Shown here: one piece after another, positions 1 through 64,000 of the stretch
Position numbering within the stretch: the first letter of the stretch is position 1
Layout of the letters: each line of letters begins with the position of its first letter
NCBI GenBank assembly: GCA_028280285.1
Contig: JANQMA010000042.1
Coordinates: forward strand, 3,572 to 67,571
DNA: 64,000 nucleotides
Origin: Candidatus Omnitrophota bacterium
GTDB taxonomy: Bacteria; Omnitrophota; Gorgyraeia; Zapsychrales; Zapsychraceae
Reading direction: 5' to 3'
Position numbers and translations under genes: made by a program
The notes under the pieces: model-generated
Database searches by the model: none
What the model was told of the DNA's origin: nothing
Seen by the model: the letters and a program-made list of their open reading frames with translations, nothing else

Positions 1-969
1 TCGATTGAATTGGTGCGTTTTGTTAACTCCGGGACAGAGGCGACGATGAGTGCGATAAGACTTGCGCGAGGGTTCACCGGTCGTGATATTGTGGTTAAAT
101 TTGACGGTTGTTATCACGGGCACTTTGATGATTTACTGACGGTTGCCGGCTCCGGCGTGGCTGAGCTCGCTGAGTCATCGTCCAAGGGTATCCCGCACAA
201 ACATATTGAAAACACCATCAGTCTCCCATTTAACGATACTGAAAAGGTAAAAGCTGTTATTGAAGAAAATAAAGATAAAATTGCCTGTGTTATTTTGGAA
301 CCCGTTGCCGGTAATATGGGCGTTATTCCGGGTACAAAAGAATTTTTACAAATATTGCGTGATGTAACACAAAAGCACGGCATTGTTCTTATTTTTGATG
401 AAATCATGACGGGCTTTAGGACTTCTTCCGGGTGTGTGCAAAGCGATTACGGGATTATCCCGGATATGACGTGTTTGGGTAAGATCATTTCAAGCGGGTT
501 TCCGATCGGGGCCTATGGGGGGCGGAAAGATATTATGGAGTGTTTGGCGCCTTTAGGAAGTGTGTATCAAGCAGGCACGTTTTCAGGTAATCCGGTGGTG
601 ATGAAGGCAGGTTTGGCAGGGTTAAAGCAGCTTAATGATCAAGTGCATGCAAAACTAAATCAAAAATGTGAAAATTTTGCGAATGAATTGAATGCACTTT
701 TTGTTGAACAGGGTGTGGATGCGCACTTGGCGCATTATAAGTCGATGATGAGTCTGCGTTTTAGAAAAGAGCCGGTGCTTAATTACAAAGATGCGCAGGA
801 TGCGCAGGGTCATGAAAGGTACAAAGAGCTCTTTCACTTTTTGCTTAACCGCGGTATTTATCTGCCGCCGGCGGATTTAGAGGCGTTTTTTGTTTCAACA
901 GTTCATTCCAAGAAGGATCTTGCTGAGCTGTCGGATGCGTTGAAGGAATATTTTACAGGCCTTCGTTAG
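1..969 (+). CDS. hemL: Glutamate-1-semialdehyde 2,1-aminomutase, C-terminal ~322 aa (5' end lies upstream of the window)
   Basis: The frame is open from base 1 and starts ...ELVRFVNSGTEATMSAIRLARGFTGR. It carries the PLP class-III aminotransferase motif FDEIMTGFR and a GSA-aminomutase-like C-terminus. No in-window start codon is needed. Confidence 0.85.
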   Translation, partial: SIELVRFVNSGTEATMSAIRLARGFTGRDIVVKFDGCYHGHFDDLLTVAGSGVAELAESSSKGIPHKHIENTISLPFNDTEKVKAVIEENKDKIACVILEPVAGNMGVIPGTKEFLQILRDVTQKHGIVLIFDEIMTGFRTSSGCVQSDYGIIPDMTCLGKIISSGFPIGAYGGRKDIMECLAPLGSVYQAGTFSGNPVVMKAGLAGLKQLNDQVHAKLNQKCENFANELNALFVEQGVDAHLAHYKSMMSLRFRKEPVLNYKDAQDAQGHERYKELFHFLLNRGIYLPPADLEAFFVSTVHSKKDLAELSDALKEYFTGLR

Positions 970-977
970 GCTTCTGC

Positions 978-1367
978 ATGAAAATAAAATTATTTATATT
1001 GCTCTTTATTGTTGCCTTTACCACAACCGGCTGTTTTGCGCTTCTCATCGGTGCCGGTGGGTATGCCGGTTATCAGTATGTTAATGGGGTTCTTTTCTAT
1101 GATGTCAAACACCCGGTTTCCCAAGTTCATGAAGCCGGACTTAAGGCATTGCGTGATCTTGATGTGTTGATTGTCGATGATGACGTGGCCCGTCATGAGG
1201 CGGTGCTCAAATTTGAATATGATGACGGCAAATGGGGGCGCATTCATATTAAGGCCATAACCGAGCGTGTTGCGTCTGTCAAAATACGTATCGGCACCTT
1301 TGGTGACGAAGAGCGTGCCATGACTGTTAGGTGGGCTCTTGGAAAATATTTGGAGGAAAAAATCTAA
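978..1367 (+). CDS. Small lipoprotein, hypothetical (DUF3568-like)
   Basis: Has a signal peptide with a lipobox (FTTTGC). It is 129 aa and starts 9 nt after the hemL stop. Confidence 0.45.
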   Translation: MKIKLFILLFIVAFTTTGCFALLIGAGGYAGYQYVNGVLFYDVKHPVSQVHEAGLKALRDLDVLIVDDDVARHEAVLKFEYDDGKWGRIHIKAITERVASVKIRIGTFGDEERAMTVRWALGKYLEEKI

Positions 1368-1371
1368 AATA

Positions 1372-1428
1372 GGTTTTAGGGGTTAGGTTTTAGTGGACTA
1401 ACACCCAACACCTAGCACCTAACACCTC
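1372..1428. repeat. Intergenic hairpin built from tandem GGTGTTAGG-like units
   Basis: ggttttaggggttaggttttagtgg / cacccaacacctagcacctaacacc. Confidence 0.5.
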
Positions 1429-1430
1429 TT

Positions 1431-2129
1431 ATGAACAACACACCTCACATTTCTGTCATCATTCCCGTTCATAATGAAGAAAAATCACTGCCGCAGGTCA
1501 TTAGTGATCTTCCCCGCGATATTATCAGTGAAATCATTGTTGTCGATAATGCCAGTACGGATAATACACACACCGTAGCTAAAAAGGCAGGGTGTCGTGT
1601 TATTTTTGAATCGCAAAAAGGCTATGGCAAGGCTTGCCTAGCGGGCATTGCGTGTCTAAACCCTAAAACAGATATCGTTGTTTTTGTCGATGGCGACTAC
1701 AGTGATCACCCGGATGAAATGCCGCGTTTGATTAATCCGATTGTAGAAGGACATTATGACTTTGTGATCGGTTCGCGTATTATGGGTGAGAGGGAAAAAG
1801 GGGCTATGGCACCGCAGGCTTATTTCGGCAATAAATTAGCCTGCTTTCTGATTAAATTATTTTGGGATATTCAGTATACGGATCTAGGGCCTTTTCGCGC
1901 TATTACACGCAAAGCGTTAGATGATCTGATCATGACAGATGAAGATTTTGGCTGGACGATTGAAATGCAAATCAAAGCTATTCGCGCCGGTCTGCGTGTT
2001 AAAGAAATCCCTGTCGCTTACCGCAGGCGTATCGGTCAGTCGAAAATTTCCGGAACATTGGTAGGCACTGTCTTGGCCGGGGGAAAGATACTTTGGACGA
2101 TATTTAAATATAAATTTTTAAAAAAGTGA
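1431..2129 (+). CDS. Family-2 glycosyltransferase (polyprenyl-phosphate sugar synthase / DPM-synthase-like)
   Basis: N-terminal ISVIIPVHNEE, a DGD motif (VDGDYSD), and ~230 aa length typical of GtrB/ArnC-like enzymes. Confidence 0.7.
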   Translation: MNNTPHISVIIPVHNEEKSLPQVISDLPRDIISEIIVVDNASTDNTHTVAKKAGCRVIFESQKGYGKACLAGIACLNPKTDIVVFVDGDYSDHPDEMPRLINPIVEGHYDFVIGSRIMGEREKGAMAPQAYFGNKLACFLIKLFWDIQYTDLGPFRAITRKALDDLIMTDEDFGWTIEMQIKAIRAGLRVKEIPVAYRRRIGQSKISGTLVGTVLAGGKILWTIFKYKFLKK

Positions 2130-2184
2130 TCTGTGGCCTGTGGTCAGTGGTCATTGATCACAGACCACAGAACACGGACCACAT
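2128..2184. repeat. Intergenic hairpin built from GTGGTC/GTGTTC units
   Basis: ctgtggcctgtggtcagtggtc - attgat - cacagaccacagaacacggaccac. Confidence 0.55.
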
Positions 2185-2189
2185 AAACT

Positions 2190-3731
2190 ATGTCTATTAA
2201 TAAGTTGCTTATCACCATAGGTTCGGTTTGTGCTTTGCTTTATGTCATGATCACCTGGATGTCTTTTGGTCTGCCGCTTGAGGTTTGTCACTTCCTCAAT
2301 ACTTTAACCTTTAACCTTTCATCTGAAACCTTTCTAGAATTACAAAACGGTTTTCATTATGACAATCCCAACAATGATATGCCGACCGGGATTTATCTTT
2401 TTATCTTCTTTATTATTTTTGTTCTTGTCTTTTATGCCTTTAAAAAAGTAGAGCATGCGGCCTTTAACCAAAAAACGCTTTTGATTATTATTGTTTTTTC
2501 CATATTATTCAGGCTGCTTTCGTTCTGGGGGACGATGATTCATGAAAATGATATCTATCGCTATATGTGGGATGGAAAGACGGCGTTAGCCGGCATCAAT
2601 CCTTTTAAGTATGCTCCGTCGGATCTTTTTCTTTATGATAATGATATTGATTATGATTATTATGATGCGACGCACGATGTAACACTTAAGTTTACAAATT
2701 GGGACGAAAGAAGCAAGGCCGAGTTAGGTCAGCTGCTTGTCCTGCGTGATCAAGACCAAACGCTTTACAATCGTATCGGTCATTGGCAGGTGCCGACCAT
2801 TTATCCGCCGGTGGCCCAGATCCTATTTGCCGTGCCGATGCTCGCTGCGCCGGGTTCGGATATTGTGATGCGGGCCTTTTTTATGTTATTTGACATCGGT
2901 GTTATTTTTCTTATTATTGCCTTACTTAAAACGTTCGATTGTAATCCACTGTGGGTTATTCTCTACGGATGGATGCCGCTTGTTGTGATTCAGTTGACCC
3001 ATTCCGGGCATTATGATGCGATTGTTATTTTTCTGATGATGTTGAGCCTTTATTTATATATTAAGGGAAGAGAAAACATGGCGTGTATGGTTTTAGCACT
3101 GGCAACGTTAAGTAAGTTTTTCCCGGCGGTGTTATTTTTGTTTATGTTTCGCAAGGACTTTATCCGTAAAGGTATTTTGTTTACGGCGGTCATTGCTTTA
3201 TTTTATATTCCGTTTTTTCTTTGGGGGAGTACGGGCATTGCAGGAGTGTTTGAAGGGTTTATGACTTATAACCGTGATTGGTCGTATCATGCGAGCATTT
3301 TTGATATTGTCTATTATACGCTTGAGGTGATATCAACCGATTGGGTTAAAGATTTATATCCGGCGAAAGTCATTGTGGGGCTAATGTATCTTGGTGTAAT
3401 TGCTTTTTTATTTTTTAAACAAAACCATAGGTCACATGCCCTAAGCCTTATTCAAAACTGTTTTTTTGCAATAGCGACGCTTTTTATTTTGAACCCAGTA
3501 GCTGACCCATGGTACTATTGTTGGGTTATGCCGTTTTTATGTATTTTCAGATACCGTTCATGGATTTTACTATCGGGGCTGCTTATGCTAAGCTATCTTA
3601 ATTTTCATACAGATATTCCCTGGACACAGGTGAGGTTTCTTAATCTGAAACTGATTGTGTGGCTGACCTATTTGCCGTTTTTTATTTTACTCGGATCGGA
3701 ATTTTTAAATCGATATTTTAGGACGCGATGA
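2190..3731 (+). CDS. Polytopic membrane protein, putative GT-C fold glycosyltransferase (DUF2029/PMT-like)
   Basis: 513 aa with more than 10 predicted TM helices and a large loop rich in D/Y/W. It directly follows the DPM-synthase-like GT2, the same arrangement as ArnC/ArnT. Confidence 0.4.
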   Translation: MSINKLLITIGSVCALLYVMITWMSFGLPLEVCHFLNTLTFNLSSETFLELQNGFHYDNPNNDMPTGIYLFIFFIIFVLVFYAFKKVEHAAFNQKTLLIIIVFSILFRLLSFWGTMIHENDIYRYMWDGKTALAGINPFKYAPSDLFLYDNDIDYDYYDATHDVTLKFTNWDERSKAELGQLLVLRDQDQTLYNRIGHWQVPTIYPPVAQILFAVPMLAAPGSDIVMRAFFMLFDIGVIFLIIALLKTFDCNPLWVILYGWMPLVVIQLTHSGHYDAIVIFLMMLSLYLYIKGRENMACMVLALATLSKFFPAVLFLFMFRKDFIRKGILFTAVIALFYIPFFLWGSTGIAGVFEGFMTYNRDWSYHASIFDIVYYTLEVISTDWVKDLYPAKVIVGLMYLGVIAFLFFKQNHRSHALSLIQNCFFAIATLFILNPVADPWYYCWVMPFLCIFRYRSWILLSGLLMLSYLNFHTDIPWTQVRFLNLKLIVWLTYLPFFILLGSEFLNRYFRTR

Positions 3732-3863
3732 ATCGCGTCCCTACGATATTTCTATTAATTTTATTAAAAGTGATAGACATATTGTAGGGGCGCCATTTAT
3801 GGCGCCCTAAGTATAGCGAATATTTTATGTTGTTGGATTGTTATAATTAGCGAAAGGGGCAAG

Positions 3864-4622
3864 ATGAAAAAATTAGCATTATTAATCGCAACACTTAGCA
3901 TTATGTTAACTTCCCACACAGTTAATGCGGCATCAGTTGATTACGGCCCGTACGCAGAAATTCTTAAGACCTATGTTGATAAAAAAGGGCTTGTGGATTA
4001 TGTCGGGCTTAAGGAAAACCGCGAGGCCTTTGATGAGGTGATTGCGGCCTTTACTGATACCGATATCGATGCGCTCAGTCCTGTTGAGCAAAAGGCCTTT
4101 TGGATTAATGCTTATAATGCCTACACGCTTAAATTAATTATCGACCGTTATCCACTTAGATTTGGCGGTATATTGACGATTAACTGGGGTCGTCCGTGGA
4201 ATATAGAGATGAAGGTGGCCGGCCGTGATATCACTTTAGGGGAAATTGAACATGAAATTTTGCGTAAATTAGATCCCCCTGATCCGCGTATTCATTTTGC
4301 GATTAATTGCGCTTCTATCGGTTGTCCAATCTTACCGCAAACACCATTTTATGTTGAAACGCTGGATGCACAATTAGATGAAGAAGCGCGTAAATTTATC
4401 AACAATCCTGATAAAGTGCGTTTAGACAGGGAAAAACAAATGTTATATCATTCGGCTATTTTTAAATGGTTTGAAGAGGATTATTTGATCGATGGCCACA
4501 CATTAAAGAGCTACATTGCACAGTATATGACCGAAGCAGATCAAACATATTTGAATAATAATGAAGTGAAACTTAAGGACTTACGTTATGATTGGGGACT
4601 TAATAAACAAGAAAAACAATAA
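3864..4622 (+). CDS. Secreted DUF547-family protein
   Basis: Signal peptide ending VNAAS; contains the conserved DUF547 motif FWINAYNAYTLKLI. Confidence 0.5.
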   Translation: MKKLALLIATLSIMLTSHTVNAASVDYGPYAEILKTYVDKKGLVDYVGLKENREAFDEVIAAFTDTDIDALSPVEQKAFWINAYNAYTLKLIIDRYPLRFGGILTINWGRPWNIEMKVAGRDITLGEIEHEILRKLDPPDPRIHFAINCASIGCPILPQTPFYVETLDAQLDEEARKFINNPDKVRLDREKQMLYHSAIFKWFEEDYLIDGHTLKSYIAQYMTEADQTYLNNNEVKLKDLRYDWGLNKQEKQ

Positions 4623-4623
4623 G

Positions 4624-4693
4624 GGTGGTCTGCGGCCCGTGGTCTGTGATCGATAATTTTTTGATAGACCACAGAGCACAGAGCACAGATCAC
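4624..4693. repeat. Intergenic hairpin built from GTGGTCTGTG units
   Basis: ggtggtctgcggcccgtggtctgtgatc ... gatagaccacagagcacagagcacagatcac. Confidence 0.55.
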
Positions 4694-4713
4694 TTAGATT
4701 AAGGAGTAAGTAT

Positions 4714-5763
4714 ATGCCAACAAAAACTCACAAAGACGTTTCTGAATATTATGGGAAAGTTTTACAAACGAAAAAAGATTTAAAAACAAGTGCGTGCTGT
4801 TCTTTGGAAAAAGTTTCTGACTATGTCCGTGAACCGCTTAAGATGATCGAAGACGAGATCCAGACCAAATTTTACGGATGTGGTGCGCCGATACCGCTTG
4901 TGCTCGACGGGATGAAGGTTCTTGATTTGGGTTGTGGAACAGGTCGTGATTGTTTTGTGATTTCCTATTATGTTGGGGATAAAGGTGAGGTTGTTGGGAT
5001 TGATATGACGGATGAACAATTGGATGTGGCCAATAAATATCTTCCTGTTCAGATGGAGAGATTCGGTTTTAAACGGCCGAATGTCCGGTTTATCAAAGGT
5101 TATATCGAAGATTTAAAGTCGCTTGATCTGCCGGATAATTATTTTGATGTTGTTGTATCCAACTGTGTTGTTAATTTGTCACCCGATAAAGAATCTGTTT
5201 TAAGTGAGGTATTTCGTGTTCTTAAAGAAGGGGGTGAGTTCTTTTTCTCCGACGTCTATGTGGACCGCCGTTTGCCGGATTGGTGCAAGGAGGCCCCTAT
5301 TCTTTTAGGGGAGTGTTTGGGTGGAGCGTTTTACTGGAAAGATTTTGAGCGCCAGGCAAGCAAGACGGGTTTTCATGATCCGCGTGTTTATGCTTGCTCT
5401 AACATAGATTTATTAGATCAGGAGACGATCGATAAGGTGGGATTTGCTCATTTTAATTCCATTACTTATCGTTTATTCAAGCTCGCACAGTTGGAAGATG
5501 CGTGTGAAGATTATGGGCAGGTTGCCTATTATAAAGGAACGATTGAGCATAGCCCGCACAAATTTGTCTTGGATAACCATCATATATTTGAAAAAGACAA
5601 GCCTATGCTTGTTTGTGCGAATACAGCGGCGATGCTGCAGGACACGCGTTTGACCAAGCATTTTGTGATTAAGGGTGATACTTCAGTTCATTATGGGATT
5701 TTTGCAGGCTGTGGAGAGTTGCCGCCGGCTGATGATGATAAGCCGATTGGAGGATGTTGTTAA
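4714..5763 (+). CDS. arsM: Arsenite S-adenosylmethionine methyltransferase-like (ArsM/AS3MT family)
   Basis: SAM-binding motif VLDLGCGTGRDCF. Family-typical cysteines are present: SACCS, FYGCGAP, NCVVNLS and GECLGGA. The C-terminus ends in Cys-rich GGCC. Confidence 0.65.
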   Translation: MPTKTHKDVSEYYGKVLQTKKDLKTSACCSLEKVSDYVREPLKMIEDEIQTKFYGCGAPIPLVLDGMKVLDLGCGTGRDCFVISYYVGDKGEVVGIDMTDEQLDVANKYLPVQMERFGFKRPNVRFIKGYIEDLKSLDLPDNYFDVVVSNCVVNLSPDKESVLSEVFRVLKEGGEFFFSDVYVDRRLPDWCKEAPILLGECLGGAFYWKDFERQASKTGFHDPRVYACSNIDLLDQETIDKVGFAHFNSITYRLFKLAQLEDACEDYGQVAYYKGTIEHSPHKFVLDNHHIFEKDKPMLVCANTAAMLQDTRLTKHFVIKGDTSVHYGIFAGCGELPPADDDKPIGGCC

Positions 5764-5766
5764 ATC

Positions 5767-5853
5767 GGTGTTCAGTGTTCGGAGTTCAGTGTTCGTTTAT
5801 GATTGAACACAGAACACCAGGTGGTTCGTTACTCAGCTAGAACACCGAACACG
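5767..5853. repeat. Intergenic compound hairpin built from GTGTTCAGTGTTC units
   Basis: gtgttcagtgttcggagttcagtgttcg - tttatgat - tgaacacagaacacc ... gaacaccgaacacg. Confidence 0.6.
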
Positions 5854-5892
5854 CGATGTACTTTATCTGGGTAATTTGCTATAATCCCCTCC

Positions 5893-6531
5893 ATGCTTTC
5901 GATCATCATCCCGATTTATAACGAAGCAAAGATTTTAGTTGAAAAACGTGATTACTACCTCAGTCTTAAAAATAAGGCTGAGGTTCTTTTTGTTGATGGG
6001 GGCAGTACCGATGATTCGGCTGTGATCGCAGCGGAATATGGTAAGGTTATTGCTTCCCCACAGGGACGGGCTGTTCAAAAAAACCGGGGCGTTGTCGAGG
6101 CACCGGGCGATATGTTTTTGTTTCTTCATGTCGACTCATTTATTAGCGATGAAGCCCTTAAGCGGCTTAAAGGATTAAACGGGACTCATGCCGGCTGTTT
6201 GACAATGGCGATTGAAGATAGGCGACTTATTTTCCGCTTATATGAAAGGGTGGTTAATAACCGTGCTATTAAAAAAGGTTTGGTTGATGGGGATTTGGGG
6301 TTATTTGTTACACGTGCTATCTTTAATCAACTCAATGGATTTAAAGAATTAACGATTATGGATGACATTGAATTTTCCGAGCGTTTAAGAAAAATATGTA
6401 CTTTATCGGTTTTGCCCGAGAAAATCTATGTGTCATCGCGCAGGTGGGATGAGCATGGATTTATTTCGACCTTTTGGCGCTACACGCTTGCCTATATTCA
6501 ACATTATACGGGGTGGAGGATATTTAAATAG
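5893..6531 (+). CDS. Small family-2 glycosyltransferase, rSAM/selenodomain-associated 'transferase 2' type (arsenosugar-cluster GT-like)
   Basis: MLSIIIPIYNE and DGGSTDDS motifs; ~210 aa. It sits between the ArsM-like gene and a DUF2064 gene, the synteny described for TIGR04283/TIGR04282 pairs. Confidence 0.5.
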   Translation: MLSIIIPIYNEAKILVEKRDYYLSLKNKAEVLFVDGGSTDDSAVIAAEYGKVIASPQGRAVQKNRGVVEAPGDMFLFLHVDSFISDEALKRLKGLNGTHAGCLTMAIEDRRLIFRLYERVVNNRAIKKGLVDGDLGLFVTRAIFNQLNGFKELTIMDDIEFSERLRKICTLSVLPEKIYVSSRRWDEHGFISTFWRYTLAYIQHYTGWRIFK

Positions 6532-6594
6532 TGTTCGGTGTTCCGTGTTCGGTGTTCAGTCATAAACGAACACTGAACTCTGAACACAGAACAC
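6531..6594. repeat. Intergenic hairpin built from GTGTTCGGTGTTC units
   Basis: gtgttcggtgttccgtgttcggtgttcagtc - ataaa - cgaacactgaactctgaacacagaacac. Confidence 0.6.
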
Positions 6595-6609
6595 TATTAT
6601 AGACTAATT

Positions 6610-7221
6610 ATGAACAATAGTGCCCTAGTCATATTTGCCCGCGAACCAAAGCTGGGCAAGGTCAAGACACGATTGGCCAGAGATGTGGGTGAGGCCGAGG
6701 CCTTGCGTTTATATAAATCTTTTGTCCGTCAGACATTGAAGCTTGCGTCTTCACTCAAAAATCTTGACCGCTATATCTATTATGCCGGCTCCAATGCCTC
6801 CATGCCGTTTTTAAGGCAGTTTAAAAACAGATTTATATTAAAGCAGCAAAGGGGTGGCAATTTGGGCACGCGTATGTATAATGCGTTTGACCATTTATTT
6901 AAGGCAGGGTATCAGAAAGTTATTATTATTGGCACTGATTGTTTGGAAATCACAAAAAAAGACATTCAAACTGCTTATAAAAGATTAGATCGCGCGGATT
7001 ATGTCTTAGGGCCTACTTATGATGGAGGGTATTATTTGATAGGCGCTAAGTTAGCCCACAGGAGTGTGTTTCAAGGTATTACTTGGGGAACAAAAACGGT
7101 GTTTAATCAAACAAAGGCAAAGATTGTAAGGTGTGGGAAGTCATTAAAGGTGATACCCAAAAAGAGCGATATCGATTATTTAGCGGATTTACAGAGATTT
7201 TATAGACAAAAAAAGTTATGA
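6610..7221 (+). CDS. DUF2064 nucleotidyl/glycosyl-transferase-like protein (rSAM/selenodomain-associated 'transferase 1' type)
   Basis: N-terminal LVIFAREPKLGKVKTRLA, IIIGTDCLEI and GPTYDGGYYLIG motifs characteristic of DUF2064/CofC-like proteins. Confidence 0.6.
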   Translation: MNNSALVIFAREPKLGKVKTRLARDVGEAEALRLYKSFVRQTLKLASSLKNLDRYIYYAGSNASMPFLRQFKNRFILKQQRGGNLGTRMYNAFDHLFKAGYQKVIIIGTDCLEITKKDIQTAYKRLDRADYVLGPTYDGGYYLIGAKLAHRSVFQGITWGTKTVFNQTKAKIVRCGKSLKVIPKKSDIDYLADLQRFYRQKKL

Positions 7222-7238
7222 TGGCGGTATAATTTTCT

Positions 7239-8027
7239 ATGAATATTGTGCAAAAACAATATGCTTTCTGGCCAAGTGTCGTTCGGATTATCGCGACGTT
7301 TTTGATATTTTATTTCCATTTCGGAGGGTTAACTGGTGCATATCCCGTGACTATGCTAGACCGCTTTGCCATTTTACTGTTTTTATTGATATCTGGGTTT
7401 TTTGCTTATCCGCCACATGGCAATGAACTTAGATGGCTTGAACGCAGGTTTAAACACATTCTTTTTCCTTACTGGCCTATCGTGCTGACGGCCATTATTA
7501 CAAATCATGTTATTAACTATAAAGATAGTACTTTGCTGCATGATGTATTAGTGTTTTTCGGATTCAGCCTGTTTTTAGAAAATCCAATCTACATTATTTC
7601 CTGGTTTATCACCCTCATTTTATTTTTCTATCTCAATCTATTTCTTTTTCGTCTAATTAAAAACAAATTAGTAAAAACAATATTTTGGGTCTTAAGCTTT
7701 TATTTGTTCTATGCTTATTTTAAGGTTTCTGCATTTTATTATGTTAGCTTTTATTTGGGTTATTTTTTGCGTTCACGTAATTTTTTAATCAACGAGCCTT
7801 ATTTAAATACAGCTGTGATGAAAAACGTGAATAATCTAATCTTTAAGATTCAGAGTTATTGCTATGTATTTTTCCTGTTGCACGGTGCGATTATTTTATT
7901 TCATGTAAAGGTCCTTCAATGGAGTAATCCAGTTATGTTTGTTAGTGCTTTCTTGAGTTCAGGAGGGCTAACATATATTTATAAACAAATCGTTGACCGG
8001 ACAATCATGCGGATAAAGATTGGATAG
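7239..8027 (+). CDS. Integral membrane protein, possibly a short Acyltransferase-3 family member
   Basis: Highly hydrophobic 262-aa ORF with 7-8 TM helices and no recognisable catalytic motif. Confidence 0.3.
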   Translation: MNIVQKQYAFWPSVVRIIATFLIFYFHFGGLTGAYPVTMLDRFAILLFLLISGFFAYPPHGNELRWLERRFKHILFPYWPIVLTAIITNHVINYKDSTLLHDVLVFFGFSLFLENPIYIISWFITLILFFYLNLFLFRLIKNKLVKTIFWVLSFYLFYAYFKVSAFYYVSFYLGYFLRSRNFLINEPYLNTAVMKNVNNLIFKIQSYCYVFFLLHGAIILFHVKVLQWSNPVMFVSAFLSSGGLTYIYKQIVDRTIMRIKIG

Positions 8028-8030
8028 TTT

Positions 8031-9005
8031 ATGCGTGTCCTTCATATTTACACTGAAAACGGTAAAAATTTACTAGAACGTACAGTACAAAATCTCGTTA
8101 AGGGGCTTGATTTTAATGGGGTTGAATCCCAAGTGTGTTGTCTAGATGCATCGTCTGATTTTTCTTCCATTTTAAAAGCATCAAAAGCATCTGTTATTCA
8201 CCTGCACTCTGGAGCAACGTTTAAACAATGCTTGCTGCCAGCCAAGCTTTCTGGTCGTAAGATTATTGTGACAGCCCATCAAGCTAATCAGTCCATTCCT
8301 TATAGTAATCAACATTGGCTTTATAAAAAGGTTGCCAGCTCTGATTTTGTCAATGAAGAGGTCTTTAGTTCTAAAGCGGAGGTGATTTATGATGGGATTG
8401 ACTTAGAAGATTTTGATGCGCAGGCGCGGACAGTTGATGGCGATACGCTTCGCCAAACATATGGAATTGATAAGAATGTTTTCATTATCGGGGCTATCGG
8501 GCCTTTAATTTTGGAAAATGATTATGAAAGTTTGTTTAAAGCTTTGCGTAATGCTGTAGCGAAAGAGATGAATGCGATTGTCCTTATTTCCGGTGAAGGC
8601 CCACTGCGTGCGGATTTGCTTAAAAGTGCAGAAGCTTTGAATATAGCAGATAGAGTGAAGATCATTAACGCAACAGATTATGTGTCTTTGTTTTGTTTGT
8701 TTGATGCCTATGTGGTATCTTCTTTTACAGAAGGTTACTTAAGTAGTATTTTAGGTGCGATGGCAGCGTCTAAGCCTGTGATTGCAACCAAAATCGGTGC
8801 CAATCCTGAGATGGTTGTGCAGGGTAAGACAGGGTTTTTGGTGCCTTGCGGATTTCCGGAGAGGATCGATAATGTGATTATGCGCTGGAGGGCGAATCCG
8901 CAGTTGGCTAAGGATATTGGTTCAGCAGGACGTCAACATGTGGAGGAAAAATTTAGCCTTCCCGTGATGGGAAAAAAGTATAAAGAGTTCTATGGGAAGT
9001 TATAA
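8031..9005 (+). CDS. Family-4 glycosyltransferase (GT-B)
   Basis: C-terminal GT4 signature: EGYLSSILGAMAASKPVIATKIGANPEMV...GFLV. Confidence 0.6.
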   Translation: MRVLHIYTENGKNLLERTVQNLVKGLDFNGVESQVCCLDASSDFSSILKASKASVIHLHSGATFKQCLLPAKLSGRKIIVTAHQANQSIPYSNQHWLYKKVASSDFVNEEVFSSKAEVIYDGIDLEDFDAQARTVDGDTLRQTYGIDKNVFIIGAIGPLILENDYESLFKALRNAVAKEMNAIVLISGEGPLRADLLKSAEALNIADRVKIINATDYVSLFCLFDAYVVSSFTEGYLSSILGAMAASKPVIATKIGANPEMVVQGKTGFLVPCGFPERIDNVIMRWRANPQLAKDIGSAGRQHVEEKFSLPVMGKKYKEFYGKL

Positions 9006-9015
9006 AGGAGAATAT

Positions 9016-9372
9016 ATGGACATTTCAATCAATATTGAACATCGCCCTTGGGGATTTTATATTAAACTTTTTCAAGAGTCGGGTGTGTGGGTTAAGCGTG
9101 TAGAGGTCAAGCCTGGCTGCCGGTTAAGTTTGCAAAAACATGAACACCGTTCAGAAAAGTGGAATATTGTCACCGGAATCGGATTAATCAATCTTGATGA
9201 TCAAGAAATCAAAATAGGCCCTGGTTCGGTTATTGACATACCACTTGGGGCTGTGCATCGTATAGCTAATACCGGGGATGCGCCTCTTGTTTTTATTGAA
9301 GTGGCCTGCGGAGATAACTTGACCGAAGAAGATATTATTCGTATTGAGGATGACTATAAGAGGGATGCTTAA
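9016..9372 (+). CDS. Cupin-domain protein (mannose-6-phosphate isomerase type II C-terminal-like)
   Basis: Strong SD (aaggag) 8 nt upstream of the ATG at 9016. Cupin motifs GCRLSLQKHEHRSEKW and GAVHRIAN. Confidence 0.5.
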   Translation: MDISINIEHRPWGFYIKLFQESGVWVKRVEVKPGCRLSLQKHEHRSEKWNIVTGIGLINLDDQEIKIGPGSVIDIPLGAVHRIANTGDAPLVFIEVACGDNLTEEDIIRIEDDYKRDA

Positions 9373-10315
9373 AAATTTCCTAATTACAGGCGGCGCAGGT
9401 TTTATTGGTTCTCATTTTATCCGGCATCTTTTTCGTAACTATCCTTCCTATCAAATCAACAATCTCGATATTCTTAATTATGCTTCTAATCTTCACTTTT
9501 TAGAAGAAGCTGCCTTATCTGATCGGTACCGGTTTGTAAAAGAGGATGTTTGCAAAACACATAACTATTATTCTTTACTAGGAGAAGTTGATTGTATTGT
9601 GCACTTTGCCGCCCAGACACATGTTGACCGTTCGTTTAATGTGGTCGATGAGTTTATCCACGACAATATTGAGGGAACAGAGAAGTTGCTGGCGGCGATA
9701 CATAATTTAGAAAATATCAAACGTTTTGTGTATATTTCGACTGACGAAGTTTATGGGCCAATCGAACAAGGGTATGTTGATGAAAATGCAGTATTTAATC
9801 CAACTAATCCTTATGCGAAGACAAAGGCGACGGCAGATGCGGCTGTTCAGGAGTTTATAAAGCAGACTAATGTCCCTGCCATCATTATAAGACCGTCAAA
9901 TAATTTTGGTCCTAATCAGCACTTTGAGAAATTCATTCCAACTGTTATCACTAAAGCACTTAATCATTTTAGTGTTCCTGTTTATGGAGATGGGCACTAT
10001 TACCGTGAGTGGATTTATGTGGAAGATTGTGTGCGGGCCATTGATTTAATTATCCATAAAGGGCAGCCGGGGGAAATCTATAATGTAGGATCCAACAATA
10101 TTTGGAGTAATCTTGATTTAGCGAAAAAGATTATTAAGTTATGTGACAGGTCCGAAGGATTAATCGAGTTTGTCAGGGATCGTCCTGTACACGACAGACG
10201 CTATGCAATGGATTGCCGTAAACTTGCTAAACTTGGGTTTGAAATCAAAAGCGACTTTGAATTCTGCCTGCTGCGGACAATTGATTATTATTTGGATAAG
10301 ATCAGCAGGGGGTAG
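9344..10315 (+). CDS. NAD-dependent sugar nucleotide 4,6-dehydratase/epimerase (dTDP-glucose 4,6-dehydratase-like)
   Basis: Rossmann motif TGGAGFIGSH, STDEVYG and PYAKTKA (YxxxK). The start could be the internal Met at 9365. Confidence 0.6.
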   Translation: MRMTIRGMLKNFLITGGAGFIGSHFIRHLFRNYPSYQINNLDILNYASNLHFLEEAALSDRYRFVKEDVCKTHNYYSLLGEVDCIVHFAAQTHVDRSFNVVDEFIHDNIEGTEKLLAAIHNLENIKRFVYISTDEVYGPIEQGYVDENAVFNPTNPYAKTKATADAAVQEFIKQTNVPAIIIRPSNNFGPNQHFEKFIPTVITKALNHFSVPVYGDGHYYREWIYVEDCVRAIDLIIHKGQPGEIYNVGSNNIWSNLDLAKKIIKLCDRSEGLIEFVRDRPVHDRRYAMDCRKLAKLGFEIKSDFEFCLLRTIDYYLDKISRG

Positions 10316-10321
10316 TATCTT

Positions 10322-11686
10322 TTACTGCTTGCGCAAGTGCGACGGGAGGATATTTAGCTCTTTGCGGTATTTGCTTACGGTGCGGCGGGCAACTTTCATT
10401 TTTCTTTTCTCTAATATCTCTAAAATTTCTTGATCAGAAAAAGGTTGTTGTTTATTTTCCTCTTGGACAATCATACGCAGTTCTTCTTTAACGCTGCGGT
10501 TTGATATACTTTGATGGTTTCCATTTTTGGATACAGCTTGTGAAAAGAAATATTTAAGAGGAAATATGCCTTGAGGGGAATCCACGTATTTATTGCAAAT
10601 TGCGCGTGAAACTGTAGATTCATTGCGTCCTATTGTTCGGGCAATGTCGGCCAAGACCATTGGTTTAAGCGCGCTATAGCCTTCTTTAAAAAATTCCTGT
10701 TGATTGTTAACAATATAATCAGCGATCTCTTTAATGGTACTTTGTCTTTGTTCAATGCTTTTAATAAAGAGAAGGGCGCTTTTGATTTTGTCTTTGATGA
10801 ACTGCGTTTCTTCTGTGGTGCTGTTTGGCCGGTTGAGCATATTTTTATAGGCGGCGCTTACACGCAGCTGTGGGATGTACTCATTGGTGACGGTGGCCAC
10901 AAAATGATCATCCTGCTCAGTAATGATGATATCCGGTTTAATATAAAGATTGGCCGGTACTTCACTGAATTTTCTAGCCGGTTTTGGTTCCAGGGTCGCG
11001 ATTTCTTTAGCGTAAAGTCTGACATCCTCAGGACTGATTTTTAGTTTGCGTGCAATCGTATCAAACCTTTTCATGGCAAGGTCATCCAGATGGTCACGAA
11101 TGATAGATTGTATCATCTCACTATGTCCGTTAAAACGAAAGGGGATTTGTGCCAAAAGGCATTCTCTTAAATGGCGTGCCCCGATGCCCACAGGATCAAA
11201 AGTTTGAATTTGTTTCAGGATATTTTCCAGTTTATCGATATCAGCGATATTTAGCTCTTTTGCGATCTGTTGCATATTGCCCTCAAAGTAGCCGTCATTA
11301 TTGATGTAACTGATCAACAATTCCCCGATAGCAATATCCTGTGGATTATTCATTTCCACACGTAGTTGTTTAAGAAGATGTTCCTCAATGCCGATTGGTT
11401 TGGCAATGGGTTTTTCATCAGCGGTGTCATCATCACTGAAAAATGTGTCATTGACCGGTGTGATTGAATTTTGCTCGAAATTCTTTTTATTGTGGATGAT
11501 ATCGTTAATATAGCGGCTCAGTGTGGCTTCAACGTCCTCGGATTCAAGGACTGGGTTGGACTCCATTTCTGCCTCAATGGCTGTGCCCAGTTCAGCGATA
11601 GGTAGTTGCAGAACCTCGATTGATTGCTTCATCACAGGGGCAAAAATCTGCTTTTGGACTTGTTTTGTATTTTGTCTTAATTTCAT
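10322..11686 (-). CDS. rpoN: RNA polymerase sigma-54 factor
   Basis: Region I MKLRQ...QKQ...LQL. C-terminal HTH and RpoN box ARRTVSKYRKEL. 454 aa. Confidence 0.85.
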   Translation of the reverse strand: MKLRQNTKQVQKQIFAPVMKQSIEVLQLPIAELGTAIEAEMESNPVLESEDVEATLSRYINDIIHNKKNFEQNSITPVNDTFFSDDDTADEKPIAKPIGIEEHLLKQLRVEMNNPQDIAIGELLISYINNDGYFEGNMQQIAKELNIADIDKLENILKQIQTFDPVGIGARHLRECLLAQIPFRFNGHSEMIQSIIRDHLDDLAMKRFDTIARKLKISPEDVRLYAKEIATLEPKPARKFSEVPANLYIKPDIIITEQDDHFVATVTNEYIPQLRVSAAYKNMLNRPNSTTEETQFIKDKIKSALLFIKSIEQRQSTIKEIADYIVNNQQEFFKEGYSALKPMVLADIARTIGRNESTVSRAICNKYVDSPQGIFPLKYFFSQAVSKNGNHQSISNRSVKEELRMIVQEENKQQPFSDQEILEILEKRKMKVARRTVSKYRKELNILPSHLRKQ

Positions 11687-11916
11687 AGCTCGCAGCCTTG
11701 AATTTATTTATGCAAGAAGTATACCACATTTTGATAGGGGGGCAAATTTTTTTCAGTCAGGCTGTAACTTACTAATATATATGTAAATATAAGAATTATT
11801 TTTTAGATGAATTCATTTCGTTCATAAAATAGCTTGCGATCGGCACTGTTTATTAAAATAGACATTGTTCTAACTTGTTGCTATAATGCCTTTTCCAGGA
11901 ATGTCCGGGTATGTCC

Positions 11917-11934
11917 TGGACACAGATGTTTAAT
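11917..11934. promoter_or_regulatory. Perfect 18-bp palindrome TGTTTAATCATTTAAACA, candidate enhancer/UAS
   Basis: Lies about 115 bp upstream of the sigma-54 promoter at 12045, the position expected for an NtrC-type activator site. Confidence 0.35.
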
Positions 11935-12044
11935 CATTTAAACAATCGGAATGTGTGGGTGGGTTAGTTAAGCAGTACGGCACATCATTACAAGTTGTTT
12001 TATACCAGCTATTTATGTATTTAAAAGTGACTATCTGAGGTAGT

Positions 12045-12060
12045 TGGCATGTTATTTGCT
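12045..12060 (+). promoter_or_regulatory. Sigma-54 (-24/-12) promoter
   Basis: TGGCATGTTATTTGCT matches the TGGCAC-N5-TTGCW consensus, with GG and GC spaced exactly 12 nt apart. It precedes the HTH gene and the Wza-Wzz-ATPase-kinase operon. Confidence 0.7.
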
Positions 12061-12130
12061 TATGTTGGAGGTAAGAGATTCGGGGGGAGCCGAACACAAC
12101 AAGGAAGAATATAAACTAAGGAGAATAATA

Positions 12131-12319
12131 GTGAATAAGCGAATGACTATCACAGAAGTGGCTGAGCTTGTCGGGATCAGCCCAAAGACCATTGTCCGTT
12201 GGGAGAAGGTCGGAAAGGTTAAGAAAGCAAAACGCGACTGGAGAGGATGGCGTGTTTATGATGAAAGCGATTTGACCGATATCCGCCAATTCCGCGAGAC
12301 CATTGTTGAAGTAAACTAA
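12131..12319 (+). CDS. Small excisionase/MerR-family HTH DNA-binding protein
   Basis: aaggag SD, then a GTG start at 12131. MTITEVAELVGISPKTIVRWEKVGKV matches the excisionase-family HTH. The 5' part of the longer ORF overlaps the promoter and is unlikely to be coding. Confidence 0.5.
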   Translation: MNKRMTITEVAELVGISPKTIVRWEKVGKVKKAKRDWRGWRVYDESDLTDIRQFRETIVEVN

Positions 12320-12330
12320 CCTTTTTATTT

Positions 12331-13086
12331 GTGGAGTGTAACGAAATGAGATTATTGATGAATAAATATAGTTGCTCTGTCCTGATAGTTGTGTTTGTCC
12401 TATTGTTTTGGACAACATCAGCCGGGGCACAAACGAATTTTGGCGATGTCATCGAAAGCGAAGAGACCTTAAGCGGGCAAGAATTATTACCACAACCAAG
12501 TAAATTATATACACTTGGTATTGATGATGTCATTGCAATAAACGTGTTAAGGCATCCAGAGGTGAGCGGCGAGTATATGGTTAATAATGAAGGTAATATT
12601 CAGTACGAATTCGTTGGAGATCTTTCTATTAAAAATAAAACAAAAAAGGAAGTGAAAGAGATCATTGAGCAGGCTTTGGAAAAATATATTATAGCGCCGG
12701 AGGTGACGGTTAAAATTATAGGGTATAACAGTAAAGTTGTTTATGTGATCGGAGAGGTTGGTCGACCCGGTAAAATATTTATTAGGGGAGATACGATTAC
12801 AATCCGTGAGGCACTTGTGCAGGCAGGGTTACCTACATTAAGTGCAAAGGCATCAAACAGTATGCTTATTACGCCAACGGAAGATGGCAAACCGGTTCAA
12901 ACCAAAGTTAATGTTAAGAAGCTTTTATTTGAAGGGGATTTAAGGGAAAATCTAGTTATGAAGCCCGGCGACACACTTTATGTGCCACCAACAGCGATGG
13001 CCAAGGCTATGCGGGTGATTCAACCAATTACAGCTCCGATTACAAATGCTGGTGGAGCTGCGCGTACGGTGACAACAGGATTTTAA
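12331..13086 (+). CDS. Periplasmic polysaccharide export protein (Wza/EpsE-like, Poly_export + SLBB)
   Basis: Signal peptide. YTLGIDDVIAINV... and VYVIGEVGRPG motifs typical of Wza-family export proteins. Confidence 0.75.
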   Translation: MECNEMRLLMNKYSCSVLIVVFVLLFWTTSAGAQTNFGDVIESEETLSGQELLPQPSKLYTLGIDDVIAINVLRHPEVSGEYMVNNEGNIQYEFVGDLSIKNKTKKEVKEIIEQALEKYIIAPEVTVKIIGYNSKVVYVIGEVGRPGKIFIRGDTITIREALVQAGLPTLSAKASNSMLITPTEDGKPVQTKVNVKKLLFEGDLRENLVMKPGDTLYVPPTAMAKAMRVIQPITAPITNAGGAARTVTTGF

Positions 13087-13088
13087 AT

Positions 13089-13146
13089 TTAGTTGTTTGT
13101 TGTTAGGGGAATTTTTTTCAACAACTAACAACCGACAACAAACAAC
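13089..13146. repeat. Intergenic hairpin built from TGTTGT units
   Basis: agttgtttgttgttagggg ... ctaacaaccgacaacaaacaact. Confidence 0.5.
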
Positions 13147-13167
13147 TAATAAATAAAGGACAAATTA

Positions 13168-14451
13168 ATGAGCGAAACACCAACAATATCACCAATGAAT
13201 TATTTGAAGATTTTCTTTAGACGCAAAGAGATGCTGATCATTCCGGCCATACTTGGTCTTGTGGTGGGAATTTGTACCAGTATGGTTCTTCCTAAAAAAT
13301 ATGTGTCATCTACGGTTTTACTGGTTGAAGATGGAAAGACGGATAATCCTTTATTTGCCCAGATCGCTGTTTCAACAACAATTCAACAGCGTTTGGCAAC
13401 CATTCGTGAATCGATGCTCGGCTGGAATAGTGTGGTTAAGTTAGTTAAACGACTCGGAATGGATAAAGAAATTAAGACACAGAAAGAGTTCGAAAGCCTT
13501 ATTTCCAAAATACGAAGAAATATTATTATTAAATTAAAAAGCAATAATATCATTAATCTGTCCTACGTAGGGGATGAGCCCAAGCAGACACAGTTAGTTG
13601 TTAAAAATATTACCGATATATTTATAGAACGCAACGTAGATATTCAAAATGAAGATACGACGGATGCTGTTGTTTTTATTGAAGAGCAATTAAAGGTTTA
13701 CCGCAGTAAGATTAAATCCTCTGAAATTGCTAAATTAAAAGAAAGTCTTAACACGCTTCTTGTTGATTCAACCGAAGCCCATCCGCGTGTTAAACAATTG
13801 AGAGAATTAATTAAAGCAAAGCAAAATGAGCTAAAAAAAGAAAATCTCGAATATATTGAAACCACACCGACGGATTTTGATAAAGATAATCCTATTATTT
13901 CTGAAATTAAAAAGACATTGGATACGATGGAACAAAAAACAGAAAGCAATGTAAAAAAAGAAGGAATTGATGAGCAAAATCTGTATAAGGTTATGTTGAT
14001 AGATAAGTTAGACAATGCGATGGCGCGTGATGAAAATGTAAACAATAAGATTTATAATATGTTGCTAGAGAGATTGGAGACTGCCAAAATCACACAACGT
14101 TTGCAATCGTCCAAAGAAGGAACGCGCTACACGGTTCTTGATCCGCCACGTGTACCGCTGACTCATTCAAAACCAAATAAAAAGGTCGTGGCTGCTGCCG
14201 GTCTTGCCATTGGACTGGGAATCGGTATTGGATTGATTTTTATCAGTGAATTTTTGGACAAATCCTTTTTGGATGTTGAAGAGGCTAATCACTTTTTTGG
14301 ACAACCTTTGCTTGGAGCGATTTCAAAAATTACAACGGAAGATAATATTAAAAAAGAACGTGAAAAGGCGATATGCCTTTATACGATAACTCTTATAGTC
14401 GGCATCGCTGCCGTCATGATTACAAAGGCTGTTGTTAATTTTCAAGGATAA
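13168..14451 (+). CDS. Polysaccharide chain-length determinant protein (Wzz/GumC-like, PEP-CTERM locus type)
   Basis: N-terminal TM, long coiled-coil periplasmic region, and a C-terminal TM (GLAIGLGIGIGLIFI). Confidence 0.7.
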   Translation: MSETPTISPMNYLKIFFRRKEMLIIPAILGLVVGICTSMVLPKKYVSSTVLLVEDGKTDNPLFAQIAVSTTIQQRLATIRESMLGWNSVVKLVKRLGMDKEIKTQKEFESLISKIRRNIIIKLKSNNIINLSYVGDEPKQTQLVVKNITDIFIERNVDIQNEDTTDAVVFIEEQLKVYRSKIKSSEIAKLKESLNTLLVDSTEAHPRVKQLRELIKAKQNELKKENLEYIETTPTDFDKDNPIISEIKKTLDTMEQKTESNVKKEGIDEQNLYKVMLIDKLDNAMARDENVNNKIYNMLLERLETAKITQRLQSSKEGTRYTVLDPPRVPLTHSKPNKKVVAAAGLAIGLGIGIGLIFISEFLDKSFLDVEEANHFFGQPLLGAISKITTEDNIKKEREKAICLYTITLIVGIAAVMITKAVVNFQG

Positions 14452-14463
14452 GAGGTAGTTAAT

Positions 14464-15330
14464 ATGTATGATTCATTTTATAAATTTAAAGAGCCGCCAT
14501 TTAATTTAACGCCGAATTCACGCTTTTTCTTTGAAAGTGATCGGCATACAGAGGCACTCAGTACACTTTATTATGCGATTGAACAGCGTAAGGGTTTTGT
14601 TGTTATAACCGGGGACATTGGATCGGGCAAAACAACTGTTTGCCGTGCACTTATCAATAAATTAAGTGCCAACACGCAAGTAGCGCTTGTGACTAATACC
14701 CATTTAAGCGGTAAAGACCTTTTGGTAAGTATTTTAGATGATTTGGAAGTTGATTATAAGCCGGGCTCAAAAGCTAAGCTGCATGGACAACTTAATGATT
14801 ATTTGATTCAGCAGTTATCAAGAGATAATAATGTTGTTCTAATCATCGATGAGGCGCAGAATTTAACACCGTCTGTTTTAGAAGAGGTCCGCATGCTTTC
14901 AAACCTTGAGACAGAGAATGAAAAACTGATCCAGATTTTGTTTTTAGGACAACCCGAGCTTAAGAAAAAGTTATCGCTTGGAAAACTTGAGCAGTTGCGT
15001 CAACGTATAGCGGTATATTATGAGTTGGCTCCACTTTCGGCGGACGATACACGCAAGTATATTAAACACCGTTTACAAGTTGCGAGTGAAAGCGACCGTG
15101 AATACTTTACAGAAGGGGCGATTGCGCGGGTGTGCGAATTCTCCGGCGGTGTGCCGCGGCTTATTAATAGCACGTGCGACAATGCGCTTTTAACAGGATT
15201 TGCCGAAGGAAAGGATAAGATTGGATTAGATATTATCGAAGAGGTTATTGCCGAGTCCCCAATGACACAGTTGGCACCCAAAATACCTAAGACAAAAATA
15301 AAAGAAGAAGAGTTAAGAGATATTAAATAA
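14464..15330 (+). CDS. ExeA-like AAA ATPase (putative secretion ATPase, PEP-CTERM locus subfamily)
   Basis: Walker A GDIGSGKTT and Walker B LIIDEAQNL. Conserved position after the chain-length determinant. Confidence 0.7.
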   Translation: MYDSFYKFKEPPFNLTPNSRFFFESDRHTEALSTLYYAIEQRKGFVVITGDIGSGKTTVCRALINKLSANTQVALVTNTHLSGKDLLVSILDDLEVDYKPGSKAKLHGQLNDYLIQQLSRDNNVVLIIDEAQNLTPSVLEEVRMLSNLETENEKLIQILFLGQPELKKKLSLGKLEQLRQRIAVYYELAPLSADDTRKYIKHRLQVASESDREYFTEGAIARVCEFSGGVPRLINSTCDNALLTGFAEGKDKIGLDIIEEVIAESPMTQLAPKIPKTKIKEEELRDIK

Positions 15331-15356
15331 GCTTAAGAAGAAGATAGAGGTTAAAT

Positions 15357-16142
15357 ATGGGAAAAATTACCAATGCACTTAAAAAAGCGGCTGAAGAGCG
15401 CATGGAACACCTCGATAAAAAGGTGAAACTTAAAGAACGCGAACGCTTTATTGTAAAAAAGGTAAGTGAATCGTCGGTTAATCCGGCAATTATTACACAT
15501 TTTGATCCAAAAGCTCTTGTCTCCGAGCAGTTCAAAGTACTTAGAACAAATATTCTCTCGATGAATAAAGGTGTGCCGCCAAAGGTGTTTGGTGTCACAA
15601 GTTCTATTCATGCCGAAGGAAAGACGGTGACATCGCTTAATTTGGCTGTCTCACTTTCTCAAGCGATGCATAAACCAAAGGTTCTTTTGGTTGATGCGGA
15701 TATGCGTAAAGGAAAAATGGCCAAATACCTTGGAGTCGATCAAAAGATCGGCTTGTCTGATATCCTGGAAGGTAAGGAAGGAAGTAAAGAAGCAATATTT
15801 AATATCGAAGATGAAAATTTAGCATTTATTGCATCAGGAGAAGTTCCGGAATATCCATCAGAACTATTGTCTTCGAAAACATTCAAGAATTTCCTAAGTG
15901 ATATGCGCAACCAATTTGATCATGTGATTATCGATACTCCGCCTATTGTGCCGGTAACAGATGCTGGTATTATTGGAGCCCAGCTTGATGGGTTAATTCT
16001 TGTTGTTCAAGCCGGACGTACACAAAGAGGGGTTGTAAGGCGTGCGGAGGAACTACTTTATCAATCACATTCAAAGGTGCTAGGGCATGTGTTGACGAAT
16101 ATTGAGTACCATTTACCGGAGTATATTTACCGGTATCTGTAG
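15357..16142 (+). CDS. Exopolysaccharide tyrosine autokinase (CpsD/CapB-like P-loop)
   Basis: Walker A' SSIHAEGKTVTS. DADMRKG and VIIDTPP motifs. Tyr-rich tail YHLPEYIYRYL. Confidence 0.7.
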   Translation: MGKITNALKKAAEERMEHLDKKVKLKERERFIVKKVSESSVNPAIITHFDPKALVSEQFKVLRTNILSMNKGVPPKVFGVTSSIHAEGKTVTSLNLAVSLSQAMHKPKVLLVDADMRKGKMAKYLGVDQKIGLSDILEGKEGSKEAIFNIEDENLAFIASGEVPEYPSELLSSKTFKNFLSDMRNQFDHVIIDTPPIVPVTDAGIIGAQLDGLILVVQAGRTQRGVVRRAEELLYQSHSKVLGHVLTNIEYHLPEYIYRYL

Positions 16143-16151
16143 AGATTATGT

Positions 16152-17009
16152 ATGGCACGTAAATTTTATAATGACTGGATTGAAAGTGCACTCGATATCC
16201 TGCCCAAATGTTTTTTGACAGATTTGTTTTATTCCTATTGGAGGTTTACGGCCATTAATAAACGTATGCCGAATTTTTTTTCCCCGAAAGGGATAAATGA
16301 AAAAATTCATTATATTAAGCTTTTTAACAGAGCAAATGTTAATTGTGATTGGGCTGATAAATATTTGGTAAGAGAATATGTGAAACAAAAAATTGGTGAA
16401 CACTTTTTAGTACCTTTGTTAGGAGTTTATGAGTCGGTTGATGACATAAATTTTAATGAACTGCCGGATCAGTTTGTTTTGAAATGTACGCATACATCGG
16501 GATACAATGTTCTTTGCCGAAACCGAAAAGATTTTGATGTTGAGCATGCAAAGAAAAAATTACAAGAAGGGTTGTGTTTAAATTATTACGATAAAAGAAG
16601 AGAGTGGGTGTATAAAAATTTAAAACCCCGTATTGTGTGCGAAAAATATATTGGAGATATGTGGGATTACAAATTTTGGTGTTTTCACGGGGAGCCCCGA
16701 TTTTTGCAAGTTGATATGGGTAGATTTACCAACCATACAAGAAATTTTTATGATACCGATTGGGTGAGGCAGCCTTTTAAACAAGTTATGTACGATACTG
16801 GCGATGATTGTTTGAAGCCTGAAAATTTTGATAATATGGTTGAAATTGCAAAAAAATTGTCCAAGGGAACAAAATTACTTAGAGTCGATTTGTATTCGAT
16901 AAATGATAAAATTTATTTTGGAGAATTAACTTTTTATCCCGGGAATGGCTTGGAAAACTTTGAACCGCAAAAATATGAAAATATTTTAGGTGATTTATTA
17001 GTTGTATAA
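16152..17009 (+). CDS. ATP-grasp fold protein, TupA-like
   Basis: Length and motifs (LKCTHTSGYN, FWCFHGEP, LRVDLY) resemble the teichuronopeptide TupA-like ATP-grasp family found in EPS loci. Confidence 0.45.
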   Translation: MARKFYNDWIESALDILPKCFLTDLFYSYWRFTAINKRMPNFFSPKGINEKIHYIKLFNRANVNCDWADKYLVREYVKQKIGEHFLVPLLGVYESVDDINFNELPDQFVLKCTHTSGYNVLCRNRKDFDVEHAKKKLQEGLCLNYYDKRREWVYKNLKPRIVCEKYIGDMWDYKFWCFHGEPRFLQVDMGRFTNHTRNFYDTDWVRQPFKQVMYDTGDDCLKPENFDNMVEIAKKLSKGTKLLRVDLYSINDKIYFGELTFYPGNGLENFEPQKYENILGDLLVV

Positions 17010-17094
17010 ATATTAAATTCAAGGGGAGCAGGCAATATTTAAAGATTTAAAATATTATCTGCTCTCTTTTTTTACATAATTTATTAATATTAAT

Positions 17095-18309
17095 ATGAAT
17101 ATATTACATATTACAACTGCCGGTGAGTTTAGCATACTAGGTGCGAGAGATCCCAAAGATGATTTCGGAGGCGGGGTTACCAAGAATATGTTGGAGTGCG
17201 CGCGCTATGCCCGAAATAATGACCACTATAAGAGCTATATTGTTTGTGTCAATGAGTGCGGGTTTGTTCAACAAGCAAAAGAATATGGTTTTACGGTTAA
17301 TGTTATTTCGTCGTTCTGGATTAAGCTATTTGGGCGGCCGATTACTGTATGGATTAATGTTAAGCATCTCAAGGAAATTATTCGCAAGTATAAAATTGAT
17401 GTTGTTCATGCTTATAATTTTGCTGCCGGTTTAAGCGGTGGTATCGCGGCTAAACAATGCCGTGTGCCTATGGTTACAAGCGTTCATCAAGACATTAGTG
17501 ATTATGTTACTACAAGTAATAATATTATTATTAAAATTCTGAGTTTTTTAAGAAAATCTATTATTCTAAGTCTATGGCGATGGGGTACGGCACCCTTATC
17601 TAACAAAATACTTCCCGTTTCCAACTCAGTTGGGGATGAGGTTAAACAAATCGGTATAAACCATCAAAAAATTCAAACAGTATATAATGGGCTTGATTTT
17701 GAAAAATTGATGCAACAGGAAGATGCGATAGCAGGTATACGGAAGGAATTTAATATCACACATAATGATTATCTAATAGGATCGGTAGGACGCTTATCCC
17801 CTGTTAAGGGGTATGAATATCTAATCAGAACTGTATATGAGATTAAAAAAAACCACTCTAATGTCAAATTGATTTTAATAGGTGAGGGAGAAAAAAGAGT
17901 AGAACTTGAAAGTTTAATTAAAAAATTAAATATGGAAAATGATATGTTTTTGCCTGGATTTCGCATGGATGTAAATAAATGCATTAAGGAATTTGATTGT
18001 TTTGTCTTGCCTTCGTTGATGGAGGGCATGCCAACAGTCCTTTTAGAAGCTATGTATGCGAAGGTGCCTGTGGTGGCAACGGCGGTGAGTGGAACGCCGG
18101 AAATTGTTAAGGATTTAAAAACCGGACGTTTGGTGAGTCCAAAAGATGTAGCAGACCTGAAAGAAAAGATTGAGTATGTTTTAACAAGTCACTCGCAAGT
18201 TAAAGAAATGGTGGCGGCAGCCTATGAGATGACGGTTAATCATTTTAGCCTTGATAAGAAGGTTGCAACCTTAGCCCAAATATATAGCACAGCGAAAGGT
18301 AATCAATAA
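17095..18309 (+). CDS. Family-4 glycosyltransferase
   Basis: GT4 C-terminal motifs: LPSLMEGMPTVLLEAMYAKVPVVAT and GRLV. Confidence 0.7.
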   Translation: MNILHITTAGEFSILGARDPKDDFGGGVTKNMLECARYARNNDHYKSYIVCVNECGFVQQAKEYGFTVNVISSFWIKLFGRPITVWINVKHLKEIIRKYKIDVVHAYNFAAGLSGGIAAKQCRVPMVTSVHQDISDYVTTSNNIIIKILSFLRKSIILSLWRWGTAPLSNKILPVSNSVGDEVKQIGINHQKIQTVYNGLDFEKLMQQEDAIAGIRKEFNITHNDYLIGSVGRLSPVKGYEYLIRTVYEIKKNHSNVKLILIGEGEKRVELESLIKKLNMENDMFLPGFRMDVNKCIKEFDCFVLPSLMEGMPTVLLEAMYAKVPVVATAVSGTPEIVKDLKTGRLVSPKDVADLKEKIEYVLTSHSQVKEMVAAAYEMTVNHFSLDKKVATLAQIYSTAKGNQ

Positions 18310-19422
18310 GTGAGAATTTTGGTTTTAAATATTGAAGTCTCTGGGATGAATAAATACTTGTTTGCGCAGTTGCGTCAAGCGGGGCATGAATTAATTATAT
18401 GGGATGTGCCTCTTCCTAAACGTTTGCGTTATTGGGCGCTTTTGATTTCATTTGTGCCGCATATGCGCACATGGAAAAAGCGGTTTGATTATCATTTGAA
18501 TAAACTTTATAAGTCTTCCTGGTGTTTTCGCTGGAGGACTAAGCAATGTGAGAAAATCATTAAACAGTATCAAGGGCAGTATGATTTAGTTATTAACATG
18601 ACCGGGATGAATGCTCCTGTTGTGGATTATACACGGTTTTCTGAACTAAAATACGTGGTTATAACGTCTTATAATATGTTCCTCGCTCAAAAATATGATG
18701 AGTGGTGCACATATGAGCATGAGTTTAAGCATTGGTTTGATTTAGAAAAATCGCTTTATCAAAATGCGCAAATAATTTTTACAACTAATGATAATGTTAG
18801 AGAGTCCTTGATTAAGGATTATACGGTTGACAGTTCTCGTTTATTGAAAATGGGCTATGGTCTGACATTCGATGGTGTTGAAGACTATACAAAAGTATAT
18901 GATGGTAAAACAATCTTATTTGTTGGTTTTGATTTTAAACGTAAAGGCGGCTTTACACTGCTTAAAGCTTTTGAAAAAGTCCGCCAGACAAAGCCGGACT
19001 CCAGACTGGTTATTATTGGACCGAATAAGGACATGTATAAAATCGAACAAGAAGGCGTTGAATTTTTAGGACCGGTTAAAGATCGTGAAAAGGTAAAAGA
19101 CTATTATAAGCAAGCTTCCGTTTTTGCTATGCCGTCTGTCTGTGAACCATTCGGTTTAGTATTTCTTGAAGCTATGGCCTATAAGGTGCCGTGTGTAGGC
19201 TCAATGGTGGATGCTATGAATGAAATTATTGAAGATGGAAAGACGGGTTATTTGATTGAACCGAATGATACGGATATGTTGGCCGAGAAAATACTGGCCT
19301 TATTGAATGATCAAAAATTGAATCAGAAAATGGGTGAACAAGCACGTATTAGTTCGATGAATATGTTTTCTTGGGAAGATGTTGGTCAGAATTTGGATAC
19401 GCATATAAGGAAATTATTATGA
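18310..19422 (+). CDS. Family-4 glycosyltransferase (GTG start)
   Basis: PSVCEPFGLVFLEAMAYKVPCV...GYLIEP. Its start abuts the previous stop. Confidence 0.6.
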   Translation: MRILVLNIEVSGMNKYLFAQLRQAGHELIIWDVPLPKRLRYWALLISFVPHMRTWKKRFDYHLNKLYKSSWCFRWRTKQCEKIIKQYQGQYDLVINMTGMNAPVVDYTRFSELKYVVITSYNMFLAQKYDEWCTYEHEFKHWFDLEKSLYQNAQIIFTTNDNVRESLIKDYTVDSSRLLKMGYGLTFDGVEDYTKVYDGKTILFVGFDFKRKGGFTLLKAFEKVRQTKPDSRLVIIGPNKDMYKIEQEGVEFLGPVKDREKVKDYYKQASVFAMPSVCEPFGLVFLEAMAYKVPCVGSMVDAMNEIIEDGKTGYLIEPNDTDMLAEKILALLNDQKLNQKMGEQARISSMNMFSWEDVGQNLDTHIRKLL

Positions 19423-20519
19423 AACTGGCAATTATCCTTTCGGAAAGAGAGCCATACTCAAAGCAAGGTGGGGCATTTTCCGCAAAATCGTTTCAACTGA
19501 CGAGTCGATTTAAAAGATTTACGAAAGTAACGGTTTATTCAAAAGCCACTAAAGAGGAGATTTTTAGAGTTCCGGGTGTAAAACACATTAGTATATCATT
19601 AGGAAAGTATTTAAAGAAATTTCAAAAAGAAGGATTTGGATACTTTTTAGAAGTATGTTTTAGGATTTTGTTATCATCTGATAATATTTTTTTGATATTT
19701 AATAGACCTCATTATGTGTCATTTATACGCAAAATTAAACCAAATAGTAAGATTTATCTATACATGGGCAATGATCATATTGTTTTTCAAAAAGAAACAA
19801 TAATTCGCAAAATGTTAAATGACAGTACAAAAGTAGGATGTGTGAGTAATTATATTGGAGGCGAAATAGTTAAAAAATATCCGGAATATGCGCATAAAGT
19901 TGAAACATTGTATCATGGTGTGAATATTACAAAATTTTCACCAGGAGTTTTTTCTGAGAAAAAAGATCTTACGATTCTTTTTGTTGGGCGTCTTAGTTAT
20001 GATAAGGGGGTCCATGTTCTACTAGAAGCTTTTCGTAGGTTATGTGATAATTATCCGAATATATTGCTTAAAATTGTTGGTTCATCTTGGTTTGGATCTA
20101 ATGCGCAAACGGATTATACCAAACAGTTACAAGATTTGGCAAAAGGCTTAGAGGATAGAATTATTTTTACAGGATTCGTGTTAAATGATCGTATGGGCGA
20201 TGTGTATCGAACAGCAGACATTTTTATAGGGCCCTCCATTTTTCAAGAACCTTCGGGGAATATGAATTTAGAAGCTATGGCAAGTGGGATCCCTGTTATT
20301 AGTACGAAGGTTGGTGGTATACCTGAATTGGTTGGTGAAGCGGGTTTATTGATTTCGTCAGAAAATGTTGATGAGCTTTATGATGCTCTTAAGAAATTAT
20401 TGGATAACTCTCACCTAAGAAAAGAACTTTCAGTAAAAGGGCGAGAGCGTACCGAAAAAGTATTCGATTGGGATAAAGTAATTCATAATTGGGAAAATGC
20501 GTTGATTGGTGGGTATTAA
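19419..20519 (+). CDS. Family-4 glycosyltransferase, paralog 1 of a tandem pair
   Basis: MKLAIILSEREPY start, parallel to MKLGVILAEKEPF of its neighbour. EPSGNMNLEAMASGIPVI motif. Confidence 0.7.
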   Translation: MKLAIILSEREPYSKQGGAFSAKSFQLTSRFKRFTKVTVYSKATKEEIFRVPGVKHISISLGKYLKKFQKEGFGYFLEVCFRILLSSDNIFLIFNRPHYVSFIRKIKPNSKIYLYMGNDHIVFQKETIIRKMLNDSTKVGCVSNYIGGEIVKKYPEYAHKVETLYHGVNITKFSPGVFSEKKDLTILFVGRLSYDKGVHVLLEAFRRLCDNYPNILLKIVGSSWFGSNAQTDYTKQLQDLAKGLEDRIIFTGFVLNDRMGDVYRTADIFIGPSIFQEPSGNMNLEAMASGIPVISTKVGGIPELVGEAGLLISSENVDELYDALKKLLDNSHLRKELSVKGRERTEKVFDWDKVIHNWENALIGGY

Positions 20520-20548
20520 AAATCGAGTGAATATACTAGGAGATTTTT

Positions 20549-21652
20549 ATGAAGTTAGGTGTGATATTAGCTGAAAAAGAGCCATTTTCACCTAAGGGTG
20601 GAGCGTTTGCCATAAAATCTTATGAGTTAAGTAAACGGCTAAAAGGGTTTGACAAAATTGTTATTTTTTCAAAGGCTCCTATGCAAGAGGCTTTCAAAGT
20701 TCCAGGGGTAAAACATGTTTCCATTTTTTTTGGTAGAGTTTTAAACCAGTTTCCCAAAATGGGGATGCGGTATTTATTGGAAGTTTGCATGAAACTGTGT
20801 TTTTCTCGTTTTGATGTATTTTTGATATTTAATAGGGTGAATTATGTGGATGTGCTACGCAAAATAAAACCGAAAAGTAAAATTTATTTATATATTGGAA
20901 ATAGTCATATAGTGAATGAAAAAAAGGAAATTGCTGAGAAAATGTTAAAAGCTGTTTCAGGTGTTTTGTGCGTTAGTGGTTTCATTAAAAAAGAAATTGA
21001 TAATAAATACCCACAATTTTCTCATAAAACGTTTTTTTTGCCGCAAGGAATTAATATAAATGAATTTTCACCAGGCTCAGGTGGCACTAAAGACTGTTTG
21101 ACTATTTTATTTGTTGGACGCCTTAATCATGATAAAGGGGTTCATATTTTGCTTGAAGCATATCGTAAAATTATTAAGAAATATCCCCATACGAAGTTGA
21201 AGATTGTTGGATCTTCTTGGTTTGGATCTAATGAAAAAACTGAATATACGGAGAGTCTTCAGGAATTAGCACAAGGACTAGAGGAAAATATTATTTTTAC
21301 CGGATTTGTTCCAAATAACAAAATAAGCGAAGTGTACAAAACGGCTGATATTTTTGTTGCGCCTTCTATTTTTTTGGAACCTGCAGGAATGATGAATATG
21401 GAAGCAATGGCCAGTGGTATCCCGGTCATTACCACTTTGGTGGGGGGAATACCTGAACTTGTGAAAGATGCTGGAATTCTGGTTGATTCTGATAATGTTG
21501 AAGCTACTTATAATGCTTTAGTTATGTTAATTGAAAACCCTTCTTTGAGAGAAGAGTTATCAAAAAAAGGCCGGTATAGGGTAGAAAAAAAGTTTGATTG
21601 GGATAAAGTAATTCATAATTGGGAAAATGCGTTGATTGATTATGAAAAATAA
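20549..21652 (+). CDS. Family-4 glycosyltransferase, paralog 2 of the tandem pair
   Basis: About 65% identical to the previous gene, and shares a 43-nt identical 3' end (FDWDKVIHNWENALI). Confidence 0.7.
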   Translation: MKLGVILAEKEPFSPKGGAFAIKSYELSKRLKGFDKIVIFSKAPMQEAFKVPGVKHVSIFFGRVLNQFPKMGMRYLLEVCMKLCFSRFDVFLIFNRVNYVDVLRKIKPKSKIYLYIGNSHIVNEKKEIAEKMLKAVSGVLCVSGFIKKEIDNKYPQFSHKTFFLPQGININEFSPGSGGTKDCLTILFVGRLNHDKGVHILLEAYRKIIKKYPHTKLKIVGSSWFGSNEKTEYTESLQELAQGLEENIIFTGFVPNNKISEVYKTADIFVAPSIFLEPAGMMNMEAMASGIPVITTLVGGIPELVKDAGILVDSDNVEATYNALVMLIENPSLREELSKKGRYRVEKKFDWDKVIHNWENALIDYEK

Positions 21653-22565
21653 AATTAAAAAAATACCACTTTTAGGTCCATTTTTACTGTTTGTGAAAAA
21701 AACAGTAGATCATGCTTTTTATTTCTTTTCGTCATTGATTTTCTCCATTAAAGCAGTGTTGAAAATGGGCAGTAGTTTAAATCAAAACCAACGAGAAAAA
21801 TTAATTATTGTGAGTTTAACAAGCATCCCTCAACGTTTAAAAAGTATACATTTAACAATTGAATCAATTTTGTCACAAGAATTTAAGCCAGACAAAGTTA
21901 TTCTTTGGTTATCTGAAGATGATAACAATGGGAATAAAGTGATAAATGAGGATAATTTACCGCATAGTTTAAAACGTTTAGTTGATGTTGGCTTGGAAAT
22001 ACGGTTTTGTGATAATGTGCGTTCTTTTAGAAAGCTGATTTATACATTAAAAGAATATTCAGATGACATCATTGTAACGGCCGATGATGATGTGATTTAC
22101 CCACGATTTTGGCTCAAACATTTGTACTCGGCCTATCTCACCTATCCTAAAGTTGTTCATTACTACAGAGGAAGAAAGATCTTAATGAGAGAGGATGGCA
22201 CATTTGAACCTTATAAAAAATGGCCTTATATGAGTGATGAGGGTGTAACGATGATGGCTATGCCGACAGGTAAAGATGGCATCCTTTATCCTCCCGGATC
22301 ACTGCATGAAGAGGTATTTGATGAAAATAAGTTTATGCAATTATGTCCAACAGCCGATGATATATGGTTTAAGGCGATGGCCATAAAAAACGGCTATCCG
22401 TGTAAATTGGTATCATCCCAAATCAAAGATTTTAAATTGATTGCAGGTTCGCAGTCAACAAACCTTTATAAAGATAATGTGTCCAAAAATGATACACAGA
22501 TGGAAAATGTTTTTGACCATTATGGTTTAAAGAAAATGTTAAATGTGCAGGTGACCAATGGCTAA
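21636..22565 (+). CDS. Putative GT-A fold glycosyltransferase (DXD-type), family unassigned
   Basis: Motifs SLTSIPQRL and TADDDVIYP. N-terminal hydrophobic anchor. Confidence 0.4.
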   Translation: MIMKNKIKKIPLLGPFLLFVKKTVDHAFYFFSSLIFSIKAVLKMGSSLNQNQREKLIIVSLTSIPQRLKSIHLTIESILSQEFKPDKVILWLSEDDNNGNKVINEDNLPHSLKRLVDVGLEIRFCDNVRSFRKLIYTLKEYSDDIIVTADDDVIYPRFWLKHLYSAYLTYPKVVHYYRGRKILMREDGTFEPYKKWPYMSDEGVTMMAMPTGKDGILYPPGSLHEEVFDENKFMQLCPTADDIWFKAMAIKNGYPCKLVSSQIKDFKLIAGSQSTNLYKDNVSKNDTQMENVFDHYGLKKMLNVQVTNG

Positions 22566-24081
22566 TAGAGGGCAGCGGGTAATAGTCGGTTTTATTATGC
22601 GCAATTTATATACAATTATAAATATTGTGATTGCCTTTTATATGATGCCGTTTATGTTGCATCATTTAGGCGACCGCATGTATGGGCTGTGGATTCTTAT
22701 GGGGTCTTTTGTCGGCTATTTCGGTTTTTTGGATTTAGGGTTTTCAAGTGCGGTGTCGCGTTATGTTGCAAGGGCTATTGGCAAGAATGATAAAGATGAA
22801 ATCAATGAAATCGTTAACACCGCATTTGTTGTATTTGTATGTCTCAGTATTATTTTAGTGATAGTTGTCAGTACTCTTGTTGTCAGCGCGGAACATATTT
22901 TTAAAGATTTTGAAGAGATAAAAGTTCTTCAAATTCTTCTTATATGTGTAGGGGTAAACCTTACATTCAGTTTCCCGGTGCGAGCGTTTACCGGCGTTAT
23001 AAACGGCAACCTTCAGTATAAAGTTTCAGAGACTATTATCCTTTCTGAGCTGCTTTTGAGGTATGGTTTAATATATATTTTCTTTAAACTAGGCTTCGGT
23101 ATTATATCACTTGGTGTAATTGTTTGTGCGGTGGCGCTTATTACACATGTGGCATGGATTATTAGTGCTTTTAAAGTCGATTCGAATCTTAAGCTTAATT
23201 TAAAATTATTTAATAAAGCGAGACTTAAGGAATTAACTTCGTTTAGTATTTATTCATTTATAAGCAGGATGGGCGACTTGCTCATTAACAAAACGGATGC
23301 TTTTGTTATTGCCGCCTTCTTGGGGCTAACGTTTAATGCTCACTATGCTATTCCTATTGTGCTAATGAGTTATATCAGCAATTTTATAAGCAAAATAGTG
23401 GGATTAATTGGTCCGGTTATTAGTCAAGATGATGGGCGCAATGACATCGAATCTATTAAACAAAAAATGTTTTTAACCATCAAAATAGTCGTTATTTTTG
23501 TCGTCTTTTTTACATCTTTGGCTGTATTCTATGGAGAGCATTTTATTGTTAGATGGGTGGGAAGTGAATACCGGGATGCTTATCCGGTTCTTGTTGTTCA
23601 TGCGATTACAGTGTTGGCATCAAATATTATGATGCCTGCGAATACAGTTTTATTCAACACATCACGGCATAAATATTTGGCAATTATTAAATCGATTGAA
23701 GCGGGATTTAATTTGATCTTAAGCTTAATCCTTGTGACTCGTTTAGGAATGGTGGGGGTTGCCCTTGGAACCTTAATACCGGTTTTGGTCATGAGATTAA
23801 TATTCCAGCCGGTCTATTTATGTAAGGAGTTTTCTATTTCATTTAAAAAGTATTATGTGGATACATTATTAAAAAATATGGTCATAGCGGCAGCACCTAT
23901 AGTAATAACATATTTTATTCTCAAAGATTTTGCAAAAGCTCAGTATCTCACATTGATTTTTATCGGGGCTATTCATGGGATCATTTATGCTGTATTTATT
24001 TGGTTTAAAGGGTTTAGTAATACAGAGCGCGGGTATTTCATGAAATATTTAAAGTTTCAAAAAACAGTTTCATCTGGGTAA
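22558..24081 (+). CDS. Wzx-type polysaccharide flippase (MOP superfamily)
   Basis: 507 aa with 12-14 TM helices and polysaccharide-biosynthesis-protein-like loops. Confidence 0.7.
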   Translation: MANRGQRVIVGFIMRNLYTIINIVIAFYMMPFMLHHLGDRMYGLWILMGSFVGYFGFLDLGFSSAVSRYVARAIGKNDKDEINEIVNTAFVVFVCLSIILVIVVSTLVVSAEHIFKDFEEIKVLQILLICVGVNLTFSFPVRAFTGVINGNLQYKVSETIILSELLLRYGLIYIFFKLGFGIISLGVIVCAVALITHVAWIISAFKVDSNLKLNLKLFNKARLKELTSFSIYSFISRMGDLLINKTDAFVIAAFLGLTFNAHYAIPIVLMSYISNFISKIVGLIGPVISQDDGRNDIESIKQKMFLTIKIVVIFVVFFTSLAVFYGEHFIVRWVGSEYRDAYPVLVVHAITVLASNIMMPANTVLFNTSRHKYLAIIKSIEAGFNLILSLILVTRLGMVGVALGTLIPVLVMRLIFQPVYLCKEFSISFKKYYVDTLLKNMVIAAAPIVITYFILKDFAKAQYLTLIFIGAIHGIIYAVFIWFKGFSNTERGYFMKYLKFQKTVSSG

Positions 24082-24086
24082 AGATT

Positions 24087-25223
24087 ATGGCAAAGCAAAA
24101 ACATATATTATTTTTACAACCGTATTTTTATAATCCAACGTTACCGAATTTTAAAGATCGGTTTGTTATGTTGTCTGAACAATATAGCGGACATATTATC
24201 TCATCTAATGAAGATCCATCCGGATATAATAAGTTGACTTTTGACAATTTCGTTTACCATTCTTTTCCCCGGGGGCAAAATAAAATAATTAAACACATTA
24301 AGAGAATTCTGTTTGCCTGTAAACTTGTTAAAAAGCTTCATGCAAAACATGAATTTGACTATATTCATGCTTATGATCCGCTATTTTTAGGGTTGGTTAG
24401 TGTCTTAGTTAAAAAGGCTACCCGGGCAAAACTGGTAGTTGAGATCAATGGCCATTTAAAGACGGCAGGGTTTTTACAAAAGAAGGGTTTATTGAGTTGG
24501 TTTAAAAAAATCGCTTATATTCAAACTGTCAAATATGTTATCAAGCATGCAGATATGATTAAATTTCTTAATGCCGATCAAATGGCAGAATGGAAAAAGG
24601 TTGTTAAGAATAAAAAAACAGTTATTTACCATGATTTTGTTCCGACCCATTTATTCGATCCATCACAATCAAAGGACGATCATTATGTCTTGCTCGTTGG
24701 ACATCCATTTCATATAAAAGGTGTTGATATTTTGATTAAAGCCTTTAATCAGATTTCATCAGAGTTTCCCAAAATAAAGCTGAAAATTGTGGGGTTTTGT
24801 CCCAATATACAGGAACGCAAAAAATACGTTGATATGACCGAAGGTAATGCGAATATTGAAATATTGAAACCGGTTGATTACGGTGCAGTAATGACATTGT
24901 TTCAACGCTGCACATTTTTTGTTTTACCGTCACGTACGGAGGCTATGGGACGTGTCCTTATTGAAGCCATGGCATCGGGCAAATCTGTTATTGGCTCGAG
25001 GACAGGAGGTATTCCCAGGTTAGTCAAAGACGGTGAGAACGGTTTTTTATGCCAAAAAGAAAATATAGCAGAGTTGGCCCAAAAGATGAAAGAATTATTG
25101 CAGAATAATGGGTTACGGCAAAATATGGAAAACAAAAGCGTTGCATTAGTTAAAGAGCAGTTTTCCTCTGAACGATATGTGGGCTGTTTTAACAGCATGA
25201 TTGAGGAGTTAGGCCATGCGTAA
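24087..25223 (+). CDS. Family-4 glycosyltransferase
   Basis: LPSRTEAMGRVLIEAMASGKSVIGSRTGGIP...GFL. Confidence 0.7.
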   Translation: MAKQKHILFLQPYFYNPTLPNFKDRFVMLSEQYSGHIISSNEDPSGYNKLTFDNFVYHSFPRGQNKIIKHIKRILFACKLVKKLHAKHEFDYIHAYDPLFLGLVSVLVKKATRAKLVVEINGHLKTAGFLQKKGLLSWFKKIAYIQTVKYVIKHADMIKFLNADQMAEWKKVVKNKKTVIYHDFVPTHLFDPSQSKDDHYVLLVGHPFHIKGVDILIKAFNQISSEFPKIKLKIVGFCPNIQERKKYVDMTEGNANIEILKPVDYGAVMTLFQRCTFFVLPSRTEAMGRVLIEAMASGKSVIGSRTGGIPRLVKDGENGFLCQKENIAELAQKMKELLQNNGLRQNMENKSVALVKEQFSSERYVGCFNSMIEELGHA

Positions 25224-26481
25224 TTTAAATACAATCGAAAAAAGCAAGACGCCTGTTCAGAATTTTCTATTTATCACGTTTTTGTTTTTTTTATATGTGC
25301 GTATTTATGAAAATTTCTTATTTCTTATTCCATTTCAATTAACGCGTATTTTTATGCTGCTGGCAATGGCCGGTTTTATTATGAAAGCAGGCAACAGTGC
25401 GTTTCATAAAAAACCTTTGATTAAAGAAAACACAATGAAATGGTTTTTGATTTTGCAATTAATGACGATCGCATCGGTTGTTTATTCTGTATGGGCGGCG
25501 AACACTATTAATAAGTTTATAGCGACCAATGTCCGTATTATTATTACATTTGTTTTGTTTGCCAGTTTACTTTATAACAAAAAACAGGTGCAGCTTTTTG
25601 TGAAGACGATTTATTTCTGCATGTTCTTTTTTTCAATTCGCATATTTTTAGCCTTTAAAGCTGGCAGCTATATTTTTGACAGTGGCACTAAACGGATTGT
25701 TGGCGTCGGGACGCTTGCTTCGTCTGACCCTAACGATGTAGCGCTTGTTATGGGAATGACAATACCGCTTGGCCTGCACTATCTTATTGTGAAAAAAGGA
25801 ATGAAACGAATTTTTTATCTGGGATTATTTTTAAGTATATTGTGCGCCCTTGTTGTGACCGGTTCCAGAGGAGGATTGTTGGGGCTTGGTATGGGAACTA
25901 TTACCTTTTTTGCCATGCTTTACCGCAAACAAAAAGCAAAATTTGTTGGCATAATAGCATTATTGTTGATGGTTGCTGTTGTGTTTTTGCCGCAGCAATA
26001 TAAAAATAGGTTTATGTCTATGTTTAATGAACAAGAATATTCGCATACAGATCAGCGGCATGGACGTGTTGCTGTGTGGAAAAGAAGTTTTAATGCATTT
26101 ATGAAACGCCCGATCGGATATGGAGGAGCCAATTCTGTTATCGCGGAAGGGGGCGTTAAGCGGGCACAGGGGGTTACAGGAAAATGGATGGTTATACACA
26201 ATTCCTATTTACAAATGGGCTTAGAGATTGGTGTTTTGGGGCTGATCATCTATTTGATGTTTCTTAAATCCGGTTTTGATAATCTCAGGTATGTGATTAA
26301 TAAAACGGGTGCAAATAAGGACCGGGAAAGTGAAGTCCTCGCGTGTGCATTAATTGGCGGTTTGACAGCTTTTTTGGTGTCAGGAATGTTTTTATCGCAG
26401 GCCTATAATTGGAATCCTTATATTTATATTGTCCTTGCGATGGGACTTAAACGGAGTATTGAGCAGCAATATGGAAAATAA
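25216..26481 (+). CDS. Wzy-type polymerase / O-antigen-ligase-like membrane protein
   Basis: About 10 TM helices and a Wzy_C-like loop TGSRGGLLGLG...HNSYLQ. Confidence 0.55.
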   Translation: MRNLNTIEKSKTPVQNFLFITFLFFLYVRIYENFLFLIPFQLTRIFMLLAMAGFIMKAGNSAFHKKPLIKENTMKWFLILQLMTIASVVYSVWAANTINKFIATNVRIIITFVLFASLLYNKKQVQLFVKTIYFCMFFFSIRIFLAFKAGSYIFDSGTKRIVGVGTLASSDPNDVALVMGMTIPLGLHYLIVKKGMKRIFYLGLFLSILCALVVTGSRGGLLGLGMGTITFFAMLYRKQKAKFVGIIALLLMVAVVFLPQQYKNRFMSMFNEQEYSHTDQRHGRVAVWKRSFNAFMKRPIGYGGANSVIAEGGVKRAQGVTGKWMVIHNSYLQMGLEIGVLGLIIYLMFLKSGFDNLRYVINKTGANKDRESEVLACALIGGLTAFLVSGMFLSQAYNWNPYIYIVLAMGLKRSIEQQYGK

Positions 26482-27619
26482 TATGCAAAAAACGAATGTT
26501 CTTTTTATGCTGCCGAATTTTGATACGGGCGGATCTGAAAAATTGGTTGTCGATATCGTTTCTCGTCTTGACCGCAGTAAATTTTCACCGGTTGTGTGTG
26601 TGTTCTTTTCCGGGTTTTATGAAAATAAGATCAGAGAACTAAATATTCCGTTTTATGTCATTCATAAGGACAAGATTCGCTCAAAACTGGCAACGGCCCT
26701 GTTTATTAACGATATCATCAAAAAACATAAGGTTGATGTTGTGAATACTCATCATGCCAGTCCGCTTATCCAGGGTATTATTCCATTTAAGCTGCTTAAT
26801 CGTGTTAAGTGGATTCACACCGAACACACACGTTTGGATCTTGATCCGAATATTACACCGTGGATTTTGATGATTGAAAAAATATGTCTTAGGTTCGTTG
26901 ATATTTGTTTGGGTATTTCAGATGGTGTGTGTGATTACTTTGCAAACGAACTTAAGGTCAATAAAGACAAAATCAAAAAAATTTATAACGGGGTTGATGT
27001 CAGTCGTTTTATTTGGGATGCAAGTGAGTCTAATATGTTAAAAGAAAAATACCGCAAAGATATAAATATTGATGCACAGAAAGTTGTTATTGGAACTTTT
27101 GCTAATTTTCGCGAACAAAAAAACCATAAATGTCTAATCGAGGCCATACACAAGATAACGGAGACAGGATGCAATAACTTCCACCTGGTGCTTCCAGGTA
27201 GTGGTCCTGAAAAAGAAAAAATTGAACAACAAGTGTGTGACTTAAAGCTTGCATCAAAGGTGAGTTTTCTAGGTCCACGATCAGATATTCCTGAACTAAT
27301 GAATATGATAGATATTTATTGCCTGCCGTCTTTTTTTGAGGGGCTGCCATTTAGTTTGATTGAGGCGGCTGTTGCCGGCAAACAGGTTATTGCGACTGAT
27401 GTGATCGGTAACAGAGATGTTGTTAAGGCTATGGGGCGTGGTCAGCTGGTCCCATCTGATGATTCCAAAATGCTGGCCGATGTTTTGGTTGCGGCTATTC
27501 ACACCCATGGTGAAGAGAAACCAAATACTGATTGGCGGCCGGATAAACAATACACAATGGATGGGATGATGGAATCCTACGCGGCGTTGTTTAAAGGGGA
27601 GTTTACTAATGGTTTATAG
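26471..27619 (+). CDS. Family-4 glycosyltransferase
   Basis: LPSFFEGLPFSLIEAAVAGKQVIATDV. The likely start is MENNMQK at 26471; the ORF is open from 26429. Confidence 0.6.
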   Translation: MENNMQKTNVLFMLPNFDTGGSEKLVVDIVSRLDRSKFSPVVCVFFSGFYENKIRELNIPFYVIHKDKIRSKLATALFINDIIKKHKVDVVNTHHASPLIQGIIPFKLLNRVKWIHTEHTRLDLDPNITPWILMIEKICLRFVDICLGISDGVCDYFANELKVNKDKIKKIYNGVDVSRFIWDASESNMLKEKYRKDINIDAQKVVIGTFANFREQKNHKCLIEAIHKITETGCNNFHLVLPGSGPEKEKIEQQVCDLKLASKVSFLGPRSDIPELMNMIDIYCLPSFFEGLPFSLIEAAVAGKQVIATDVIGNRDVVKAMGRGQLVPSDDSKMLADVLVAAIHTHGEEKPNTDWRPDKQYTMDGMMESYAALFKGEFTNGL

Positions 27620-28586
27620 CCTTGTCTTTGTTAGAATTTTAGCGATAGTTTTAATTGTCAACGAGCATCTTTCTTCTTTTTATCCGGATCCGCGTTTTGC
27701 TTGGGGAGGGTATATCGGTAATGGTCTTTTTTATCTTATATCAGGCTACGGACTCACCTTAACGCAAATGCGAAAACCTCTTAACGTTTTTAACTGGTAC
27801 AAAAAGCGGCTTTTAAAAATCCTTATCCCATTTCTTTTTTATATATTTGTCCTTCATTTCGGTGATTGGGCGAAAATCATTTGGACGATTAAACATAACT
27901 TGATTATCACAAGCGTCGAGCAGCTAGGTTATTTTTTCGGGGTGCTCTGGATTTTGTATCTTTTATTTTTGCCGCTTAATCAACTGAGTACAAAAAATTT
28001 AATACGTGGATTAGGATTGTTTGCGGGGTATGTCCTTATTTCTATGATCTTTAAGATTCAACAGATCGAAGGCGTTGTTCCGAAAAACTTAGCAACAACT
28101 GAACTTAACTTTCTGTATAGCGGTATTATCTGTTTTATGCTGGGAATGATTAGTGCGCGAAAAAAAGTGGATCAGATCTTTTCCGATAATCCGCGGCTAT
28201 ATGGATTATTAGCCGTTGTATTTATATTGGGTACACAGATTTTGCACCGTATTTTATATAAGATTAATGATCATTTAATCTTTTTCAATTTTTTCTTAAG
28301 TATAATGTGTATCTTTGGGGTTTACATGCTTTTTAGTCTGCCGTGGACGCATATTTTTGAAAAAATAATTCAGCCACTTCATGCTATTGCTGGTTCATCA
28401 TTGGCGGTCTATTTTGTGCATTTTTTTATGATGAAAACAGTCGCACATTTAGGGATTGCCTTTCCCTATAATGTGATCGCTGTTTTTATGTATTCATTTA
28501 TTTTTGCGTATCCTTTAACACGCATAGCAGTGGCTATTTCTGACTGGGTTTTGGGCGGTTTGGATAGAATGAAGCGAGAGAACTAA
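27609..28586 (+). CDS. Acyltransferase-3 family membrane O-acyltransferase (OafA-like)
   Basis: N-terminal FVRILAIVLIVNEHL...GGYIGNGLFYLISGYGL and about 10 TM helices. Confidence 0.6.
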   Translation: MVYSLVFVRILAIVLIVNEHLSSFYPDPRFAWGGYIGNGLFYLISGYGLTLTQMRKPLNVFNWYKKRLLKILIPFLFYIFVLHFGDWAKIIWTIKHNLIITSVEQLGYFFGVLWILYLLFLPLNQLSTKNLIRGLGLFAGYVLISMIFKIQQIEGVVPKNLATTELNFLYSGIICFMLGMISARKKVDQIFSDNPRLYGLLAVVFILGTQILHRILYKINDHLIFFNFFLSIMCIFGVYMLFSLPWTHIFEKIIQPLHAIAGSSLAVYFVHFFMMKTVAHLGIAFPYNVIAVFMYSFIFAYPLTRIAVAISDWVLGGLDRMKREN

Positions 28587-28587
28587 T

Positions 28588-29709
28588 ATGAAAATTCTAT
28601 GTATATTTTCAAAGGTATTAGGTGGTAAGACCGTTTCAGCGTATTTCCAAAATATTTTGGATAATATGACCGGTGTTAAACCAACCTATTTTTTTCTGGA
28701 GCCTGGAGATTATAGCAAATACAAGGTATCATCCATTAGCAAAGTGTTGGGCAGTACGGCTGAGACGCTGAGTGTGTTTAAACAAAAATGGCGTGCAGAA
28801 GGCATTGATACCAGCGGTTATGATGCGCTTTTCTTTCAAAGCTATGAACTGACTGCTCTTTTTCGAAAAGAAATTCAATCAATGCCTACTCTGATGCGTG
28901 TGGATACAACGCCGGTGTTGGCTCAAGGGTTAGTGCGTCAGGAGACTGATTCATTGTTTAAAAAATTGAGATCTCATGTGGCCCAGGTTTGGATGAATAG
29001 TGTTTACGGAAATATTTTCACACATATCGATCATATTTTAACCGCCACAGAGTGGGCAAAATCGTCTTTTGTTAGAGATTACAAAATTAATCCTGAAGCT
29101 GTTACTGTGTCTTATCCGGCGAGGGATTTGGATATTTGGAAGCCGCTTGCTAATAAGCCGGTTAACGGGCCTAAGGTACTTTTATTTGTCGGTAATGATT
29201 TTAAGCGTAAAGGAGGCGAATTTTTAATTAAACTTTATCAAAAGCATTTAAAAGGAAGATATAAATTGAGGATTATATCCAATGATGCCATGCTTACTAA
29301 GTTTGAGCAGATAGAAGGTGTTGAGATTCTGCGGGGGATAGGGCACCAGGATTTAGGGCATTTTATCAAACAATATCAAACAGCCGATGCCTTTATTTTT
29401 CCAACATTAAGAGAACAATTAGGCATAGTCTTAACCGAGGCATTATCAGCCGGCCTGCCTGTTGTGGCACGTAATGTTGGTGGGGCGGGGGATGTGGTAA
29501 AAAACGATTATAATGGCTATTTGCTTGATTATGAGGCAGACATAGATCAATGGGCGCGGGTGATCGATGCTGTATGTGAAAATGAGCAAAAACACCAGGA
29601 AATGTCAAAAAATAGCAGAAAATTGGCAGAGCAGATGTTTAATCGCAAAACTAATGCTGAAAATATTTGTCGGATAGTGTATTCTTTAGCAGGATACAAA
29701 GATGATTAA
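28588..29709 (+). CDS. Family-4 glycosyltransferase
   Basis: FPTLREQLGIVLTEALSAGLPVVARNVGG...GYLL. Confidence 0.65.
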   Translation: MKILCIFSKVLGGKTVSAYFQNILDNMTGVKPTYFFLEPGDYSKYKVSSISKVLGSTAETLSVFKQKWRAEGIDTSGYDALFFQSYELTALFRKEIQSMPTLMRVDTTPVLAQGLVRQETDSLFKKLRSHVAQVWMNSVYGNIFTHIDHILTATEWAKSSFVRDYKINPEAVTVSYPARDLDIWKPLANKPVNGPKVLLFVGNDFKRKGGEFLIKLYQKHLKGRYKLRIISNDAMLTKFEQIEGVEILRGIGHQDLGHFIKQYQTADAFIFPTLREQLGIVLTEALSAGLPVVARNVGGAGDVVKNDYNGYLLDYEADIDQWARVIDAVCENEQKHQEMSKNSRKLAEQMFNRKTNAENICRIVYSLAGYKDD

Positions 29710-30493
29710 AGAAGGTCTGAAAAATTTGTTATGGCTTCTGCCTTATGAGATAAGGCGTTCGATAAGTATTCTTAAGAATTACGAATACTACCAGCTTTTA
29801 CAAACAAGACGTAAAACAGTTTACGCGGAAGGGTATTCCCTTAAAGGTTTTGATGAAAATAAGTGCATTTTTATTCATATCCCTAAAACGGCAGGCATAT
29901 CTTTATGTCAAAGTTTGTTTGGTAATTTTGGTCCCGGTCATTTAAATATTCAAACCTATCAACTCATATATAATAGAAATGAATTTGACAAATATTTTAA
30001 ATTTACTTTTGTAAGAAACCCATGGGATAGAGTTGTTTCTGCCTATTATTTTCTTAAAAAAGGTGGGCGGAGTGCTGCAGATCAAAAATGGGCAGATGAA
30101 AATTTAGCGCAATACAAAGACTTTGAGTCTTTTATCCTGGGTTGGCTTAATGCTGAAAATATTGATACATTTGCGCATTTTGTTCCTCAATACAAATATC
30201 TATGCAGTCCTTTAAGCAAGCATCCTATTGTAGATTTTCTTGGTTATTATGAGCATTTAGCGAGTGATTTTAAATACATATGCAATAAGATTGGAATTAA
30301 AGTTGACCTGCAAGAGTTGAATACTACCAAAAATGATCGGCGAGATTACAAAAATTATTATACAAATGAGACGAAACAGATTGTTGAAAAATTATACAAA
30401 AATGACATTGAGTTATTTGGTTACACATTTGATAATGCGTCACTACCGAGCCAACTAGCAAAGCGGGATAAGTTATATGTGGATAGAAATTAA
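29702..30493 (+). CDS. Sulfotransferase (Sulfotransfer_2/3-like, PAPS-dependent)
   Basis: 5'-PSB motif IFIHIPKTAGISL and 3'-PB motif FTFVRNPWDRVVSAYYF. Confidence 0.65.
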   Translation: MIKEGLKNLLWLLPYEIRRSISILKNYEYYQLLQTRRKTVYAEGYSLKGFDENKCIFIHIPKTAGISLCQSLFGNFGPGHLNIQTYQLIYNRNEFDKYFKFTFVRNPWDRVVSAYYFLKKGGRSAADQKWADENLAQYKDFESFILGWLNAENIDTFAHFVPQYKYLCSPLSKHPIVDFLGYYEHLASDFKYICNKIGIKVDLQELNTTKNDRRDYKNYYTNETKQIVEKLYKNDIELFGYTFDNASLPSQLAKRDKLYVDRN

Positions 30494-33359
30494 GCGCATC
30501 ATACAAGTTTTATTAGTCGGAGCCGTTGTTTGTTTTGCGACAAACGCTTCTGCCCAAGGGTCGCAAAAAGCTGTTATTCAGTTTACGGTTAACGGAAAAA
30601 GTGATCCGCGCATCTTAAATACGGGTAATCCTATTACATTGTACCGTGTTGAAAATTCTAAAAGGGTCTCAACAGGTATAAAATCTCCGATTTCACCTAA
30701 ATCGTCTGTTGAATTTGATTTACCGGATACAAAAAGCAAATACCTGCTGCAATTTTCCATTGCGGGAAGTAGTACACCCGTATTCAGTAAGCCTATTCAG
30801 CCCGGGTTTCAAAAACTTGATTTGCCCATTGCGCATATTAAATTACAGGGTGATCAATCTACTCTGAGTGAATATGTGAATAAAAACGTCTATCTATTTA
30901 CCAAAGATAGCGGTAAGTACAAAAATTTATGGCAGAAATCTAAAATATTTAAGACGGGTGAGTTTTTTATTTATCTTCCCGGTGATGCTGATTATGTAGC
31001 AGGGGTTGAGCTTAAACACCGCCAATACCTGTATTCCGGGCCGCTTAAGGCCGGGGTTCAAAAGTGGGATCCTAAGGCAAACCGTCCTCCTGTGATCAAT
31101 ATTATTGAAAAACAGACTATTCATGCTGATGATAAGGTTAACATTAAATTAACCGCATCTGATATAGATAAAGACACACTTGAGCTGAAACTTTTACAAG
31201 CCCCGGACTTTGTTTTACTCAGGGATTGGCATGATAACGCAGGCTCTTTAGTTTTTCAACCAAAGGTCAAGGATAAGGGTAAATTTGAAATAATATATGG
31301 GGTTTCTGATGGAGAGCATTTAACAAAACATAGTTTTGAGCTTGTTGTTAGGGGGGCTCAAAATACAATCGCTGAAACGATTAATGATACTTTTTCCAAT
31401 ATTGTTGGCAAGAAAGAAAAGCATGGTCCGGCAATTTCAGCGATATGGGTTAATAATGGAGAAGACAAGGTAACACAAGATGAACTACGCAAATCAAAAG
31501 GGTATGATGTTACGAGTAGTGTGTGGGATGGCACAAACATTAAATTATTCGGCGCGCGTAATGAAATGGTTAATTTTAATCTTATTATCGAGGCCGCTAA
31601 GCACGATGCTGAAGAGGTTAGTGTTGAGCTTGATGGTTTAATTGGACCGGAAGGATTTGTTATTTCATCACGTCAAGCTAATAAAGATGACCCGTTTGAT
31701 TTTATTAATCGTAATATCGAATTATTTTTTGTCCGCTATCTACAAATTCTGGGTGTCAGCCAACTGGCGTATAATCCGCAGTACGATGAGCGGCATGTGC
31801 CGGCAAAATTACGGCTTCCTTTTTCCAGTAAAAATGGGAAGTCCAGAGGGAAATGGGAAAATAGGCCTAACGCCAATAAGTATTATCCCGATATTGCTGT
31901 TCCTTTAGAGGTGATAGGAAGTTTTCCTATTGCGGCCAAATCTAATCAAAGTATTTGGGCGGATATTTACATTCCGCGCAATGCGCCTGCAGGTACTTAT
32001 CACGGGACGGTTAAAGTATTTGAGTCCAATAAGCAATTTAAAGAAATTCCTCTTGCGCTTAAGGTCATTGATTTTACACTACCGGATGAATCGACAGCCA
32101 AAACAATGGTTTATTTTAATGAAGAAAATCTCAATGACAGATATTTTGGAAAAAAGTGGCCGATATTTGATCAAGAGCCGCTTGTACGCCAAAAACAAAT
32201 GGCCCAGGTTTGGTATAATCATCATAAGGTTGCCCATAGGCATAAGATTTCTTTAATTGATGATGGCAAGTCAATCAATCCCGGACGTATAGGTGATCAC
32301 CTGCCGTGGGGTAATGCAAAATGGATGCCGGTACTAAACGGGGAGCTTTTTACCGATCAGTATGGTTATCAAGGTCCCGGGGAAGGTGTGTCGAGTGGTG
32401 TTTACTCGATCGGAACATACGGAGGATGGAAAAGAGGCTGGGATGAAGAAAATAAAGAAGATCTGTGGAAAAAGTCTGACCTTTGGGTAACATGGTTTGA
32501 TGAGGTTTTTCCGAATGTGGAATATTTTCTCTATTTACTGGATGAGCCCAAAAGAGGCGCTTATGAAAAAGTTGAGCGTTGGGCTCGTTGGATTGATGAG
32601 AATCCTGGTCCAGGGAGGAGGCTTAAAACTTTAACAACGGGAAAACTGCAAGAAGTCTATTATCACATGCCGTCGGTTGATATTGCTTTTACATGGTGGG
32701 GTGATAAAGAAAAATATGCGCCTATTGTTATGGATTATTTAAAGAGCGGTAAGCCGTACTGGGCCTATAATGGGCACCGTCCGTGGGCGGGCAGTTATGC
32801 GATTGAAGATGAAGGTGTTGCTATGCGGACATGGGGATGGATTCAGTTTAAACATACAGTGGCCCGTTGGTTTTATTGGCAGGCAACGCATTACAAAAAT
32901 TCTTCCTATATCCGAGAAGAGACAAATGTGTTTGAAACGGCTTGTACATTCGGTCGTTGTAATGATAGTTGGAAAGATAAGTATGGCAAAACCGGGCATA
33001 ATTATAATAACGGGGACGGTGTTTTGTTTTATCCGGGGATTGAAAGGCGCTATCCGCAGGATAGTTATGGACTGTTAGGTCCGATTACTAGTTTGCGCCT
33101 TAAGCATTGGCGACGGGGTATTCAGGACCATGATTATTTAACTATGGCGGCACAATATGACCCTCAAAAAGTGAAGGGTATTGTGCAGCGCATAATCCCT
33201 AAGGTGCTTTGGGAAGTGGGTGTAACTGATCCCAAAGATCCCTCTTATGTGCATGCAGATATTAGTTGGTCGATTAATCCGGATGTATGGGAAAAAGCTC
33301 GACGTGAACTAGCAGAAATTATTATTAAAGGGCAAAGCAAGGATAATAAAAATGGATAA
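30477..33359 (+). CDS. Large secreted multidomain protein of unknown function; cadherin-like Ig domain plus a W/Y-rich C-terminal region that may be glycoside-hydrolase-like
   Basis: Signal peptide ending NASAQG. Ig-like segment [35 protein letters not shown]. The C-terminal region is rich in conserved W/Y/G: [23 protein letters not shown]. Confidence 0.45.
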
Positions 33360-33969
33360 AGAAATACAAAAAAATATCATTCCTCATGATGCAATTATTA
33401 ATAAGAACCATCGACGGAAATTAAATCATCATGGATCAGCGGTATTATGGTTTACAGGATTATCAGGTTCGGGTAAATCTACCATCGCACATAATTTAGA
33501 GTCAGCTTTGTATGAACGTGAAGTAAGAACATATGTTTTGGATGGAGATAATGTGCGTACCGGGCTTAATAAGGGTTTGACTTTTTCTCCCGAGGACCGT
33601 AAAGAAAATATACGCCGTATTGGTGAGGTATCAAAATTATTTATGGATTGTGGAATCTTTTTGCTGACGGCATTCATATCACCCTATAGGGAAGACAGGC
33701 AATTTGTACGGTCCCTGGTTGAGTCAGGAGAGTTTATTGAGATTTATGTTAAGTGTCCAGTTGAGGTGTGCGAAAAACGTGATGTCAAAGGTCTTTATAA
33801 AAAGGCACGTGATGGTGAAATCAAGAATTTTACCGGAATCAGTGCGCCATATGAAGAGCCTGAGTCTGCTGAAATCTTAATCGATTCGGATGCGATGACA
33901 CTTGAAAAAAGTGTGGAAGTGATTATTGAATATCTGGAGCAGAATGGCTACTTGGAAATAAAGGGATAA
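33352..33969 (+). CDS. cysC: Adenylyl-sulfate (APS) kinase
   Basis: P-loop [16 protein letters not shown] and [11 protein letters not shown]. 205 aa. Confidence 0.85.
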
Positions 33970-34032
33970 AGGGATATTGGGTTAAAGGGTTGAGGGAATT
34001 TAAATTCTGTAGCCCTTAAGTCCTATTTTATT

Positions 34033-35148
34033 ATGAATATATTACATTTAAGAAGTAGTGGCGGGATGTTCGGCGCTGAGGGTGTTATTTTAAATCTTTC
34101 GCGTGAACTAAATGAGTTTGGACATAAAAATCATATTGTCTGCCTGCGTAATACCAAAAACCCACACACCGAACTGGTTGATGCGGCACACACCCTGGGT
34201 TTAAATGCTGAGGCTGTAGACTGCAAAGGGCGTATTGATTTTAAGGCGATTAAAGAAATACGTGCGATTATTGATGAGAAAAATATTCAGGTTATTCATT
34301 GTCATGATTATAAAGCAAATATGCACGGCGTTTTGGCGGCACCGGCCAATGTTAAAAAAATAGCGACGAATCATTTATGGACCAGTGAAACAATGCTTCT
34401 ACGGTTATATGAAATCATCGATGGTGTGATGGCCAATAGCTTTCATCGTGTGATCGGGGTATCTGATAAAATTACTATACAAGTAAGGCGGTATTTACTT
34501 GATAAAAAAAGAGCACAGACAATATATAATGGCATTGACCTTGATTACTATAGAAGCGATGGTAAGGCTACAGGAGTGTTGCGTACACAATCGGCCTTGA
34601 CCGATAAGCACTTTGTTTTAGGTGCGGTTGGGCGGTTGTCGGTGCAAAAAGGCTATCCTTATTTATTACAGGCTCTTAAATTATTAAAAGAGGAGTTTCC
34701 TCAATTAAGACTTATTTTTGTGGGTGATGGGGACCAGCGTGAAAAATTACAAGCTGAGGTGAAGCGTCTAGGGCTTGAAAACATGGTTTACTTTGCGGGG
34801 ATACAAAAAAATATGTTGGATGTCTATAGATCGGTTGATGTTTTAACGATGTCATCTATTGCCGAAGGGCTGCCGCTTGTATTGCTTGAGGCCTTGGCTA
34901 TGCGGTTGCCTGTTGTAGCAACAAAAGTTGGTGCTATCGGGAAAGTTATAGATAATCGGGTGACTGGCCTGTTGTGTGAGGCCGCAGATGTAAAGGTCCT
35001 TGCACAACAGATTAGATGTGTTATCCTTGATGAAAATTTACGCCAAACAATCACAGCAAATGGCCGCAAGCTTATGGAAGAAAAGCTGTCCTCAGAGGCC
35101 ATGGCGAGACAATATGAGCAGGTATATAATGAAGTATTGAACAATTAA
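34033..35148 (+). CDS. Family-4 glycosyltransferase
   Basis: MSSIAEGLPLVLLEALAMRLPVVATKVG...GLL. Confidence 0.7.
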   Translation: MNILHLRSSGGMFGAEGVILNLSRELNEFGHKNHIVCLRNTKNPHTELVDAAHTLGLNAEAVDCKGRIDFKAIKEIRAIIDEKNIQVIHCHDYKANMHGVLAAPANVKKIATNHLWTSETMLLRLYEIIDGVMANSFHRVIGVSDKITIQVRRYLLDKKRAQTIYNGIDLDYYRSDGKATGVLRTQSALTDKHFVLGAVGRLSVQKGYPYLLQALKLLKEEFPQLRLIFVGDGDQREKLQAEVKRLGLENMVYFAGIQKNMLDVYRSVDVLTMSSIAEGLPLVLLEALAMRLPVVATKVGAIGKVIDNRVTGLLCEAADVKVLAQQIRCVILDENLRQTITANGRKLMEEKLSSEAMARQYEQVYNEVLNN

Positions 35149-35151
35149 CTT

Positions 35152-35253
35152 GTGTTCAGTGTTCTAGATAGGCAAACCGATGAATGGTGTTCAGTGTTCT
35201 GATAGAGCACTGAACACGAAATTTCTAAATTTGGTAAGAACACAGAACACTAT
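35152..35253. repeat. Intergenic cluster of GTGTTCAGTGTTC / GAACACAGAACAC units (two direct copies plus inverted copies)
   Basis: tgtgttcagtgttc ... ggtgttcagtgttc ... gcactgaacacg ... gaacacagaacac. Confidence 0.6.
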
Positions 35254-35264
35254 TTCTATATATT

Positions 35265-36458
35265 ATGAATATTTTATTCGTTACAAAAGAACTGCCGCAT
35301 CCGGTCAACAATGGCCATCGTATGCGTTCGATCAATATCTTAAAGGGTATTGCCGAAGGTAATACGATCGATATTGTCTGTATGGGGCAAGAAGATCAAA
35401 TGAGTGAGGCAAAAGTGGCATTAAAATCTTATTACCGCAATTTAATCGTTGTGCCGATGCGGCCGGATGATTTGCCCTATAAGCTGTGGACATTGATTAA
35501 AAGCATTTTCAGTTATCGCGCTTATTCTGTGCTACTGCGTCATTGCCAAAAAATGCGTACACTCATAGAAGAGCTTTGTGAGAATAATAATTATGATTGC
35601 ATTGTCAGCGATGGTATTCACATGATGGTTAATATTCCCAATACAGGGACAAAGACTATTTTATCCGAGCATAATATTGAATCGATGATTATTAAACGTT
35701 ATGCAGACGTGGCAACCGGTATTAAAAAATGGTTTGCTGATTTTGAACACCGTAAGATGAGTTCATACGAGGAGCTTACCTGGGCGCGAAGCGACGCTGC
35801 GTTTGTCTGTTCTGAAGATGATAAAAAATATGTGTGTGAGGTTATGCCGAGTGATGAGGTTTTTGTTGTGCCTAATGGAGTAGATGTTGACAATTATGAA
35901 ATCCGTAAAGGTGTAACAAAGGTAGCGAATAGTCTTATTTATACCGGTCTTATGGGATGGGCGCCGAATGAAGATGCTGTGTGTTATTTTGCCGAAGAGA
36001 TTTATCCGCTTATTAAGAAAGAAATACCGGATGCCCGGTTTTCGATTGTCGGGAAAGGGCCGAAGGAGCGTGTCATGGCTTTGGCCAATAAGGATCGGTC
36101 TATTCATGTTACAGGCTTTGTCGATGATATTCAAAAATATATGTGTGAAGCGGATGTATTTGTTGTGCCTATTCGTATCGGAAGCGGGACGAGACTAAAA
36201 ATACTTGAGGCTTTATCCCTTCAAATGACAATTGTTTCTACGTCAATAGGGTGTGAAGGTATAGAAGTTACTAACGGAGAAAATATTCTTATTAAAGACT
36301 CCCCACAGGGATTTGCCGATGCGGTGGTAGATGTTTTTAAAAACAGAGATAAATATAAAGATTTAGGCGTTAACGGACGAAAGCTAGTTGAAAAAAAATA
36401 TAGTTGGACGAAAGTCCGTCAGGATTTAAGTGAATATTTAAGACAATTAAATAATTAA
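35265..36458 (+). CDS. Family-4 glycosyltransferase
   Basis: VPIRIGSGTRLKILEALSLQMTIVSTSIG...ILI. Confidence 0.7.
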   Translation: MNILFVTKELPHPVNNGHRMRSINILKGIAEGNTIDIVCMGQEDQMSEAKVALKSYYRNLIVVPMRPDDLPYKLWTLIKSIFSYRAYSVLLRHCQKMRTLIEELCENNNYDCIVSDGIHMMVNIPNTGTKTILSEHNIESMIIKRYADVATGIKKWFADFEHRKMSSYEELTWARSDAAFVCSEDDKKYVCEVMPSDEVFVVPNGVDVDNYEIRKGVTKVANSLIYTGLMGWAPNEDAVCYFAEEIYPLIKKEIPDARFSIVGKGPKERVMALANKDRSIHVTGFVDDIQKYMCEADVFVVPIRIGSGTRLKILEALSLQMTIVSTSIGCEGIEVTNGENILIKDSPQGFADAVVDVFKNRDKYKDLGVNGRKLVEKKYSWTKVRQDLSEYLRQLNN

Positions 36459-36469
36459 GGAAAAAACTA

Positions 36470-37828
36470 ATGAATATATGTATTGTTGGAACAGGTTATG
36501 TGGGTTTGGTTACAGGGACATGTTTGGCCGATTTTGGTCACACTGTTGTCTGTGTTGATAACAATAAAGAAAAAATTGATATGCTCAACAATGGCGGCAT
36601 TCCTATTTATGAAATCGGTCTTAAGGAACTTATCGATCGTAATGTTAAAGAAAAACGTTTAAGTTTTACAAATGATTTAAAAAAAGCGGTTGAACAGTCG
36701 ATTGCTGTTTTTATTGCCGTAGGGACACCGCCGAAGCAAGATGGTTCGGCTAACCTAGAATATGTTTTTGATGTTGCCCGGGAAGTAGCGCAGCACATTG
36801 ACGGATATAAAGTTGTAGTAACAAAAAGCACTGTGCCTGTTGGGACGGGCAAAAATGTTTATAAGATTATCAGTGAAGAATTGGACAAACGCACATCAGC
36901 TGACTACTTAAAAGACCATCCTGAGGAGTCGGGCAAGAAATTTAGATTTGATGTTGTCTCCAATCCTGAATTTTTGCGTGAGGGTTCAGCCATTGAAGAT
37001 TTTATGCGTCCGGATAGAGTCGTTATTGGATCAGAGTCGGATAGTGCGATCGCGATTATGCAGGATATTTACCGCCCGCTTTATTTATTTGAAACGCCGA
37101 TGGTTATAACGAACATTGAGACATCGGAATTAATTAAATACGCGGCGAATGCGTTTTTAGCGACGAAGATTTCATTTATTAACGAAATGGGACATTTATG
37201 CGAGCGGCTTGGCGGTACGATTGATGATTTGGCTAAAGGGATGGGGCTTGATAAACGGATTGGATCTAAATTTTTACATGTTTCGCCGGGTTATGGGGGC
37301 TCATGTTTCCCTAAGGACACAACGGCGGTTGTTGATATTGCTCGGAATGTCGATTTCGATTTAAAGGTGGTTCAGGCGGCTGTCGAAGCCAATCAGCGCC
37401 AGAAAGAGATGATGGTTGATAAAATTGAAGCGGCAATGGGCGGAAGCCTTGATGGCAAGACCATCGGTATCCTCGGACTTGCGTTTAAACCTAATACTGA
37501 TGATATGCGCGAAGCGGCCAGTATTACTATTATCGAGGGACTGAAGGAAAAAGGCGCTAAGGTGCAGACCTTTGATCCGGTGGCAATGGATGAGGCAAAA
37601 AAATGCATTGGGGACATTGATTATCTGGAAGATGCCTATGCTGTGGCGAAAGATGCTGATGCTATTGTACTTTTGACCGAGTGGAATGAATTTCGCATGC
37701 TTGACTTAGGTAAAATTAAGGAGCTTCTCAAAACTCCTGTTTTTGTGGATTTAAGAAATGTTTATGATGCTGAACGCATGAAGGCTTTAGGATTTGTTTA
37801 TGAATCTTTGGGGCGGGGGAAGATATAA
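36470..37828 (+). CDS. ugd: UDP-glucose 6-dehydrogenase
   Basis: MNICIVGTGYVGLVTG Rossmann motif and catalytic GGSCFPKD. 452 aa. Confidence 0.85.
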   Translation: MNICIVGTGYVGLVTGTCLADFGHTVVCVDNNKEKIDMLNNGGIPIYEIGLKELIDRNVKEKRLSFTNDLKKAVEQSIAVFIAVGTPPKQDGSANLEYVFDVAREVAQHIDGYKVVVTKSTVPVGTGKNVYKIISEELDKRTSADYLKDHPEESGKKFRFDVVSNPEFLREGSAIEDFMRPDRVVIGSESDSAIAIMQDIYRPLYLFETPMVITNIETSELIKYAANAFLATKISFINEMGHLCERLGGTIDDLAKGMGLDKRIGSKFLHVSPGYGGSCFPKDTTAVVDIARNVDFDLKVVQAAVEANQRQKEMMVDKIEAAMGGSLDGKTIGILGLAFKPNTDDMREAASITIIEGLKEKGAKVQTFDPVAMDEAKKCIGDIDYLEDAYAVAKDADAIVLLTEWNEFRMLDLGKIKELLKTPVFVDLRNVYDAERMKALGFVYESLGRGKI

Positions 37829-37836
37829 ATTACGCT

Positions 37837-39012
37837 ATGCCGGTACTTATCAATACATTTTGGACATTACTTGGCCTCATTGTCTATTGTTATTTTGGCT
37901 ATCCATTTTTAGTTAAGGCTTTATCTTATATTGTTGCCAAGCCGGTTGCCAAGGACGATTTCGAACCGGAGGTTTCTATCCTCATTTCTGCTTGGAATGA
38001 AGAAGATGTGATTAAGGGCAAGATTAATAATTTACTTGCGCTTGAGTATCCAAAAGAAAAGCTTGAAATTATCATCGGTGCCGACGGGTGTACCGATAAA
38101 ACGGTTGAGATCATTAACGCTGTAAACGATCCGCGTGTGCGCTGCATTGAATATGATCAGCGTCGGGGAAAGATGACCACACTGAATAAACTAGTTAAAG
38201 AAGCTAAATATGACTATATTGTTTTTACCGATGCTCGTCAGTTTTTTGATAAAAATGCGGTCAGACAACTTTTAGCGAATTTTTCTGATAAAAAAGTCGG
38301 TTGTGTTAGTGGGGAATTGCGTTTTTGGGAAAAAGAGGGCGCAACGGCTAAGGGAGTTAATTTGTATTGGCAATATGAAAAATTTATTCGCGCGCAAGAA
38401 AGTAAGCTTGGTTCGATGCTCGGGGCAACAGGTGCTATTTATGCGATCCGCAAAGAATTATTTAGAGAAATTCCCGAAAATATTGTTTTAGATGATATGT
38501 ATGTGCCTTTTAAAATAATTGAACAAAAATACCGTGCTATTTTTGATGAATCGGCTTTTGTGTATGATGAGGTTGCCGATAATCCAAACGAAGAATACCG
38601 GCGTAAAGCACGGACATTATACGGTAATTATCAGATGTTCGGTCAATTTGCCCATATGTTTAATCCGTTTACCAGCCCTATTGCTATTCAGTATTTTTCA
38701 CATAAACTGCTTAGGGTTTTGGTGCCCATATTTATGATCGTTTTGTTTGTGATTAACTTTTTTATGCTGAGTGAACCTCTTTACTGGATGATGATGGGGT
38801 TGCAAATTTTGTTCTACACAATGGCCGGGCTAGGTGTCTTGGCAAGAGGTAAAAAGCATGTTATCCTTAAAGTCATTTTAAAAATAGTGTACGTGCCTTA
38901 TGTATTTTGTTTATTGAATTTTTCAGCGCTTTCAGGATTGCTGCGATTTCTAAGAGGGCGTCAAGAGGTGACATGGAAAAAAGCGAGAACAGTTAATGCA
39001 AGGAATAGGTAA
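37837..39012 (+). CDS. Membrane-bound family-2 glycosyltransferase (processive/cellulose-synthase-like architecture)
   Basis: N-terminal TM, then SILISAWNEE, GADGCTD, FTDAR and a C-terminal TM bundle. Confidence 0.65.
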   Translation: MPVLINTFWTLLGLIVYCYFGYPFLVKALSYIVAKPVAKDDFEPEVSILISAWNEEDVIKGKINNLLALEYPKEKLEIIIGADGCTDKTVEIINAVNDPRVRCIEYDQRRGKMTTLNKLVKEAKYDYIVFTDARQFFDKNAVRQLLANFSDKKVGCVSGELRFWEKEGATAKGVNLYWQYEKFIRAQESKLGSMLGATGAIYAIRKELFREIPENIVLDDMYVPFKIIEQKYRAIFDESAFVYDEVADNPNEEYRRKARTLYGNYQMFGQFAHMFNPFTSPIAIQYFSHKLLRVLVPIFMIVLFVINFFMLSEPLYWMMMGLQILFYTMAGLGVLARGKKHVILKVILKIVYVPYVFCLLNFSALSGLLRFLRGRQEVTWKKARTVNARNR

Positions 39013-39017
39013 TTTTT

Positions 39018-39836
39018 ATGATTAATGCTGCCAAAAAAAATTCAACACTCATTTTCATTTTTATCATTTTTCTTTTGGCCTATGTCCCGACGCTGCAGTG
39101 GATGTGGGATCGCTGGTGGGCGGCTGATTCCTATTATAGTCATGGGGTTTTAGTTCCTTTTGTGACCGCGTATCTTATTTGGCAGCTTAAAGATGAATTA
39201 GCTAACATAAAACAAAGTGAATCTAAATGGGGCATCGTTTTTATTATTATTGGTGTTTTGTTGCATTTAGTAAGTGCGCTATTTCGAGTATATTTCAGCT
39301 CAGGATTTGCGATGTTGATCGTTTTTATCGGGATAGCGTTATATTTTTATGGTTACGAAATTTGTAAAAGGCTTGCTTTTCCGATCTTTTTTCTTGCGTT
39401 TATGCTGCCCTTGCCAGAGGTTGCCATTGTTAATATCAGTTTTAAACTGAAGATGTTTGCTGCCGAGCTTGCAACTGTTGCACTTAATGGAATGAATATT
39501 CCGGCTATCCGTGAAGGAAGTTTAATTAAAATGCCGCATGCCTTTGTTGTTGTTGACGACGTGTGTAGTGGGCTCCGTTCACTTATTTCCTTAACCGCCT
39601 TAGGAAGTATTTTTGCCTATTGGCTTAAAGGACCGATATGGAAACGCGCCATTGTTTTTTTAACAACAATTCCGATTGCGATTATAACAAATATGCTGCG
39701 AGTGATTTTTTTGGCATTTGTCAGCGAAGTGTGGGGGGCTGAATATATCGATGGTTTTATTCATGACGCATCAGGCTTTGCTGTTTTCGCTATTGCATTT
39801 GTGATGTTGTATGTGGTTAATAAAGTGATTGAATAA
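39018..39836 (+). CDS. Exosortase (EpsH-type, probably XrtA-like)
   Basis: Eight-TM protein with exosortase motifs around DDVCSGLRSLISL (Cys) and ITNMLRV (Arg). It is followed by epsI and PEP-CTERM genes. Confidence 0.8.
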   Translation: MINAAKKNSTLIFIFIIFLLAYVPTLQWMWDRWWAADSYYSHGVLVPFVTAYLIWQLKDELANIKQSESKWGIVFIIIGVLLHLVSALFRVYFSSGFAMLIVFIGIALYFYGYEICKRLAFPIFFLAFMLPLPEVAIVNISFKLKMFAAELATVALNGMNIPAIREGSLIKMPHAFVVVDDVCSGLRSLISLTALGSIFAYWLKGPIWKRAIVFLTTIPIAIITNMLRVIFLAFVSEVWGAEYIDGFIHDASGFAVFAIAFVMLYVVNKVIE

Positions 39837-40468
39837 TGAATAAAAATGTTATCACCACAACTATCATCATTTTACTTTTAGCTTTTTCAGGCTATATTTC
39901 ATGGAATTTCTATTTCAAGGAATATAATGCTGCCGATACCGTTAATATCCATCTTTTTCCGAAAACAATTGGTGAATGGGAATCGACTGAGTTGGTCGTA
40001 ACAGAAAAAGAAAAAGCCATTTTAGAGACCGATAATGTGTTCGTGCGAAATTATTTGACAAAATCGGGGAAAAAAGTACAATTGTTCATAGTTTATTCCC
40101 AGAGCAACCGCAAGGTTAGCCATCCGCCTGAAGTTTGCTATACAGGTGGAGGGATTTCGATCTTAGAAAAAAAGAAGACTCCGCTTCAAACAGGTGAAAC
40201 AAACTTTAACGCAATCCAAATGCTCATGGAGCAAGGACCAAATAAGCAGTATGTGTACTATTGGTTCAAAGTAGGAGACTCCTTTACGCCTAATTATTGG
40301 CAACAACAATTATTGATTGCCACTAAATCGCTTTTGAAACAGCCTTCAAGTAGTGCGCTGATCCGCGTTTCGGCGTATATTGGTAATAATGGTGGAGAAA
40401 AGGCGAAAAAAGACGTTGAGGAATTTATCCAGTTAATTCAGCCTGAATTAGCTACATATCTGCCCTAA
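39836..40468 (+). CDS. EpsI-family exosortase-associated protein
   Basis: N-terminal TM, motif KTIGEWES, about 200 aa. Its start overlaps the exosortase stop, consistent with translational coupling. Confidence 0.65.
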   Translation: MNKNVITTTIIILLLAFSGYISWNFYFKEYNAADTVNIHLFPKTIGEWESTELVVTEKEKAILETDNVFVRNYLTKSGKKVQLFIVYSQSNRKVSHPPEVCYTGGGISILEKKKTPLQTGETNFNAIQMLMEQGPNKQYVYYWFKVGDSFTPNYWQQQLLIATKSLLKQPSSSALIRVSAYIGNNGGEKAKKDVEEFIQLIQPELATYLP

Positions 40469-40536
40469 GTGACCAAAAGTAGTGGACTTACACGTTAAAA
40501 AGCCAAATAAATATTGTTGATTCAATGCGACAAATG

Positions 40537-40562
40537 TCTAGGAAAGTGAACACCTTTCTAGA
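40537..40562. promoter_or_regulatory. Near-palindrome TCTAGGAAAGTGAACACCTTTCTAGA, candidate UAS
   Basis: Lies about 135 bp upstream of the sigma-54 promoter at 40697. An AT-rich tract suited to IHF binding lies in between. Confidence 0.3.
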
Positions 40563-40696
40563 TAAATAATAGGGAGAGAGCCTTCTTATTTTTTTACAAA
40601 ATACCCTAATTTAGGAATTTATTTTTAAGTTACTGTAAATAATATAGTTATATAAAATATATAGTAATGTAAACTATATGTGAATTATAAGGAATT

Positions 40697-40712
40697 TGGC
40701 ACGCTTATTGCT
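40697..40712 (+). promoter_or_regulatory. Sigma-54 (-24/-12) promoter
   Basis: TGGCACGCTTATTGCT is a perfect match to TGGCAC-N5-TTGC with 12-nt GG/GC spacing. It sits 75 bp upstream of the 40786 start. Confidence 0.75.
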
Positions 40713-40785
40713 CTGTTAATGGGTAATGTTGCGATTTTGATAGCGTTTTCTCGCTATCGGCTAATTCCAAAAGAATATGTGAAAA

Positions 40786-41631
40786 ATGATGCAAAGAAAA
40801 GCCAAACAAATTAAACGAATCTCATTCGCTATGCTAATTGCTGTAGTTGGGTTGTATTGTACAGCAACAGCCTGGGCTGCTGTGTCCTATGTGCAGCCGA
40901 AAGATGCTGTTACTGCTCATAAGGTTACAACTCCAATTCCTGCAACAATTTCTGATGAGAACAAGTCGCGTGCGCCAGAACCGACAAGTTTGGCCCTGTT
41001 TGGGACAGGATTTTTTGGAATGGTCTTAAGCTTCATCCAACGAACCTATAGAGCAGCAAAGCGTACATTTGATGTTATTGCAGCCATTTTAGGCCTCATA
41101 GTTCTGTCTCCTCTTCTTCTTCTCGCAGCTGTGCTTGTGAAGGCGACGTCTAGGGGGCCTATTATTTACTCACAAACGCGTGTGGGAAAAGGTGGCGAGC
41201 TATTTGAGATATATAAATTCCGCACTATGCGTACAGATGCGGAAAAAGACACTGGTCCTGTGTGGGCCCAAACAAATGATAACCGTCTAACACCGGTTGG
41301 CGGTTTCTTAAGGAAAGCGCATATTGATGAGCTGCCACAGCTGATCAATATATTAAAGGGAGAGATGAGCCTTATCGGTCCACGTCCCGAAAGACCTGTC
41401 TTTGTGGAAGATTTCAAAGAACAGATTACAGATTACGAAAGACGTTTAGATGTTAAGCCAGGTTTAACTGGGTTGGCGCAAGTGTTTCATCGTTATGATG
41501 AAACCATTAATGATGTGCGTAAAAAGGTGAAGTACGATCTTCTTTATATTAAGAGGGTATGCTTTATGAGTGATATCCGCATCTTACTTCGCACCGTCCG
41601 TGTTGTATTTACGGGTGAAGGGGCTAAGTAG
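40786..41631 (+). CDS. Priming polyprenyl-phosphate sugar transferase (WbaP/EpsB C-terminal domain) with an N-terminal signal peptide and a PEP-CTERM-like motif in the same reading frame
   Basis: Residues ~90-280 are a bacterial sugar-transferase domain: KRTFDVIAAILGL...PVWAQ...LPQLINILKGEMSLIGPRPERP. Residues 1-80 read as signal peptide (MLIAVVGLYCTATAWA), ~35 aa, then APEPTSLALFGTGFFGMVLSFIQRTYRAAKR, a PEP + TM + basic sorting signal. There is no stop codon between the two parts. Confidence 0.7.
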   Translation: MMQRKAKQIKRISFAMLIAVVGLYCTATAWAAVSYVQPKDAVTAHKVTTPIPATISDENKSRAPEPTSLALFGTGFFGMVLSFIQRTYRAAKRTFDVIAAILGLIVLSPLLLLAAVLVKATSRGPIIYSQTRVGKGGELFEIYKFRTMRTDAEKDTGPVWAQTNDNRLTPVGGFLRKAHIDELPQLINILKGEMSLIGPRPERPVFVEDFKEQITDYERRLDVKPGLTGLAQVFHRYDETINDVRKKVKYDLLYIKRVCFMSDIRILLRTVRVVFTGEGAK

Positions 41632-41652
41632 GCGGAAAAGTGTCAAGGGCTT

Positions 41653-41696
41653 GTAAGAAGCCTATTTATATAGATGTAAGAAGATTGGCTTCTTAC
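41653..41696. promoter_or_regulatory. Inverted repeat GTAAGAAGCC...GGCTTCTTAC (10-bp arms, 24-nt spacer) upstream of the PEP-CTERM gene
   Basis: Seen directly in the sequence. There is also a direct repeat of gtaagaag. Confidence 0.3.
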
Positions 41697-41745
41697 CGGG
41701 GGTAATTTAGAAAAAGGTATAACTTAAACAAAAAAGGAAAGAAAA

Positions 41746-42573
41746 ATGAAAAAACTTTCAATTGTACTCATTGCGATGACATTTATTGCAAGTGCTGCAA
41801 CTGCATCTTGGGCTATTCCTTTTAGTCAAGATACAGGGTTTGACACCACTACAGTACTATCTAATGATGGTATTGCTAATGACCAAACAAATGATGTCAG
41901 ATGGAACACAACGATACCTACATTACCAGTAGATCTTCCTGCTGGTTACAGTATTGTTAGTCCAACTGATGCGGATAGCGTTAATACGCTAACTTGGGGT
42001 TTGGTTAATGATGCAGGTGGAGCCGGTGGTGATACTGGTGATAACTGGGGCAACAGCAACTTCAGCGGTCTAAGAGTATTAGGTTTTGCTGGGGATGTTA
42101 CACCAAATGAATGGACAACAATTTCACGTGTTTATCACCAAAACAATCAGATTCCTAGTGGTGTTGCATCATTGTTATCTGCAACAATCAAATCTACTCT
42201 TACAGTAGGTACTGTAGATCTTAATACTGTACCGTTTACTTTTGAGGAAACAAACAATAGTAATAGTCCTTGCGATGGTCCTGGTGGTCTTGGATCATGT
42301 CCAGATGTGTTTGCATTCAGTGCATTAGATTTCACACCTGTACATTTTACTTACAACTTCGTTCCATATGTTGCAGAGTTTCGACTTGCAAACTTTGTTG
42401 ATTCAACTCTAGTAATTGATGGAACTGATTTTGAACTTTGGACTAGAGAAGGTGTTACAAGTGCTGTGGATGTTGAGTTTAAATTGACTAGTACTGTTCC
42501 AGAGCCAGCATCAATGGTTCTTTTCGGAACTGGTCTTTTAGGCGCAGCTGTTAGACGTAAATTCATCGGCTAA
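41746..42573 (+). CDS. PEP-CTERM sorting-domain secreted protein (exosortase substrate)
   Basis: Signal peptide MKKLSIVLIAMTFIASAATASWA. T/N/G/S-rich body. C-terminal VPEPASMVLFGTGLLGAAVRRKFIG. Confidence 0.8.
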   Translation: MKKLSIVLIAMTFIASAATASWAIPFSQDTGFDTTTVLSNDGIANDQTNDVRWNTTIPTLPVDLPAGYSIVSPTDADSVNTLTWGLVNDAGGAGGDTGDNWGNSNFSGLRVLGFAGDVTPNEWTTISRVYHQNNQIPSGVASLLSATIKSTLTVGTVDLNTVPFTFEETNNSNSPCDGPGGLGSCPDVFAFSALDFTPVHFTYNFVPYVAEFRLANFVDSTLVIDGTDFELWTREGVTSAVDVEFKLTSTVPEPASMVLFGTGLLGAAVRRKFIG

Positions 42574-42596
42574 TTTATTAGTTGATTGATTATATA

Positions 42597-42650
42597 AAAT
42601 CCCCCGGTTGCTTCGCTTATGCGACAAAGCGGCCGGGGGTTTTTTATTAC
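42597..42650 (+). terminator. Rho-independent terminator
   Basis: GC-rich stem CCCCCGG...CCGGGGG followed by TTTTTTATT, immediately after the PEP-CTERM gene. Confidence 0.65.
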
Positions 42651-42697
42651 TTCCATTTGTTGCAACATATTAAAAAATCATTTAAGATGATTTTCTC

Positions 42698-43465
42698 ATG
42701 AAATTTAGATACAAAAATAAGAAGTTTGATATTAGCGGCACCTCTAAAGGGGATCATATTTATAAAAGCATTTGTAATGACCGGGTGTTTTATGAAATCG
42801 ATCTCTTGGAATATGCTGCACAATTGGTCAAAGGCCCAAACAAACCGGATAGCCTGGCCATAGATGCCGGGGCGAATATCGGTAATCATTCTATATTCTT
42901 TCAATCATTTATTGTTGAGCATCTCATCGCGGTTGAGCCTAATCCGGATACATTGCCGATACTGAAAAGTAATTTAGAAAAAAATATTCAGCATTACACT
43001 ATATATGAAAATGGTCTTGGCGAATCGTTCGGGCAGGGTTCGATTATTTTACCTGACTGCGATAAAGGTAATAAAGGGATGGCGCAAATAGGCCTTGGGG
43101 AAGGTGAGATTCAGGTGATTACACTCGATGCATTGGTCAAGGATTGGCAGGACAAAAATAATTTAAATGGACATGTGGCACTCATTAAAATTGATGTTGA
43201 AGGGATGGAGCTGGCGGTGCTTAAAGGGGCAGTCGAAACACTTAAAAAATACAGGCCCCACTTGCTGATCGAGGCGACGACCCCTCCGAAATTAGAAGAG
43301 TTTAAGGAGTTTTTAAGTGAGTTTGGATACGGTCCTATCTGTCATTTTGCGGCTACACCTGTCTATCATTTTTGCCATAAACCTACACAATACGCCCGTC
43401 TTAAAGCTGCGTTTATGAAACTGTATTTGAAAATAAAAAGAAGGCTTCTGAAAATCTTTTCCTGA
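42698..43465 (+). CDS. FkbM-family SAM-dependent methyltransferase
   Basis: AIDAGANIGNHSIFF and HLIAVEPNPD motifs typical of FkbM-family methyltransferases. Confidence 0.55.
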   Translation: MKFRYKNKKFDISGTSKGDHIYKSICNDRVFYEIDLLEYAAQLVKGPNKPDSLAIDAGANIGNHSIFFQSFIVEHLIAVEPNPDTLPILKSNLEKNIQHYTIYENGLGESFGQGSIILPDCDKGNKGMAQIGLGEGEIQVITLDALVKDWQDKNNLNGHVALIKIDVEGMELAVLKGAVETLKKYRPHLLIEATTPPKLEEFKEFLSEFGYGPICHFAATPVYHFCHKPTQYARLKAAFMKLYLKIKRRLLKIFS

Positions 43466-43471
43466 TGAGCC

Positions 43472-44914
43472 ATGTTTTTTAATTCTTTTGAATATGCCGT
43501 ATTTCTGCCAGTTGTTTTTTTGATTTACTGGTTTATTTTACGTGAAAATCTTAAGCTCCAAAATATTTGGATTATCGCGGCGAGCTATTTTTTTTATGCC
43601 TGTTGGGATGTGCGGTTTCTTTCCTTAATTGTTATAAGTTCAACCGTCGATTATTCTGTTGGTTTAGCTTTAGGGCGCGCGACTACCTGCTTACGACGCA
43701 AACTCCTTCTTTGGATCAGCATTTTAACCAATCTAGGTATTCTTGGAATTTTTAAATACTACAATTTTTTTATTGATTCGCTTTTGCATTTAACCCCTGG
43801 TTTGCAGGATATTTTAGGACATACCACATTAAATATTGTCCTTCCCGTAGGAATTAGCTTCTATACTTTTCAGACTTTAAGTTATACGATTGACGTTTAT
43901 AAAGGTAAACTTCAACCGACCAAAGACATCGTAGCGTTTTTTGCTTTTGTAAGCTTTTTTCCTCAGCTTGTGGCCGGCCCGATTGAGCGCGCCACAAATT
44001 TACTACATCAATTTTCGCATAAACGGCAATTCGATTATGAAAAAGCGGCAGATGGGATGCGGCAGATTTTATGGGGTTTATTTAAAAAGACTATGATTGC
44101 CGATATCTGTGCGGTTTATGTCGATGATATTTTTTCCAATTGGACCGGATATTCCGGAAGCACATTACTGATTGGGGTGGTACTGTTTGCTGTTCAAATT
44201 TATTGCGATTTTTCTGGGTATTCTGATATCGCGATCGGAACAGCACGCCTTTTTGGCTTTAATTTAATGCGTAATTTTGCTTATCCTTATTTTTCTCGTG
44301 ACATAGCTGAATTTTGGCGAAGGTGGCATATTTCTCTGTCAACATGGTTTCGCGATTATCTTTATATTCCGCTTGGAGGAAGCCGTGTCTCTTTTGGGAA
44401 AAAAATCAGAAATGTCTTTATTGTTTTTATCCTGAGCGGGCTTTGGCATGGGGCCAATTGGACTTTTGTCTTTTGGGGGCTCATTAATGCGCTATTTTTC
44501 TTACCCTTAATTTTAGCAGGAAAGAATCGAACGCACACGGATCTTCCTGCAGAAGGACGAATGTTTCCTGGTTTGAGAGAATGCTTTCAAATCAGCGGCA
44601 CTTTTTTCATTACAAATATTGCTTGGATATTTTTTAGAGCCAATGATTTGAATCATGCTTTCGGGTATTTAAAACGATTATTTAGTATTAGTTTGTTTTC
44701 CAGGCCAGATGTGATTCCTCTAACCTCTTTTCTTGCGACGCTGGGAATCTTTATCATTATTGAATGGATACAAAGAGAAAAGAATCATGTCCTTGAGATA
44801 GAACATTTCGCATTGCCAAAGGTTATCAGGTGGTCTATTTATTCTCTACTCATTTGTGTGATGGGAGTGGGAATGCGCACCACAGAAACGGCGTTCATTT
44901 ATTTCCAATTTTAA
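43472..44914 (+). CDS. MBOAT-family membrane O-acyltransferase (AlgI/DltB-like)
   Basis: MFFNSFEYAVFLPVVFLIYW start and catalytic-His region RRWHISLSTWFRDYLYIPLGG. 480 aa. Confidence 0.85.
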   Translation: MFFNSFEYAVFLPVVFLIYWFILRENLKLQNIWIIAASYFFYACWDVRFLSLIVISSTVDYSVGLALGRATTCLRRKLLLWISILTNLGILGIFKYYNFFIDSLLHLTPGLQDILGHTTLNIVLPVGISFYTFQTLSYTIDVYKGKLQPTKDIVAFFAFVSFFPQLVAGPIERATNLLHQFSHKRQFDYEKAADGMRQILWGLFKKTMIADICAVYVDDIFSNWTGYSGSTLLIGVVLFAVQIYCDFSGYSDIAIGTARLFGFNLMRNFAYPYFSRDIAEFWRRWHISLSTWFRDYLYIPLGGSRVSFGKKIRNVFIVFILSGLWHGANWTFVFWGLINALFFLPLILAGKNRTHTDLPAEGRMFPGLRECFQISGTFFITNIAWIFFRANDLNHAFGYLKRLFSISLFSRPDVIPLTSFLATLGIFIIIEWIQREKNHVLEIEHFALPKVIRWSIYSLLICVMGVGMRTTETAFIYFQF

Positions 44915-44916
44915 CT

Positions 44917-45855
44917 ATGCATCTACACTTTACTAAAAAAATCAGTTTTTTTCTCTTATTTGCAGGATTATTCTATGTTATTTTCTTAGCTGTTTGTGTG
45001 AAATTTTTTCCTTCCTTTGCTAAAAATGTGAATTATAGAATAGGCTCATATGGTCATATGTATTCTCGCATCCAAGATTTAAAATCATATGGAAAAGTCG
45101 ACGTTCTATTTTTGGGATCTTCGCATGCTTATAGAGGATTTGATCCGAGAATTTTTAAAAGTAACGGTATCCGTTCTTTTACCCTTGGATCCAGTTCCCA
45201 AACTCCTATTCAAACAGAGATTTTGGCCCGTAGATATGTTGACATTTTGCAACCAAAATTAGTGATCTTTGAAGTTTTTCCTGACGTTTTCGAGGCCGAT
45301 GGTGTCGAGTCATCATTAGACTTAATAGCTAATGACACAATTGGATGGGATACGTTCAAGATGGCCTTAACACTGAAGCACCTTAAGACATTTAATACTT
45401 TGTTATATGGTTTGTTTCGACAAATTTTTCTATTGGATAGTAACTTTGTTGAAGAAAAAAAGAGAGGGGAAGATGAGTATATTAGTGGAGGTTTTGTTGA
45501 AAAAAGCATGTCCTATTTTGATAATTCCGAAACCTTTAAAGAAAAAAAATGGGAATTTAGGTCCTATCAAAAAGAAGCTTTTGAAAGAAGTTTGTTTTAT
45601 TTCAAAGGGAAGGATATAGATGTTGTGTTAGTGACGGCTCCGGTGACGAAAGAGCTTTACCGGTCTTATACTAACAATGAAGAAATAGATTCTTATTTTG
45701 AGAATATATGTGCGAAAAATTCATTGTGTAAGGGGTATTATAACTTTAATGAGATATTAGATCTCGATTCACATCTTAATTTTTACGACAAGCATCATTT
45801 AAACCAAAGAGGTGTAGAAATTTTTAATAAAAGTTTAATAGATAATGTTATCTAA
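44917..45855 (+). CDS. AlgI-partner protein, putative periplasmic O-acetyltransferase (AlgJ/AlgX/DltD-like)
   Basis: Starts 3 nt after the algI-like stop. N-terminal TM anchor, then DVLFLGSSHAYRGFDP (SGNH/DltD-like). Assigned mainly on synteny. Confidence 0.4.
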   Translation: MHLHFTKKISFFLLFAGLFYVIFLAVCVKFFPSFAKNVNYRIGSYGHMYSRIQDLKSYGKVDVLFLGSSHAYRGFDPRIFKSNGIRSFTLGSSSQTPIQTEILARRYVDILQPKLVIFEVFPDVFEADGVESSLDLIANDTIGWDTFKMALTLKHLKTFNTLLYGLFRQIFLLDSNFVEEKKRGEDEYISGGFVEKSMSYFDNSETFKEKKWEFRSYQKEAFERSLFYFKGKDIDVVLVTAPVTKELYRSYTNNEEIDSYFENICAKNSLCKGYYNFNEILDLDSHLNFYDKHHLNQRGVEIFNKSLIDNVI

Positions 45856-47288
45856 ATGTATTTAAACTTCCGTTCGTAATCAATTTCCATGCCCCAGCGG
45901 AAGCGGGCGTAGGGCTCGACGATGATGTCGATGTCGCGTGAGGTGAGTTTTCCTCTGAAATAATCGAAGAAAGCATCAGCACACATGTTTTGAAACTGAT
46001 GCTTGTCATGTGTGGTGACCGGCCCTTTTTTAATCTGAATCTCAAGTTTTGGTTTACGATCCCGGTCACTTAGATGAAAGTAGCCGGTGGTACGCTTGGC
46101 GATTTCCGGATGCGTGTAGATAATATCCTGAACCTGGGCAGGATAAATTTTTATATCATTCACTGCTAAAAATTCGACTTTCCCAAAGGCCAGCACTAAA
46201 GGCGAGTTAAAATGGGGTAGAAGTTTTTCGGTATTCAAGGCATCTTCCGCAAGGATCTGATTTAGTTTCGAATAAGGAATAATGTGCCCGGCATCTTTTG
46301 TATTATAGCGTATCAAAGGTAGCTGAGACTTTTTATTGAGTGTTGTGACGACAATCTCACCCTGCACCTCTTCGACATAAAAGGCCTGAGGAAAATAATT
46401 AAAGCACATCGGAAGGTAGGGAGGAGCATCTTTGCCTAAAAGCTCTTTACGCAGTTTTTCATTTTTCTGAAGGATTTTACGCAGACGGATTGTCTCCATA
46501 CTTTCAAAAAATAGATTAAAACCAAATTCCGACATGCCCATCGAAGAAAGGATTGAGCCTGTGGCCGGATCAGTCGGATTGATTTTTAAAAGACCTGAAA
46601 GGTATTCACGCAGACTCTCCGGCAGATAAACCCCGCCCAATACTAAATGTAGTTTGAGCGGATTTAAATCAATGCCGGCACTGATCGCCTCTTCCAGCGA
46701 GTTTTTGATAAAATAATTATCGCCGATAATAACGGTCTGATCATAATGATGCGACATGGTTTGGATCAGATAGAGCAAAGAGTCGGTACGCGGGCCAATT
46801 TCGGCAAACGTACAATCAATAAAACTCGGCACTTTGACGGAAAGGCAATTAATAATAAGTGTTTTTTCAGAGAGAATGTTGTAATAATGATCAAGAATAA
46901 GTTCCAGAAAACGCGTATTGCGTCTGATCTCCTCATGCGAGTTAATACCAAAAGAAAATGAGCCGGTTGCCCCGGATGACAGTAAAACAGAATTTACATC
47001 TTCGATATTCATTTGCTCGAGGATATTGCCAATATCCCCATAAATTAAACCTTTATCCGTTAACGGCACATTGGTTTTAAATGATTCGATTGATGTAACA
47101 TCGATGCTTTCAATATCTGTCTTTTTACTTAAAAAATCTTTGTAAGGTTGCACATGACGGAAGGCGTGGTAAAACATCTGGAGTGCACTGTCCTCAGAGG
47201 TGCCGAGCAAATGATCAGGGTTAACCGTACGGCAGTTTTTGATAATGCTATTATAGCGATTTTTTTTGATTCTTTTTAAAAGTACCAT
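45852..47288 (-). CDS. Adenylate-forming enzyme (LuxE/PaaK/CapK-like acyl-protein or acyl-CoA synthetase superfamily)
   Basis: 478 aa with LLSSGATGSFSFGI (an AMP-binding-like P-loop variant) and a LuxE-like N-terminal region. Confidence 0.35.
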   Translation of the reverse strand: MVLLKRIKKNRYNSIIKNCRTVNPDHLLGTSEDSALQMFYHAFRHVQPYKDFLSKKTDIESIDVTSIESFKTNVPLTDKGLIYGDIGNILEQMNIEDVNSVLLSSGATGSFSFGINSHEEIRRNTRFLELILDHYYNILSEKTLIINCLSVKVPSFIDCTFAEIGPRTDSLLYLIQTMSHHYDQTVIIGDNYFIKNSLEEAISAGIDLNPLKLHLVLGGVYLPESLREYLSGLLKINPTDPATGSILSSMGMSEFGFNLFFESMETIRLRKILQKNEKLRKELLGKDAPPYLPMCFNYFPQAFYVEEVQGEIVVTTLNKKSQLPLIRYNTKDAGHIIPYSKLNQILAEDALNTEKLLPHFNSPLVLAFGKVEFLAVNDIKIYPAQVQDIIYTHPEIAKRTTGYFHLSDRDRKPKLEIQIKKGPVTTHDKHQFQNMCADAFFDYFRGKLTSRDIDIIVEPYARFRWGMEIDYERKFKYI

Positions 47289-48427
47289 TGGATTTGCAAA
47301 TAATAAAGATCGTTGTAGCTGTCGAACTCGCTTAAAGATTTGCCCCAGAAAAATTGTCCGCCGACAGTCAAATCAAGACTTTCCGAGAGGCTATATTTCA
47401 CCTCCGGGTTTAAAGCCAAACTTTCACCTTCCCAATCATAGATAAGATATGTGTTAAAGTCAATCAGAGGTGTGAATTTATACTGCACCCAGAGCGATGT
47501 CAGGTGTTTTTTAAGAGATAGCAATTCGCGTGCGGTGTTAAAGTCGCCCAAAAAAGAGGCGGCATCATTATCATCCGCACCGCCATTGTAGAAATGCTCC
47601 ATTAAAATATAAATCTTGTCATTGACGTTATAATCTACGCCGATACTTGCCCGGGCAAACTCACGGTTATTATCAAAAATATTGTGTGTAATTTCCCCGC
47701 GCAAGCCTGCCTGTTTGATGTACCCATCAAAGGCAATGCCGAAAGAGACATTATGACGGACTTCAGCGGCGATGAGCGAGATATCATAGGTGCCGATAGT
47801 CTTATATATCTTGGCGCCATAGCTTTGTTTACTATTATGATCACCGGGGATATAAATCAGATTAATGCCAGAAAAATCGGAAATCGCATAGTTAAGGTTG
47901 ATGGCGTCCGCCCCGACGCGCTCGTCATGTTCAATATCAATTGGTCCTGGCGTATTAAATAAGTCGATGGGGGAGTAAAAGCGCATCTTACCCCAATCGA
48001 TGGCTTGCTTACCGATGACGGCTTGAAGCTTAGGGCTATAGTATTTGATGTAGGCGCGGTAAACAGCATGGCGGGAATAACGGTGGCCGGTGTCACTGGA
48101 CACCTTATCCCAATCCAGTGTGGCGGTATTATCTTGCATCTTAGAACGGGTAAAGGCAAAGTCGGATGTATTGCCGGCATCACTTAAGATAAGTTCATTA
48201 TCAAGGGCCACATACACTTGCCAATTGTCATTAAAGGCGTGATTGTATTTGATACGCAGACGATTGGTTAAAGCAAAGAGTTCTTCTTGCGTAGATGTTG
48301 ATTGTGTGCTGACCAGAAGCGACTTGTAATAGCCGGTGAGATTATGCCTGCCATCATGCTCATCAGCGTGAGCAATACCGGAGGCAAGAAGGTAGATCAG
48401 AACAATAACCGTTATTGTGCGTTTCAT
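47276..48427 (-). CDS. Outer-membrane beta-barrel protein (putative porin/export channel)
   Basis: Signal peptide ...GIAHA. Alternating amphipathic strands. C-terminal aromatic ...QIQWYF. Confidence 0.45.
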   Translation of the reverse strand: MKRTITVIVLIYLLASGIAHADEHDGRHNLTGYYKSLLVSTQSTSTQEELFALTNRLRIKYNHAFNDNWQVYVALDNELILSDAGNTSDFAFTRSKMQDNTATLDWDKVSSDTGHRYSRHAVYRAYIKYYSPKLQAVIGKQAIDWGKMRFYSPIDLFNTPGPIDIEHDERVGADAINLNYAISDFSGINLIYIPGDHNSKQSYGAKIYKTIGTYDISLIAAEVRHNVSFGIAFDGYIKQAGLRGEITHNIFDNNREFARASIGVDYNVNDKIYILMEHFYNGGADDNDAASFLGDFNTARELLSLKKHLTSLWVQYKFTPLIDFNTYLIYDWEGESLALNPEVKYSLSESLDLTVGGQFFWGKSLSEFDSYNDLYYLQIQWYF

Positions 48428-49095
48428 GATTGAATTTGTCCGTCTTTAAGCAGGATAAGCCGCTTGGCACGATCCATTATATCTTTGTCATGGGTTGAAA
48501 AGATAAATGTTGTTGTATGTTCTTCATTGAGTTTGAGCATCAGTTCAATGAGAGAGGCTGAGGTTTTTGAATCAAGGTTTGCTGTCGGTTCATCGGCCAT
48601 AATCACTTTCGGTTTTGTCACAATCGAGCGGGCAACCGCAACACGCTGTTGCTGTCCGCCGCTTAATTGATTAGGGAAGCGCGTTAAATAATCGCCAAGT
48701 CCAACTTGTTCCAGTATATCAATGGCGCGCAGCCGGCGTTGTTTAGCCGATATGTTTTGCAATAGTAAAGGATACTCGACATTTTCAATTGCCGTTAGGG
48801 TATTGATTAAATTATAGGCCTGAAAAATAAAACCGATGGTATGGAGACGAAAATAAGACAGCTGTTTTTCATTAAGTGTTGAGAGATTCTCTTCATTAAA
48901 GATCACCTCACCGCTGCTCGGTGCATCTAGTGCACTGAGGATATTAAGCAAAGAAGATTTGCCGCTTCCTGACGGGCCGGCGATCGCCGTGAATTCACCG
49001 CGTTCAATGGTAAAACTAACATCATTAAGCGCAGGCGTTGTTATGCCGCCAGAGGTCTTGTAGGTTTTGGTTAAATTATTAACTTGAATAAGCAT
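48424..49095 (-). CDS. ABC transporter ATP-binding protein (LolD/MacB-type)
   Basis: Walker A GPSGSGKSS, signature LSGGQQQRVAVAR, Walker B VIMADEPT. Confidence 0.85.
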   Translation of the reverse strand: MLIQVNNLTKTYKTSGGITTPALNDVSFTIERGEFTAIAGPSGSGKSSLLNILSALDAPSSGEVIFNEENLSTLNEKQLSYFRLHTIGFIFQAYNLINTLTAIENVEYPLLLQNISAKQRRLRAIDILEQVGLGDYLTRFPNQLSGGQQQRVAVARSIVTKPKVIMADEPTANLDSKTSASLIELMLKLNEEHTTTFIFSTHDKDIMDRAKRLILLKDGQIQS

Positions 49096-49099
49096 AGTA

Positions 49100-50060
49100 A
49101 TTAAAAAGTAAAAAAGAAAAATTAAAAGAGAAAATTAAAAAATTAAAATTGAAAAATGTATTTGGTCGTTAGTAATTGGTAATTATGTTAAACGGTTAAG
49201 TTTAAAAAAGTTGAAAATTTTACTAATATTATATTTTTCAAGTATATTTTTAAGACAGCCTTTAATTCCAAGTACTAATTACCAAGGCTCTAGACTAGCA
49301 GGGTAGTATCTGATAGTCTGGAAGCCTATGTTAAATAATAAGTTAACAAAATATAAGATTAAAAAAATTATACGTTGCTTTTGCTTCGATATTAATGCAA
49401 CTAAAACAGCTCTTTTACTCAATGTCAATCGTAATACAATTAACCGATACTTTAATCTCTTTCGGCAAAAAATATTTGAACACCAAACCAAAGAGTTTAA
49501 ACGTATACTTGGTAGTGTTGAAATAGACGAAAGTTACTTTGGTGCCAAGCGCCCACGCGGAGTTCCATCAAAATGCGGTCGTGGCACTCATCGTCAACCA
49601 GTATTCGGCATCTATGATCGTAATGGTCGTGTTTATACTGAAATAATACCAAACTGTAACCGTAAAACACTACGAAATATGATCTTAGGAAAAATAGACT
49701 CAAAGAGCGAAATTATTTCTGACTGCTGGAGCGGTTATGATGGCCTTGTTGATCTTGGATATAATAAGCATTTCCGTATTAACCATGATAAACACTTTTC
49801 AGCAAATAAAGCCCATATAAATGGCATCGAATCTTTTTGGAGTTTTACAAAAAGACGGCTATCTCAATTTAACGGTTATAAAGTTAATTTTCACCTCCAT
49901 CTCAAAGAATCAGAATGGAGATTTAATAAAAACCATGATATGTTAATCAAAGAGCTTGAGGCTTTAGTTTTTTAATTTTTGCTAGTCTAGAGCCTTACCA
50001 ATTACCAAATACAATTTTTATTTTTTCATTTTCACTCTTATTTTTTTACTTCTCATTTTT
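49100..50060 (+). mobile_element. IS1595-family insertion sequence (~0.96 kb) with imperfect terminal inverted repeats of about 50 bp
   Basis: Left end ...gtaaaaaagaaaaattaaaagagaaaattaaaaaattaaaattgaaaaatgtatttgg. The reverse complement of the right end is gtaaaaaaataagagtgaaaatgaaaaaataaaaattgtatttgg. Inner inverted repeat AAGGCTCTAGACTAGC at 49289-49304 and 49992-50007. Encloses a DDE transposase. Confidence 0.65.
49328..49975 (+). CDS. IS1595-family DDE transposase
   Basis: DDE triad context EIDESYF, ISDCWSGYDG, INGIESFWS. N-terminal HTH. 215 aa. Confidence 0.75.
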   Translation: MLNNKLTKYKIKKIIRCFCFDINATKTALLLNVNRNTINRYFNLFRQKIFEHQTKEFKRILGSVEIDESYFGAKRPRGVPSKCGRGTHRQPVFGIYDRNGRVYTEIIPNCNRKTLRNMILGKIDSKSEIISDCWSGYDGLVDLGYNKHFRINHDKHFSANKAHINGIESFWSFTKRRLSQFNGYKVNFHLHLKESEWRFNKNHDMLIKELEALVF

Positions 50061-51282
50061 AAATTGTCCTTATAGCCTCAACAGGCCTCAACTTTGATGC
50101 GTACCACGCCGGATAAATCGAGACGAGGCAGCTTATCACCAGGGTAACGGCCGTACAAATCATGGTAAATCCTAAATGAAACCTAGGTTTAATCACTGCA
50201 TCCATATAAAAAGATGTCAGGGCACTTGTAAAAGAAGAGAGATCCACCCCAGCCTGGGCAAAATACACGGATGTAAAATAACCTAAACTAACACCAAAAA
50301 CACATCCTAATAGTCCTAGTAAAAATGACTCTAAGCCGATCATTTGAATGATCTGTGGTGGGCGCGTCCCGACGGCAAGTAAGATGCCGAATTCGCGTGT
50401 CCGTTCAAGCACACCCATTAGCACTGTATTAAGAATACCGATCGCCACAACAATCATCACAATAATTAAGATCACGAAGACAAAGGCATTATCGAATTCG
50501 ATCCATTGTTTAAGAGACGGCGATATCTTTGACCATGGTAAAACTTCGAGTTCAGGGTTGTTTAGTTTATCTTGAATGGTTTGAGCTTTAGTTTCAGCGG
50601 TGCTGATATCCTCGACACGCAGACCGATATCGGTTACGCCACTCAGCACAAATAATTCTTGCGCGGCTTTAAGATGAATGACCGCAAGGCTTTTATCTAC
50701 TTCGTCCACTCCAGAATTAATAAGCCCCTTAATATAATAAGCGCCGGCCGCAATACTCCCGTCAATGGCCTGCGACATGATTACTACCTTTTCATCAAGG
50801 CCGATATTAAGATTTTGAGCGAGCCCCTTGCCGAGCACAATATCTTTAGCATTATTTTCTTCTAAAAATGATCCTTCTTTAACATGTTTATGCAGCTTGC
50901 TGATATTTTTTTCTTCGATAGGATCAACACCTAAAATCATCACCCCATGAGAACTTTCCGATGAGCTAATCAAACCGGCCGCACGGATACGTTTCGATAA
51001 ATGCACCGTAGGATTTTGAGTCTTGATGGTTTGTATAATCGCATTACTATCGGAAATATAGTTTTCAATCTTGGGATTATCGTGAAAACCTTTTTGGGAT
51101 ATTTCGATTTGGCTGGTAGTCAGCGCCGTGTAGTTGCGGATCATCGCTTCATGCGCACCTTCAATAAAAGACCAGATAAAAATAATCGCACCCAAGCCAA
51201 AACCGATGGCGGATATGGTGATCAGAGATCGTTTTTTATTACGCATGATATTACGCCATGCAATCCGGATAAAGGTAGTCAT
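50059..51282 (-). CDS. ABC transporter permease (FtsX/LolE-like)
   Basis: N-terminal TM, large periplasmic domain, C-terminal 3-TM FtsX bundle. The probable start is MTTFIRIAWRNI. Its stop overlaps the right end of the IS. Confidence 0.75.
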   Translation of the reverse strand: MTTFIRIAWRNIMRNKKRSLITISAIGFGLGAIIFIWSFIEGAHEAMIRNYTALTTSQIEISQKGFHDNPKIENYISDSNAIIQTIKTQNPTVHLSKRIRAAGLISSSESSHGVMILGVDPIEEKNISKLHKHVKEGSFLEENNAKDIVLGKGLAQNLNIGLDEKVVIMSQAIDGSIAAGAYYIKGLINSGVDEVDKSLAVIHLKAAQELFVLSGVTDIGLRVEDISTAETKAQTIQDKLNNPELEVLPWSKISPSLKQWIEFDNAFVFVILIIVMIVVAIGILNTVLMGVLERTREFGILLAVGTRPPQIIQMIGLESFLLGLLGCVFGVSLGYFTSVYFAQAGVDLSSFTSALTSFYMDAVIKPRFHLGFTMICTAVTLVISCLVSIYPAWYASKLRPVEAIRTI

Positions 51283-51439
51283 AGTAAAGGAAAAATTTGA
51301 TAAGCCTGTGTAAAGTTTAATGTTTAGTGTTTGAAACAAGTAAACCTTTTTTAAACTTTAAACTATAAACATTAAACAGAATTGTCTACATTACTCTTAC
51401 TATTAATATTGTATATCATCCCGTTGTCTTGAAAACGCA

Positions 51440-52198
51440 TTATTGAACTTTTTTTAAGTAAGGTAGAGAAAAGATATTATCTTCGATAGGTGTATTATAG
51501 GTGACATCGATTAATTTGATAATGGTTTGATGGCCTTCTTTGACCATTGATTTCATGGTCCATGTCTTAGGGATCATGCGGTCTGATACTTGTGCGATAT
51601 CGGAATATTCCAAGATTTTGATGAGCTTACCCCGCTCATTGTAGTACTCTTCTTTGAGCGGCACATAATCATTTTTACGGATAACCCTGATCAATTTTCC
51701 CCAGATAACCGGGGCATCCTCTTTGGGGGTAAATTCCACTGTGTAGGCATCATCTGTCTCAGCAATAATGGCATGGGTATAATCATTGATTATGCTGCTT
51801 TCGCGCACCAAGTCATCATTGGCAAAATCGCTGCCCATCCAGGGCTGAAGCATCATCGAAGGGGGGATTTTGATGATTCGCTCGACTTTGGGTAGATAAT
51901 TCCACATTTCATTTTCGATCCTAAGTGTCCCAATACCAGCCTCTTTGGGAGGATTGAGGATACGAATAAATGCCTTATCGCGGTTTTTCATGTATACTTG
52001 TAATGTGAGTTGCCGTTGCCACTTAGGGGTGATCACCTGCATGGTATAGGTGCCCTGATTTGTGTGGCCGCGCATTAGGTCATCTGAGGCCTTAACAATG
52101 TCGCGGGCAGTTAAAGGGCCCTGTGCAAAGCCCGCTGAAGGGAGGATCAAAAGACCTGAAATAAGGATAAAAATTTGTGCTATCTTCATAATTGACAT
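51440..52198 (-). CDS. LolA-like outer-membrane lipoprotein-sorting/carrier protein (exporter-associated)
   Basis: Signal peptide, then a beta-rich domain of about 230 aa resembling LolA-like proteins. It is co-oriented with the ABC exporter. Confidence 0.5.
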   Translation of the reverse strand: MSIMKIAQIFILISGLLILPSAGFAQGPLTARDIVKASDDLMRGHTNQGTYTMQVITPKWQRQLTLQVYMKNRDKAFIRILNPPKEAGIGTLRIENEMWNYLPKVERIIKIPPSMMLQPWMGSDFANDDLVRESSIINDYTHAIIAETDDAYTVEFTPKEDAPVIWGKLIRVIRKNDYVPLKEEYYNERGKLIKILEYSDIAQVSDRMIPKTWTMKSMVKEGHQTIIKLIDVTYNTPIEDNIFSLPYLKKVQ

Positions 52199-52233
52199 AG
52201 TGTTACGGTTATGTTAACATAGCACCAACTATT

Positions 52234-52950
52234 ATGCAAACTTTTATCTTCAAAAAAGTAGACCACTCGGACAGGGCCTTGATGGATGCCATTTTTCACC
52301 TGCGTTACCAAGTATATGCCCACGAGTGCGGGTTTATTAATCCGGCTGATTATGTGGATCAGCGCGAAGTAGACAAATACGATGCGCAATCCGTACATTT
52401 TGCCGCCATCAATCAGGATGATGATGTGGTTGGGACTATGAGAATTATTTTACCGGGTGAATATCCGCTTCCGATCCAAACACATTGCCCCGATATTCAA
52501 ATCGATCAAGATCCGCGTGAGCAATTGCCGCAAATCCAATTTGGCGAAATTTCAAGGCTTGTTATTAGCAAGCACCTGAGAAGGCGTAAAAATGATGGAC
52601 AGTACTACGAGCCGCAAATTGAAGATAAAGAAGTAGAGAATGCCTCTGGAGAGAAGTTTCTGCGTCGTTCAAAACCAATGGCGTTCGGATTATACCGGGA
52701 GATGTATCAAGAGTCCAAACGTTTAGGTATCACACACTGGTACACACTTATGGAAAAAAGCCTTTGGTTACTTTTACGCATCCATGGATTTACATTTGAG
52801 TGCATTGGCGAGACGGTAGATGTGTATGGTCCGGTTAATCCTTATATTGGTAAAGTTGAAAGCATTGAATTAGAAATCCAAAGAAAATTTCCTCAATTTT
52901 ATGAATATCTCTTGCAAGAGCAGGACGCCGAGAGAGATACAATTATTTAG
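52234..52950 (+). CDS. N-acyl amino acid synthase-like GNAT (FeeM/autoinducer-synthase fold; PEP-CTERM/exosortase-associated type)
   Basis: FHLRYQVYAHECGF and GTMRIILPGEYPLP motifs. 238 aa. Divergently transcribed from the LolA-ABC operon. Confidence 0.55.
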   Translation: MQTFIFKKVDHSDRALMDAIFHLRYQVYAHECGFINPADYVDQREVDKYDAQSVHFAAINQDDDVVGTMRIILPGEYPLPIQTHCPDIQIDQDPREQLPQIQFGEISRLVISKHLRRRKNDGQYYEPQIEDKEVENASGEKFLRRSKPMAFGLYREMYQESKRLGITHWYTLMEKSLWLLLRIHGFTFECIGETVDVYGPVNPYIGKVESIELEIQRKFPQFYEYLLQEQDAERDTII

Positions 52951-52963
52951 CCGTTAGGGTTTT

Positions 52964-55558
52964 ATGGCCACTTTGCCACAAGACATTTTTACTGTCTTTC
53001 GCGATTCTGCGCAAACATGTTCCAACCAAGCGGCGCTTACATTTAAAGACGCCGACCATAGTTATACAAGCTATTCCTACCAAGAGCTTTCGATTAAAAT
53101 TCAAAATTTTGTCGCCACCTTAAACGAATATGGGATTGGGAAAGGAGACAAGGTCGCGCTTCTTTTATCCAATCAACCGGAATTCCCCATTGCTTTTTTT
53201 GCGCTTATGTCGCTTGGGGCCATTGCCGTGCCCATAGATGTGCAATACTCACCGAAGCAGGCCGCAGGCATTATGGATCATTGTGAGGCCAAATTGCTTT
53301 TATCAACTACCCATCTCTATAATAATGTTCATGAGAGACTTCATATTGATGTTTGCTTAATCGATCAGCTTAATTGGAAAGACAATGTCCAACCGATTGA
53401 CCATATTGATGTCGATCCGGATGACACGGCCGTGATCTTTTATACATCAGGGACAACCTCAGCTCCGAAAGGAGTGCAGCTTTCGCATCATAATATCTTG
53501 ACGAACTATCAGGCGTTGGCCCGGTTTGGGCTTATGAGCCAGAGGGACGTGTTTATCTCAATTTTGCCACTTCACCATGCCTACGCGTTTACAACGACAA
53601 TGTTGTCCCCCCTTTTAATGGGGGCCCATATTGCTTTTGTTAAAGGTCTTTCTTCAAAAGAACTTTTAGAATGTATGAATGCTGTCGGTGTGACTGTGTT
53701 TATCGGTGTTCCGCAGTTATTTATGTTATTGCATCGTTCTGTTTGTGAGCAGCTCAACAAGTTAGGCTTTTTCCAAAGGTCGTTGGTTGAATTGACCGGC
53801 CTTTTTAAAAGGAAACTCAAAAAGAAATTTGGCGGGAGTTTACGTATTATGGTGTGTGGCGGAGCGAAAATTGATACCCAGATTGCCCGGGATTTCGATG
53901 CGTGGGGATTCAGCTTTTTAGAAGGTTATGGATTGACAGAGACCGCGCCGGTGGTCAGTTTTAATACAATTGCGGAAAGAAAGTTTGGGTCGGTGGGCAG
54001 ACCGTTAGAAGGGGTTGAGGTGAAGATCGAAAGTCCTGATGATGAGGGGATCGGCGAGGTCCTTGTACGCGGAGGCAATGTAATGCAGGGGTATTATAAG
54101 GACCAAAAGAAAACCGATCAGGTGATTATCGACGGATGGTTTCATACGGGAGATTTGGGGTATTGCGACAAAGATGGATTTTTGTTTTTAACTGGACGTA
54201 AGACGGAAATGATTGTCTTGCCGTCGGGTAAAAATATTTTTCCTGATGAAGTGGAGCAAGAGTACGGCACAACGCCCTTTGTAAAGGAAATAGGGGTGTT
54301 GGAATATGCGGATGAAATCGTTGCGCTTATAAAACCGGATGAAAGCTATTTTAAAAAGCAAGGTGTTGTTCAAATTCGCGACCGTCTTAAATGGGAGATT
54401 GATAATATCTCCGAGGGACTCCCATCATATAAACGGTTAAAAGGATTTAAAGTTATAACCGATGATTTGCCACGCACGCGTCTGGGAAAATTAAAAAGAT
54501 ATGAGTTGGTTGGTATTTATGCACAGGAGCAGGACAGGGCCTTAGAAAAAAATACAGAGTTATCCAAAGCAGATAAGAAAATATTAACATCGCTTAAAGA
54601 GCGCGCGCTTGTCATTATGGTCGAGAAAATGAAAAGAGAGGTTAAATTATCTGATCATCTTGAATTAGATTTGGGGCTTGACTCGTTAAATAGGGTTGAA
54701 TTTCTTCTGGAATTACAAGAAGGGCTCAACCTGACGCTTGATGATGAAATGATGGAAAAGTTTTTTCGTTGCATGACTATCGGTGAGCTTCTTGAAACAT
54801 TGGAAGAGTGTGTCGGAGAAAATTTTAATGATAATAAGGCTTCTTCGCAACGCGTTCAGTGGCATGCCCTTCTCGATGAGGAATTAGCAGAAGATACAAA
54901 GTGTAAGATAAAGCTTAAATTTGGCTTTTTCAGTACTTTTTTTAATTTTGTTCTGGTTATATTGATTAAACTGCTTTGTCGAATTTTCTTTTCTTTAGAG
55001 GTCCATGGTCGTGAACATTTGCAAAAAGATAGGCCTTTTGTTTTGTGTCCCAATCATGTGAGCTATCTTGATGCACTTTTATTGGTTGCGGCTTTACCGA
55101 TGAGTGTTGTTATGCAAACATACTTTTTAGGTTTGAATATGTTTTTTGAAAATGCATTGATCAGGCCGTTTATATCAGTAATGCGGCTTATTCCGATTGA
55201 GATTAATTATAATTTGGTTGAGGCGCTTAAGTCGTGTGTATACGTTTATAAATCTGATAAAAATATTTGTTATTTTCCGGAGGGGCAGCGTTCAATCGAT
55301 GGGGAAGTGCAGGACTTTAAAAAGGGAATAGGCATTCTTGTATCAGAATTTCAGATACCGGTTATCCCGGTTTTTATCAAAGGGGCTTTCGAGGTTTGGC
55401 CCAGGACGCGCAAATGGCCGCAGCCTGGCAAGGTGACGGTTACATTTGGCTCTGTTCAGGATTATGGTAGGCAGTGTTCGGCAGCAGAGGCAGCGGATGA
55501 GCGCTATGTGGATATTGCCCGTCGACTGCGTAATGAAGTTCTTAGCTTGCGTGGATGA
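52964..55558 (+). CDS. Tridomain acyl-CoA/ACP ligase (AMP-binding) - acyl-carrier-protein - lysophospholipid acyltransferase (PlsC) fusion
   Basis: Domain 1 (AMP-binding): FYTSGTTSAPKGV, YGLTET, TGDLGY. Domain 2 (ACP): phosphopantetheine site LDLGLDSLNRVEF. Domain 3 (PlsC): HX4D PNHVSYLD and FPEGQRS. Confidence 0.8.
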   Translation: MATLPQDIFTVFRDSAQTCSNQAALTFKDADHSYTSYSYQELSIKIQNFVATLNEYGIGKGDKVALLLSNQPEFPIAFFALMSLGAIAVPIDVQYSPKQAAGIMDHCEAKLLLSTTHLYNNVHERLHIDVCLIDQLNWKDNVQPIDHIDVDPDDTAVIFYTSGTTSAPKGVQLSHHNILTNYQALARFGLMSQRDVFISILPLHHAYAFTTTMLSPLLMGAHIAFVKGLSSKELLECMNAVGVTVFIGVPQLFMLLHRSVCEQLNKLGFFQRSLVELTGLFKRKLKKKFGGSLRIMVCGGAKIDTQIARDFDAWGFSFLEGYGLTETAPVVSFNTIAERKFGSVGRPLEGVEVKIESPDDEGIGEVLVRGGNVMQGYYKDQKKTDQVIIDGWFHTGDLGYCDKDGFLFLTGRKTEMIVLPSGKNIFPDEVEQEYGTTPFVKEIGVLEYADEIVALIKPDESYFKKQGVVQIRDRLKWEIDNISEGLPSYKRLKGFKVITDDLPRTRLGKLKRYELVGIYAQEQDRALEKNTELSKADKKILTSLKERALVIMVEKMKREVKLSDHLELDLGLDSLNRVEFLLELQEGLNLTLDDEMMEKFFRCMTIGELLETLEECVGENFNDNKASSQRVQWHALLDEELAEDTKCKIKLKFGFFSTFFNFVLVILIKLLCRIFFSLEVHGREHLQKDRPFVLCPNHVSYLDALLLVAALPMSVVMQTYFLGLNMFFENALIRPFISVMRLIPIEINYNLVEALKSCVYVYKSDKNICYFPEGQRSIDGEVQDFKKGIGILVSEFQIPVIPVFIKGAFEVWPRTRKWPQPGKVTVTFGSVQDYGRQCSAAEAADERYVDIARRLRNEVLSLRG

Positions 55559-55644
55559 TGATCTAGGTGTCTATTCAATTGACACTTAATATAAGGCGTG
55601 ATAGCCTTATATGAAATAATTTTAGTATTAAAGGGAGAAATTTT

Positions 55645-56511
55645 ATGGGAAATAAAAAGATATTTCAGAGCTTACGTAATGCGCTTTTAACGCTTGTCAG
55701 TTACCCGCCTGTTTTTATTCCATTTGTTGTTATTGCCTTTGTTCAGCTTGTTGTTTTGGAAATCCTTTATTTTGTACCACGTTACCCGCTTAATATTTTC
55801 TTTGAGCCTATTATTGCTAAGCTTTGGGGAGAGCACTTTCTCCATTACCCATTTAATATTGCTCTTTTACCCAAATTATTTCAATATACGCAGGCCCCAA
55901 TTTATCTATTTGTTACTAGTTTTCTCATAGGGGTTGGAATTAATACTATTTGCAAAATTAACAATGATGAGAAGGTAACATTTGGTGGCGTGTTTAAAGA
56001 TACACTTAAGCATTATGTGCATATTTTTACCGCTGCATTTATTGCGTTTGCCTTGGTATTGGTGTTTTCCGAAGTCTACGAGCTTCTTATCAGAAAGGCG
56101 CTAACAATTGATCCAAGGATCGGAAATAAATATAAACTTAAACTTATTGTTAAAATTTTGATTTTAGAAGGAGCCCCTTATTTTAATCTTTTAGCGAGCG
56201 TCTTTATAACAACTTTGTTTGCCTATGTTATCCCGGTGATTGTTATAGCCAACAAGAAAGTTTTTCCGGCTATAGCAGAGAGTTTTAAAACGTTGTTTGG
56301 TGCCCCGTGGTTTACTTTTATGGTTGTTTTTATTCCTACACTTATCTATGTTCCAATTTTGATGTTGCGTGGGGGGGCAGGTTTAAGTTTTTCTATTCCG
56401 GAAATGAGTATTGTTTTGCTCGTTATTAGTATATTCGCCATGGTATTTATTGATGCGATTATCTATACAACTCTTTCAACATATTATCTAACGAAAAAGG
56501 AACAATCATGA
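55645..56511 (+). CDS. Integral membrane protein, hypothetical
   Basis: 288 aa with 6-8 TM helices and no recognisable motif. Confidence 0.4.
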   Translation: MGNKKIFQSLRNALLTLVSYPPVFIPFVVIAFVQLVVLEILYFVPRYPLNIFFEPIIAKLWGEHFLHYPFNIALLPKLFQYTQAPIYLFVTSFLIGVGINTICKINNDEKVTFGGVFKDTLKHYVHIFTAAFIAFALVLVFSEVYELLIRKALTIDPRIGNKYKLKLIVKILILEGAPYFNLLASVFITTLFAYVIPVIVIANKKVFPAIAESFKTLFGAPWFTFMVVFIPTLIYVPILMLRGGAGLSFSIPEMSIVLLVISIFAMVFIDAIIYTTLSTYYLTKKEQS

Positions 56512-57482
56512 AAAAAATTATAATTGTATTTATCATTATCTTGGCCGCTATTTTTGCTGTTTTGACCTTTATGGGAAAAGAGGGAGGGCATGATGCTGAG
56601 AAGGAATTGTGGAACATAGCCCAAGAATTTAATAAAATAGCTGCCGATCCAGAGGCGACCCCGGATAATGCCTATGATGCGCTTGAGGAAAGGTATGAAC
56701 AGTTTATTAAAAAATATTCTAAGGCAGAAATTGCACCTCAGGCCTATCTTACCTATGCACGGTTAAAGGTACTGCGTAAAGATTATACGGAAGCCAAAAG
56801 ATTGTATGAAGAGCTCATTGCAAAATATCCTGACAATAAAGCCGCTAGTTTGGATGCATTGCTTGAAATCGGTAAAATTCAGACTATTGAAAAAGATGAT
56901 TTGGGTGTTTTGGATACCTATCAACGTGTTATCCGTGATTATCCGACAACAGAGATTGGTCTTAGAACACCGCTTTTGGTAGCGCAGTATTATCTGGACC
57001 GTAAGCAAAACAATCTTGTCGAAAAATCATTTAAAGAAGCGGCGGCGCATTATGAAAAATTGGCTGAGAAGGAAAAGGGCAAGCCCTCAGGATTCTATGC
57101 TCTTCAATACTTAACTGTTTGCTACATTGCGCAACAAAATTGGGATAAGGCCTTGGAAACGTATGAAGCCTCACTGCTGGGATACGCTGATTTAAATGTA
57201 TGGACACCGGAGAGTTTGTTAAAATTGGTCCGTGCCTTAAATACGATTTCGGCTACACAAAAGAAATCTCTAGACTATCCAATTAATCTTTACAGTAAAT
57301 TTATTGAAGAAAAACCAGAGCACCCCTTTACGCCAATTCTTCAAAAGGTCATTGAAACCTTAAAGCAGTTAAAAGCGAAAGGAGCCATTTCTCCTGATAC
57401 GACGGTTGAGTCTTTAAAGCAGGCAGTTGAAGATGCTGCCAATGAAGCGGCGGCGGAAGTTGTCCCTCAAACAACGGAGTAA
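56508..57482 (+). CDS. Membrane-anchored TPR-repeat protein
   Basis: N-terminal TM. TPR-like helical repeats (YLTYARLKV, AKRLYEELIAKYPDNKAA...). A/E-rich tail. Confidence 0.5.
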   Translation: MKKIIIVFIIILAAIFAVLTFMGKEGGHDAEKELWNIAQEFNKIAADPEATPDNAYDALEERYEQFIKKYSKAEIAPQAYLTYARLKVLRKDYTEAKRLYEELIAKYPDNKAASLDALLEIGKIQTIEKDDLGVLDTYQRVIRDYPTTEIGLRTPLLVAQYYLDRKQNNLVEKSFKEAAAHYEKLAEKEKGKPSGFYALQYLTVCYIAQQNWDKALETYEASLLGYADLNVWTPESLLKLVRALNTISATQKKSLDYPINLYSKFIEEKPEHPFTPILQKVIETLKQLKAKGAISPDTTVESLKQAVEDAANEAAAEVVPQTTE

Positions 57483-57483
57483 T

Positions 57484-58788
57484 ATGGAGGATTTGGGCCA
57501 GTCTTATTTATCGCGGCTTTCACAGACTGAGCTTTTTCAGGAAATTGCCACCATATGTGCTGCGGTCAATACGGTCGTATCAACCAATGAGTTGCTCGCT
57601 GTGTCTTTAGAAAATGTTCTTAAGCTTTTTAAAGCGCAAAGAGGCTCTATATTTATTCTTAATGATAAAGAAGATGAGTTAGAATTACGAGTTGCCGTTG
57701 GACTTGGCGGAGATGAACAAAAGGCTATTGTTAAACGTATGGGTGAGGGGTTTGTTGGGCAGGTTGCCCAAACAAAAGAGCCGATTATTGTTGATGATAT
57801 CGCACAGGATAAACGTTTTAAGGATCACAAAAGTAAAAATGGCTATAAAACATCTTCCTTTATTTGTGCTCCACTTCTTCTTAAAGATCAGCTTATCGGT
57901 GTTATCAATATTACGGATAAAGATTCCGGACACAAGTTTCTTACCAATGAATTGCAGTTGCTTGATTTTATCGCTTCACAAATTGCGCTTAATTACCGCC
58001 GGATTATTCTGTACCGCAAGTTTCAAACAGTCGTTAAGGAGACACAATCTCTGAAAGATAAGCTGGGTGAAACCGGCGAAGAAACTGCTCATTTAAAAAA
58101 GCAAATTATGATTCAGGAAAAGCTAGCGACGATCGGAAAGTTGGCTGGCGGCATTGCGCATGAATTTAATAATCCGCTTGACGGGGTTATGCGCTACACC
58201 AATCTTTGTCTTGATCAGATTCAAGATGATGAAGTGGTGCGCGGGTATCTGATGGAAATCAAGCAGGGGCTCAACCGTATGGCGATTATTGTGCGCAATC
58301 TTTTGCGGTGTTCACGCGACGATGTTTTGAGTCAGGAGAAAGTCAATTTAAAAAGTGCTTTGGGCCGGGCGCTTTATAATTTGCAAACGGACTTTTCACG
58401 CAAAGATATTGAAATCGTCGATGAAGTGCCGGATGAATTGCCGGACTTGATTGATCTTGGGCTTGAAAGGATCCTGGTTAATTTAATTCGTAATGCCATT
58501 GATGCCATCGAAGAGAAGGGCAAGATCTCGATTACGGCTCAATTTGAAAATGATGTGTTGATGTTTAATGTGGCGGATAACGGCATCGGCATTGCTCAAA
58601 CAAAAATTAATGAGATCTTTGAGCCGTTTTATACAACTAAAGATATTGATAAAGGCTGTGGCTTAGGATTAACCATTATTGGTGAGATAGTTAAAAGTTA
58701 TGATGGTAAGATCGATGTAGAGAGTCAGCCGGACTGCGGAACAACGTTTACCGTGCGCATTCCCCTGGAAAGAGAAGACAATGAGTAA
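57484..58788 (+). CDS. Soluble GAF-domain sensor histidine kinase
   Basis: GAF domain: GSIFIL...GQVAQTKEPIIVDD...VINITDK. HisKA IAHEFNNPLDGV. HATPase N/G boxes LIRNAIDA, DNGIGI, GLGLTI. Confidence 0.75.
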   Translation: MEDLGQSYLSRLSQTELFQEIATICAAVNTVVSTNELLAVSLENVLKLFKAQRGSIFILNDKEDELELRVAVGLGGDEQKAIVKRMGEGFVGQVAQTKEPIIVDDIAQDKRFKDHKSKNGYKTSSFICAPLLLKDQLIGVINITDKDSGHKFLTNELQLLDFIASQIALNYRRIILYRKFQTVVKETQSLKDKLGETGEETAHLKKQIMIQEKLATIGKLAGGIAHEFNNPLDGVMRYTNLCLDQIQDDEVVRGYLMEIKQGLNRMAIIVRNLLRCSRDDVLSQEKVNLKSALGRALYNLQTDFSRKDIEIVDEVPDELPDLIDLGLERILVNLIRNAIDAIEEKGKISITAQFENDVLMFNVADNGIGIAQTKINEIFEPFYTTKDIDKGCGLGLTIIGEIVKSYDGKIDVESQPDCGTTFTVRIPLEREDNE

Positions 58789-60187
58789 TGATAAAGACTA
58801 TAAATTGTTAATTGTTGATGATGAACCGCTGATCCGTGAATCACTTTTTGAGATTCTGCGCATTCAAGGTTATAGTGTGCGTATTGCGGCAACTGCTGAA
58901 GAGGCGCTCGAGCTTATGGCGCAGGAGCCGAGCGATATTATTTTAACCGACATGAAGCTTCCTAAAATGAGCGGTATTGAGTTGCTTGAAGCGGTTAAGG
59001 AAAAGTACCCACAAACAGGTGTTATATTGATCACCGGATACGGGTCGATTGAAACAGCTGTTGATGCCATGAAAAAAGGTGCGTTTGATTATATCACCAA
59101 GCCAATCAATGATAACGAAATTAAGCTGACGATCAGACGCATTATTCAACAACATCAACTGATTGCCGAAAATACGCAGCTTAAAACCATGATTGCCAAT
59201 GAAGGCCGTGGTTCTTATGGTGATATGATCGGCTCAAGCCCTAAAATGCAGAAGATTTACCATGTGATTGACTCGGTTGCCAGTACCAATGCAACGATAT
59301 TGATTAGTGGAGAGAGTGGAACGGGAAAAGGTCTTATTGCAAGAGCTATTCATGCCGCCGATAAAACACGCCAAGAAAAGCCTTTTGTCGAGGTGAGTTG
59401 CGGGGCTTTATCGGAAACCCTCCTGGAGAGTGAACTATTTGGCCATGTTAAGGGGTCTTTTACCGGGGCTATTAAAGATAAGCAAGGACGATTTGAATAT
59501 GCCGATGGAGGAACTATATTTTTAGATGAGATCGATGCTTTTTCTTTGAGTCTACAGGTGAAACTATTACGTGTTCTTCAGGACGGAGTGTATGAACGTG
59601 TGGGGGATAATGTGACGCGCACCAGCAATGCGCGTATTATTGTGGCCACCAATAAAAATTTGCTGGACTTAATTGATCGGGAGGAGTTCCGTGAGGACTT
59701 ATATTACCGCATTAATGTGATTGCTATTCAACCGCCGCCGCTTAGGGAGCGCAAAGAAGATATTCAATTGATTGTTGATTATTATCTGAAAAAATATAGT
59801 AAGGCGAATAATAAATCCATTTCCGGTTTATCGGATGAGGTTGCTCAGATGTTTCAGGCCTATGATTGGCCGGGTAATATACGGGAACTTGAGAATGTGA
59901 TTGAAGGGGCTGTTATTATGGCGTGTGATTCTATTGTTGAAAAGGATGATATTCCTCATGCTGCCAAATTTGAAGGCAAAGAAACGCGCAGTGCTGATGA
60001 GGTGTTGAAAGAGCAGTCTTTGAAAAAATTTGTCGAGATGCCGGAGAAGGAACACATTATCACAGTCCTTGATAGCTGCAATTGGAATCGTAACAAAGCA
60101 GCGGCAATCCTAGGTATTAACCGGACAACTCTTTATAATAAAATGAAAAAGTACGATATTTTAGAAAAGTCGTCCAATAATGGCTGA
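58781..60187 (+). CDS. Sigma-54-dependent response regulator (NtrC family; PrsR-like PEP-CTERM-box regulator type)
   Basis: Receiver domain LIVDDEP...TDMKLP. AAA+ sigma-54 interaction domain GESGTGKG with GAFTGA-like HVKGSFTGA. C-terminal Fis-type HTH NRNKAAAILGINRTTLYNKMKKY. Confidence 0.85.
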   Translation: MSNDKDYKLLIVDDEPLIRESLFEILRIQGYSVRIAATAEEALELMAQEPSDIILTDMKLPKMSGIELLEAVKEKYPQTGVILITGYGSIETAVDAMKKGAFDYITKPINDNEIKLTIRRIIQQHQLIAENTQLKTMIANEGRGSYGDMIGSSPKMQKIYHVIDSVASTNATILISGESGTGKGLIARAIHAADKTRQEKPFVEVSCGALSETLLESELFGHVKGSFTGAIKDKQGRFEYADGGTIFLDEIDAFSLSLQVKLLRVLQDGVYERVGDNVTRTSNARIIVATNKNLLDLIDREEFREDLYYRINVIAIQPPPLRERKEDIQLIVDYYLKKYSKANNKSISGLSDEVAQMFQAYDWPGNIRELENVIEGAVIMACDSIVEKDDIPHAAKFEGKETRSADEVLKEQSLKKFVEMPEKEHIITVLDSCNWNRNKAAAILGINRTTLYNKMKKYDILEKSSNNG

Positions 60188-61199
60188 TCCAAAGAAAAAA
60201 CTTAAAGCCAAAGAGCTTATCAATAAAGACAAATGGTGGGACATGTTATCCCGCATGATTGATGTTCTTCAGATCAATTTGTTTATTGTTGATGATCTCG
60301 GTCAGATTGTTTTACCGCCTGAGGAATCTCGTTTCGGTGGAAAACTTATCGTCGGGAATTTTTTTGATATAGATTTTCTGGCCCATCAGGTTATTATTCC
60401 TGAAGCTTTTAAAAAGTATGGAAAATATTTTGAGTATGAAACCTCTTTTGGGCTTAAACTTTTTGCACTGCCGATTGTTGCAAAGGAGCGCACCATTGCT
60501 TATTTAATTGCCGGCCCACTTATCCTTAACCGTCGTCCGTCGATTCAAGAATCTGAAGATTTAGCCGCCCGGTTAGGTGTTGACAGTAATACCATTGTTG
60601 ATCAGTTCAGCACATTACGTGTTACGTCAAATGTCATGATTAATTCTATATTGGATTTACTTTCGGAAGTTCTGAACAATACCGTTGCGCTGACTTTGAC
60701 CGAAAGAGTTTTAGAGAGGGAAGAAAACGAGCATTTAATCACCCATGCGCAGAAGTTGGAAGCTGAAGAGATTTATGCGCGTGTCGGTTTTGATGAAATG
60801 CTTATTACACTTCTGGATGTTGCACTTAAGATGACGGATACGGAGTGTGGCTCAATTATGCTTTTGGATGAGGCTAATAATGTGTTGATGGTTAAAGCGG
60901 CGCGTGGGCTTAAATCTGAGGTTGTCAATACGGGCAGGACACGCTTAGGTGAAGGTATTGCCGGTATAGCGGCCGAGCACAATGAATCCTATTTTATTCG
61001 AGGGGTCGAGTCTAATAATAATCGTATTGCGCATCTGCTTAAACGGGGCGATATTAAAAATGCCCTGGTTATGCCGCTGGTTACCGAAAATCGTGTTTTC
61101 GGGGTGCTTAATCTTCACACCAAGCGTGAAAACGATAAACTTGAATCTAATATTGAAAATCTGCAGTATTTATCCCAATTAATTTCTTCCGATAGTTGA
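60180..61199 (+). CDS. GAF-domain protein, putative regulatory partner
   Basis: C-terminal GAF-like region: GSIMLLDEANNVLMVKAARGL...LGEGIAGIAAE...VMPLV. Its start overlaps the regulator stop (ATGGCTGA). Confidence 0.45.
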   Translation: MADPKKKLKAKELINKDKWWDMLSRMIDVLQINLFIVDDLGQIVLPPEESRFGGKLIVGNFFDIDFLAHQVIIPEAFKKYGKYFEYETSFGLKLFALPIVAKERTIAYLIAGPLILNRRPSIQESEDLAARLGVDSNTIVDQFSTLRVTSNVMINSILDLLSEVLNNTVALTLTERVLEREENEHLITHAQKLEAEEIYARVGFDEMLITLLDVALKMTDTECGSIMLLDEANNVLMVKAARGLKSEVVNTGRTRLGEGIAGIAAEHNESYFIRGVESNNNRIAHLLKRGDIKNALVMPLVTENRVFGVLNLHTKRENDKLESNIENLQYLSQLISSDS

Positions 61200-61244
61200 T
61201 ATTTTTCAATAAACATATTGTTGATATATTTATAATAAAGAATT

Positions 61245-61337
61245 GGCAGATAGTATTCCCGAGCGAGTTACGGTGTACACCTTTTTCTATAGAAAAAGGT
61301 AGCGCAGCGTTTGTTTGAGCGAAGAATACTATCTGCC
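61245..61337. repeat. Nested inverted repeats: outer 14-bp arms GGCAGATAGTATTC / GAATACTATCTGCC enclosing the perfect palindrome ACCTTTTTCTATAGAAAAAGGT
   Basis: Seen directly, inside the 350-bp non-coding region upstream of galE. Confidence 0.5.
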
Positions 61338-61548
61338 AAACAAAGGCTCTCGTTAGGCTTCTGCATTGGTTGCTCTGCTCCGTGCGCCGTGGATTTTCAC
61401 TCTTCGCAAGCGGCTTAAGTCGCATTGCAATCCAATGCAAACGGCTAACTCGAGTCGGTATAATAGATAGTTGCCATATTAGATATATATATTATACTTA
61501 TTATTAATATTCATTAAAGTAAGATAACCTTATGTAAGGGAATATTTT

Positions 61549-62580
61549 ATGAAAAAATCGATTATGGTTACAGGTGGTGCCGGGTATATAGGCTCACACA
61601 CGGTCGTGGCATTGGTTGAGGCCGGGTATGAGCCGGTGATTGTGGATAATTTTTCCAATGCGGATCATACTGCCATAAAAGGACTTAAGACGATTTTAGG
61701 TTTTGACGTTAAGTTGTATGAAGGCGATTGCACTGATATGGCCTTTATGCGCTCGGTGTTTGCAGCAGAAAAAGACATTGTCGGGGTTATTCATTTTGCC
61801 GCGTTTAAAGCGGTCGGAGAGTCGGTTCAAAAGCCGGCTATGTATTATGAAAACAATCTTGACTCTTTACTGACGGTTATAAAAGCTATGGGGGAGGCAG
61901 ATGTGTCTCATTTTGTCTTTTCTTCATCCTGTACGGTTTATGGGCAGCCGGAAAGTTTGCCGGTGACAGAAGATACGCCAAAGCAGCCGGCCGAGTCGCC
62001 TTATGGGGCAACCAAATTAATGTGTGAACAGATTATTGAAGACCATTGTAAAAGTGGGGCGGCTTTTAAGGCGGTTGCGCTAAGATATTTTAATCCAATC
62101 GGTGCACATCCGTCAGCAGTTATTGGGGAATTGCCTTTAGGGGTTCCGGCTAATCTCGTGCCTTTTATTACACAAACGGCAGCGGGGATACGCGAGCAAT
62201 TAACTGTTTTTGGCAATGATTATGATACACAAGACGGATCGTGTATAAGGGATTATATTCACGTCATGGATTTAGCGGATGCCCATGTTAAGGCCCTAAG
62301 CTATTTGGATGAGCAGACAAATACCAGTTTTCATGATGTTTTTAATGTGGGTACCGGTCAGGGGAATACGGTACTTGAGGTTGTTGGCGCGTTTCAAAAG
62401 GTTAGTGGGGTTAAATTGAACTATGTTATTGGCAGCAGACGCCCAGGGGATATTGAGAAAATTTATGCCAATGCGGATAAGGTTAATACTGTTTTAAAAT
62501 GGCAGGCTAAACGCAGTTTAGAAGAGGCCTTGTGTGATGCTTGGGCCTGGCAAGAGCATTTAGGAAGGGTGAAAGCGTAA
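61549..62580 (+). CDS. galE: UDP-glucose 4-epimerase
   Basis: TGGAGYIGSH, SSSCTVYG, YGATKLM (YxxxK). 343 aa. Confidence 0.8.
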   Translation: MKKSIMVTGGAGYIGSHTVVALVEAGYEPVIVDNFSNADHTAIKGLKTILGFDVKLYEGDCTDMAFMRSVFAAEKDIVGVIHFAAFKAVGESVQKPAMYYENNLDSLLTVIKAMGEADVSHFVFSSSCTVYGQPESLPVTEDTPKQPAESPYGATKLMCEQIIEDHCKSGAAFKAVALRYFNPIGAHPSAVIGELPLGVPANLVPFITQTAAGIREQLTVFGNDYDTQDGSCIRDYIHVMDLADAHVKALSYLDEQTNTSFHDVFNVGTGQGNTVLEVVGAFQKVSGVKLNYVIGSRRPGDIEKIYANADKVNTVLKWQAKRSLEEALCDAWAWQEHLGRVKA

Positions 62581-63555
62581 ATGGCAAAGACGATTCTTTT
62601 AACAGGTGCAGCTGGTTTTGTGGGGGCGGCTACAGCCCAAAAGCTTCTTGCACGCGGCGTGCATGTTGTTGGTGTTGATAATATGAATGACTACTATGAC
62701 GTGCGTCTTAAAAATCATCGTTTAAAAACACTCAAAGGGCAGCATAATTTTACGTTTCATAGACTAGACATTGAAAATTTAAAAGCTCTTAAAAGAATTT
62801 TCAAAAAATACACATTTAATGCGGTCATCAATTTAGCCGCACGCGCCGGGGTTCGCTATAGTCTGGTTAATCCGCATGTGTATTATTCAACCAATACGCA
62901 AGGTACGGTTAATTTGCTTGAACTTTGCAAAGATTTTGATGTTAAAAAATTTGTTCTAGCTTCAACGTCTTCTCTTTATGCTGGTCAGAAAATGCCTTTT
63001 GTCGAAACGCTTGAAGTCAACAGGCCGATTTCGCCCTATGCGGCAAGCAAGAAGGGGGCGGAGGTAAGTTGTTATGCCTATCATTATATCTATGGGATTG
63101 ATGTGACGGTGCTGCGTTACTTTACTGTTTATGGACCGGCCGGTCGACCTGATATGTCTGTTTTAAGATTTATTAAATGGGTTGAAGAGGGTGTGCCCAT
63201 TAAGCTTTTCGGTGATGGCTCACAAAGCAGGGATTTTACTTATATTGATGATATTGCCAACGGAACAGTTAAGGCCCTTAAAAGAGTCGGGTTTGAGGCC
63301 ATTAACTTAGGAGGAGGTAATAATCCCTATACACTTAAATCTCTTATCCGAATTATTGAACAAAATTTGGGTAAACAAGCAAAAATTAAAAAGCTTCCCT
63401 TTTCTAAGGTTGATATGAAAACAACGTGGGCCGATATTACCAAAGCTAAAAAGCTGCTTAAATGGCAACCAAAAATCGGATTGGAAGAGGGTATTGGCAA
63501 ATCAGTTCAATGGTATTTGGCCAACAAAAAGTGGCTTAAGCACCTTGAGGTATGA
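62581..63555 (+). CDS. NAD-dependent nucleotide-sugar epimerase, UDP-glucuronate 4-epimerase-like
   Basis: LTGAAGFVGAATAQKLLARGVHVVGVDNMNDYYDVRLK resembles the N-terminus of UDP-GlcA 4-epimerases. YAASKKG motif. Fits a pathway with ugd. Confidence 0.6.
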   Translation: MAKTILLTGAAGFVGAATAQKLLARGVHVVGVDNMNDYYDVRLKNHRLKTLKGQHNFTFHRLDIENLKALKRIFKKYTFNAVINLAARAGVRYSLVNPHVYYSTNTQGTVNLLELCKDFDVKKFVLASTSSLYAGQKMPFVETLEVNRPISPYAASKKGAEVSCYAYHYIYGIDVTVLRYFTVYGPAGRPDMSVLRFIKWVEEGVPIKLFGDGSQSRDFTYIDDIANGTVKALKRVGFEAINLGGGNNPYTLKSLIRIIEQNLGKQAKIKKLPFSKVDMKTTWADITKAKKLLKWQPKIGLEEGIGKSVQWYLANKKWLKHLEV

Positions 63556-63732
63556 GTATGACATTGGCTTATAAGCGCGCGCCATAATCTATGACCGCAA
63601 TGGTCAGATAATCGCAAAAAAGACAACGCAGCAACCATAATTTTTAATCCAAAACAAATTCTATCCAATCACTAGCATAAAAAAGAGAGGTGCTTTTATT
63701 TCAATTAGGCATTGCAGCAGATCTATCCATAG

Positions 63733-63793
63733 GTTATTATGAGCATATGCTCATAATAAAGCATGGTTTATTTTAAGCATATGCTCATAAATA
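63733..63793. promoter_or_regulatory. Two copies of a palindromic operator-like site (TTATGAGCATATGCTCATAA and TAAGCATATGCTCATAA), about 40 bp apart
   Basis: The first is a perfect 20-bp palindrome. The second shares 16 of 20 positions. They sit 25-85 bp upstream of the DUF134 gene start, which has a strong SD (AAGGGAGG). Confidence 0.5.
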
Positions 63794-63817
63794 ATAGACG
63801 TTTGAAGGGAGGTTTAA

Positions 63818-64000
63818 ATGGATAAAGGGCGCAGAAAAAAGGTCCGTTTTGTACAAAAAATGCCGGCGATTAAAACATTTTCCCCGCGTGGAAAGGCCGG
63901 CCGGCCGGATGAAGTGTTGTTGACGATTGATCAATTTGAAGCGATTAAGCTGGCCGATTATCAAGGGTATAATCAGGCTGAAGGTGCTGTGGCTATGGGG
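63818..64000 (+). CDS. DUF134 (UPF0251) family predicted DNA-binding protein, N-terminal part (runs off the window)
   Basis: MDKGRRKKVRFVQKMPAIKTFSPRGK...VLLTIDQFEAIKLADYQGYNQAEGA matches the conserved DUF134 N-terminus. Confidence 0.5.
   Translation, partial: MDKGRRKKVRFVQKMPAIKTFSPRGKAGRPDEVLLTIDQFEAIKLADYQGYNQAEGAVAMG

Follow-up and report, generated by a model that had tools for sequence, protein, structure and literature searches.

Many exopolysaccharide (EPS) operons carry a gene for a hydrolase of their own product, and processing of that polymer has been proposed or shown for operon-encoded enzymes such as PslG and BcsZ (PMC4928890). In Sinorhizobium meliloti, ExoK and ExsH yield low-molecular-weight succinoglycan and set the ratio of high- to low-molecular-weight polymer; exoK adjoins exoH (i.e., a succinyltransferase gene) in the exo cluster, and succinylation affects cleavage (PMC4916376). 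The structures and groups of the GH123 superfamily were described by Sumida et al. (Nat Commun 2024, PMC11087588), including those of NgaCa (8k2f/8k2g) and NgaDssm (8k2j). Mutagenesis and NMR established that the DE motif of these enzymes serves retaining, substrate-assisted catalysis, and the authors speculated that EPS repeat units are the substrates of the cleft-type Group 1 enzymes (PMC11087588).

We analyzed a window of 64,000 nucleotides (i.e., the whole stretch of Candidatus Omnitrophota DNA presented above) and one gene in it, hereafter the target. We propose that its product is probably an exported, retaining beta-N-acetylhexosaminidase that processes the polysaccharide of its own locus, which is a Wzx/Wzy-type, exosortase-associated operon. 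Like PslG (GH39), the PelA hydrolase domain, BcsZ (GH8), the PgaB C-terminal domain, and PssZ, the target is a (predicted) exported protein encoded on the same strand as, and within, a polymer-making operon. It differs from them in its fold family and in its predicted chemistry (i.e., substrate-assisted HexNAc cleavage). In addition, most of the PslG-type systems are synthase dependent, whereas the locus of the target is Wzx/Wzy dependent and exosortase associated, and its link to the polymer is a predicted one. The arrangement of exoK beside the modifier gene exoH is comparable to that of the target gene, which has a sulfotransferase gene directly upstream. The succinoglycan pathway is of the Wzx/Wzy type, as is the present locus, while ExoK, a beta-glucanase of family GH16, has a fold unrelated to that of the target and another bond specificity; an effect of the target on polymer size would likewise be a predicted one.

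The target shares with NgaCa (Group 1, "oligosaccharide-releasing") and NgaDssm (Group 3) a beta-sandwich, a (beta/alpha)8 barrel, and a DUF4091-like stretch, and the DE pair after barrel strand 4 is common to the target and the GH123 superfamily. However, its identity to NgaCa and NgaDssm is only 12 to 18%, its core is ~120 aa longer than that of the characterized GH123 enzymes, it has three additional N-terminal Ig-like domains, and it sits in a biosynthetic operon. With the XrtA/PEP-CTERM loci, as defined by the TIGRFAM/NCBIfam markers of Haft, the window shares an exosortase, EpsI, a pepcterm_ATPase-like ATPase, stp1/stp2-like GT4s, a PEP_O_lig_1-like Wzy, a PEP-CTERM protein, and a Bac_transf protein. 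Since all of these markers score below the curated equivalog cut-offs, the window holds a divergent version of this system. The GH123-like component is covered by no NCBIfam model and lies outside the described XrtA/PEP-CTERM marker set.

The gene, its junctions, and the N-terminal domains of its product

The target ORF (positions 30477 to 33359, + strand) begins with ATG and encodes 960 aa. As a preliminary description of this DNA had stated, and as the ORF listing and translation bear out, it lies between a gene for a Sulfotransfer_2 family sulfotransferase (29702 to 30493, + strand; Pfam E = 5.8e-21) and cysC, encoding APS kinase (33352 to 33969, + strand; Pfam APS_kinase E = 2.8e-69). The overlaps claimed with both neighbors were also confirmed: the start of the target precedes the end of the sulfotransferase stop codon (taa, 30491 to 30493) by an overlap of 17 nt, and its own stop codon (taa, 33357 to 33359) lies in an overlap of 8 nt with cysC, the ATG of which is at 33352. 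The four peptide strings quoted earlier are all present in the translation (the string ending in LELK at aa 204 to 238, a 14-letter string at aa 761 to 774, WGWIQFKH at aa 786 to 793, and GDGVLFYPG at aa 846 to 854). More than 600 homologs of the target were found, and its C-terminal 640 aa are 46 to 64% identical to proteins of many phyla (E = 0); thus, the ORF is a real gene, the product of which we describe as an exported multidomain protein of the GH123 superfamily.

From the N terminus, the domain order is a signal peptide, three Ig-like domains (aa 29 to 292), a beta-sandwich (aa 320 to 541), a barrel (aa 542 to 872), and C-terminal helices. A signal peptide had been proposed before, and our reading of the sequence agrees and gives a Sec signal peptide (aa 1 to 26; 30477 to 30554, + strand; predicted cleavage at ASA/QG): a K/R n-region and a hydrophobic core precede an A-S-A cleavage site, and the N terminus contains no lipobox. 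Short-form homologs begin with their own signal or anchor sequences, and in some relatives a T9SS sorting domain is present at the C terminus. On the basis of the signal peptide and these export signals of the homologs, we predict that the target is exported to the compartment of the polymer.

The signal peptide is followed by two tandem Ig-like beta-sandwich domains (aa 29 to 116 and aa 117 to 198; 30561 to 31070, + strand), which were modeled by AlphaFold2 (AF2) with a pLDDT of ~90, matched only generic Ig-domain arrays in Foldseek searches, and are confined to a subset of the relatives (P0003 to P0009). A beta-rich N-terminal region had been recognized previously; it is present, but its length is ~170 aa (i.e., these two domains) rather than ~250 aa. 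The cadherin-like or Ig domain that had been suggested to follow is borne out by weak Pfam matches (E of ~5e-5) and a confident model: the cadherin-like/Big_9 domain at aa 202 to 292 (31080 to 31352, + strand) matched Cadherin_5 (E = 4.5e-5) and, just above the cut-off, Big_9 (E = 6.6e-5). This domain is absent from P0003 and P0006, and most relatives of the target lack the Ig-like domains altogether. The three domains may be a spacer or a binding module for the polymer or the cell surface. A flexible linker (aa 293 to 319; 31353 to 31433, + strand; pLDDT of <50 at aa 296 to 315) separates them from the catalytic core.

Fold and family placement of the catalytic core

The AF2 model of the target (pLDDT, 85.6) was compared with the PDB by Foldseek. 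The top 22 matches were all beta-N-acetylgalactosaminidases or hexosaminidases of the GH123 superfamily (E = 1e-31 to 1e-22; target TM = 0.63 to 0.77), after which the TM values dropped to ~0.1; the model thus matched all GH123/DUF4091 beta-N-acetylgalactosaminidases with a solved structure. The best match was NgaCa (E = 1e-31; TM = 0.75; the range for NgaCa and NgaDssm was 0.75 to 0.77). A profile of the family also matched the PDB sequences 8k2f (E = 1e-21), 8k2h, 8k2j, 5fqe, and 5l7r. The guess that the C-terminal region adopts a glycoside-hydrolase (TIM-barrel) fold is therefore confirmed by the AF2 model and by the Foldseek and profile searches, and DUF4091, which had been named as a family for comparison, was the correct choice. 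A barrel had been expected to make up the entire C-terminal ~600 aa; it is present, while these 640 aa also hold a beta-sandwich and helices.

The beta-sandwich (aa 320 to 541; 31434 to 32099, + strand) is of the GH123 N-terminal type, as indicated by Pfam PF22680 (E = 4e-9; 36.8 bits versus a cut-off of 27 for this N-terminal-domain model), by the PDB profile search, and by hhalign against the Group 1, 3, and 4 enzymes (probability, 99.5%). It includes the conserved residues D472 and W494 and a clade-specific insert (approximately aa 425 to 470). The (beta/alpha)8 catalytic barrel (aa 542 to 872; 32100 to 33092, + strand), which is supported by eight strand/helix units in the AF2 secondary structure and by Foldseek, carries two further conserved inserts (after strand 2, approximately aa 595 to 641; after strand 7, approximately aa 802 to 850) and contains the DUF4091-like stretch GDGVLFYPG...SLRLK; aa 840 to 891 were aligned to the DUF4091 region of 8k2f, 8k2h, and 8k2j by phmmer and hmmsearch. 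At the sequence level, the barrel and the characterized enzymes could be aligned only under low-stringency settings (hhalign E = 0.013; probability, 3%). The C-terminal helical region (aa 873 to 960; 33093 to 33356, + strand; AF2 helices at aa 873 to 894, 896 to 906, and 935 to 959) contains the invariant residues R874, K876, R879, R880, and D884.

All of the 41 family members matched Pfam PF22680 and PF19543, and 26 of the 41 matched the GH123_cat model (PF13320, formerly DUF4091) at E <= 0.01. The target had no PF13320 match at E <= 1, in which it differs from the GH123 enzymes, and the relative P0032 passed narrowly (25.8 bits versus a cut-off of 23.1); the clade thus lies at the edge of this model. 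As judged from the predicted structure and the profile matches, the target is a glycoside hydrolase of a deeply diverged, uncharacterized clade of the GH123/DUF4091 superfamily.

Predicted catalytic pair and superfamily-conserved residues

The model and the alignments point to D689-E690, in the motif FLYLLDEPK (pair at 32541 to 32546, + strand), as the predicted catalytic pair. In the AF2 model, the two residues directly follow barrel strand 4 (E682-688), at its C-terminal end, and they are invariant in the alignments (41/41 and 84/84 relatives). They were aligned to the "TADE" motif of NgaCa by hhalign at low stringency, the DE of four relatives falls at position ~161-162 of the Pfam GH123_cat profile, and an h-h-h-x-DEP pattern is common to the target, NgaBa, NgaCp, and NgaBf. 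On these several weak but concordant lines of sequence and model evidence, we predict that D689 and E690 represent the DE motif of GH123.

Nine residues are strictly conserved in Groups 1 to 4 and GH123 (D95, W115, D327, E328, Y392, G427, W431, Y466, and R478 in NgaLy numbering), and eight of these align with identical residues of the target (D472, W494, D689, E690, Y764, W801, Y852, and R874). The position of D472 is occupied by Glu in 20 of the 84 relatives. For the remaining residue, a Gly located where a barrel strand begins, the target seems to have an Arg instead (R797, itself invariant), in a region where the alignment is weak.

Genomic context of the target and its relatives

We compared the window with 90 related loci (1.34 Mb). 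Upstream of the target is the co-conserved block Wzx-GT4-Wzy-GT4 (22558 to 27619, + strand; Pfam), the order of which is also found in the loci L002, L004, L008, L010, and L089. Downstream is a co-conserved membrane GT2 gene (37837 to 39012, + strand; Pfam GT2 and GT21 matches), which is PgaC/IcaA-like (NCBIfam PgaC_IcaA E = 1e-26, below the cut-off) and has homologs of 37 to 57% identity in most of the EPS-type loci that contain the target; it is a candidate for making a beta-linkage in the polymer. It is followed by an exosortase gene (EpsH; XrtA/XrtD-like) and EpsI (39018 to 40468, + strand; Pfam, with NCBIfam scores below the subtype cut-offs), which are also found in L002, L004, L008, and L010, again downstream of the target, and in L013, there upstream of it. 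The target, which shares its strand with the biosynthetic genes, occupies a conserved slot after Wzx-GT4-Wzy-GT4 and variable modifier genes and before GT4-GT4-GT2, with exosortase-EpsI further downstream if the contig extends far enough. This slot recurs in relatives from Omnitrophota, Planctomycetota, Desulfobacterota, and Nitrospirota.

In a neighbor-joining tree, all members of the target's clade with usable context are inside an EPS locus. Flanks of 5 kb or more on both sides were available for 40 related loci, of which 23 are outside any recognizable polysaccharide locus, and the more distant relatives are mostly stand-alone genes. Since these well-flanked relatives lie outside EPS loci, dedication to biosynthetic loci is not a property of the entire GH123-like family. 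The preliminary description had regarded homologs outside polysaccharide loci as evidence against its interpretation; such homologs are in the majority among the 40 well-flanked loci, while the target's own clade is always inside, so that this evidence counts only by half.

Proposed function and alternative explanations

As a processing enzyme of its own locus, the target would be co-transcribed with the Wzx/Wzy-dependent, exosortase-associated polysaccharide genes, exported by the Sec pathway, and, to judge by this context, act on the polysaccharide either periplasmically or on the cell surface. From the family assignment, it would cleave beta-linked N-acetylhexosamine (GalNAc or GlcNAc) with retention of the anomeric configuration, by substrate-assisted catalysis in which the 2-acetamido group of the substrate is the nucleophile; D689 would orient and polarize this group, and E690 would be the general acid/base. 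Possible roles include trimming, chain release, the setting of chain length, and the clearing of mis-exported polymer, with PslG, PelA, BcsZ, and ExoK as analogs that act on the cell's own EPS. The presence of beta-HexNAc in the polymer is putative. Speculatively, the bond attacked may be a beta-HexNAc linkage that either the PgaC-like GT2 or, in linking the repeat units, Wzy has made, because the GT4s are retaining enzymes that make alpha-linkages. A more specific version, which we put forward only tentatively and regard as doubtful, is that the clade forms a new, distant GH123 subfamily fixed in a widespread Wzx/Wzy system that often comes with an exosortase, and that the target is an endo-beta-N-acetylhexosaminidase that opposes Wzy. 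Such an enzyme would cut the repeat-unit-joining bond or the bond made by the PgaC-like GT2, and would thereby set the chain length or free repeat-unit oligomers; in the host genome, the polymer would be sulfated and its cleavage tuned by sulfation. The arrangement of a hydrolase in an EPS operon is a familiar one, here occupied by an unstudied enzyme clade.

The cross-phylum identity of 46 to 60% is unusually high for an enzyme that tracks variable polymers, and it counts against processing of the locus's own polymer; it points to a single substrate common to the carriers and not to polymers specific to each locus. This would suit a foraging or turnover glycosidase for an environmental or foreign beta-HexNAc glycan, for which the position in an EPS locus has no functional meaning. 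Such a role also accords with the distant members, which mostly stand alone beside proteases, kinases, and transporters, and with the catabolic nature of the characterized GH123 enzymes (PMC11087588). However, in four or more phyla the clade keeps its slot and its strand in the biosynthetic operon, and the gene often overlaps those beside it, so passenger status is unlikely, and the window has no sugar-uptake or catabolic genes beside the target; we therefore consider a foraging role unlikely. The exosortase system offers another partner: the target could be a nonhydrolytic enzyme of that system (i.e., a transglycosylase or a glycan trimmer on glycosylated PEP-CTERM proteins) that links or matures a polysaccharide-protein matrix instead of depolymerizing it. 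Retaining, substrate-assisted enzymes are capable of transglycosylation, the window encodes exosortase, EpsI, and PEP-CTERM proteins, as do 5 of the 12 clade relatives that have context, the Wzy of the locus resembles the NCBIfam [quoted passage not shown] (below the cut-off), and the Ig-like and cadherin-like domains might bind matrix components. Nevertheless, the Pseudodesulfovibrio and Pelotalea members of the clade have no exosortase within 10 kb, the exosortase context is absent for most family members, and most relatives lack the Ig-like domains, which makes a role of this kind improbable. We give very little credence to a catalytically altered GH123-like scaffold that would bind but not cut the polymer. 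The apparent Arg797 in place of an otherwise invariant Gly, the large clade-specific inserts in the beta-sandwich and after barrel strands 2 and 7, and the inactivity of NgaMg (Group 1, with an intact DE motif) on all tested substrates are compatible with such a protein, but D689/E690 are invariant (84/84), as are the aromatic residues known from relatives to form the lining of the active site, and pseudo-enzymes usually lose such residues.

The preliminary description had interpreted the overlapping junctions as translational coupling that ties the target to sulfation, and had suggested a periplasmic modifier, a depolymerase or lyase, or a carbohydrate sulfatase-like enzyme. The target does overlap both sulfation genes physically. 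Since Pfam Sulfotransfer_2 includes GalNAc-4-O-sulfotransferases and some enzymes of the GH123 superfamily accept 4-sulfated GalNAc, action on a sulfated polymer is possible in this host; the activity of NgaDssm on GalNAc4S-beta-4MU is approximately double that on the unsulfated form (PMC11087588). However, overlaps occur throughout the operon (10 of the 29 junctions, four of which are of the 8-nt type seen between the target and cysC), and no sulfotransferase or APS kinase homolog was found in any of the 90 related loci; the proposed link to sulfation is consequently not supported. A sulfatase is contradicted by the target's lack of a sulfatase Pfam match, a C/S-x-P-x-R formylglycine motif, and a sulfatase-like fold match. 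Among the three functions suggested, the depolymerase is favored by the modeled fold, the best matches of which are GH123-type hydrolases, while no lyase was matched. As a general function, the sulfation-coupled modifier or sulfatase is thus largely refuted and is, in our estimation, most improbable. The adjoining sulfotransferase and cysC genes are a lineage-specific decoration module and not a partner of the target enzyme, although sulfation could alter the ease with which the polymer is cleaved. The modifier gene upstream of the target varies between genomes, and in the closest relatives this slot is occupied by a GT4, a GT2, a methyltransferase, or an unknown gene.

The gene between the sulfotransferase gene and cysC

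The ORF at 30477-33359 (+) starts with an ATG and encodes 960 aa (ORF listing and translation), and all of the motifs quoted in the preliminary description of this protein were found in the translation. The ATG lies 17 nt ahead of the end of the sulfotransferase gene (taa at 30491-30493), with a GGGA approximately 10 nt 5' of it, and the taa of the ORF (33357-33359) falls within ATGGATAA, which is the opening sequence of cysC from 33352. Overlaps occur at 10 of the 29 junctions of the polysaccharide locus in the window. Judged by sequence conservation, the ORF is a real gene: it has more than 600 homologs, and over its C-terminal 640 aa it shares 46 to 64% identity with proteins from many phyla.

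The gene is located inside a long same-strand polysaccharide locus. In order, the locus has genes for Wza, Wzz/GNVR, a pepcterm_ATPase-like ATPase, a tyrosine-kinase-like protein, and a TupA-like ATP-grasp protein, followed by four GT4s, an unknown gene, Wzx, a GT4, Wzy, a GT4, an acyltransferase_3 protein, a GT4, the sulfotransferase, and then the 960-aa protein. Downstream of it are genes for an APS kinase, a GT4, an stp1-like GT4, a UDP-glucose dehydrogenase, and a PgaC-like GT2, and then for an exosortase (XrtA/XrtD-like, under the subtype cutoffs), EpsI, a Bac_transf protein, a PEP-CTERM protein, an FkbM methyltransferase, and an MBOAT protein.

Predicted fold and placement in the GH123/DUF4091 superfamily

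The N terminus (aa 1-26) reads as a Sec signal peptide (read by eye; cleavage at A-S-A before QG, without a lipobox), and we therefore predict that the protein is exported. An AlphaFold2 model built from a 41-sequence alignment (mean pLDDT, 85.6; pTM, 0.75) contains two Ig-like sandwiches (aa 29-116 and aa 117-198), a third Ig-like domain (aa 202-292; weak Pfam matches to Cadherin_5 and Big_9), a disordered linker (aa 293-319), a beta-sandwich (aa 320-541), an eight-stranded (beta/alpha) barrel (aa 542-872), and C-terminal helices (aa 873-960). Since a Foldseek search with a separate AlphaFold2 model of aa 29-292 (pLDDT, 90.7) retrieved generic Ig-domain arrays alone and no function-specific match, we treat this module as a putative spacer or binding module and assign it no specific function. 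The module is present in few relatives (P0003 to P0009, two of which lack the cadherin-like domain); a typical family member is approximately 650 aa long and has its own signal peptide.

Four independent lines of evidence (i.e., predicted fold, PDB sequences, profile-profile comparison, and Pfam) place the core of the protein in the GH123/DUF4091 superfamily. The best 22 Foldseek matches of the model in PDB were all members of this superfamily (E values, 1e-31 to 1e-22; target TM, 0.63 to 0.77), including NgaCa (8k2f/g), NgaDssm (8k2j), NgaAt (8k2h/i), NgaP2, NgaLy, NaNga (8p4l), BvGH123 (5l7r), and CpNga123 (5fqe), and the matches below them dropped to a TM of approximately 0.1. At the sequence level, phmmer matched the protein to 8k2f at 1.5e-8, and a profile of its family matched 8k2f at 1e-21 and also 8k2h, 8k2j, 5fqe, and 5l7r. 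In profile-profile comparisons (hhalign) with fragments of Group 1, 3, and 4 enzymes from the supplement of PMC11087588, the beta-sandwich aligned at a probability of 99.5%. The global hhalign comparison of the barrel with these fragments gave no usable alignment (E value, 0.8); the C-terminal halves cannot be aligned from that supplement because its sequences end at 400 aa. Sequence alignment of the barrel with the characterized enzymes was weak, and a low-stringency local hhalign run alone reached their catalytic Asp-Glu pair (the DE motif). Pfam models PF22680 and PF19543 matched all 41 family members searched, and PF13320 (GH123_cat, formerly DUF4091) matched 26 of the 41 at an E value of ≤0.01. 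The Pfam search did not match PF13320 to the 960-aa protein itself, and NCBIfam had no model for it, giving weak matches only, to Ig-like regions of M36 peptidases. Some of the homologs carry the NCBI label "DUF4091 domain-containing protein." The earlier guess of a glycoside-hydrolase barrel is borne out by the model, the Foldseek matches, and the profile evidence, and the protein is very probably an exported hydrolase of the GH123 superfamily.

Candidate catalytic residues

Nine strictly conserved residues, including the DE motif, are common to all members of the GH123 superfamily; in this motif, the Asp stabilizes the 2-acetamido group and the Glu is the acid/base of a substrate-assisted, retaining reaction that was established by mutagenesis, thiazoline complexes, and NMR (PMC11087588). 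In the AlphaFold2 model, D689-E690 (in FLYLLDEPK) comes straight after the fourth barrel strand (E682-688), and both residues are conserved without exception among the relatives (41 of 41 and 84 of 84). The same pattern of a hydrophobic strand followed by DEP is found in NgaBa (QHLADEP), NgaCp (LHVSDEP), and NgaBf (WHISDEP). The low-stringency hhalign run (E value, 0.013, which is weak by itself) paired D689-E690 with TADE of NgaCa and Y764 with the conserved Tyr of VWSYNC in the same enzyme. Local Pfam matches to GH123_cat in four relatives put the DE at profile position ~161-162, and the match starts there in two of them. We regard D689-E690 as a well-supported, although not proven, equivalent of the superfamily DE motif.

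Other conserved superfamily positions are found at D472 and W494 in the sandwich and at W801, Y852, and R874 (the last two in a DUF4091-like stretch). The ninth superfamily residue, a Gly four positions ahead of the conserved Trp, is apparently replaced by R797 (nt 32865-32867) in a poorly aligned region. All 84 of the relatives share this Arg, and the superfamily site was described as having room for glycine alone (PMC11087588). To the extent that the weak alignment there can be followed, the Arg may reflect a change specific to this clade, either in the active site or in packing.

Genomic context of the homologs

The family comprises approximately 602 clusters at 50% identity (E value, ≤1e-30), and relatives occur in at least 329 species-representative genomes, mostly of uncultured Omnitrophota, Planctomycetota, Desulfobacterota, and Chloroflexota and of some archaea. 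The closest relatives (50 to 64% identity), from MAGs of Omnitrophota, Planctomycetales, Nitrospirota, and Desulfobulbaceae and from Pelotalea chapellei and Pseudodesulfovibrio mercurii, occupy the same slot in their loci; the nearest of all are from Planctomycetales and Omnitrophota MAGs. On the upstream side of this slot are Wzx-GT4-Wzy-GT4 and variable modifier genes, and on the downstream side are GT4-GT4-GT2 and then, where enough sequence is visible, exosortase-EpsI-Bac_transf. The gene directly upstream differs among these relatives (a GT4, a GT2, a methyltransferase, a pyruvyl-transferase/GT2 pair, or an unknown gene).

In a neighbor-joining tree of 84 core sequences, every member with usable flanks of the clade containing the 960-aa protein lies inside an EPS locus. 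A second, larger clade, which includes Chloroflexota, Bathyarchaeia, and Patescibacteria, is mostly stand-alone with a few EPS-associated subclades. At least two EPS genes were found at 17 of the 40 well-flanked loci (a sample biased to close relatives, with a few duplicate loci) and none at the other 23, so that a constant association of the whole family with EPS loci was rejected. With over half of the sampled family outside EPS loci and an unusually high level of cross-phylum conservation, there is room for a common, locus-independent substrate. Stand-alone members in Chloroflexia-type genomes (locus L086, 1-7131; locus L087, 4397-7321 and 12525-17270) have as near neighbors an M4 peptidase and secreted proteins with many cadherin/Big_9 repeats, and near other stand-alone members there are giant Ser/Thr kinases that carry fused FGE-sulfatase domains.

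Sulfation genes

The Sulfotransfer_2 sulfotransferase gene (29702-30493) and the APS kinase gene (33352-33969) sit within this Wzx/Wzy, exosortase-type EPS operon. Homologs of the sulfotransferase, APS kinase, UDP-glucose dehydrogenase, and TupA-like genes were absent from all 90 related loci (1.34 Mb). Since neither sulfation gene recurs there and the gene upstream of the hydrolase-like gene is variable, the flanking sulfation genes are an insertion specific to this lineage, in a "decoration" region that varies. The preliminary description had taken the overlapping junctions as a sign that the protein is coupled to sulfation, a proposal that is not supported, given this absence from all 90 loci; the ideas of a sulfatase, a lyase, and a sulfation-coupled protein were rejected from the fold, motif, and co-occurrence results. 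Sulfated EPS was said to be unique to cyanobacteria among bacteria (PMC8205485); the sulfation genes in the window belong to an apparently non-cyanobacterial, PVC/Omnitrophota-like genome. No sat or cysDN was found among the annotated ORFs of the window (annotation did not extend to the ORFs at 57427-63555). The TupA-like ATP-grasp protein of the operon (16152-17009; Pfam E value, 9e-65) may, like the sulfation genes, represent lineage-specific decoration, perhaps amino acid addition.

Proposed role and precedents

By analogy with its family, the protein would cleave a beta-HexNAc linkage by a retaining, substrate-assisted mechanism, and its genomic context and precedents suggest that the substrate would be the polymer of its own locus, processed once exported. 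This full statement, of an exported GH123-superfamily hydrolase acting on the polymer of its own locus, is in our view somewhat favored by sequence, model, and analogy taken together. GT4s are retaining and hence make alpha-linkages. Since they do, the beta-HexNAc bond would, speculatively, come from the co-conserved PgaC-like GT2 (37837-39012) or from Wzy, and the bond cut by the predicted hydrolase could be one made by this GT2. The membrane GT2 resembles the PgaC/IcaA poly-beta-1,6-GlcNAc synthase (NCBIfam E value, 1e-26, under the cutoff) and is the most consistently co-conserved neighbor of the GH123-like gene (37 to 57% identity), with a homolog directly 3' of that gene in related loci L004 and L006.

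Many EPS operons encode a hydrolase of this kind (e.g., PslG, PelA, BcsZ, WssD, PssZ, and PgaB; PMC4928890), and the result is therefore unsurprising in kind: the superfamily is an established one, to which the protein adds a new, uncharacterized member, and the proposed role, that of an operon-encoded EPS hydrolase, is likewise familiar. For succinoglycan, the gene for the glycanase ExoK adjoins the modifier gene exoH, and succinylation alters susceptibility to cleavage (PMC4916376), which is a close analog of the sulfotransferase-hydrolase adjacency in the window. Sumida et al. previously suggested that cleft-type Group 1 enzymes work on EPS repeat units (PMC11087588). Our literature search found no publication that deals with a GH123 or DUF4091 enzyme in an EPS biosynthetic locus or an exosortase locus, and the supplements of PMC11087588 contain no Desulfovibrio, Geobacter, or Omnitrophica names.

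An unnamed family thus gains a fold, a predicted catalytic pair, and a likely job, which opens its function to testing. If the proposed role is true, polysaccharide loci of the exosortase/PEP-CTERM type gain a hydrolase, a component that their described marker set is without, and the role of GH123 enzymes widens beyond glycan catabolism to include the synthesis and processing of polysaccharides. Hydrolases encoded in such operons serve as specific reagents with which to dissolve their own biofilm matrix (PMC4928890), and this one could help solve the structure of the polymer of the locus, which is probably sulfated.

Other features in and beside the locus

The Bac_transf protein (40786-41631), a priming sugar transferase, has a weak PEP-CTERM motif match near its N terminus (aa 63-81; E value, 7e-4), and its homolog in related locus L003 (19294-20160) has the same faint match; a motif resembling a sorting signal is odd for a cytoplasmic-membrane enzyme. 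An rpoN (sigma-54) gene (10322-11686, -) is found a short way upstream of the locus and on the other strand, and in L004 a GAF histidine kinase and a sigma-54 activator (13049-16536) directly follow EpsI, which suggests PrsK/PrsR-type sigma-54 control of such loci. ORFs without a Pfam match are found in or beside the locus at 21636-22565, 44830-45855, and 45852-48427 (-), encoding 309, 341, 478, and 383 aa; the one of 309 aa separates the GT4 run from Wzx and overlaps each of them. An IS1595/ISXO2-like transposase ORF (49328-49975; Pfam E value, 7e-26) is located between the EPS region and a MacB/FtsX-LolA-like transporter set (ABC ATPase, 48424-49095; FtsX permease, 50059-51339; LolA-like protein, 51440-52198). 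Next to each other are genes for a FeeM-like N-acyl amino acid synthase/GNAT (52234-52950) and, after it, an 864-aa fusion of AMP-binding, carrier-protein, and acyltransferase domains (52964-55558), which may act as a pair in acyl-lipid or lipoamino-acid biosynthesis.

Follow-up and report, generated by a model that had tools for sequence, protein, structure and literature searches.

A PEP-CTERM-like helix N-terminal to a putative priming phosphoglycosyl transferase beside exosortase genes in Omnitrophota and Planctomycetota

Introduction

Why should a gene that directly follows those for an exosortase and its partner EpsI encode a sugar transferase with what looks like the sorting signal of an exosortase substrate at its N-terminal end? 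The question is raised by a gene in a stretch of Omnitrophota DNA of 64 kb, referred to here as the window. In 2006, exosortases were reportedly predicted to connect protein sorting with exopolysaccharide (EPS) production, since the genes that encode them lie within EPS loci. To our knowledge, neither the acceptor for exosortase substrates nor the connection to polysaccharide synthesis is known. Phosphoglycosyl transferases (PGTs) of the PglC type are the enzymes that place the first sugar-phosphate on undecaprenyl phosphate. A preliminary description of the window, made from the sequence alone, proposed that a miniature PEP-CTERM signal is fused in frame to the priming sugar transferase, and that an exosortase might cleave the leader or tether the enzyme. 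Here we examine the fusion, its relatives and its gene neighbourhood.

Results

One reading frame holds a PEP-CTERM-like module and a complete transferase

Translation of the window DNA gives a continuous reading frame at 40786..41631 (plus strand; 281 residues plus stop) with no stop codon or frameshift inside. Its product, which we call PEP-PGT, consists of a signal peptide, a linker with a PEP-CTERM-like module and a complete small monotopic PGT of the PglC type. By hydropathy and charge, residues 1-31 (40786..40878, plus strand) are predicted to be a Sec-type signal peptide, with five Lys or Arg and no Asp or Glu within residues 1-12, a hydrophobic stretch at residues 11-34 and a likely signal peptidase I site at A29-W-A31. 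An AxA motif is found 30-45 residues N-terminal of the PEP tripeptide in 103 of 120 homologues, and in 83 of the 120 it reads AWA. The periplasmic linker that follows (residues 32-62; 40879..40971, plus strand), as defined by the alignment consensus, opens with a conserved (V/L)S(F/Y)(V/I)KPxDA motif, the remainder being variable in sequence and length; it is about 32 residues long in the window protein and 30-45 across the Omnitrophota family, and is missing from a related Planctomycetota family considered below. The module itself (residues 63-93; 40972..41064, plus strand), which is supported by TIGR02595 and PF07589 matches and by synonymous codon variation, is made up of Ala followed by PEP, a transmembrane (TM) helix at residues 67-84 and a basic cluster, R85..R89..K92-R93. 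Residues 64-93, PEPTSLALFGTGFFGMVLSFIQRTYRAAKR, run from Pro-Glu-Pro through a TM helix to basic residues as a PEP-CTERM signal does, and can be set beside the C-terminal end of the THxN-family PEP-CTERM protein encoded downstream, PEPASMVLFGTGLLGAAVRRKFIG. The AF2 model of PEP-PGT is of low confidence around residues 42-73. A terminator-like hairpin with a weak T tract, recognized by consensus match only, lies 3′ of the stop codon (41647..41663, plus strand).

The PglC-type domain occupies residues 91-281 (41056..41628, plus strand) and was identified with Pfam, phmmer and Foldseek. PF02397 (Bac_transf) matches residues 92-275 with 228.7 bits against a gathering score of 27; phmmer matches the domain to PglC (8e37/8g1n; E 7e-34) and to WbaP (8t53), the alignment to PglC (8e37) beginning at residue 91 of the query and residue 10 of PglC; and Foldseek aligns the AF2 model with PglC at E 7e-12. 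The core shared with the Campylobacter enzyme (PglC; 8e37, 8g1n) comprises basic residues, a re-entrant helix broken by Ser-Pro, an Asp-Glu dyad and a PRPERP motif. In PEP-PGT the re-entrant membrane helix is predicted at residues 94-121 (41065..41148, plus strand) from hydropathy, the invariant S108-P109 and a break in the AF2 model; residues 93-122 are hydrophobic, K92-R93 come just before, and the modelled helix appears to break at 107. The invariant catalytic dyad D181-E182 (41326..41331, plus strand), within HIDELPQL, aligns to the DELPQL of PglC and WbaP. What precedes the KR differs: about 9 residues in PglC, but 90 in PEP-PGT, where they include the signal peptide, periplasmic tail, PEP and TM helix. 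With this extension the N-terminus of PEP-PGT would therefore lie outside the cell, unlike that of PglC.

The preliminary description had called the enzyme a complete sugar transferase of the WbaP/EpsB type. The PF02397 match upholds its completeness, while the type has to be revised from the large WbaP form to the small PglC form. In WbaP, four TM helices stand ahead of the PF02397 domain. The families TIGR03013 (EpsB_2, associated with the XrtA/PEP-CTERM system) and TIGR03025 (EPS_sugtrans) are likewise PF02397 priming transferases of exosortase/EPS loci, but their proteins of about 445 residues carry a polytopic domain at the N-terminus and lack PEP, and PEP-PGT aligns only to their C-terminal 195-200 positions. 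It falls short of the TIGR03013 cut-off (269.1 against 393.35 bits; profile positions 250-443 only) and lies just above that of TIGR03025 (308.1 against 295.55; positions 248-445 of 445 only), whose hydrophobic N-terminal domain is replaced in PEP-PGT. No second Bac_transf PGT was found within the 64-kb window, and PEP-PGT is, on this evidence, a putative priming enzyme of EPS synthesis.

A predicted sigma-54 promoter precedes the gene

A predicted sigma-54 (-24/-12) promoter, TGGCACGCTTATTGCT (40697..40712, plus strand; TGGCAC-N5-TTGCT), lies 73 nt 5′ of the ATG, with GG at -24, GC at -12 and the right spacing between them. The preliminary description considered it near-perfect; it is in fact the sole zero-mismatch occurrence of TGGCAC-N5-TTGCW in the 64 kb. 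When one mismatch is allowed, the window contains 3 sites against a shuffle mean of 2.16, which is no excess, and the significance of the promoter therefore rests on its conservation: just 5′ of the orthologous start, the site is perfect at 20 loci and has one mismatch at 6 more. Sigma-54 promoters before PEP-CTERM genes are a known feature of such systems (Haft 2006, PMC1569441), so this part of the arrangement was to be expected and is not new.

The N-terminal region is conserved as protein

PEP is kept in 119 of 120 homologues (59-85% identity), and the gap from PEP to KR is exactly 25 residues in all 120. P64, E65, P66, L71, G78, M79, Y88, K92 and R93 of the module are invariant in the alignment. 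The ORF is uninterrupted in over 100 independent clusters of database sequences and also in the genomes of 29 GTDB species, and the part upstream of the transferase shows conservation at the protein level together with free synonymous codon change, indicating that it is translated. These observations bear on whether the fusion is an error of sequencing or annotation that conceals either a short PEP-CTERM gene with a separate PGT gene, or a PGT whose true start is Met79. M79 itself never varies, and translation from it would yield a protein that, with 13 residues before the KR, resembles an ordinary PglC-type PGT. However, 30% of the true substrate tails also have Met at this point of the helix, and no protein follows them downstream. 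The Gly codons ahead of M79 are drawn from all four synonyms, each at its background frequency, and thus show no selection for a Shine-Dalgarno sequence at this point, and the conserved promoter sits 5′ of the long ORF. Two genes or a frameshift are ruled out by the more than 100 independent homologues with one continuous ORF, and an internal start by the Gly synonym usage, the upstream protein conservation and the position of the promoter. Taken as a whole, an artefact is extremely improbable. The in-frame fusion of the preliminary description is thus borne out, and its concern that the N-terminal part might be a chimera, with homologues starting at the internal Met, can be set aside.

The length of the region ahead of PEP is far less constrained. 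Two variants have 7-13 residues there (P0139, P0142), and a third (P0164) has a choice-of-anchor N domain of about 190 residues (53.8 bits, cut-off 40). This domain was considered as a paralogue of the adjoining PEP-CTERM proteins and rejected as such, the PEP tails alone matching (59% over 27-29 residues). With a periplasmic part that ranges from 0 to about 190 residues, the helix therefore appears to behave as a genuine exosortase-type anchor. The closest PEP-less relatives (P0282, P0297) begin at the re-entrant helix, from which it follows that the catalytic domain itself needs no PEP helix.

The module resembles the tails of exosortase substrates

Canonical PEP-CTERM proteins, which are exosortase substrates (Haft et al. 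2006, PMC1569441), share with PEP-PGT the signal peptide, the PEP motif, a TM helix rich in Gly and the basic cluster; as with PEP-PGT, their genes stand singly, each preceded by a long intergenic stretch that holds a sigma-54 promoter, in genomes that have an exosortase. The signal peptide is predicted for the window protein and is absent from the Planctomycetota family. Unlike in the canonical proteins, the signal of PEP-PGT is not C-terminal, since 188 residues follow R93 and form the whole of a cytoplasmic enzyme of about 190 residues; its 'cargo' is just some 32 residues, absent in Planctomycetota; and its subtype is A-PEP-[ST]-T. Compared with 53 genuine PEP-CTERM tails from the same loci, the modules show about 40% identity outside the PEP tripeptide and a common pattern, L.L(F/L)G.G..G. 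The residue before PEP is Ala in the modules but Val, Ile or Asn in true substrates, and in the modules G-M never varies and the hydrophobic stretch is longer by 2-3 residues. Similarity to tails of the same genome was 0.42, against 0.40 for other genomes (permutation p 0.02-0.04), a difference so marginal that we do not rely on it as a test of shared recognition.

A search with the PEP-CTERM model TIGR02595, suggested in the preliminary description, gave a divided result. The full-length protein scores 15.2 bits, under the cut-off of 16, and residues 1-95 alone score 18.3, over it; with PF07589 the corresponding values are 20.0 and 22.7 against a gathering score of 20.7. Across the family, TIGR02595 matches the N-terminal modules of 26 of 26 members at E<=0.1.

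Exosortase and EpsI genes accompany the fusion in two phyla

Immediately upstream of PEP-PGT are genes for an exosortase of the EpsH family (39018..39836, plus strand; TIGR02602 172.6 bits, PF09721 224.9 bits), which reaches no curated subtype and lies below the XrtA and XrtD cut-offs, and for the exosortase-associated protein EpsI (39836..40468, plus strand; TIGR02914 110.8 bits, PF11984 128.1 bits). The Cys (DDVCSGLRS), Arg and His of the exosortase are invariant among 27 paired loci. Directly downstream is the canonical THxN-family substrate (41746..42573, plus strand; NF038125 95.4 bits, cut-off 85; PF07589 33.6), so that the genome encodes an exosortase together with another PEP-CTERM protein. 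Ahead of the exosortase, GT1, UDP-glucose dehydrogenase and GT2 genes (35265..39012, plus strand; Pfam) form a block whose order is kept in Omnitrophota loci and in one of Planctomycetota (L045). The position after epsH-epsI pointed out in the preliminary description recurs at 26 Omnitrophota loci, and the divergent members L034 and L035 also have exosortase-EpsI upstream. At some loci (L015, L023, L044), no exosortase was found within 6-8 kb.

An exosortase search of metagenome contigs, meant to gauge the linkage in the reverse direction and yielding only 6 loci of which most were too short, led to a Planctomycetota locus (L040) and from there to a sister family of about 224 residues. Of 120 gene calls in this family, 96 open directly with MPEP; the proteins have neither a signal peptide nor a cargo or periplasmic tail, and they retain the 25-residue gap from PEP to KR and the basic cluster following the helix. 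The catalytic domain is about 50% identical to that of the window protein (51.6% over residues 62-280). Exosortase-EpsI genes lie upstream of the M-PEP PGT at L040, L043 and L045, the exosortase of L040 being 36% identical, and a sigma-54 site is found 64-82 nt 5′ of the ATG in four of four Planctomycetota loci. Since the M-PEP form has nothing to release, the conserved element is, to judge from these comparisons, the PEP-TM helix itself and not the leader.

Two other roles for the module can be weighed against these data. It may have descended from a PEP-CTERM gene and now be only an additional helix that orients or stabilises the PGT, with no exosortase contact. Small PGTs accept varied N-terminal additions, as the four TM helices of WbaP illustrate, and the borderline model scores, the several positions at which the module departs from substrate tails, its longer hydrophobic stretch and the few loci with no nearby exosortase are all consistent with such an anchor. 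Yet this gives no reason for PEP to be present in 119 of 120 Omnitrophota and at least 96 of 120 Planctomycetota proteins at a fixed 25 residues from the catalytic domain, or for exosortase-EpsI adjacency to be held across two phyla while the exosortases diverged to 36% identity, and the PEP-less P0282 and P0297 manage with a catalytic domain that starts at the re-entrant helix. We regard a purely structural anchor as unlikely.

The second possibility is that PEP-PGT matures by processing: the exosortase would cut at PEP and hand over to an acceptor either the peptide of about 32 residues or a larger cargo, and the TM-PGT left behind would be activated or inactivated by the cut, gating EPS initiation. 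The Omnitrophota form does have every part of a substrate (signal peptide with AxA in 103 of 120, PEP, TM helix and basic cluster), the (V/L)S(F/Y)(V/I)KPxDA motif at the mature N-terminus suggests a role of its own for the tail, and P0164 bears a bona fide cargo-type domain before PEP. In the Planctomycetota M-PEP form, however, cleavage would take off at most 4 residues, and still PEP, spacing, neighbourhood and promoter are kept; the 7-13 residues before PEP in P0139 and P0142 leave little more to remove, and apart from its opening the linker is poorly conserved in sequence and length. Maturation by cleavage is in our view doubtful. Between the tethering and the leader cleavage envisaged in the preliminary description, the comparative data favour tethering, because the M-PEP family keeps PEP, spacing, exosortase-EpsI and promoter with nothing to cleave.

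Discussion

We consider the best explanation to be that the priming enzyme is docked on the exosortase/EpsI machine through its PEP helix, and put the probability of this at roughly 0.55. It draws on the likeness to substrate tails in sequence, on conservation and on the gene neighbourhood, from which we infer that the exosortase may recognise or cleave the PEP-PGT helix. After removal of the signal peptide behind AWA31, the PEP motif would lie at the periplasmic face, with the helix of residues 67-84 spanning to the cytoplasm, where R85-R93 would anchor it, and leading straight on to the re-entrant helix, with the catalytic domain beyond it in the cytoplasm. This predicted topology, described earlier as self-consistent, holds up and now has comparative support. 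The PEP-TM-basic helix would be offered to the exosortase in the orientation that the C-terminal anchor has in an ordinary substrate, and the enzyme would thereby be docked, bringing EPS initiation and PEP-CTERM sorting to one membrane site under shared sigma-54/PrsR-like control. The exosortase may also cut off the short periplasmic tail at the PEP motif, which would be secondary because the enzyme remains membrane-bound either way. Several findings count against docking, namely the (V/L)S(F/Y)(V/I)KPxDA motif, for which simple docking gives no explanation, the sub-cut-off full-length scores, the deviations of the module from substrate tails, the marginal same-genome similarity, the exosortase-less loci and the low confidence of the AF2 model around residues 42-73.

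No description of a PEP-CTERM/PGT fusion was found in the searchable literature on exosortases, Omnitrophota and monoPGT fusions, in line with the preliminary description, whose author knew of no account of such a coupling between sorting and polymer initiation. The parts are known and the arrangement appears to be new, with a PEP helix N-terminal to a priming PGT and conserved across two phyla. The architecture suggests that polysaccharide initiation is physically linked to protein sorting, and the occurrence of PEP-PGT beside exosortase-EpsI in both phyla turns it into a concrete, testable hypothesis, that of an exosortase-PGT complex. The fusion also indicates that PEP-CTERM-type signals are not confined to C-termini, which matters for annotation rules because such proteins are currently named merely 'sugar transferase'.

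A bolder proposal, which we think has only a slim chance of being right, is that the PEP helix makes the PGT a stable subunit of exosortase/EpsI, and that the flipped undecaprenyl-diphosphate-linked glycan made by the PGT is the acceptor for PEP-CTERM proteins. For sortase A, the sorting transpeptidase of Gram-positive bacteria, the acceptor is a glycan linked to undecaprenyl whose synthesis begins with a priming phosphoglycosyl-type transferase. An exosortase with a PGT docked on it would follow the same logic, by analogy only and with no homology. If true, this proposal would identify the long-sought exosortase acceptor, explain why exosortases are always found in EPS loci and provide a Gram-negative counterpart of the sortase that joins proteins to lipid II.

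Candidate components of the sigma-54 control are encoded in the window itself. These are rpoN (10322..11686, minus strand; TIGR02395 412.8 bits) and a histidine kinase with a sigma-54-dependent response regulator (57427..60187, plus strand), which are PrsK/PrsR-like and below the equivalog cut-offs (TIGR02915 410.5 against 502.6); the response regulator (58781-60187) is the putative enhancer-binding protein. A TPR-HK-RR block was seen downstream of the orthologue at L001 and L034 as well. Upstream of the promoter, TGTTGATTCAATGCGACAAATGTCTAGG (40515..40545, plus strand) is a possible degenerate activator region, weak in the window itself; in related loci, TGTC repeats that recur every 10 bp are found with a palindrome, CAACA..TGTT, about 90-190 nt 5′ of the promoter.

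A PEP-CTERM-like module precedes an intact transferase core

The open reading frame at 40786-41631 (+) runs uninterrupted for 281 aa and encodes PEP-PGT, in which a hydropathy scan finds three hydrophobic segments (aa 11-34, 68-85 and 93-122). Residues 1-31 are built like a Sec signal peptide, with A29-W-A31 at its end, and five K/R but no acidic residues occur within aa 1-12. Residues 64-93 (PEPTSLALFGTGFFGMVLSFIQRTYRAAKR) hold the PEP, the second hydrophobic segment and a basic cluster with four K/R and no acidic residues at aa 85-93. Residue 91 opens an alignment to Campylobacter PglC, which begins at PglC residue 10, and likewise to the C-terminal domain of WbaP; PF02397 matches aa 92-275 with 228.7 bits. 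An AlphaFold2 model computed from 30 homologues, of mean pLDDT 72.9, is helical over 2-34, 68-106 and 108-121, and its top PDB matches are PglC (8g1n/8e37, E about 1e-11). PEP-PGT retains an intact PglC-type catalytic core.

The reading of the frame, the hydropathy scan and the Pfam and TIGR scores bear out the preliminary description of a continuous frame joining a signal peptide, a PEP segment and a transferase domain. With the PEP-CTERM models the PEP segment scores at the borderline in the intact protein (TIGR02595 15.2 against a cut-off of 16, PF07589 20.0 against 20.7), and the N-terminal 95 aa alone exceed both cut-offs (18.3 and 22.7). Elsewhere in the window a PEP-CTERM-like signal occurs once, as the true C-terminal signal of the downstream THxN-family protein (41746-42573).

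The fusion is conserved among Omnitrophota

A search of 5.8 billion proteins recovered more than 100 clusters covering the full length of PEP-PGT at 59-85% identity; all sources with names were Candidatus Omnitrophota MAGs. PEP was kept in 119 of 120 homologues, the sole exception reading SEP, and exactly 25 residues separated it from the KR at the head of the transferase domain in 120/120. An AxA motif lay 30-45 residues ahead of PEP in 103 of the 120 (AWA in 83), preceded by a basic n-region and a hydrophobic core. Across 30 aligned sequences P64, E65, P66, L71, G78, M79, Y88, K92 and R93 were invariant and aa ~40-60 were variable; TIGR02595 matched the N-terminal modules of the family in 26/26. 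Just after the predicted signal-peptidase site (aa 32-40, 40879-40905) the Omnitrophota family also conserves (V/L)S(F/Y)(V/I)KPxDA, beyond which the periplasmic tail varies.

It had been asked whether the first 80 residues are an annotation chimera, with translation starting at an internal Met. Synonymous sites in the LFGxGxxGM codons change freely, which shows that this region is translated, and ahead of invariant Met79 all four Gly codons occur at their background frequencies; codon usage across the homologues thus gives no nucleotide-level support for an internal ribosome-binding site before Met79. Together with the full-length clusters, the near-universal PEP and its fixed spacing, these data answer the question in the negative, and we regard an artefactual fusion as very improbable.

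Relation to known families

As an enzyme, PEP-PGT belongs to the small monotopic PGTs. Its module resembles a PEP-CTERM signal in scoring and in the working that we propose; however, such a signal is C-terminal by definition and this module is not, and PEP-PGT is therefore not simply to be filed as a PEP-CTERM protein. Assignment to TIGR03013, the XrtA-associated polytopic transferase, was rejected (269 bits against a cut-off of 393, with the C-terminal half alone matched). NCBIfam has no dedicated model for the architecture, and sources name such proteins only 'sugar transferase' or 'EPS polyprenyl glycosylphosphotransferase'. The PF07589+PF02397 pair is visible in automated Pfam annotations, with precomputed matches attached to many of the homologue clusters, so that the raw architecture is already in databases. 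In the searchable full-text literature we found no account of a priming transferase that bears a PEP signal; the conservation of the fusion, the M-PEP sister family described below and the link to exosortase appear undescribed. Specialists of both fields will find PEP-PGT plainly unexpected, and it is widely conserved.

Variants and a Planctomycetota sister family

An exhaustive profile search with the N-terminal module, followed by look-ups, revealed variants that differ in what precedes PEP. P0152, P0190 and P0178 have the standard form (46-56% identical), P0142 has a signal peptide and 7 residues, and P0139 has 13 residues without a signal peptide. In P0164 (L032 8001-9377; see also L031) a signal peptide and a choice-of-anchor N domain of roughly 190 aa (NF038141, 53.8 bits, cut-off 40) precede PEP-TM-PGT, and its PEP tail is 59% identical to the tails of two PEP-CTERM genes just upstream. 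P0152, P0190 and P0164 also adjoin exosortase and/or EpsI and PEP-CTERM genes. Within its transferase domain P0164 has about 25 inserted residues of strongly basic character (RRRSGERKKVKKCKEERRKIASPGR). The search also returned single ORFs made of serial complete PEP-CTERM units, P0141 (1235 aa), P0144 (751 aa), P0146 (564 aa), P0161 (328 aa) and P0130 (2500 aa, 9 matches), in which each PEP-TM-RRRR runs directly into a further signal-peptide-like segment and a further domain. They are either naturally occurring 'polyprotein' exosortase substrates or gene calls that were merged and, as predicted proteins, provide a further case of internal PEP signals.

With the window exosortase as query we found L040, a locus from a GC-rich organism, at an exosortase identity of only 36%. 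The PGT downstream of its exosortase-EpsI pair starts MPEPATILVLGSG, with in-frame stops just upstream, and retrieved a large Planctomycetota family of about 224 aa. Here 96 of 120 gene calls start exactly with MPEP, most others being obvious start-site miscalls; the spacing of 25 aa from PEP to KR recurs, as does the basic cluster after the helix, and the 35-residue MPEP N-terminus alone scores 19.0 bits with TIGR02595. Exosortase-EpsI lies upstream of the M-PEP PGT in L040, L043 and L045, and the GT1-UGDH-GT2-exosortase-EpsI block of the window recurs in full in L045. Between EpsI and the PGT, L045 has a small PilZ-domain ORF (6602-6982, weak Pfam match), hinting at c-di-GMP input at this junction, and L043 an unannotated 112-aa ORF; the junction in Omnitrophota loci holds a regulatory intergenic region only.

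Genomic setting and proposed role of the PEP helix

In the window, genes for GT1, UDP-glucose dehydrogenase, GT2, exosortase (39018-39836) and EpsI (39836-40468) precede PEP-PGT, and the canonical PEP-CTERM gene follows. No second Bac_transf PGT occurs in the 64 kb, which also encode rpoN, a PCP-like gene and a PrsT/PrsK/PrsR-like block (TPR, histidine kinase, sigma-54-dependent response regulator). The PEP-CTERM gene is followed immediately by genes for an FkbM-type methyltransferase and a DltB-like O-acyltransferase of the MBOAT type (42698-44914), so the polysaccharide or the sorted proteins may be methylated or acylated.

A scan with the N-terminal module as query, in which a single genome stood for each GTDB species, gave 29 loci, nearly all labelled Omnitrophota and a few otherwise. 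Exosortase and EpsI lie directly upstream in 26 of the 29, usually preceded by the same GT2, and the catalytic Cys, Arg and His of the linked exosortases are invariant. The Omnitrophota-type loci L003, L006, L008, L016, L020, L022, L025, L026 and L031 stand on contigs labelled Lysobacterales, 'uncultured Planctomycetales' or Clostridia; the L003 protein is 75% identical to PEP-PGT in identical synteny, and these labels are probably binning or naming artefacts rather than true taxonomic spread.

Across the variants the periplasmic part ranges from nothing, through a few residues, to an entire cargo domain, while PEP, its helix and the register between helix and enzyme stay constant; the conserved function must therefore lie in the PEP helix. 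The helix would cross the membrane so that PEP faces outward and the basic cluster inward, as in the C-terminal anchor of a substrate, and would be recognised by exosortase. We consider it the most economical reading, at a probability of about 0.55, that through this helix the priming transferase docks onto exosortase/EpsI. Cleavage at PEP may take place in variants that offer residues to remove, and the enzyme would stay membrane-bound in every variant; maturation gated by such cleavage seems to us unlikely. Several observations weigh against over-confidence in docking: the module is a distinct subtype relative to substrate tails (with Ala ahead of PEP, a G-M that never varies and 2-3 extra residues in the hydrophobic stretch), its co-variation with substrate tails of the same genome is marginal, a few loci lack a nearby exosortase, and docking by itself does not account for the conserved (V/L)S(F/Y)(V/I)KPxDA motif at the mature N-terminus of the Omnitrophota form. 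A plain anchor that does not interact with exosortase is, in our judgement, an equally doubtful alternative. PEP-PGT makes the proposed connection between exosortase and EPS synthesis accessible to experiment.

Sigma-54 promoter and upstream elements

A perfect -24/-12 element, TGGCAC-N5-TTGCW, stands in 20 loci, among them the window, where no other perfect copy occurs in 64 kb; 6 further loci have it with one mismatch. Its distance upstream from the predicted PEP-PGT start is 0-115 nt, and in 4/4 Planctomycetota loci a sigma-54 element precedes the ATG by 64-82 nt. PEP-CTERM genes typically stand singly behind long intergenic regions with a sigma-54 site (Haft et al. 2006, PMC1569441), and the predicted regulation of the PEP-PGT gene therefore resembles that of a PEP-CTERM substrate gene.

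Upstream of the promoter most Omnitrophota loci have 3-4 TGTC elements with a 10-bp period, often TGTC[AC]TAG, about 90-190 nt from the sigma-54 site (L001, L004, L008, L013, L014, L016, L021, L024, L025, L030 and others); the window has a degenerate version at 40515-40545. TGTCNTAG has a density of 2.1 per kb in this region and of 0.063 per kb in the remainder of the loci. Still farther upstream lie a CAACA-N2-4-TGTT palindrome and then (A/C)AACA. Binding of the enhancer-binding protein and of another regulator is the probable role of these elements.

Another sigma-54 site close to the consensus (TGGCATGTTATTTGCT, one mismatch) stands at 12045-12060 (+), between rpoN (10322-11686, -) and a Wza-like export gene (12331-13086, +), where it fronts a run of polysaccharide export, PCP-like and AAA_22 genes. 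Its position suggests that the whole EPS locus is RpoN-controlled.

Follow-up and report, generated by a model that had tools for sequence, protein, structure and literature searches.

A conserved N-acyl amino acid synthase, ligase-ACP-PlsC and LolA-like/ABC/barrel gene set in an Omnitrophota exosortase locus, and its possible role in surface lipid assembly

Introduction

N-acyl amino acid synthases (NAS) are linked to exosortases, a connection published in 2011 by Craig, Cherry and Brady (J Bacteriol 193:5707, cited in PMC11072679 and PMC7293339) and described, in the papers compared here, mainly for Proteobacteria and one planctomycete. In the case of N. meningitidis, an exosortase-annotated NAS placed in E. 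coli produces N-3-hydroxyacyl-ornithine and -lysine (PMC9762135); each is an OlsB-type lyso-lipid, the kind of product that a PlsC enzyme would complete. A planctomycete NAS cluster that includes a PEP-CTERM gene gives rise to N-acyl tyrosine derivatives, the stieleriacines, which change biofilm composition (PMC7293339), and a NAS mutant of Methylomonas has lost its polysaccharide band (PMC11072679). The statement in the earlier note that such a product is biochemically undescribed, and tied to exosortases by co-occurrence only, is therefore too strong. Neither a fused ligase-ACP-PlsC partner nor a LolA-like/ABC/barrel exporter is mentioned in the NAS-exosortase literature compared here, which comprises the papers other than the 2011 original.

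Three further groups of systems bear comparison: (i) OlsB/OlsA, GlsB/GlsA and the OlsF fusion, which pair a GNAT-type N-acyltransferase with a PlsC-type O-acyltransferase, (ii) Aas (acyl-ACP synthetase / 2-acyl-GPE acyltransferase) and the LplT-Aas fusions, in which one polypeptide combines an ANL ligase with a PlsC acyltransferase, (iii) envelope transporters of the LolCDE-LolA-LolB and MacAB kind, together with the DUF1302/DUF1329 (plus BNR and RND) cassettes of Proteobacteria, for which export of envelope components has been proposed from cofitness data (bioRxiv 10.1101/072470).

Genetic organisation of the locus

The window analysed is a stretch of 64,000 nucleotides from an Omnitrophota genome (Table 1). 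The ORFs of all seven genes of the earlier note lie exactly at the positions given there, with domain assignments that hold, and the divergent gap of 35 bp is correct (52199-52233). Six of them make up a core, with barrel, ATPase, permease and LolA-like genes on one strand and NAS and tridomain genes on the other. Order and orientation of this core are unchanged in 16 non-redundant loci from other samples, at 37-75% amino-acid identity, so the arrangement is more than chance, and the proposal that the two divergent halves form one unit is borne out by this synteny. The genes are closely packed: 13 nt separate NAS from tridomain, and ATGA-type overlaps join the ATPase/barrel and 6-TM/TPR pairs. 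Among loci with enough flank, the tridomain gene lies directly 3' of the NAS gene in 24 of 40, and a LolA-like gene lies upstream of NAS in 20 of 35. About 40% of the loci in the window's NAS clade, mostly from one high-GC lineage, have no module.

Table 1. Coordinates of features in and around the module, numbered within the window
Feature	Position	Strand	Basis
Exosortase, 8-TM EpsH family, unclassified subtype	39018..39836	+	TIGR02602 172.6 bits (cutoff 105.6)
EpsI-family exosortase partner	39836..40468	+	TIGR02914 110.8 bits (cutoff 42.8)
Sigma-54 -24/-12 perfect consensus TGGCACGCTTATTGCT	40697..40712	+	consensus match only
Polyprenyl glycosylphosphotransferase (EPS priming)	40786..41631	+	TIGR03025 308 bits
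PEP-CTERM substrate protein, THxN family, tail ...TVPEPASMVLFGTGLLGAAVRRKFIG	41746..42573	+	NF038125 95.4 bits (cutoff 85); regex on ORF tails
PaaK/LuxE-fold adenylate-forming enzyme, 478 aa	45852..47288	-	profile, AF2 and Foldseek
18-strand outer-membrane beta-barrel, 383 aa, signal peptide, C-terminal ...QWYF	47276..48427	-	
ABC ATPase, LolD/MacB-like	48424..49095	-	PF00005; TIGR02211 LolD 235 bits, under cutoff 308
IS1595-family insertion sequence, 729 bp, permease-ATPase spacer	49276..50004	.	NF033547 145.8 bits
Type VII ABC permease, FtsX C-terminal and MacB periplasmic domain, 4 TM, 407 aa from ATG	50059..51282	-	PF02687, PF12704
LolA-like periplasmic protein, Sec signal peptide, no lipobox cysteine	51440..52198	-	PF17131 181 bits
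NAS, exosortase-associated family, 238 aa	52234..52950	+	TIGR03694 185.7 bits (cutoff 111.95)
Acyl-AMP/ACP ligase, acyl carrier and PlsC-type acyltransferase fusion, 864 aa	52964..55558	+	Pfam domains
Conserved 6-TM membrane protein, 288 aa	55645..56511	+	six predicted TM segments
Membrane-anchored TPR protein	56508..57482	+	TPR Pfam matches; N-terminal TM segment; syntenic
Cytoplasmic GAF histidine kinase	57484..58788	+	no TM segment
Sigma-54-dependent response regulator, PrsR-like	58781..60187	+	TIGR02915 410 bits, under cutoff 503
PocR-GAF cytoplasmic sensor	60180..61199	+	PF10114, PF13185; syntenic in L002-L004

The module is not self-contained between 45852 and 55558, as had been suggested, because the 6-TM, TPR and regulatory genes are syntenic beyond its edge. 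The 6-TM gene, whose product matches nothing in Pfam or NCBIfam, keeps its place in L002-L005, and 14 of 21 metagenome loci have it there too; the genes for the GAF kinase, the sigma-54 regulator and the PocR-GAF sensor, all devoid of TM segments, are syntenic with NAS in most loci. The kinase ORF is listed with a TTG start at 57427; its orthologues align from M20.

The minus-strand operon exists as a gene set but is not continuous in this genome, where the IS1595-family element parts the permease from the ATPase, barrel and PaaK-fold genes. Its transposase ORF occupies 49328-49975 (+), its termini are 25-nt inverted repeats with an exact 17-nt core unique in the window, and an 8-bp duplication flanks it (CCAAGTAC/CCAAATAC). 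In the orthologous locus L002 the spacer measures 102 bp and holds no such element. Every coding sequence is unbroken; the insertion may exert polarity on the exporter genes.

The PaaK-fold gene of this operon is an accessory member: of the 21 related loci whose flanks reach far enough, 13 have it. No Pfam family matches its product, whose profile finds PaaK (E 7e-15) and LuxE (2e-4) in the PDB. The AF2 model (pLDDT 90.8) retrieves PaaK1 with Foldseek (E 7.5e-17, TM 0.65/0.72), followed by NatL2, ClxA and AjiA1, and residues SSG 104-106, RY 327-328 and K474 are invariant.

The surroundings are those of a surface-assembly locus of the Wza/Wzx/Wzy type. Exosortase, EpsI and PEP-CTERM protein are encoded 10-13 kb upstream of the module; the exosortase falls under the cutoffs for XrtA (181 vs 208), XrtD and XrtW. 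The physical link that had been drawn between module and exosortase/PEP-CTERM system is real: one to four PEP-CTERM genes, recognised by regex on ORF tails, adjoin the module in 14 related loci as well as in the window. In L003, no exosortase was seen in the 10 kb to either side of the module.

The N-acyl amino acid synthase

The synthase belongs to the exosortase-associated family, as had been proposed: it passes the model for PEP-CTERM/exosortase-associated acyltransferases (TIGR03694) well over the cutoff, and passes Pfam FeeM and Acetyltransf_5 too. It resembles the published NAS-exosortase systems in this and in its position beside PEP-CTERM genes in an exosortase/EPS locus, here in an Omnitrophota genome. 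Its best sequence matches in the PDB are AHL synthases (6wn0, E 5.5e-5; LasI, 4e-4), with which it has a common fold and an N-terminal cluster of conserved residues; R24, E31, F34, D47, R70, E105, S107 and R108 are invariant in 31 homologues. The family is nevertheless annotated, and elsewhere shown, as NAS. The protein does not belong with LuxI proper: Autoind_synth scores 20.1, under its gathering score of 24, and none of the genes in the window was found to be of LuxR type.

The same features raise the question of a signal. The synthase, with its LuxI-like fold, would make a hydrophobic N-acyl amino acid autoinducer from a specific acyl chain supplied by the ligase-ACP, the ABC/LolA-like/barrel proteins would secrete it, and the GAF kinase, sigma-54 regulator and PocR-GAF sensor would perceive it and switch on EPS and PEP-CTERM genes. 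The LuxI-type residues, the PDB matches, the TM-free sensors syntenic with NAS and the effect of stieleriacines on biofilms (PMC7293339) fit this, as do rpoN in the window (10322-11686) and TGGCACGCTTATTGCT, the sole zero-mismatch sigma-54 match in the window, which the sugar-transferase/PEP-CTERM genes follow after 74 bp. It is unlikely all the same: a conserved, catalytically intact PlsC domain would be left without a role, a three-compartment exporter with its own carrier is more machinery than a diffusible signal would call for, and both the LuxR-type receptor in the window and a passing Autoind_synth score are missing.

The ligase-ACP-PlsC protein

Pfam places AMP-binding at residues 12-378, AMP-binding_C at 429-509, PP-binding at 559-612 and the PlsC acyltransferase at 678-806. 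The ligase motifs YTSGTT..PKG and GYGLTET and residue K509, the carrier serine S574 (in DSL) and H698x4D703 are all invariant in 22 homologues. On its own, the PlsC domain scores highest, at 89 bits, with Aas-type acyl-[ACP]--phospholipid O-acyltransferase (best match, the Aas-type model PRK08633). OlsA and GlsA match at only 20 bits each, and here the O-acyltransferase comes with a ligase and ACP of its own. The NAS, in turn, matches no OlsB model; the exosortase-annotated NAS of N. meningitidis gives an OlsB-type product (PMC9762135). Compared with Aas and LplT-Aas, the tridomain protein has the reverse domain order and a built-in ACP, scores far under the equivalog cutoffs (253 vs 1221), and has one subclade that sits in exosortase loci.

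The possibility raised earlier, that this is an ordinary Aas-like enzyme, holds for the family as a whole, which is common in housekeeping contexts without NAS, exporter or exosortase (27-38% identity, at least 90% coverage) in Planctomycetota, Nitrospirota, Acidobacteriota and another Omnitrophota genome. Only one subclade is tied to the module: a crude NJ tree sets 18 of the 22 tridomain proteins from module loci apart from the others. The exporter cassette also stands alone in L151. The components of the module are not exclusive to exosortase loci.

These broad distributions and the Aas-like PlsC domain are what would be expected if there were no shared pathway, with phospholipid recycling by the tridomain protein and a generic MacB/Lol-type efflux or envelope pump merely co-located in a large surface-polysaccharide island. 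Such a coincidence is quite improbable in view of the unchanged order of overlapping or near-abutting genes in the 16 diverged loci, the clustering of module tridomain copies, and locus L146. In this distant lineage (NAS only 33% identical) a PEP-CTERM gene accompanies two NAS genes, a LolA-like gene and, at an hhalign probability of 97.5%, a homologue of the barrel, and an MMPL/RND lipid-type protein replaces the ABC transporter as inner-membrane exporter: an independent recurrence of the NAS/LolA-like/barrel combination with a different pump.

The LolA-like/ABC/barrel cassette

The cassette resembles LolCDE-LolA and MacAB in its type VII permease with periplasmic domain, its LolD-like ATPase (Walker A, signature and Walker B motifs intact) and its soluble LolA-fold carrier, which matches PDB entries 9tp6 (E 3e-19) and 3buu (E 1e-15). 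It differs in having a single permease gene, a carrier in PF17131 rather than LolA proper, and an 18-strand barrel in place of LolB or TolC; all scores are under the Lol equivalog cutoffs (permease against TIGR02212 lolCE, 145 bits, cutoff 362). The permease ORF is listed as 50059-51339 and probably starts at the ATG at 51282, which gives 407 aa as in its orthologues (407-408 aa). The relation to the DUF1302/DUF1329 cassettes is one of composition, both pairing an outer-membrane barrel with an exporter in the inner membrane and a LolA/LolB-like protein, with faint sequence similarity: DUF1329 is matched by the LolA-like protein of L146 and DUF1302 by one barrel homologue, but the pump is ABC instead of RND and there is no BNR protein.

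Substrates of archaeosortase ArtA become lipid-anchored. By analogy, an aminolipid made by the module, for example ornithine- or lysine-headed, could offer its free amine as nucleophile at PEP-CTERM cleavage, and the Lol-like cassette could carry C-terminally lipidated proteins, not free lipid, to the outer membrane. PEP-CTERM genes directly adjoin the exporter operon, permease and ATPase are most like LolCE and LolD with a LolA-like carrier, and the Orn/Lys lipids made by a NAS of the same annotated family keep a free side-chain amine (PMC9762135). This chain of reasoning is inferential throughout and unlikely to be right, given that the family also includes producers of N-acyl tyrosine derivatives, that exporter cassette and tridomain family both occur without exosortase, and that the barrel is not LolB-like.

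The barrel had been taken for part of a lipid exporter; its structural neighbours are instead OprD/Occ, AlgE and Wzi, channels for solutes and polysaccharides, and the known lipid transporters FadL and LptD are not among them. AlgE and Wzi, the setting within an EPS locus and the polysaccharide band lost in Methylomonas (PMC11072679) bring to mind an acyl lipid attached to the EPS chain, like the lyso-phosphatidylglycerol terminus of group 2 capsules, with the ABC/LolA-like/barrel proteins handling a lipid-linked glycan. That the module primes or anchors EPS in this way is very unlikely: the locus already encodes Poly_export (Wza-like), flippase and Wzy, the module contains no glycosyltransferase, and LolA-like cavities bind acyl chains rather than glycans.

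A possible pathway

The best explanation, at somewhat less than even odds, has the module producing, in the cytoplasm, an acyl lipid with an amino acid as head group and delivering acylated cargo to the outer membrane, a process coupled to the assembly of PEP-CTERM proteins and EPS at the surface; product and cargo are inferred. From the family biochemistry, the soluble NAS would take a long acyl chain off an acyl carrier and attach it to the alpha-amine of an amino acid. Judging by its intact motifs, the tridomain protein would adenylate a free fatty acid and load its own phosphopantetheinyl arm at S574. The loaded chain could then pass to NAS, or be esterified by the membrane-associated PlsC domain (H698x4D703) to a hydroxyl acceptor. 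This could be an N-(3-hydroxyacyl) amino acid, acylated at its 3-hydroxyl as in the OlsB/OlsA scheme, or a lysophospholipid, as with Aas. By analogy with LolCDE-LolA and the DUF1302/DUF1329 cassettes, the homodimeric type VII ABC transporter would extract the acylated molecule once in the outer leaflet and hand it to the LolA-like carrier and on to the barrel; the outcome would be export of lipid to the outer membrane. A transporter of type VII requires that its substrate be in the periplasmic leaflet. This demand counts against the explanation, the 6-TM protein being only a candidate flippase that may, speculatively, bring the lipid there. The Aas-like PlsC domain, the channel-like barrel neighbours and L003 also weigh against it, as do tridomain proteins outside the module, the lone exporter cassette and NAS loci without the module.

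In favour of lipid synthesis and export count the gene content and intact catalytic motifs, the recurrence in L146, the synteny across 16 loci, the frequent placing of tridomain and LolA-like genes next to NAS, PEP-CTERM adjacency, gene spacing and the NJ grouping, together with the published products and mutant of the NAS family and the export proposed for the DUF1302/DUF1329 plus RND cassettes. Synteny suggests that the GAF kinase, sigma-54 regulator and PocR-GAF sensor would tie expression to the PEP-CTERM/EPS genes. On the same tentative reading, the gene set may be an accessory module that is conserved in exosortase/EPS loci of the Omnitrophota type.

A conserved unit linked to exosortase substrates

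The ORF map reproduces every gene coordinate of the earlier note, which had proposed a module of two plus-strand genes, one for N-acyl amino acid synthase (NAS) and one for a tridomain ligase-ACP-PlsC protein, lying divergently to a minus-strand exporter operon. The module stands as a unit, and that unit extends past the interval first drawn to take in 6-TM, TPR and regulator genes. The neighbourhoods of four tridomain homologues (41-58% identical) have a common layout: (i) upstream, (exosortase-EpsI-sugar transferase)-PEP-CTERM-(ThiF); (ii) on the minus strand, (PaaK-like)-barrel-ATPase-permease-LolA-like; (iii) on the plus strand, one or two NAS genes, then tridomain-6TM-TPR-(GAF-HK, sigma-54 RR, PocR-GAF). 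A metagenome scan with the NAS alignment yielded 64 loci, and neighbours were counted over those with enough flank. The tridomain gene lies directly downstream of NAS in 24 of 40 such loci and a LolA-like gene upstream in 20 of 35; barrel, PaaK-like and 6-TM genes are found in 14/21, 13/21 and 14/21, respectively. The six-gene core (barrel-ATPase-permease-LolA-like on the minus strand, NAS-tridomain on the plus strand) is identical in order and orientation in 16 loci that are non-redundant at 95% nucleotide identity. In the window and in 14 related loci, one to four PEP-CTERM genes sit just past the exporter operon. From this shared layout and the PEP-CTERM genes abutting the exporter operon, the conserved unit is larger than the interval first drawn and is physically welded to exosortase substrates.

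Several related loci have a ThiF/E1-like adenylyltransferase gene beside the PEP-CTERM genes or the exporter (L003 680-1483, L004 3694-4521, L005 3332-4192), and the window has none. Taken with the variable presence of the PaaK-like gene, this pattern suggests carboxylate-activating accessories that can replace one another. In L004 a split barrel gene forms two ORFs (4648-6294), next to a bAvd/23S-rRNA-IVP-like gene, a typical accessory of diversity-generating retroelements.

The earlier note had allowed that the tridomain protein might be an ordinary Aas-type enzyme and the ABC system a generic one, and at the family level this is partly the case. Full-length ligase-ACP-PlsC proteins with 27-38% identity occur in Planctomycetota, Nitrospirota, Acidobacteriota, Spirochaetota, Gammaproteobacteria and others, with no NAS, LolA-like, permease or barrel neighbours, and two more tridomain homologues, one from a different Omnitrophota genome, have housekeeping genes as neighbours. 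A scan of genome contigs with the tridomain alignment returned mostly generic AMP-binding enzymes and non-module tridomain proteins, with one module locus only; it is a useful negative control and a poor census. In a crude NJ tree, 18 of the 22 module-linked tridomain copies cluster, adjoining non-module copies of Omnitrophota type, a grouping that fits recruitment of a paralogue into the module. On the exporter side, a distant barrel homologue belongs to an operon of its own (LolA-like-FtsX-FtsX-ATPase-barrel), and its neighbourhood contains no exosortase genes. The module is absent from about 40% of NAS-clade loci, and most of these come from one high-GC lineage where the context differs. 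Weighing these exceptions with the 16 loci of fixed order, mere co-location of the module genes is very improbable.

In the high-GC lineage (L111, L113, L116, L120, L121, L126) the NAS belongs to the same clade (45-50% identical), with a GntR regulator and fumarase-like genes upstream, and a MiaA-like P-loop protein and a protein of ~440 aa encoded downstream. No exporter or tridomain gene is found at these NAS loci.

Features of the window discussed in the text
Feature	Position	Strand	Characteristics
rpoN	10322-11686	-	at the edge of the EPS island
Sigma-54 site, one mismatch	12045-12060	+	upstream of the Wza-like gene
Sulfation-type genes	29702-33969		sulfotransferase; 960-aa protein with GH123-like N-terminal domain; adenylyl-sulfate kinase
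Exosortase	39018-39836		passes the generic EpsH model; no named subtype
Sigma-54 -24/-12 element, perfect	40697-40712	+	74 bp upstream of the sugar-transferase/PEP-CTERM genes
FkbM methyltransferase, DltB-like MBOAT, 312-aa single-TM protein	42698-45855		between PEP-CTERM gene and module
IS1595-family element	49276-50004	antisense to exporter operon	IS1016-sized, 729 bp; transposase, inverted repeats, duplication
Sigma-70-like hexamers	49334-49305 and 49395-49367	-	near left end of the IS, facing the ATPase gene
AT-rich arms	49098-49175 / 49995-50072		78 nt, flanking the IS; 71% complementary
NAS	52234-52950	+	238 aa
Tridomain protein	52964-55558	+	864 aa; AMP-binding, AMP-binding_C, PP-binding, PlsC Acyltransferase (Pfam)
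6-TM protein	55645-56511		288 aa; conserved PRYPL, HYP and GAPY motifs

The acylating enzymes

On TIGR03694, the family of acyltransferases associated with PEP-CTERM/exosortase systems, the NAS reaches 185.7 bits, far above the cutoff of 111.95, and it passes the FeeM and Acetyltransf_5 Pfam models. The genomic association expected of TIGR03694 is also present, with an exosortase, EpsI and a PEP-CTERM protein encoded 10-13 kb upstream in the window. The opposite case, that the GNAT is a LuxI-type AHL synthase with a LuxR, is not borne out, since Pfam Autoind_synth reaches 20.1 bits against a gathering score of 24 and no LuxR-type or autoinducer-binding gene, the cognate receptor, occurs among the window ORFs scanned. 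Between the sub-threshold autoinducer match and the lack of a receptor gene among those ORFs, a signalling role for the module is unlikely. Two related loci carry tandem NAS paralogues (L003 8492-9989, L005 8441-9947), 34-43% and 56-62% identical to the single NAS of the window; such pairs in some module loci hint at two head-group or acyl specificities.

Only 13 bases separate NAS from the tridomain gene. All three domains of the tridomain protein look catalytically competent, as its adenylation motifs, A10 lysine (K509), carrier serine (S574, in LGLDSL) and HX4D motif (H698...D703) are invariant in an alignment of 22 homologues. The protein shares with Aas an ANL ligase and a PlsC HX4D acyltransferase on one chain, but differs in its reversed domain order and its inserted ACP, and the Aas equivalog cutoffs are missed (PRK08633, 253 bits vs 1221; PRK06814, 206 vs 1349). 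The PlsC domain alone best matches Aas-type acyl-[ACP]--phospholipid O-acyltransferases (89 bits), and it matches OlsA and GlsA faintly, at 20.3 bits each (cutoffs 300 and 260). TIGR03098, the XrtA-associated acyl-CoA ligase family, is absent from the 25 best of 117 NCBIfam matches to the tridomain protein; each of these 25 reaches at least 168 bits and lies under its own cutoff. A FAAL-type identity for the ligase finds no specific support, because the PDB matches are generic acyl-CoA ligases.

The exporter operon

The minus-strand operon begins 35 bp from the plus-strand genes and encodes, in order, the LolA-like protein, the permease, the ABC ATPase, a 383-aa protein and a 478-aa protein. 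The LolA-like carrier matches Pfam LolA_like (PF17131, 181 bits) and no NCBIfam family, and has a Sec signal peptide and no lipobox. The permease is of the FtsX/MacB_PCD type (PF02687 and PF12704; TM segments 19-37, 266-284, 311-329 and 371-389). Its four-TM FtsX architecture and large periplasmic domain, with a separate ABC_tran ATPase whose motifs are intact, define a type VII (MacB-type) ABC transporter. Neither subunit is a Lol equivalog: lolCE gives 145 bits on the permease (cutoff 362) and LolD 235 on the ATPase (cutoff 308).

Sequence searches with the 383-aa protein give no significant match in PDB, Pfam or NCBIfam, and it was resolved as a barrel by structure prediction only. The barrel fold, signal peptide and C-terminal aromatic residue are those of the 18-strand OprD/AlgE/Wzi type; a FadL- or LptD-like identity was rejected. 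No Pfam family passes for the 478-aa protein, which had been called LuxE/PaaK-like. The call is right at the level of the fold, as a 42-sequence profile matches PaaK (E 7e-15) and LuxE (E 2e-4) in the PDB and Foldseek superposes the structural model (pLDDT 90.8) on PaaK1 (E 7.5e-17), and also on NatL2, ClxA and AjiA1, PaaK-family AMP-ligases in the PDB. The fold, the P-loop SSGxTG, the hinge (I/L)RYxTGD and a C-terminal catalytic lysine place the protein in the PaaK/LuxE branch of ANL enzymes.

An insertion sequence, missed at first reading, lies in the spacer that separates the stop of the permease gene (50059) from the start of the ATPase gene (49095). It encodes a 215-aa transposase on the strand opposite to the operon (NF033547, DDE_Tnp_IS1595, 145.8 bits), is bounded by terminal inverted repeats of 25 nt, with a 17-nt core found nowhere else in the window, and has an 8-bp target duplication, CCAAGTAC/CCAAATAC, matching at 7 of 8 positions; all three are characters of the IS1595 family. 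The closest orthologous locus, L002, has a 102-bp spacer at the same place and no IS. No coding sequence is broken, the genes downstream of the IS align full-length with their orthologues, and polarity on ATPase-barrel-PaaK is possible. The sigma-70-like hexamers could, judging by sequence, drive the ATPase gene. The AT-rich arms could be what is left of an intergenic palindrome-like structure used as an insertion target, or a low-complexity coincidence.

The surrounding EPS/exosortase island

Nearly the whole window is a single EPS/exosortase island. From rpoN, it continues through Wza-like, GNVR, AAA_22 and AAA_31 genes, many glycosyltransferase genes, Wzx, Wzy and sulfation genes to those for the exosortase and EpsI, then for a sugar transferase of the priming type and a PEP-CTERM protein of the THxN type. 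The sulfotransferase, GH123-like and adenylyl-sulfate kinase genes suggest that the EPS is sulfated. The FkbM, MBOAT and 312-aa genes are missing at the corresponding position in L002, and probably form an insertion, a cassette for O-acylation/methylation of the EPS. Scanning the window for Rfam families and tRNAs gave no matches.

Sigma-54-like sites in the window total no more than expected by chance, and the perfect site at 40697 alone stands out; allowing up to two mismatches, no sigma-54 promoter is found at the NAS/LolA-like junction. The whole island looks sigma-54-controlled, in line with the RpoN-dependent PEP-CTERM genes already published. The tridomain gene is followed by genes for the 6-TM protein, a membrane-anchored TPR protein, a TM-less GAF histidine kinase, a PrsR-like sigma-54 response regulator and a PocR-GAF protein, which overlap by 4-8 nt in places. 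The 6-TM protein has no significant Pfam or NCBIfam match; in 14 of 21 loci its gene and the tridomain gene are syntenic, and it is a candidate flippase or other membrane partner.

Recurrence and precedents

A distant NAS locus, L146 (NAS 33% identical), encodes a PEP-CTERM protein, two NAS, a LolA_like protein that also matches DUF1329, and a 501-aa barrel homologue (hhalign probability 97.5%). Instead of an ABC transporter, the inner-membrane pump there is an MMPL/RND lipid-type exporter. One member of the barrel family matches Pfam DUF1302, and the barrel/LolA-like exporter family of the module is faintly related to DUF1302/DUF1329. Cofitness data have led to the proposal that DUF1302/DUF1329, together with an RND protein, export a component of the envelope (bioRxiv 10.1101/072470). 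With the module, L146 and this family link, the theme of NAS, LolA-like carrier, barrel family, inner-membrane pump and PEP-CTERM protein has been assembled at least twice.

Exosortases were reportedly predicted in 2006. To our knowledge, the attachment partner of PEP-CTERM proteins in the exosortase reaction is still unproven, and we know of no explanation so far of why NAS genes accompany exosortases. The link between NAS and exosortases goes back to Craig, Cherry & Brady 2011, according to papers that cite that work (PMC11072679, PMC7293339). In E. coli, a NAS from N. meningitidis that carries the exosortase-associated annotation makes N-3-hydroxyacyl-ornithine and -lysine (PMC9762135), molecules of the lyso-ornithine-lipid type whose side-chain amine is free. 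It is quite unlikely that an aminolipid made by NAS and the tridomain enzyme is the exosortase acceptor, joined to the cleaved PEP-CTERM C-terminus, with the Lol-like ABC/LolA-like/barrel cassette forming a second, dedicated lipoprotein pathway by which the C-terminally lipidated proteins reach the cell surface. A planctomycete NAS cluster with a PEP-CTERM gene gives stieleriacines (PMC7293339), and disruption of the Methylomonas LW13 NAS abolishes a polysaccharide band (PMC11072679). Even with this polysaccharide phenotype on record, anchoring of EPS is a highly improbable role for the module lipid. The literature search found no description of a tridomain or LolA-like/ABC/barrel partner of NAS, and no paper on PEP-CTERM systems in Omnitrophota.

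A model for lipid synthesis and export

The observation in the earlier note is confirmed, and its reading as a self-contained lipid pathway holds in part. Gene content, motifs, folds and synteny are observed directly; from them we infer every substrate, the direction of transport and all functional steps beyond domain chemistry, the host lineage, which its nearest named homologues suggest is Omnitrophota, being uncultivated. In the proposed sequence, (i) NAS would N-acylate an amino acid, and (ii) the tridomain enzyme would activate a fatty acid onto its own ACP. The acyl chain might then be fed to NAS, O-acylate a hydroxyl acceptor (which, with a 3-hydroxylated NAS product, would yield a diacyl lipid resembling ornithine lipids), or re-acylate a lysophospholipid. 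Next, (iii) the type VII ABC transporter would pull the acylated cargo from the outer leaflet and pass it to the LolA-like carrier and on to the barrel, and (iv) the whole unit would be co-regulated with the PEP-CTERM/EPS genes. Taken whole, from synthesis by NAS and the tridomain enzyme through ABC/LolA-like/barrel transport to co-regulation, the model is plausible and still tentative.

To the known NAS-exosortase pairing the module adds (i) a dedicated enzyme for fatty-acid activation and second acylation, (ii) a complete inner- to outer-membrane carrier system for acylated molecules and (iii) a conserved regulator set. A vague co-occurrence thereby becomes a concrete, testable hypothesis about the identity of the lipid, its export and its joining to proteins or EPS. 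The uncharacterised barrel/LolA-like exporter family now has a defined biosynthetic context, and the long-unexplained association of NAS with exosortases gains a complete, testable parts list.
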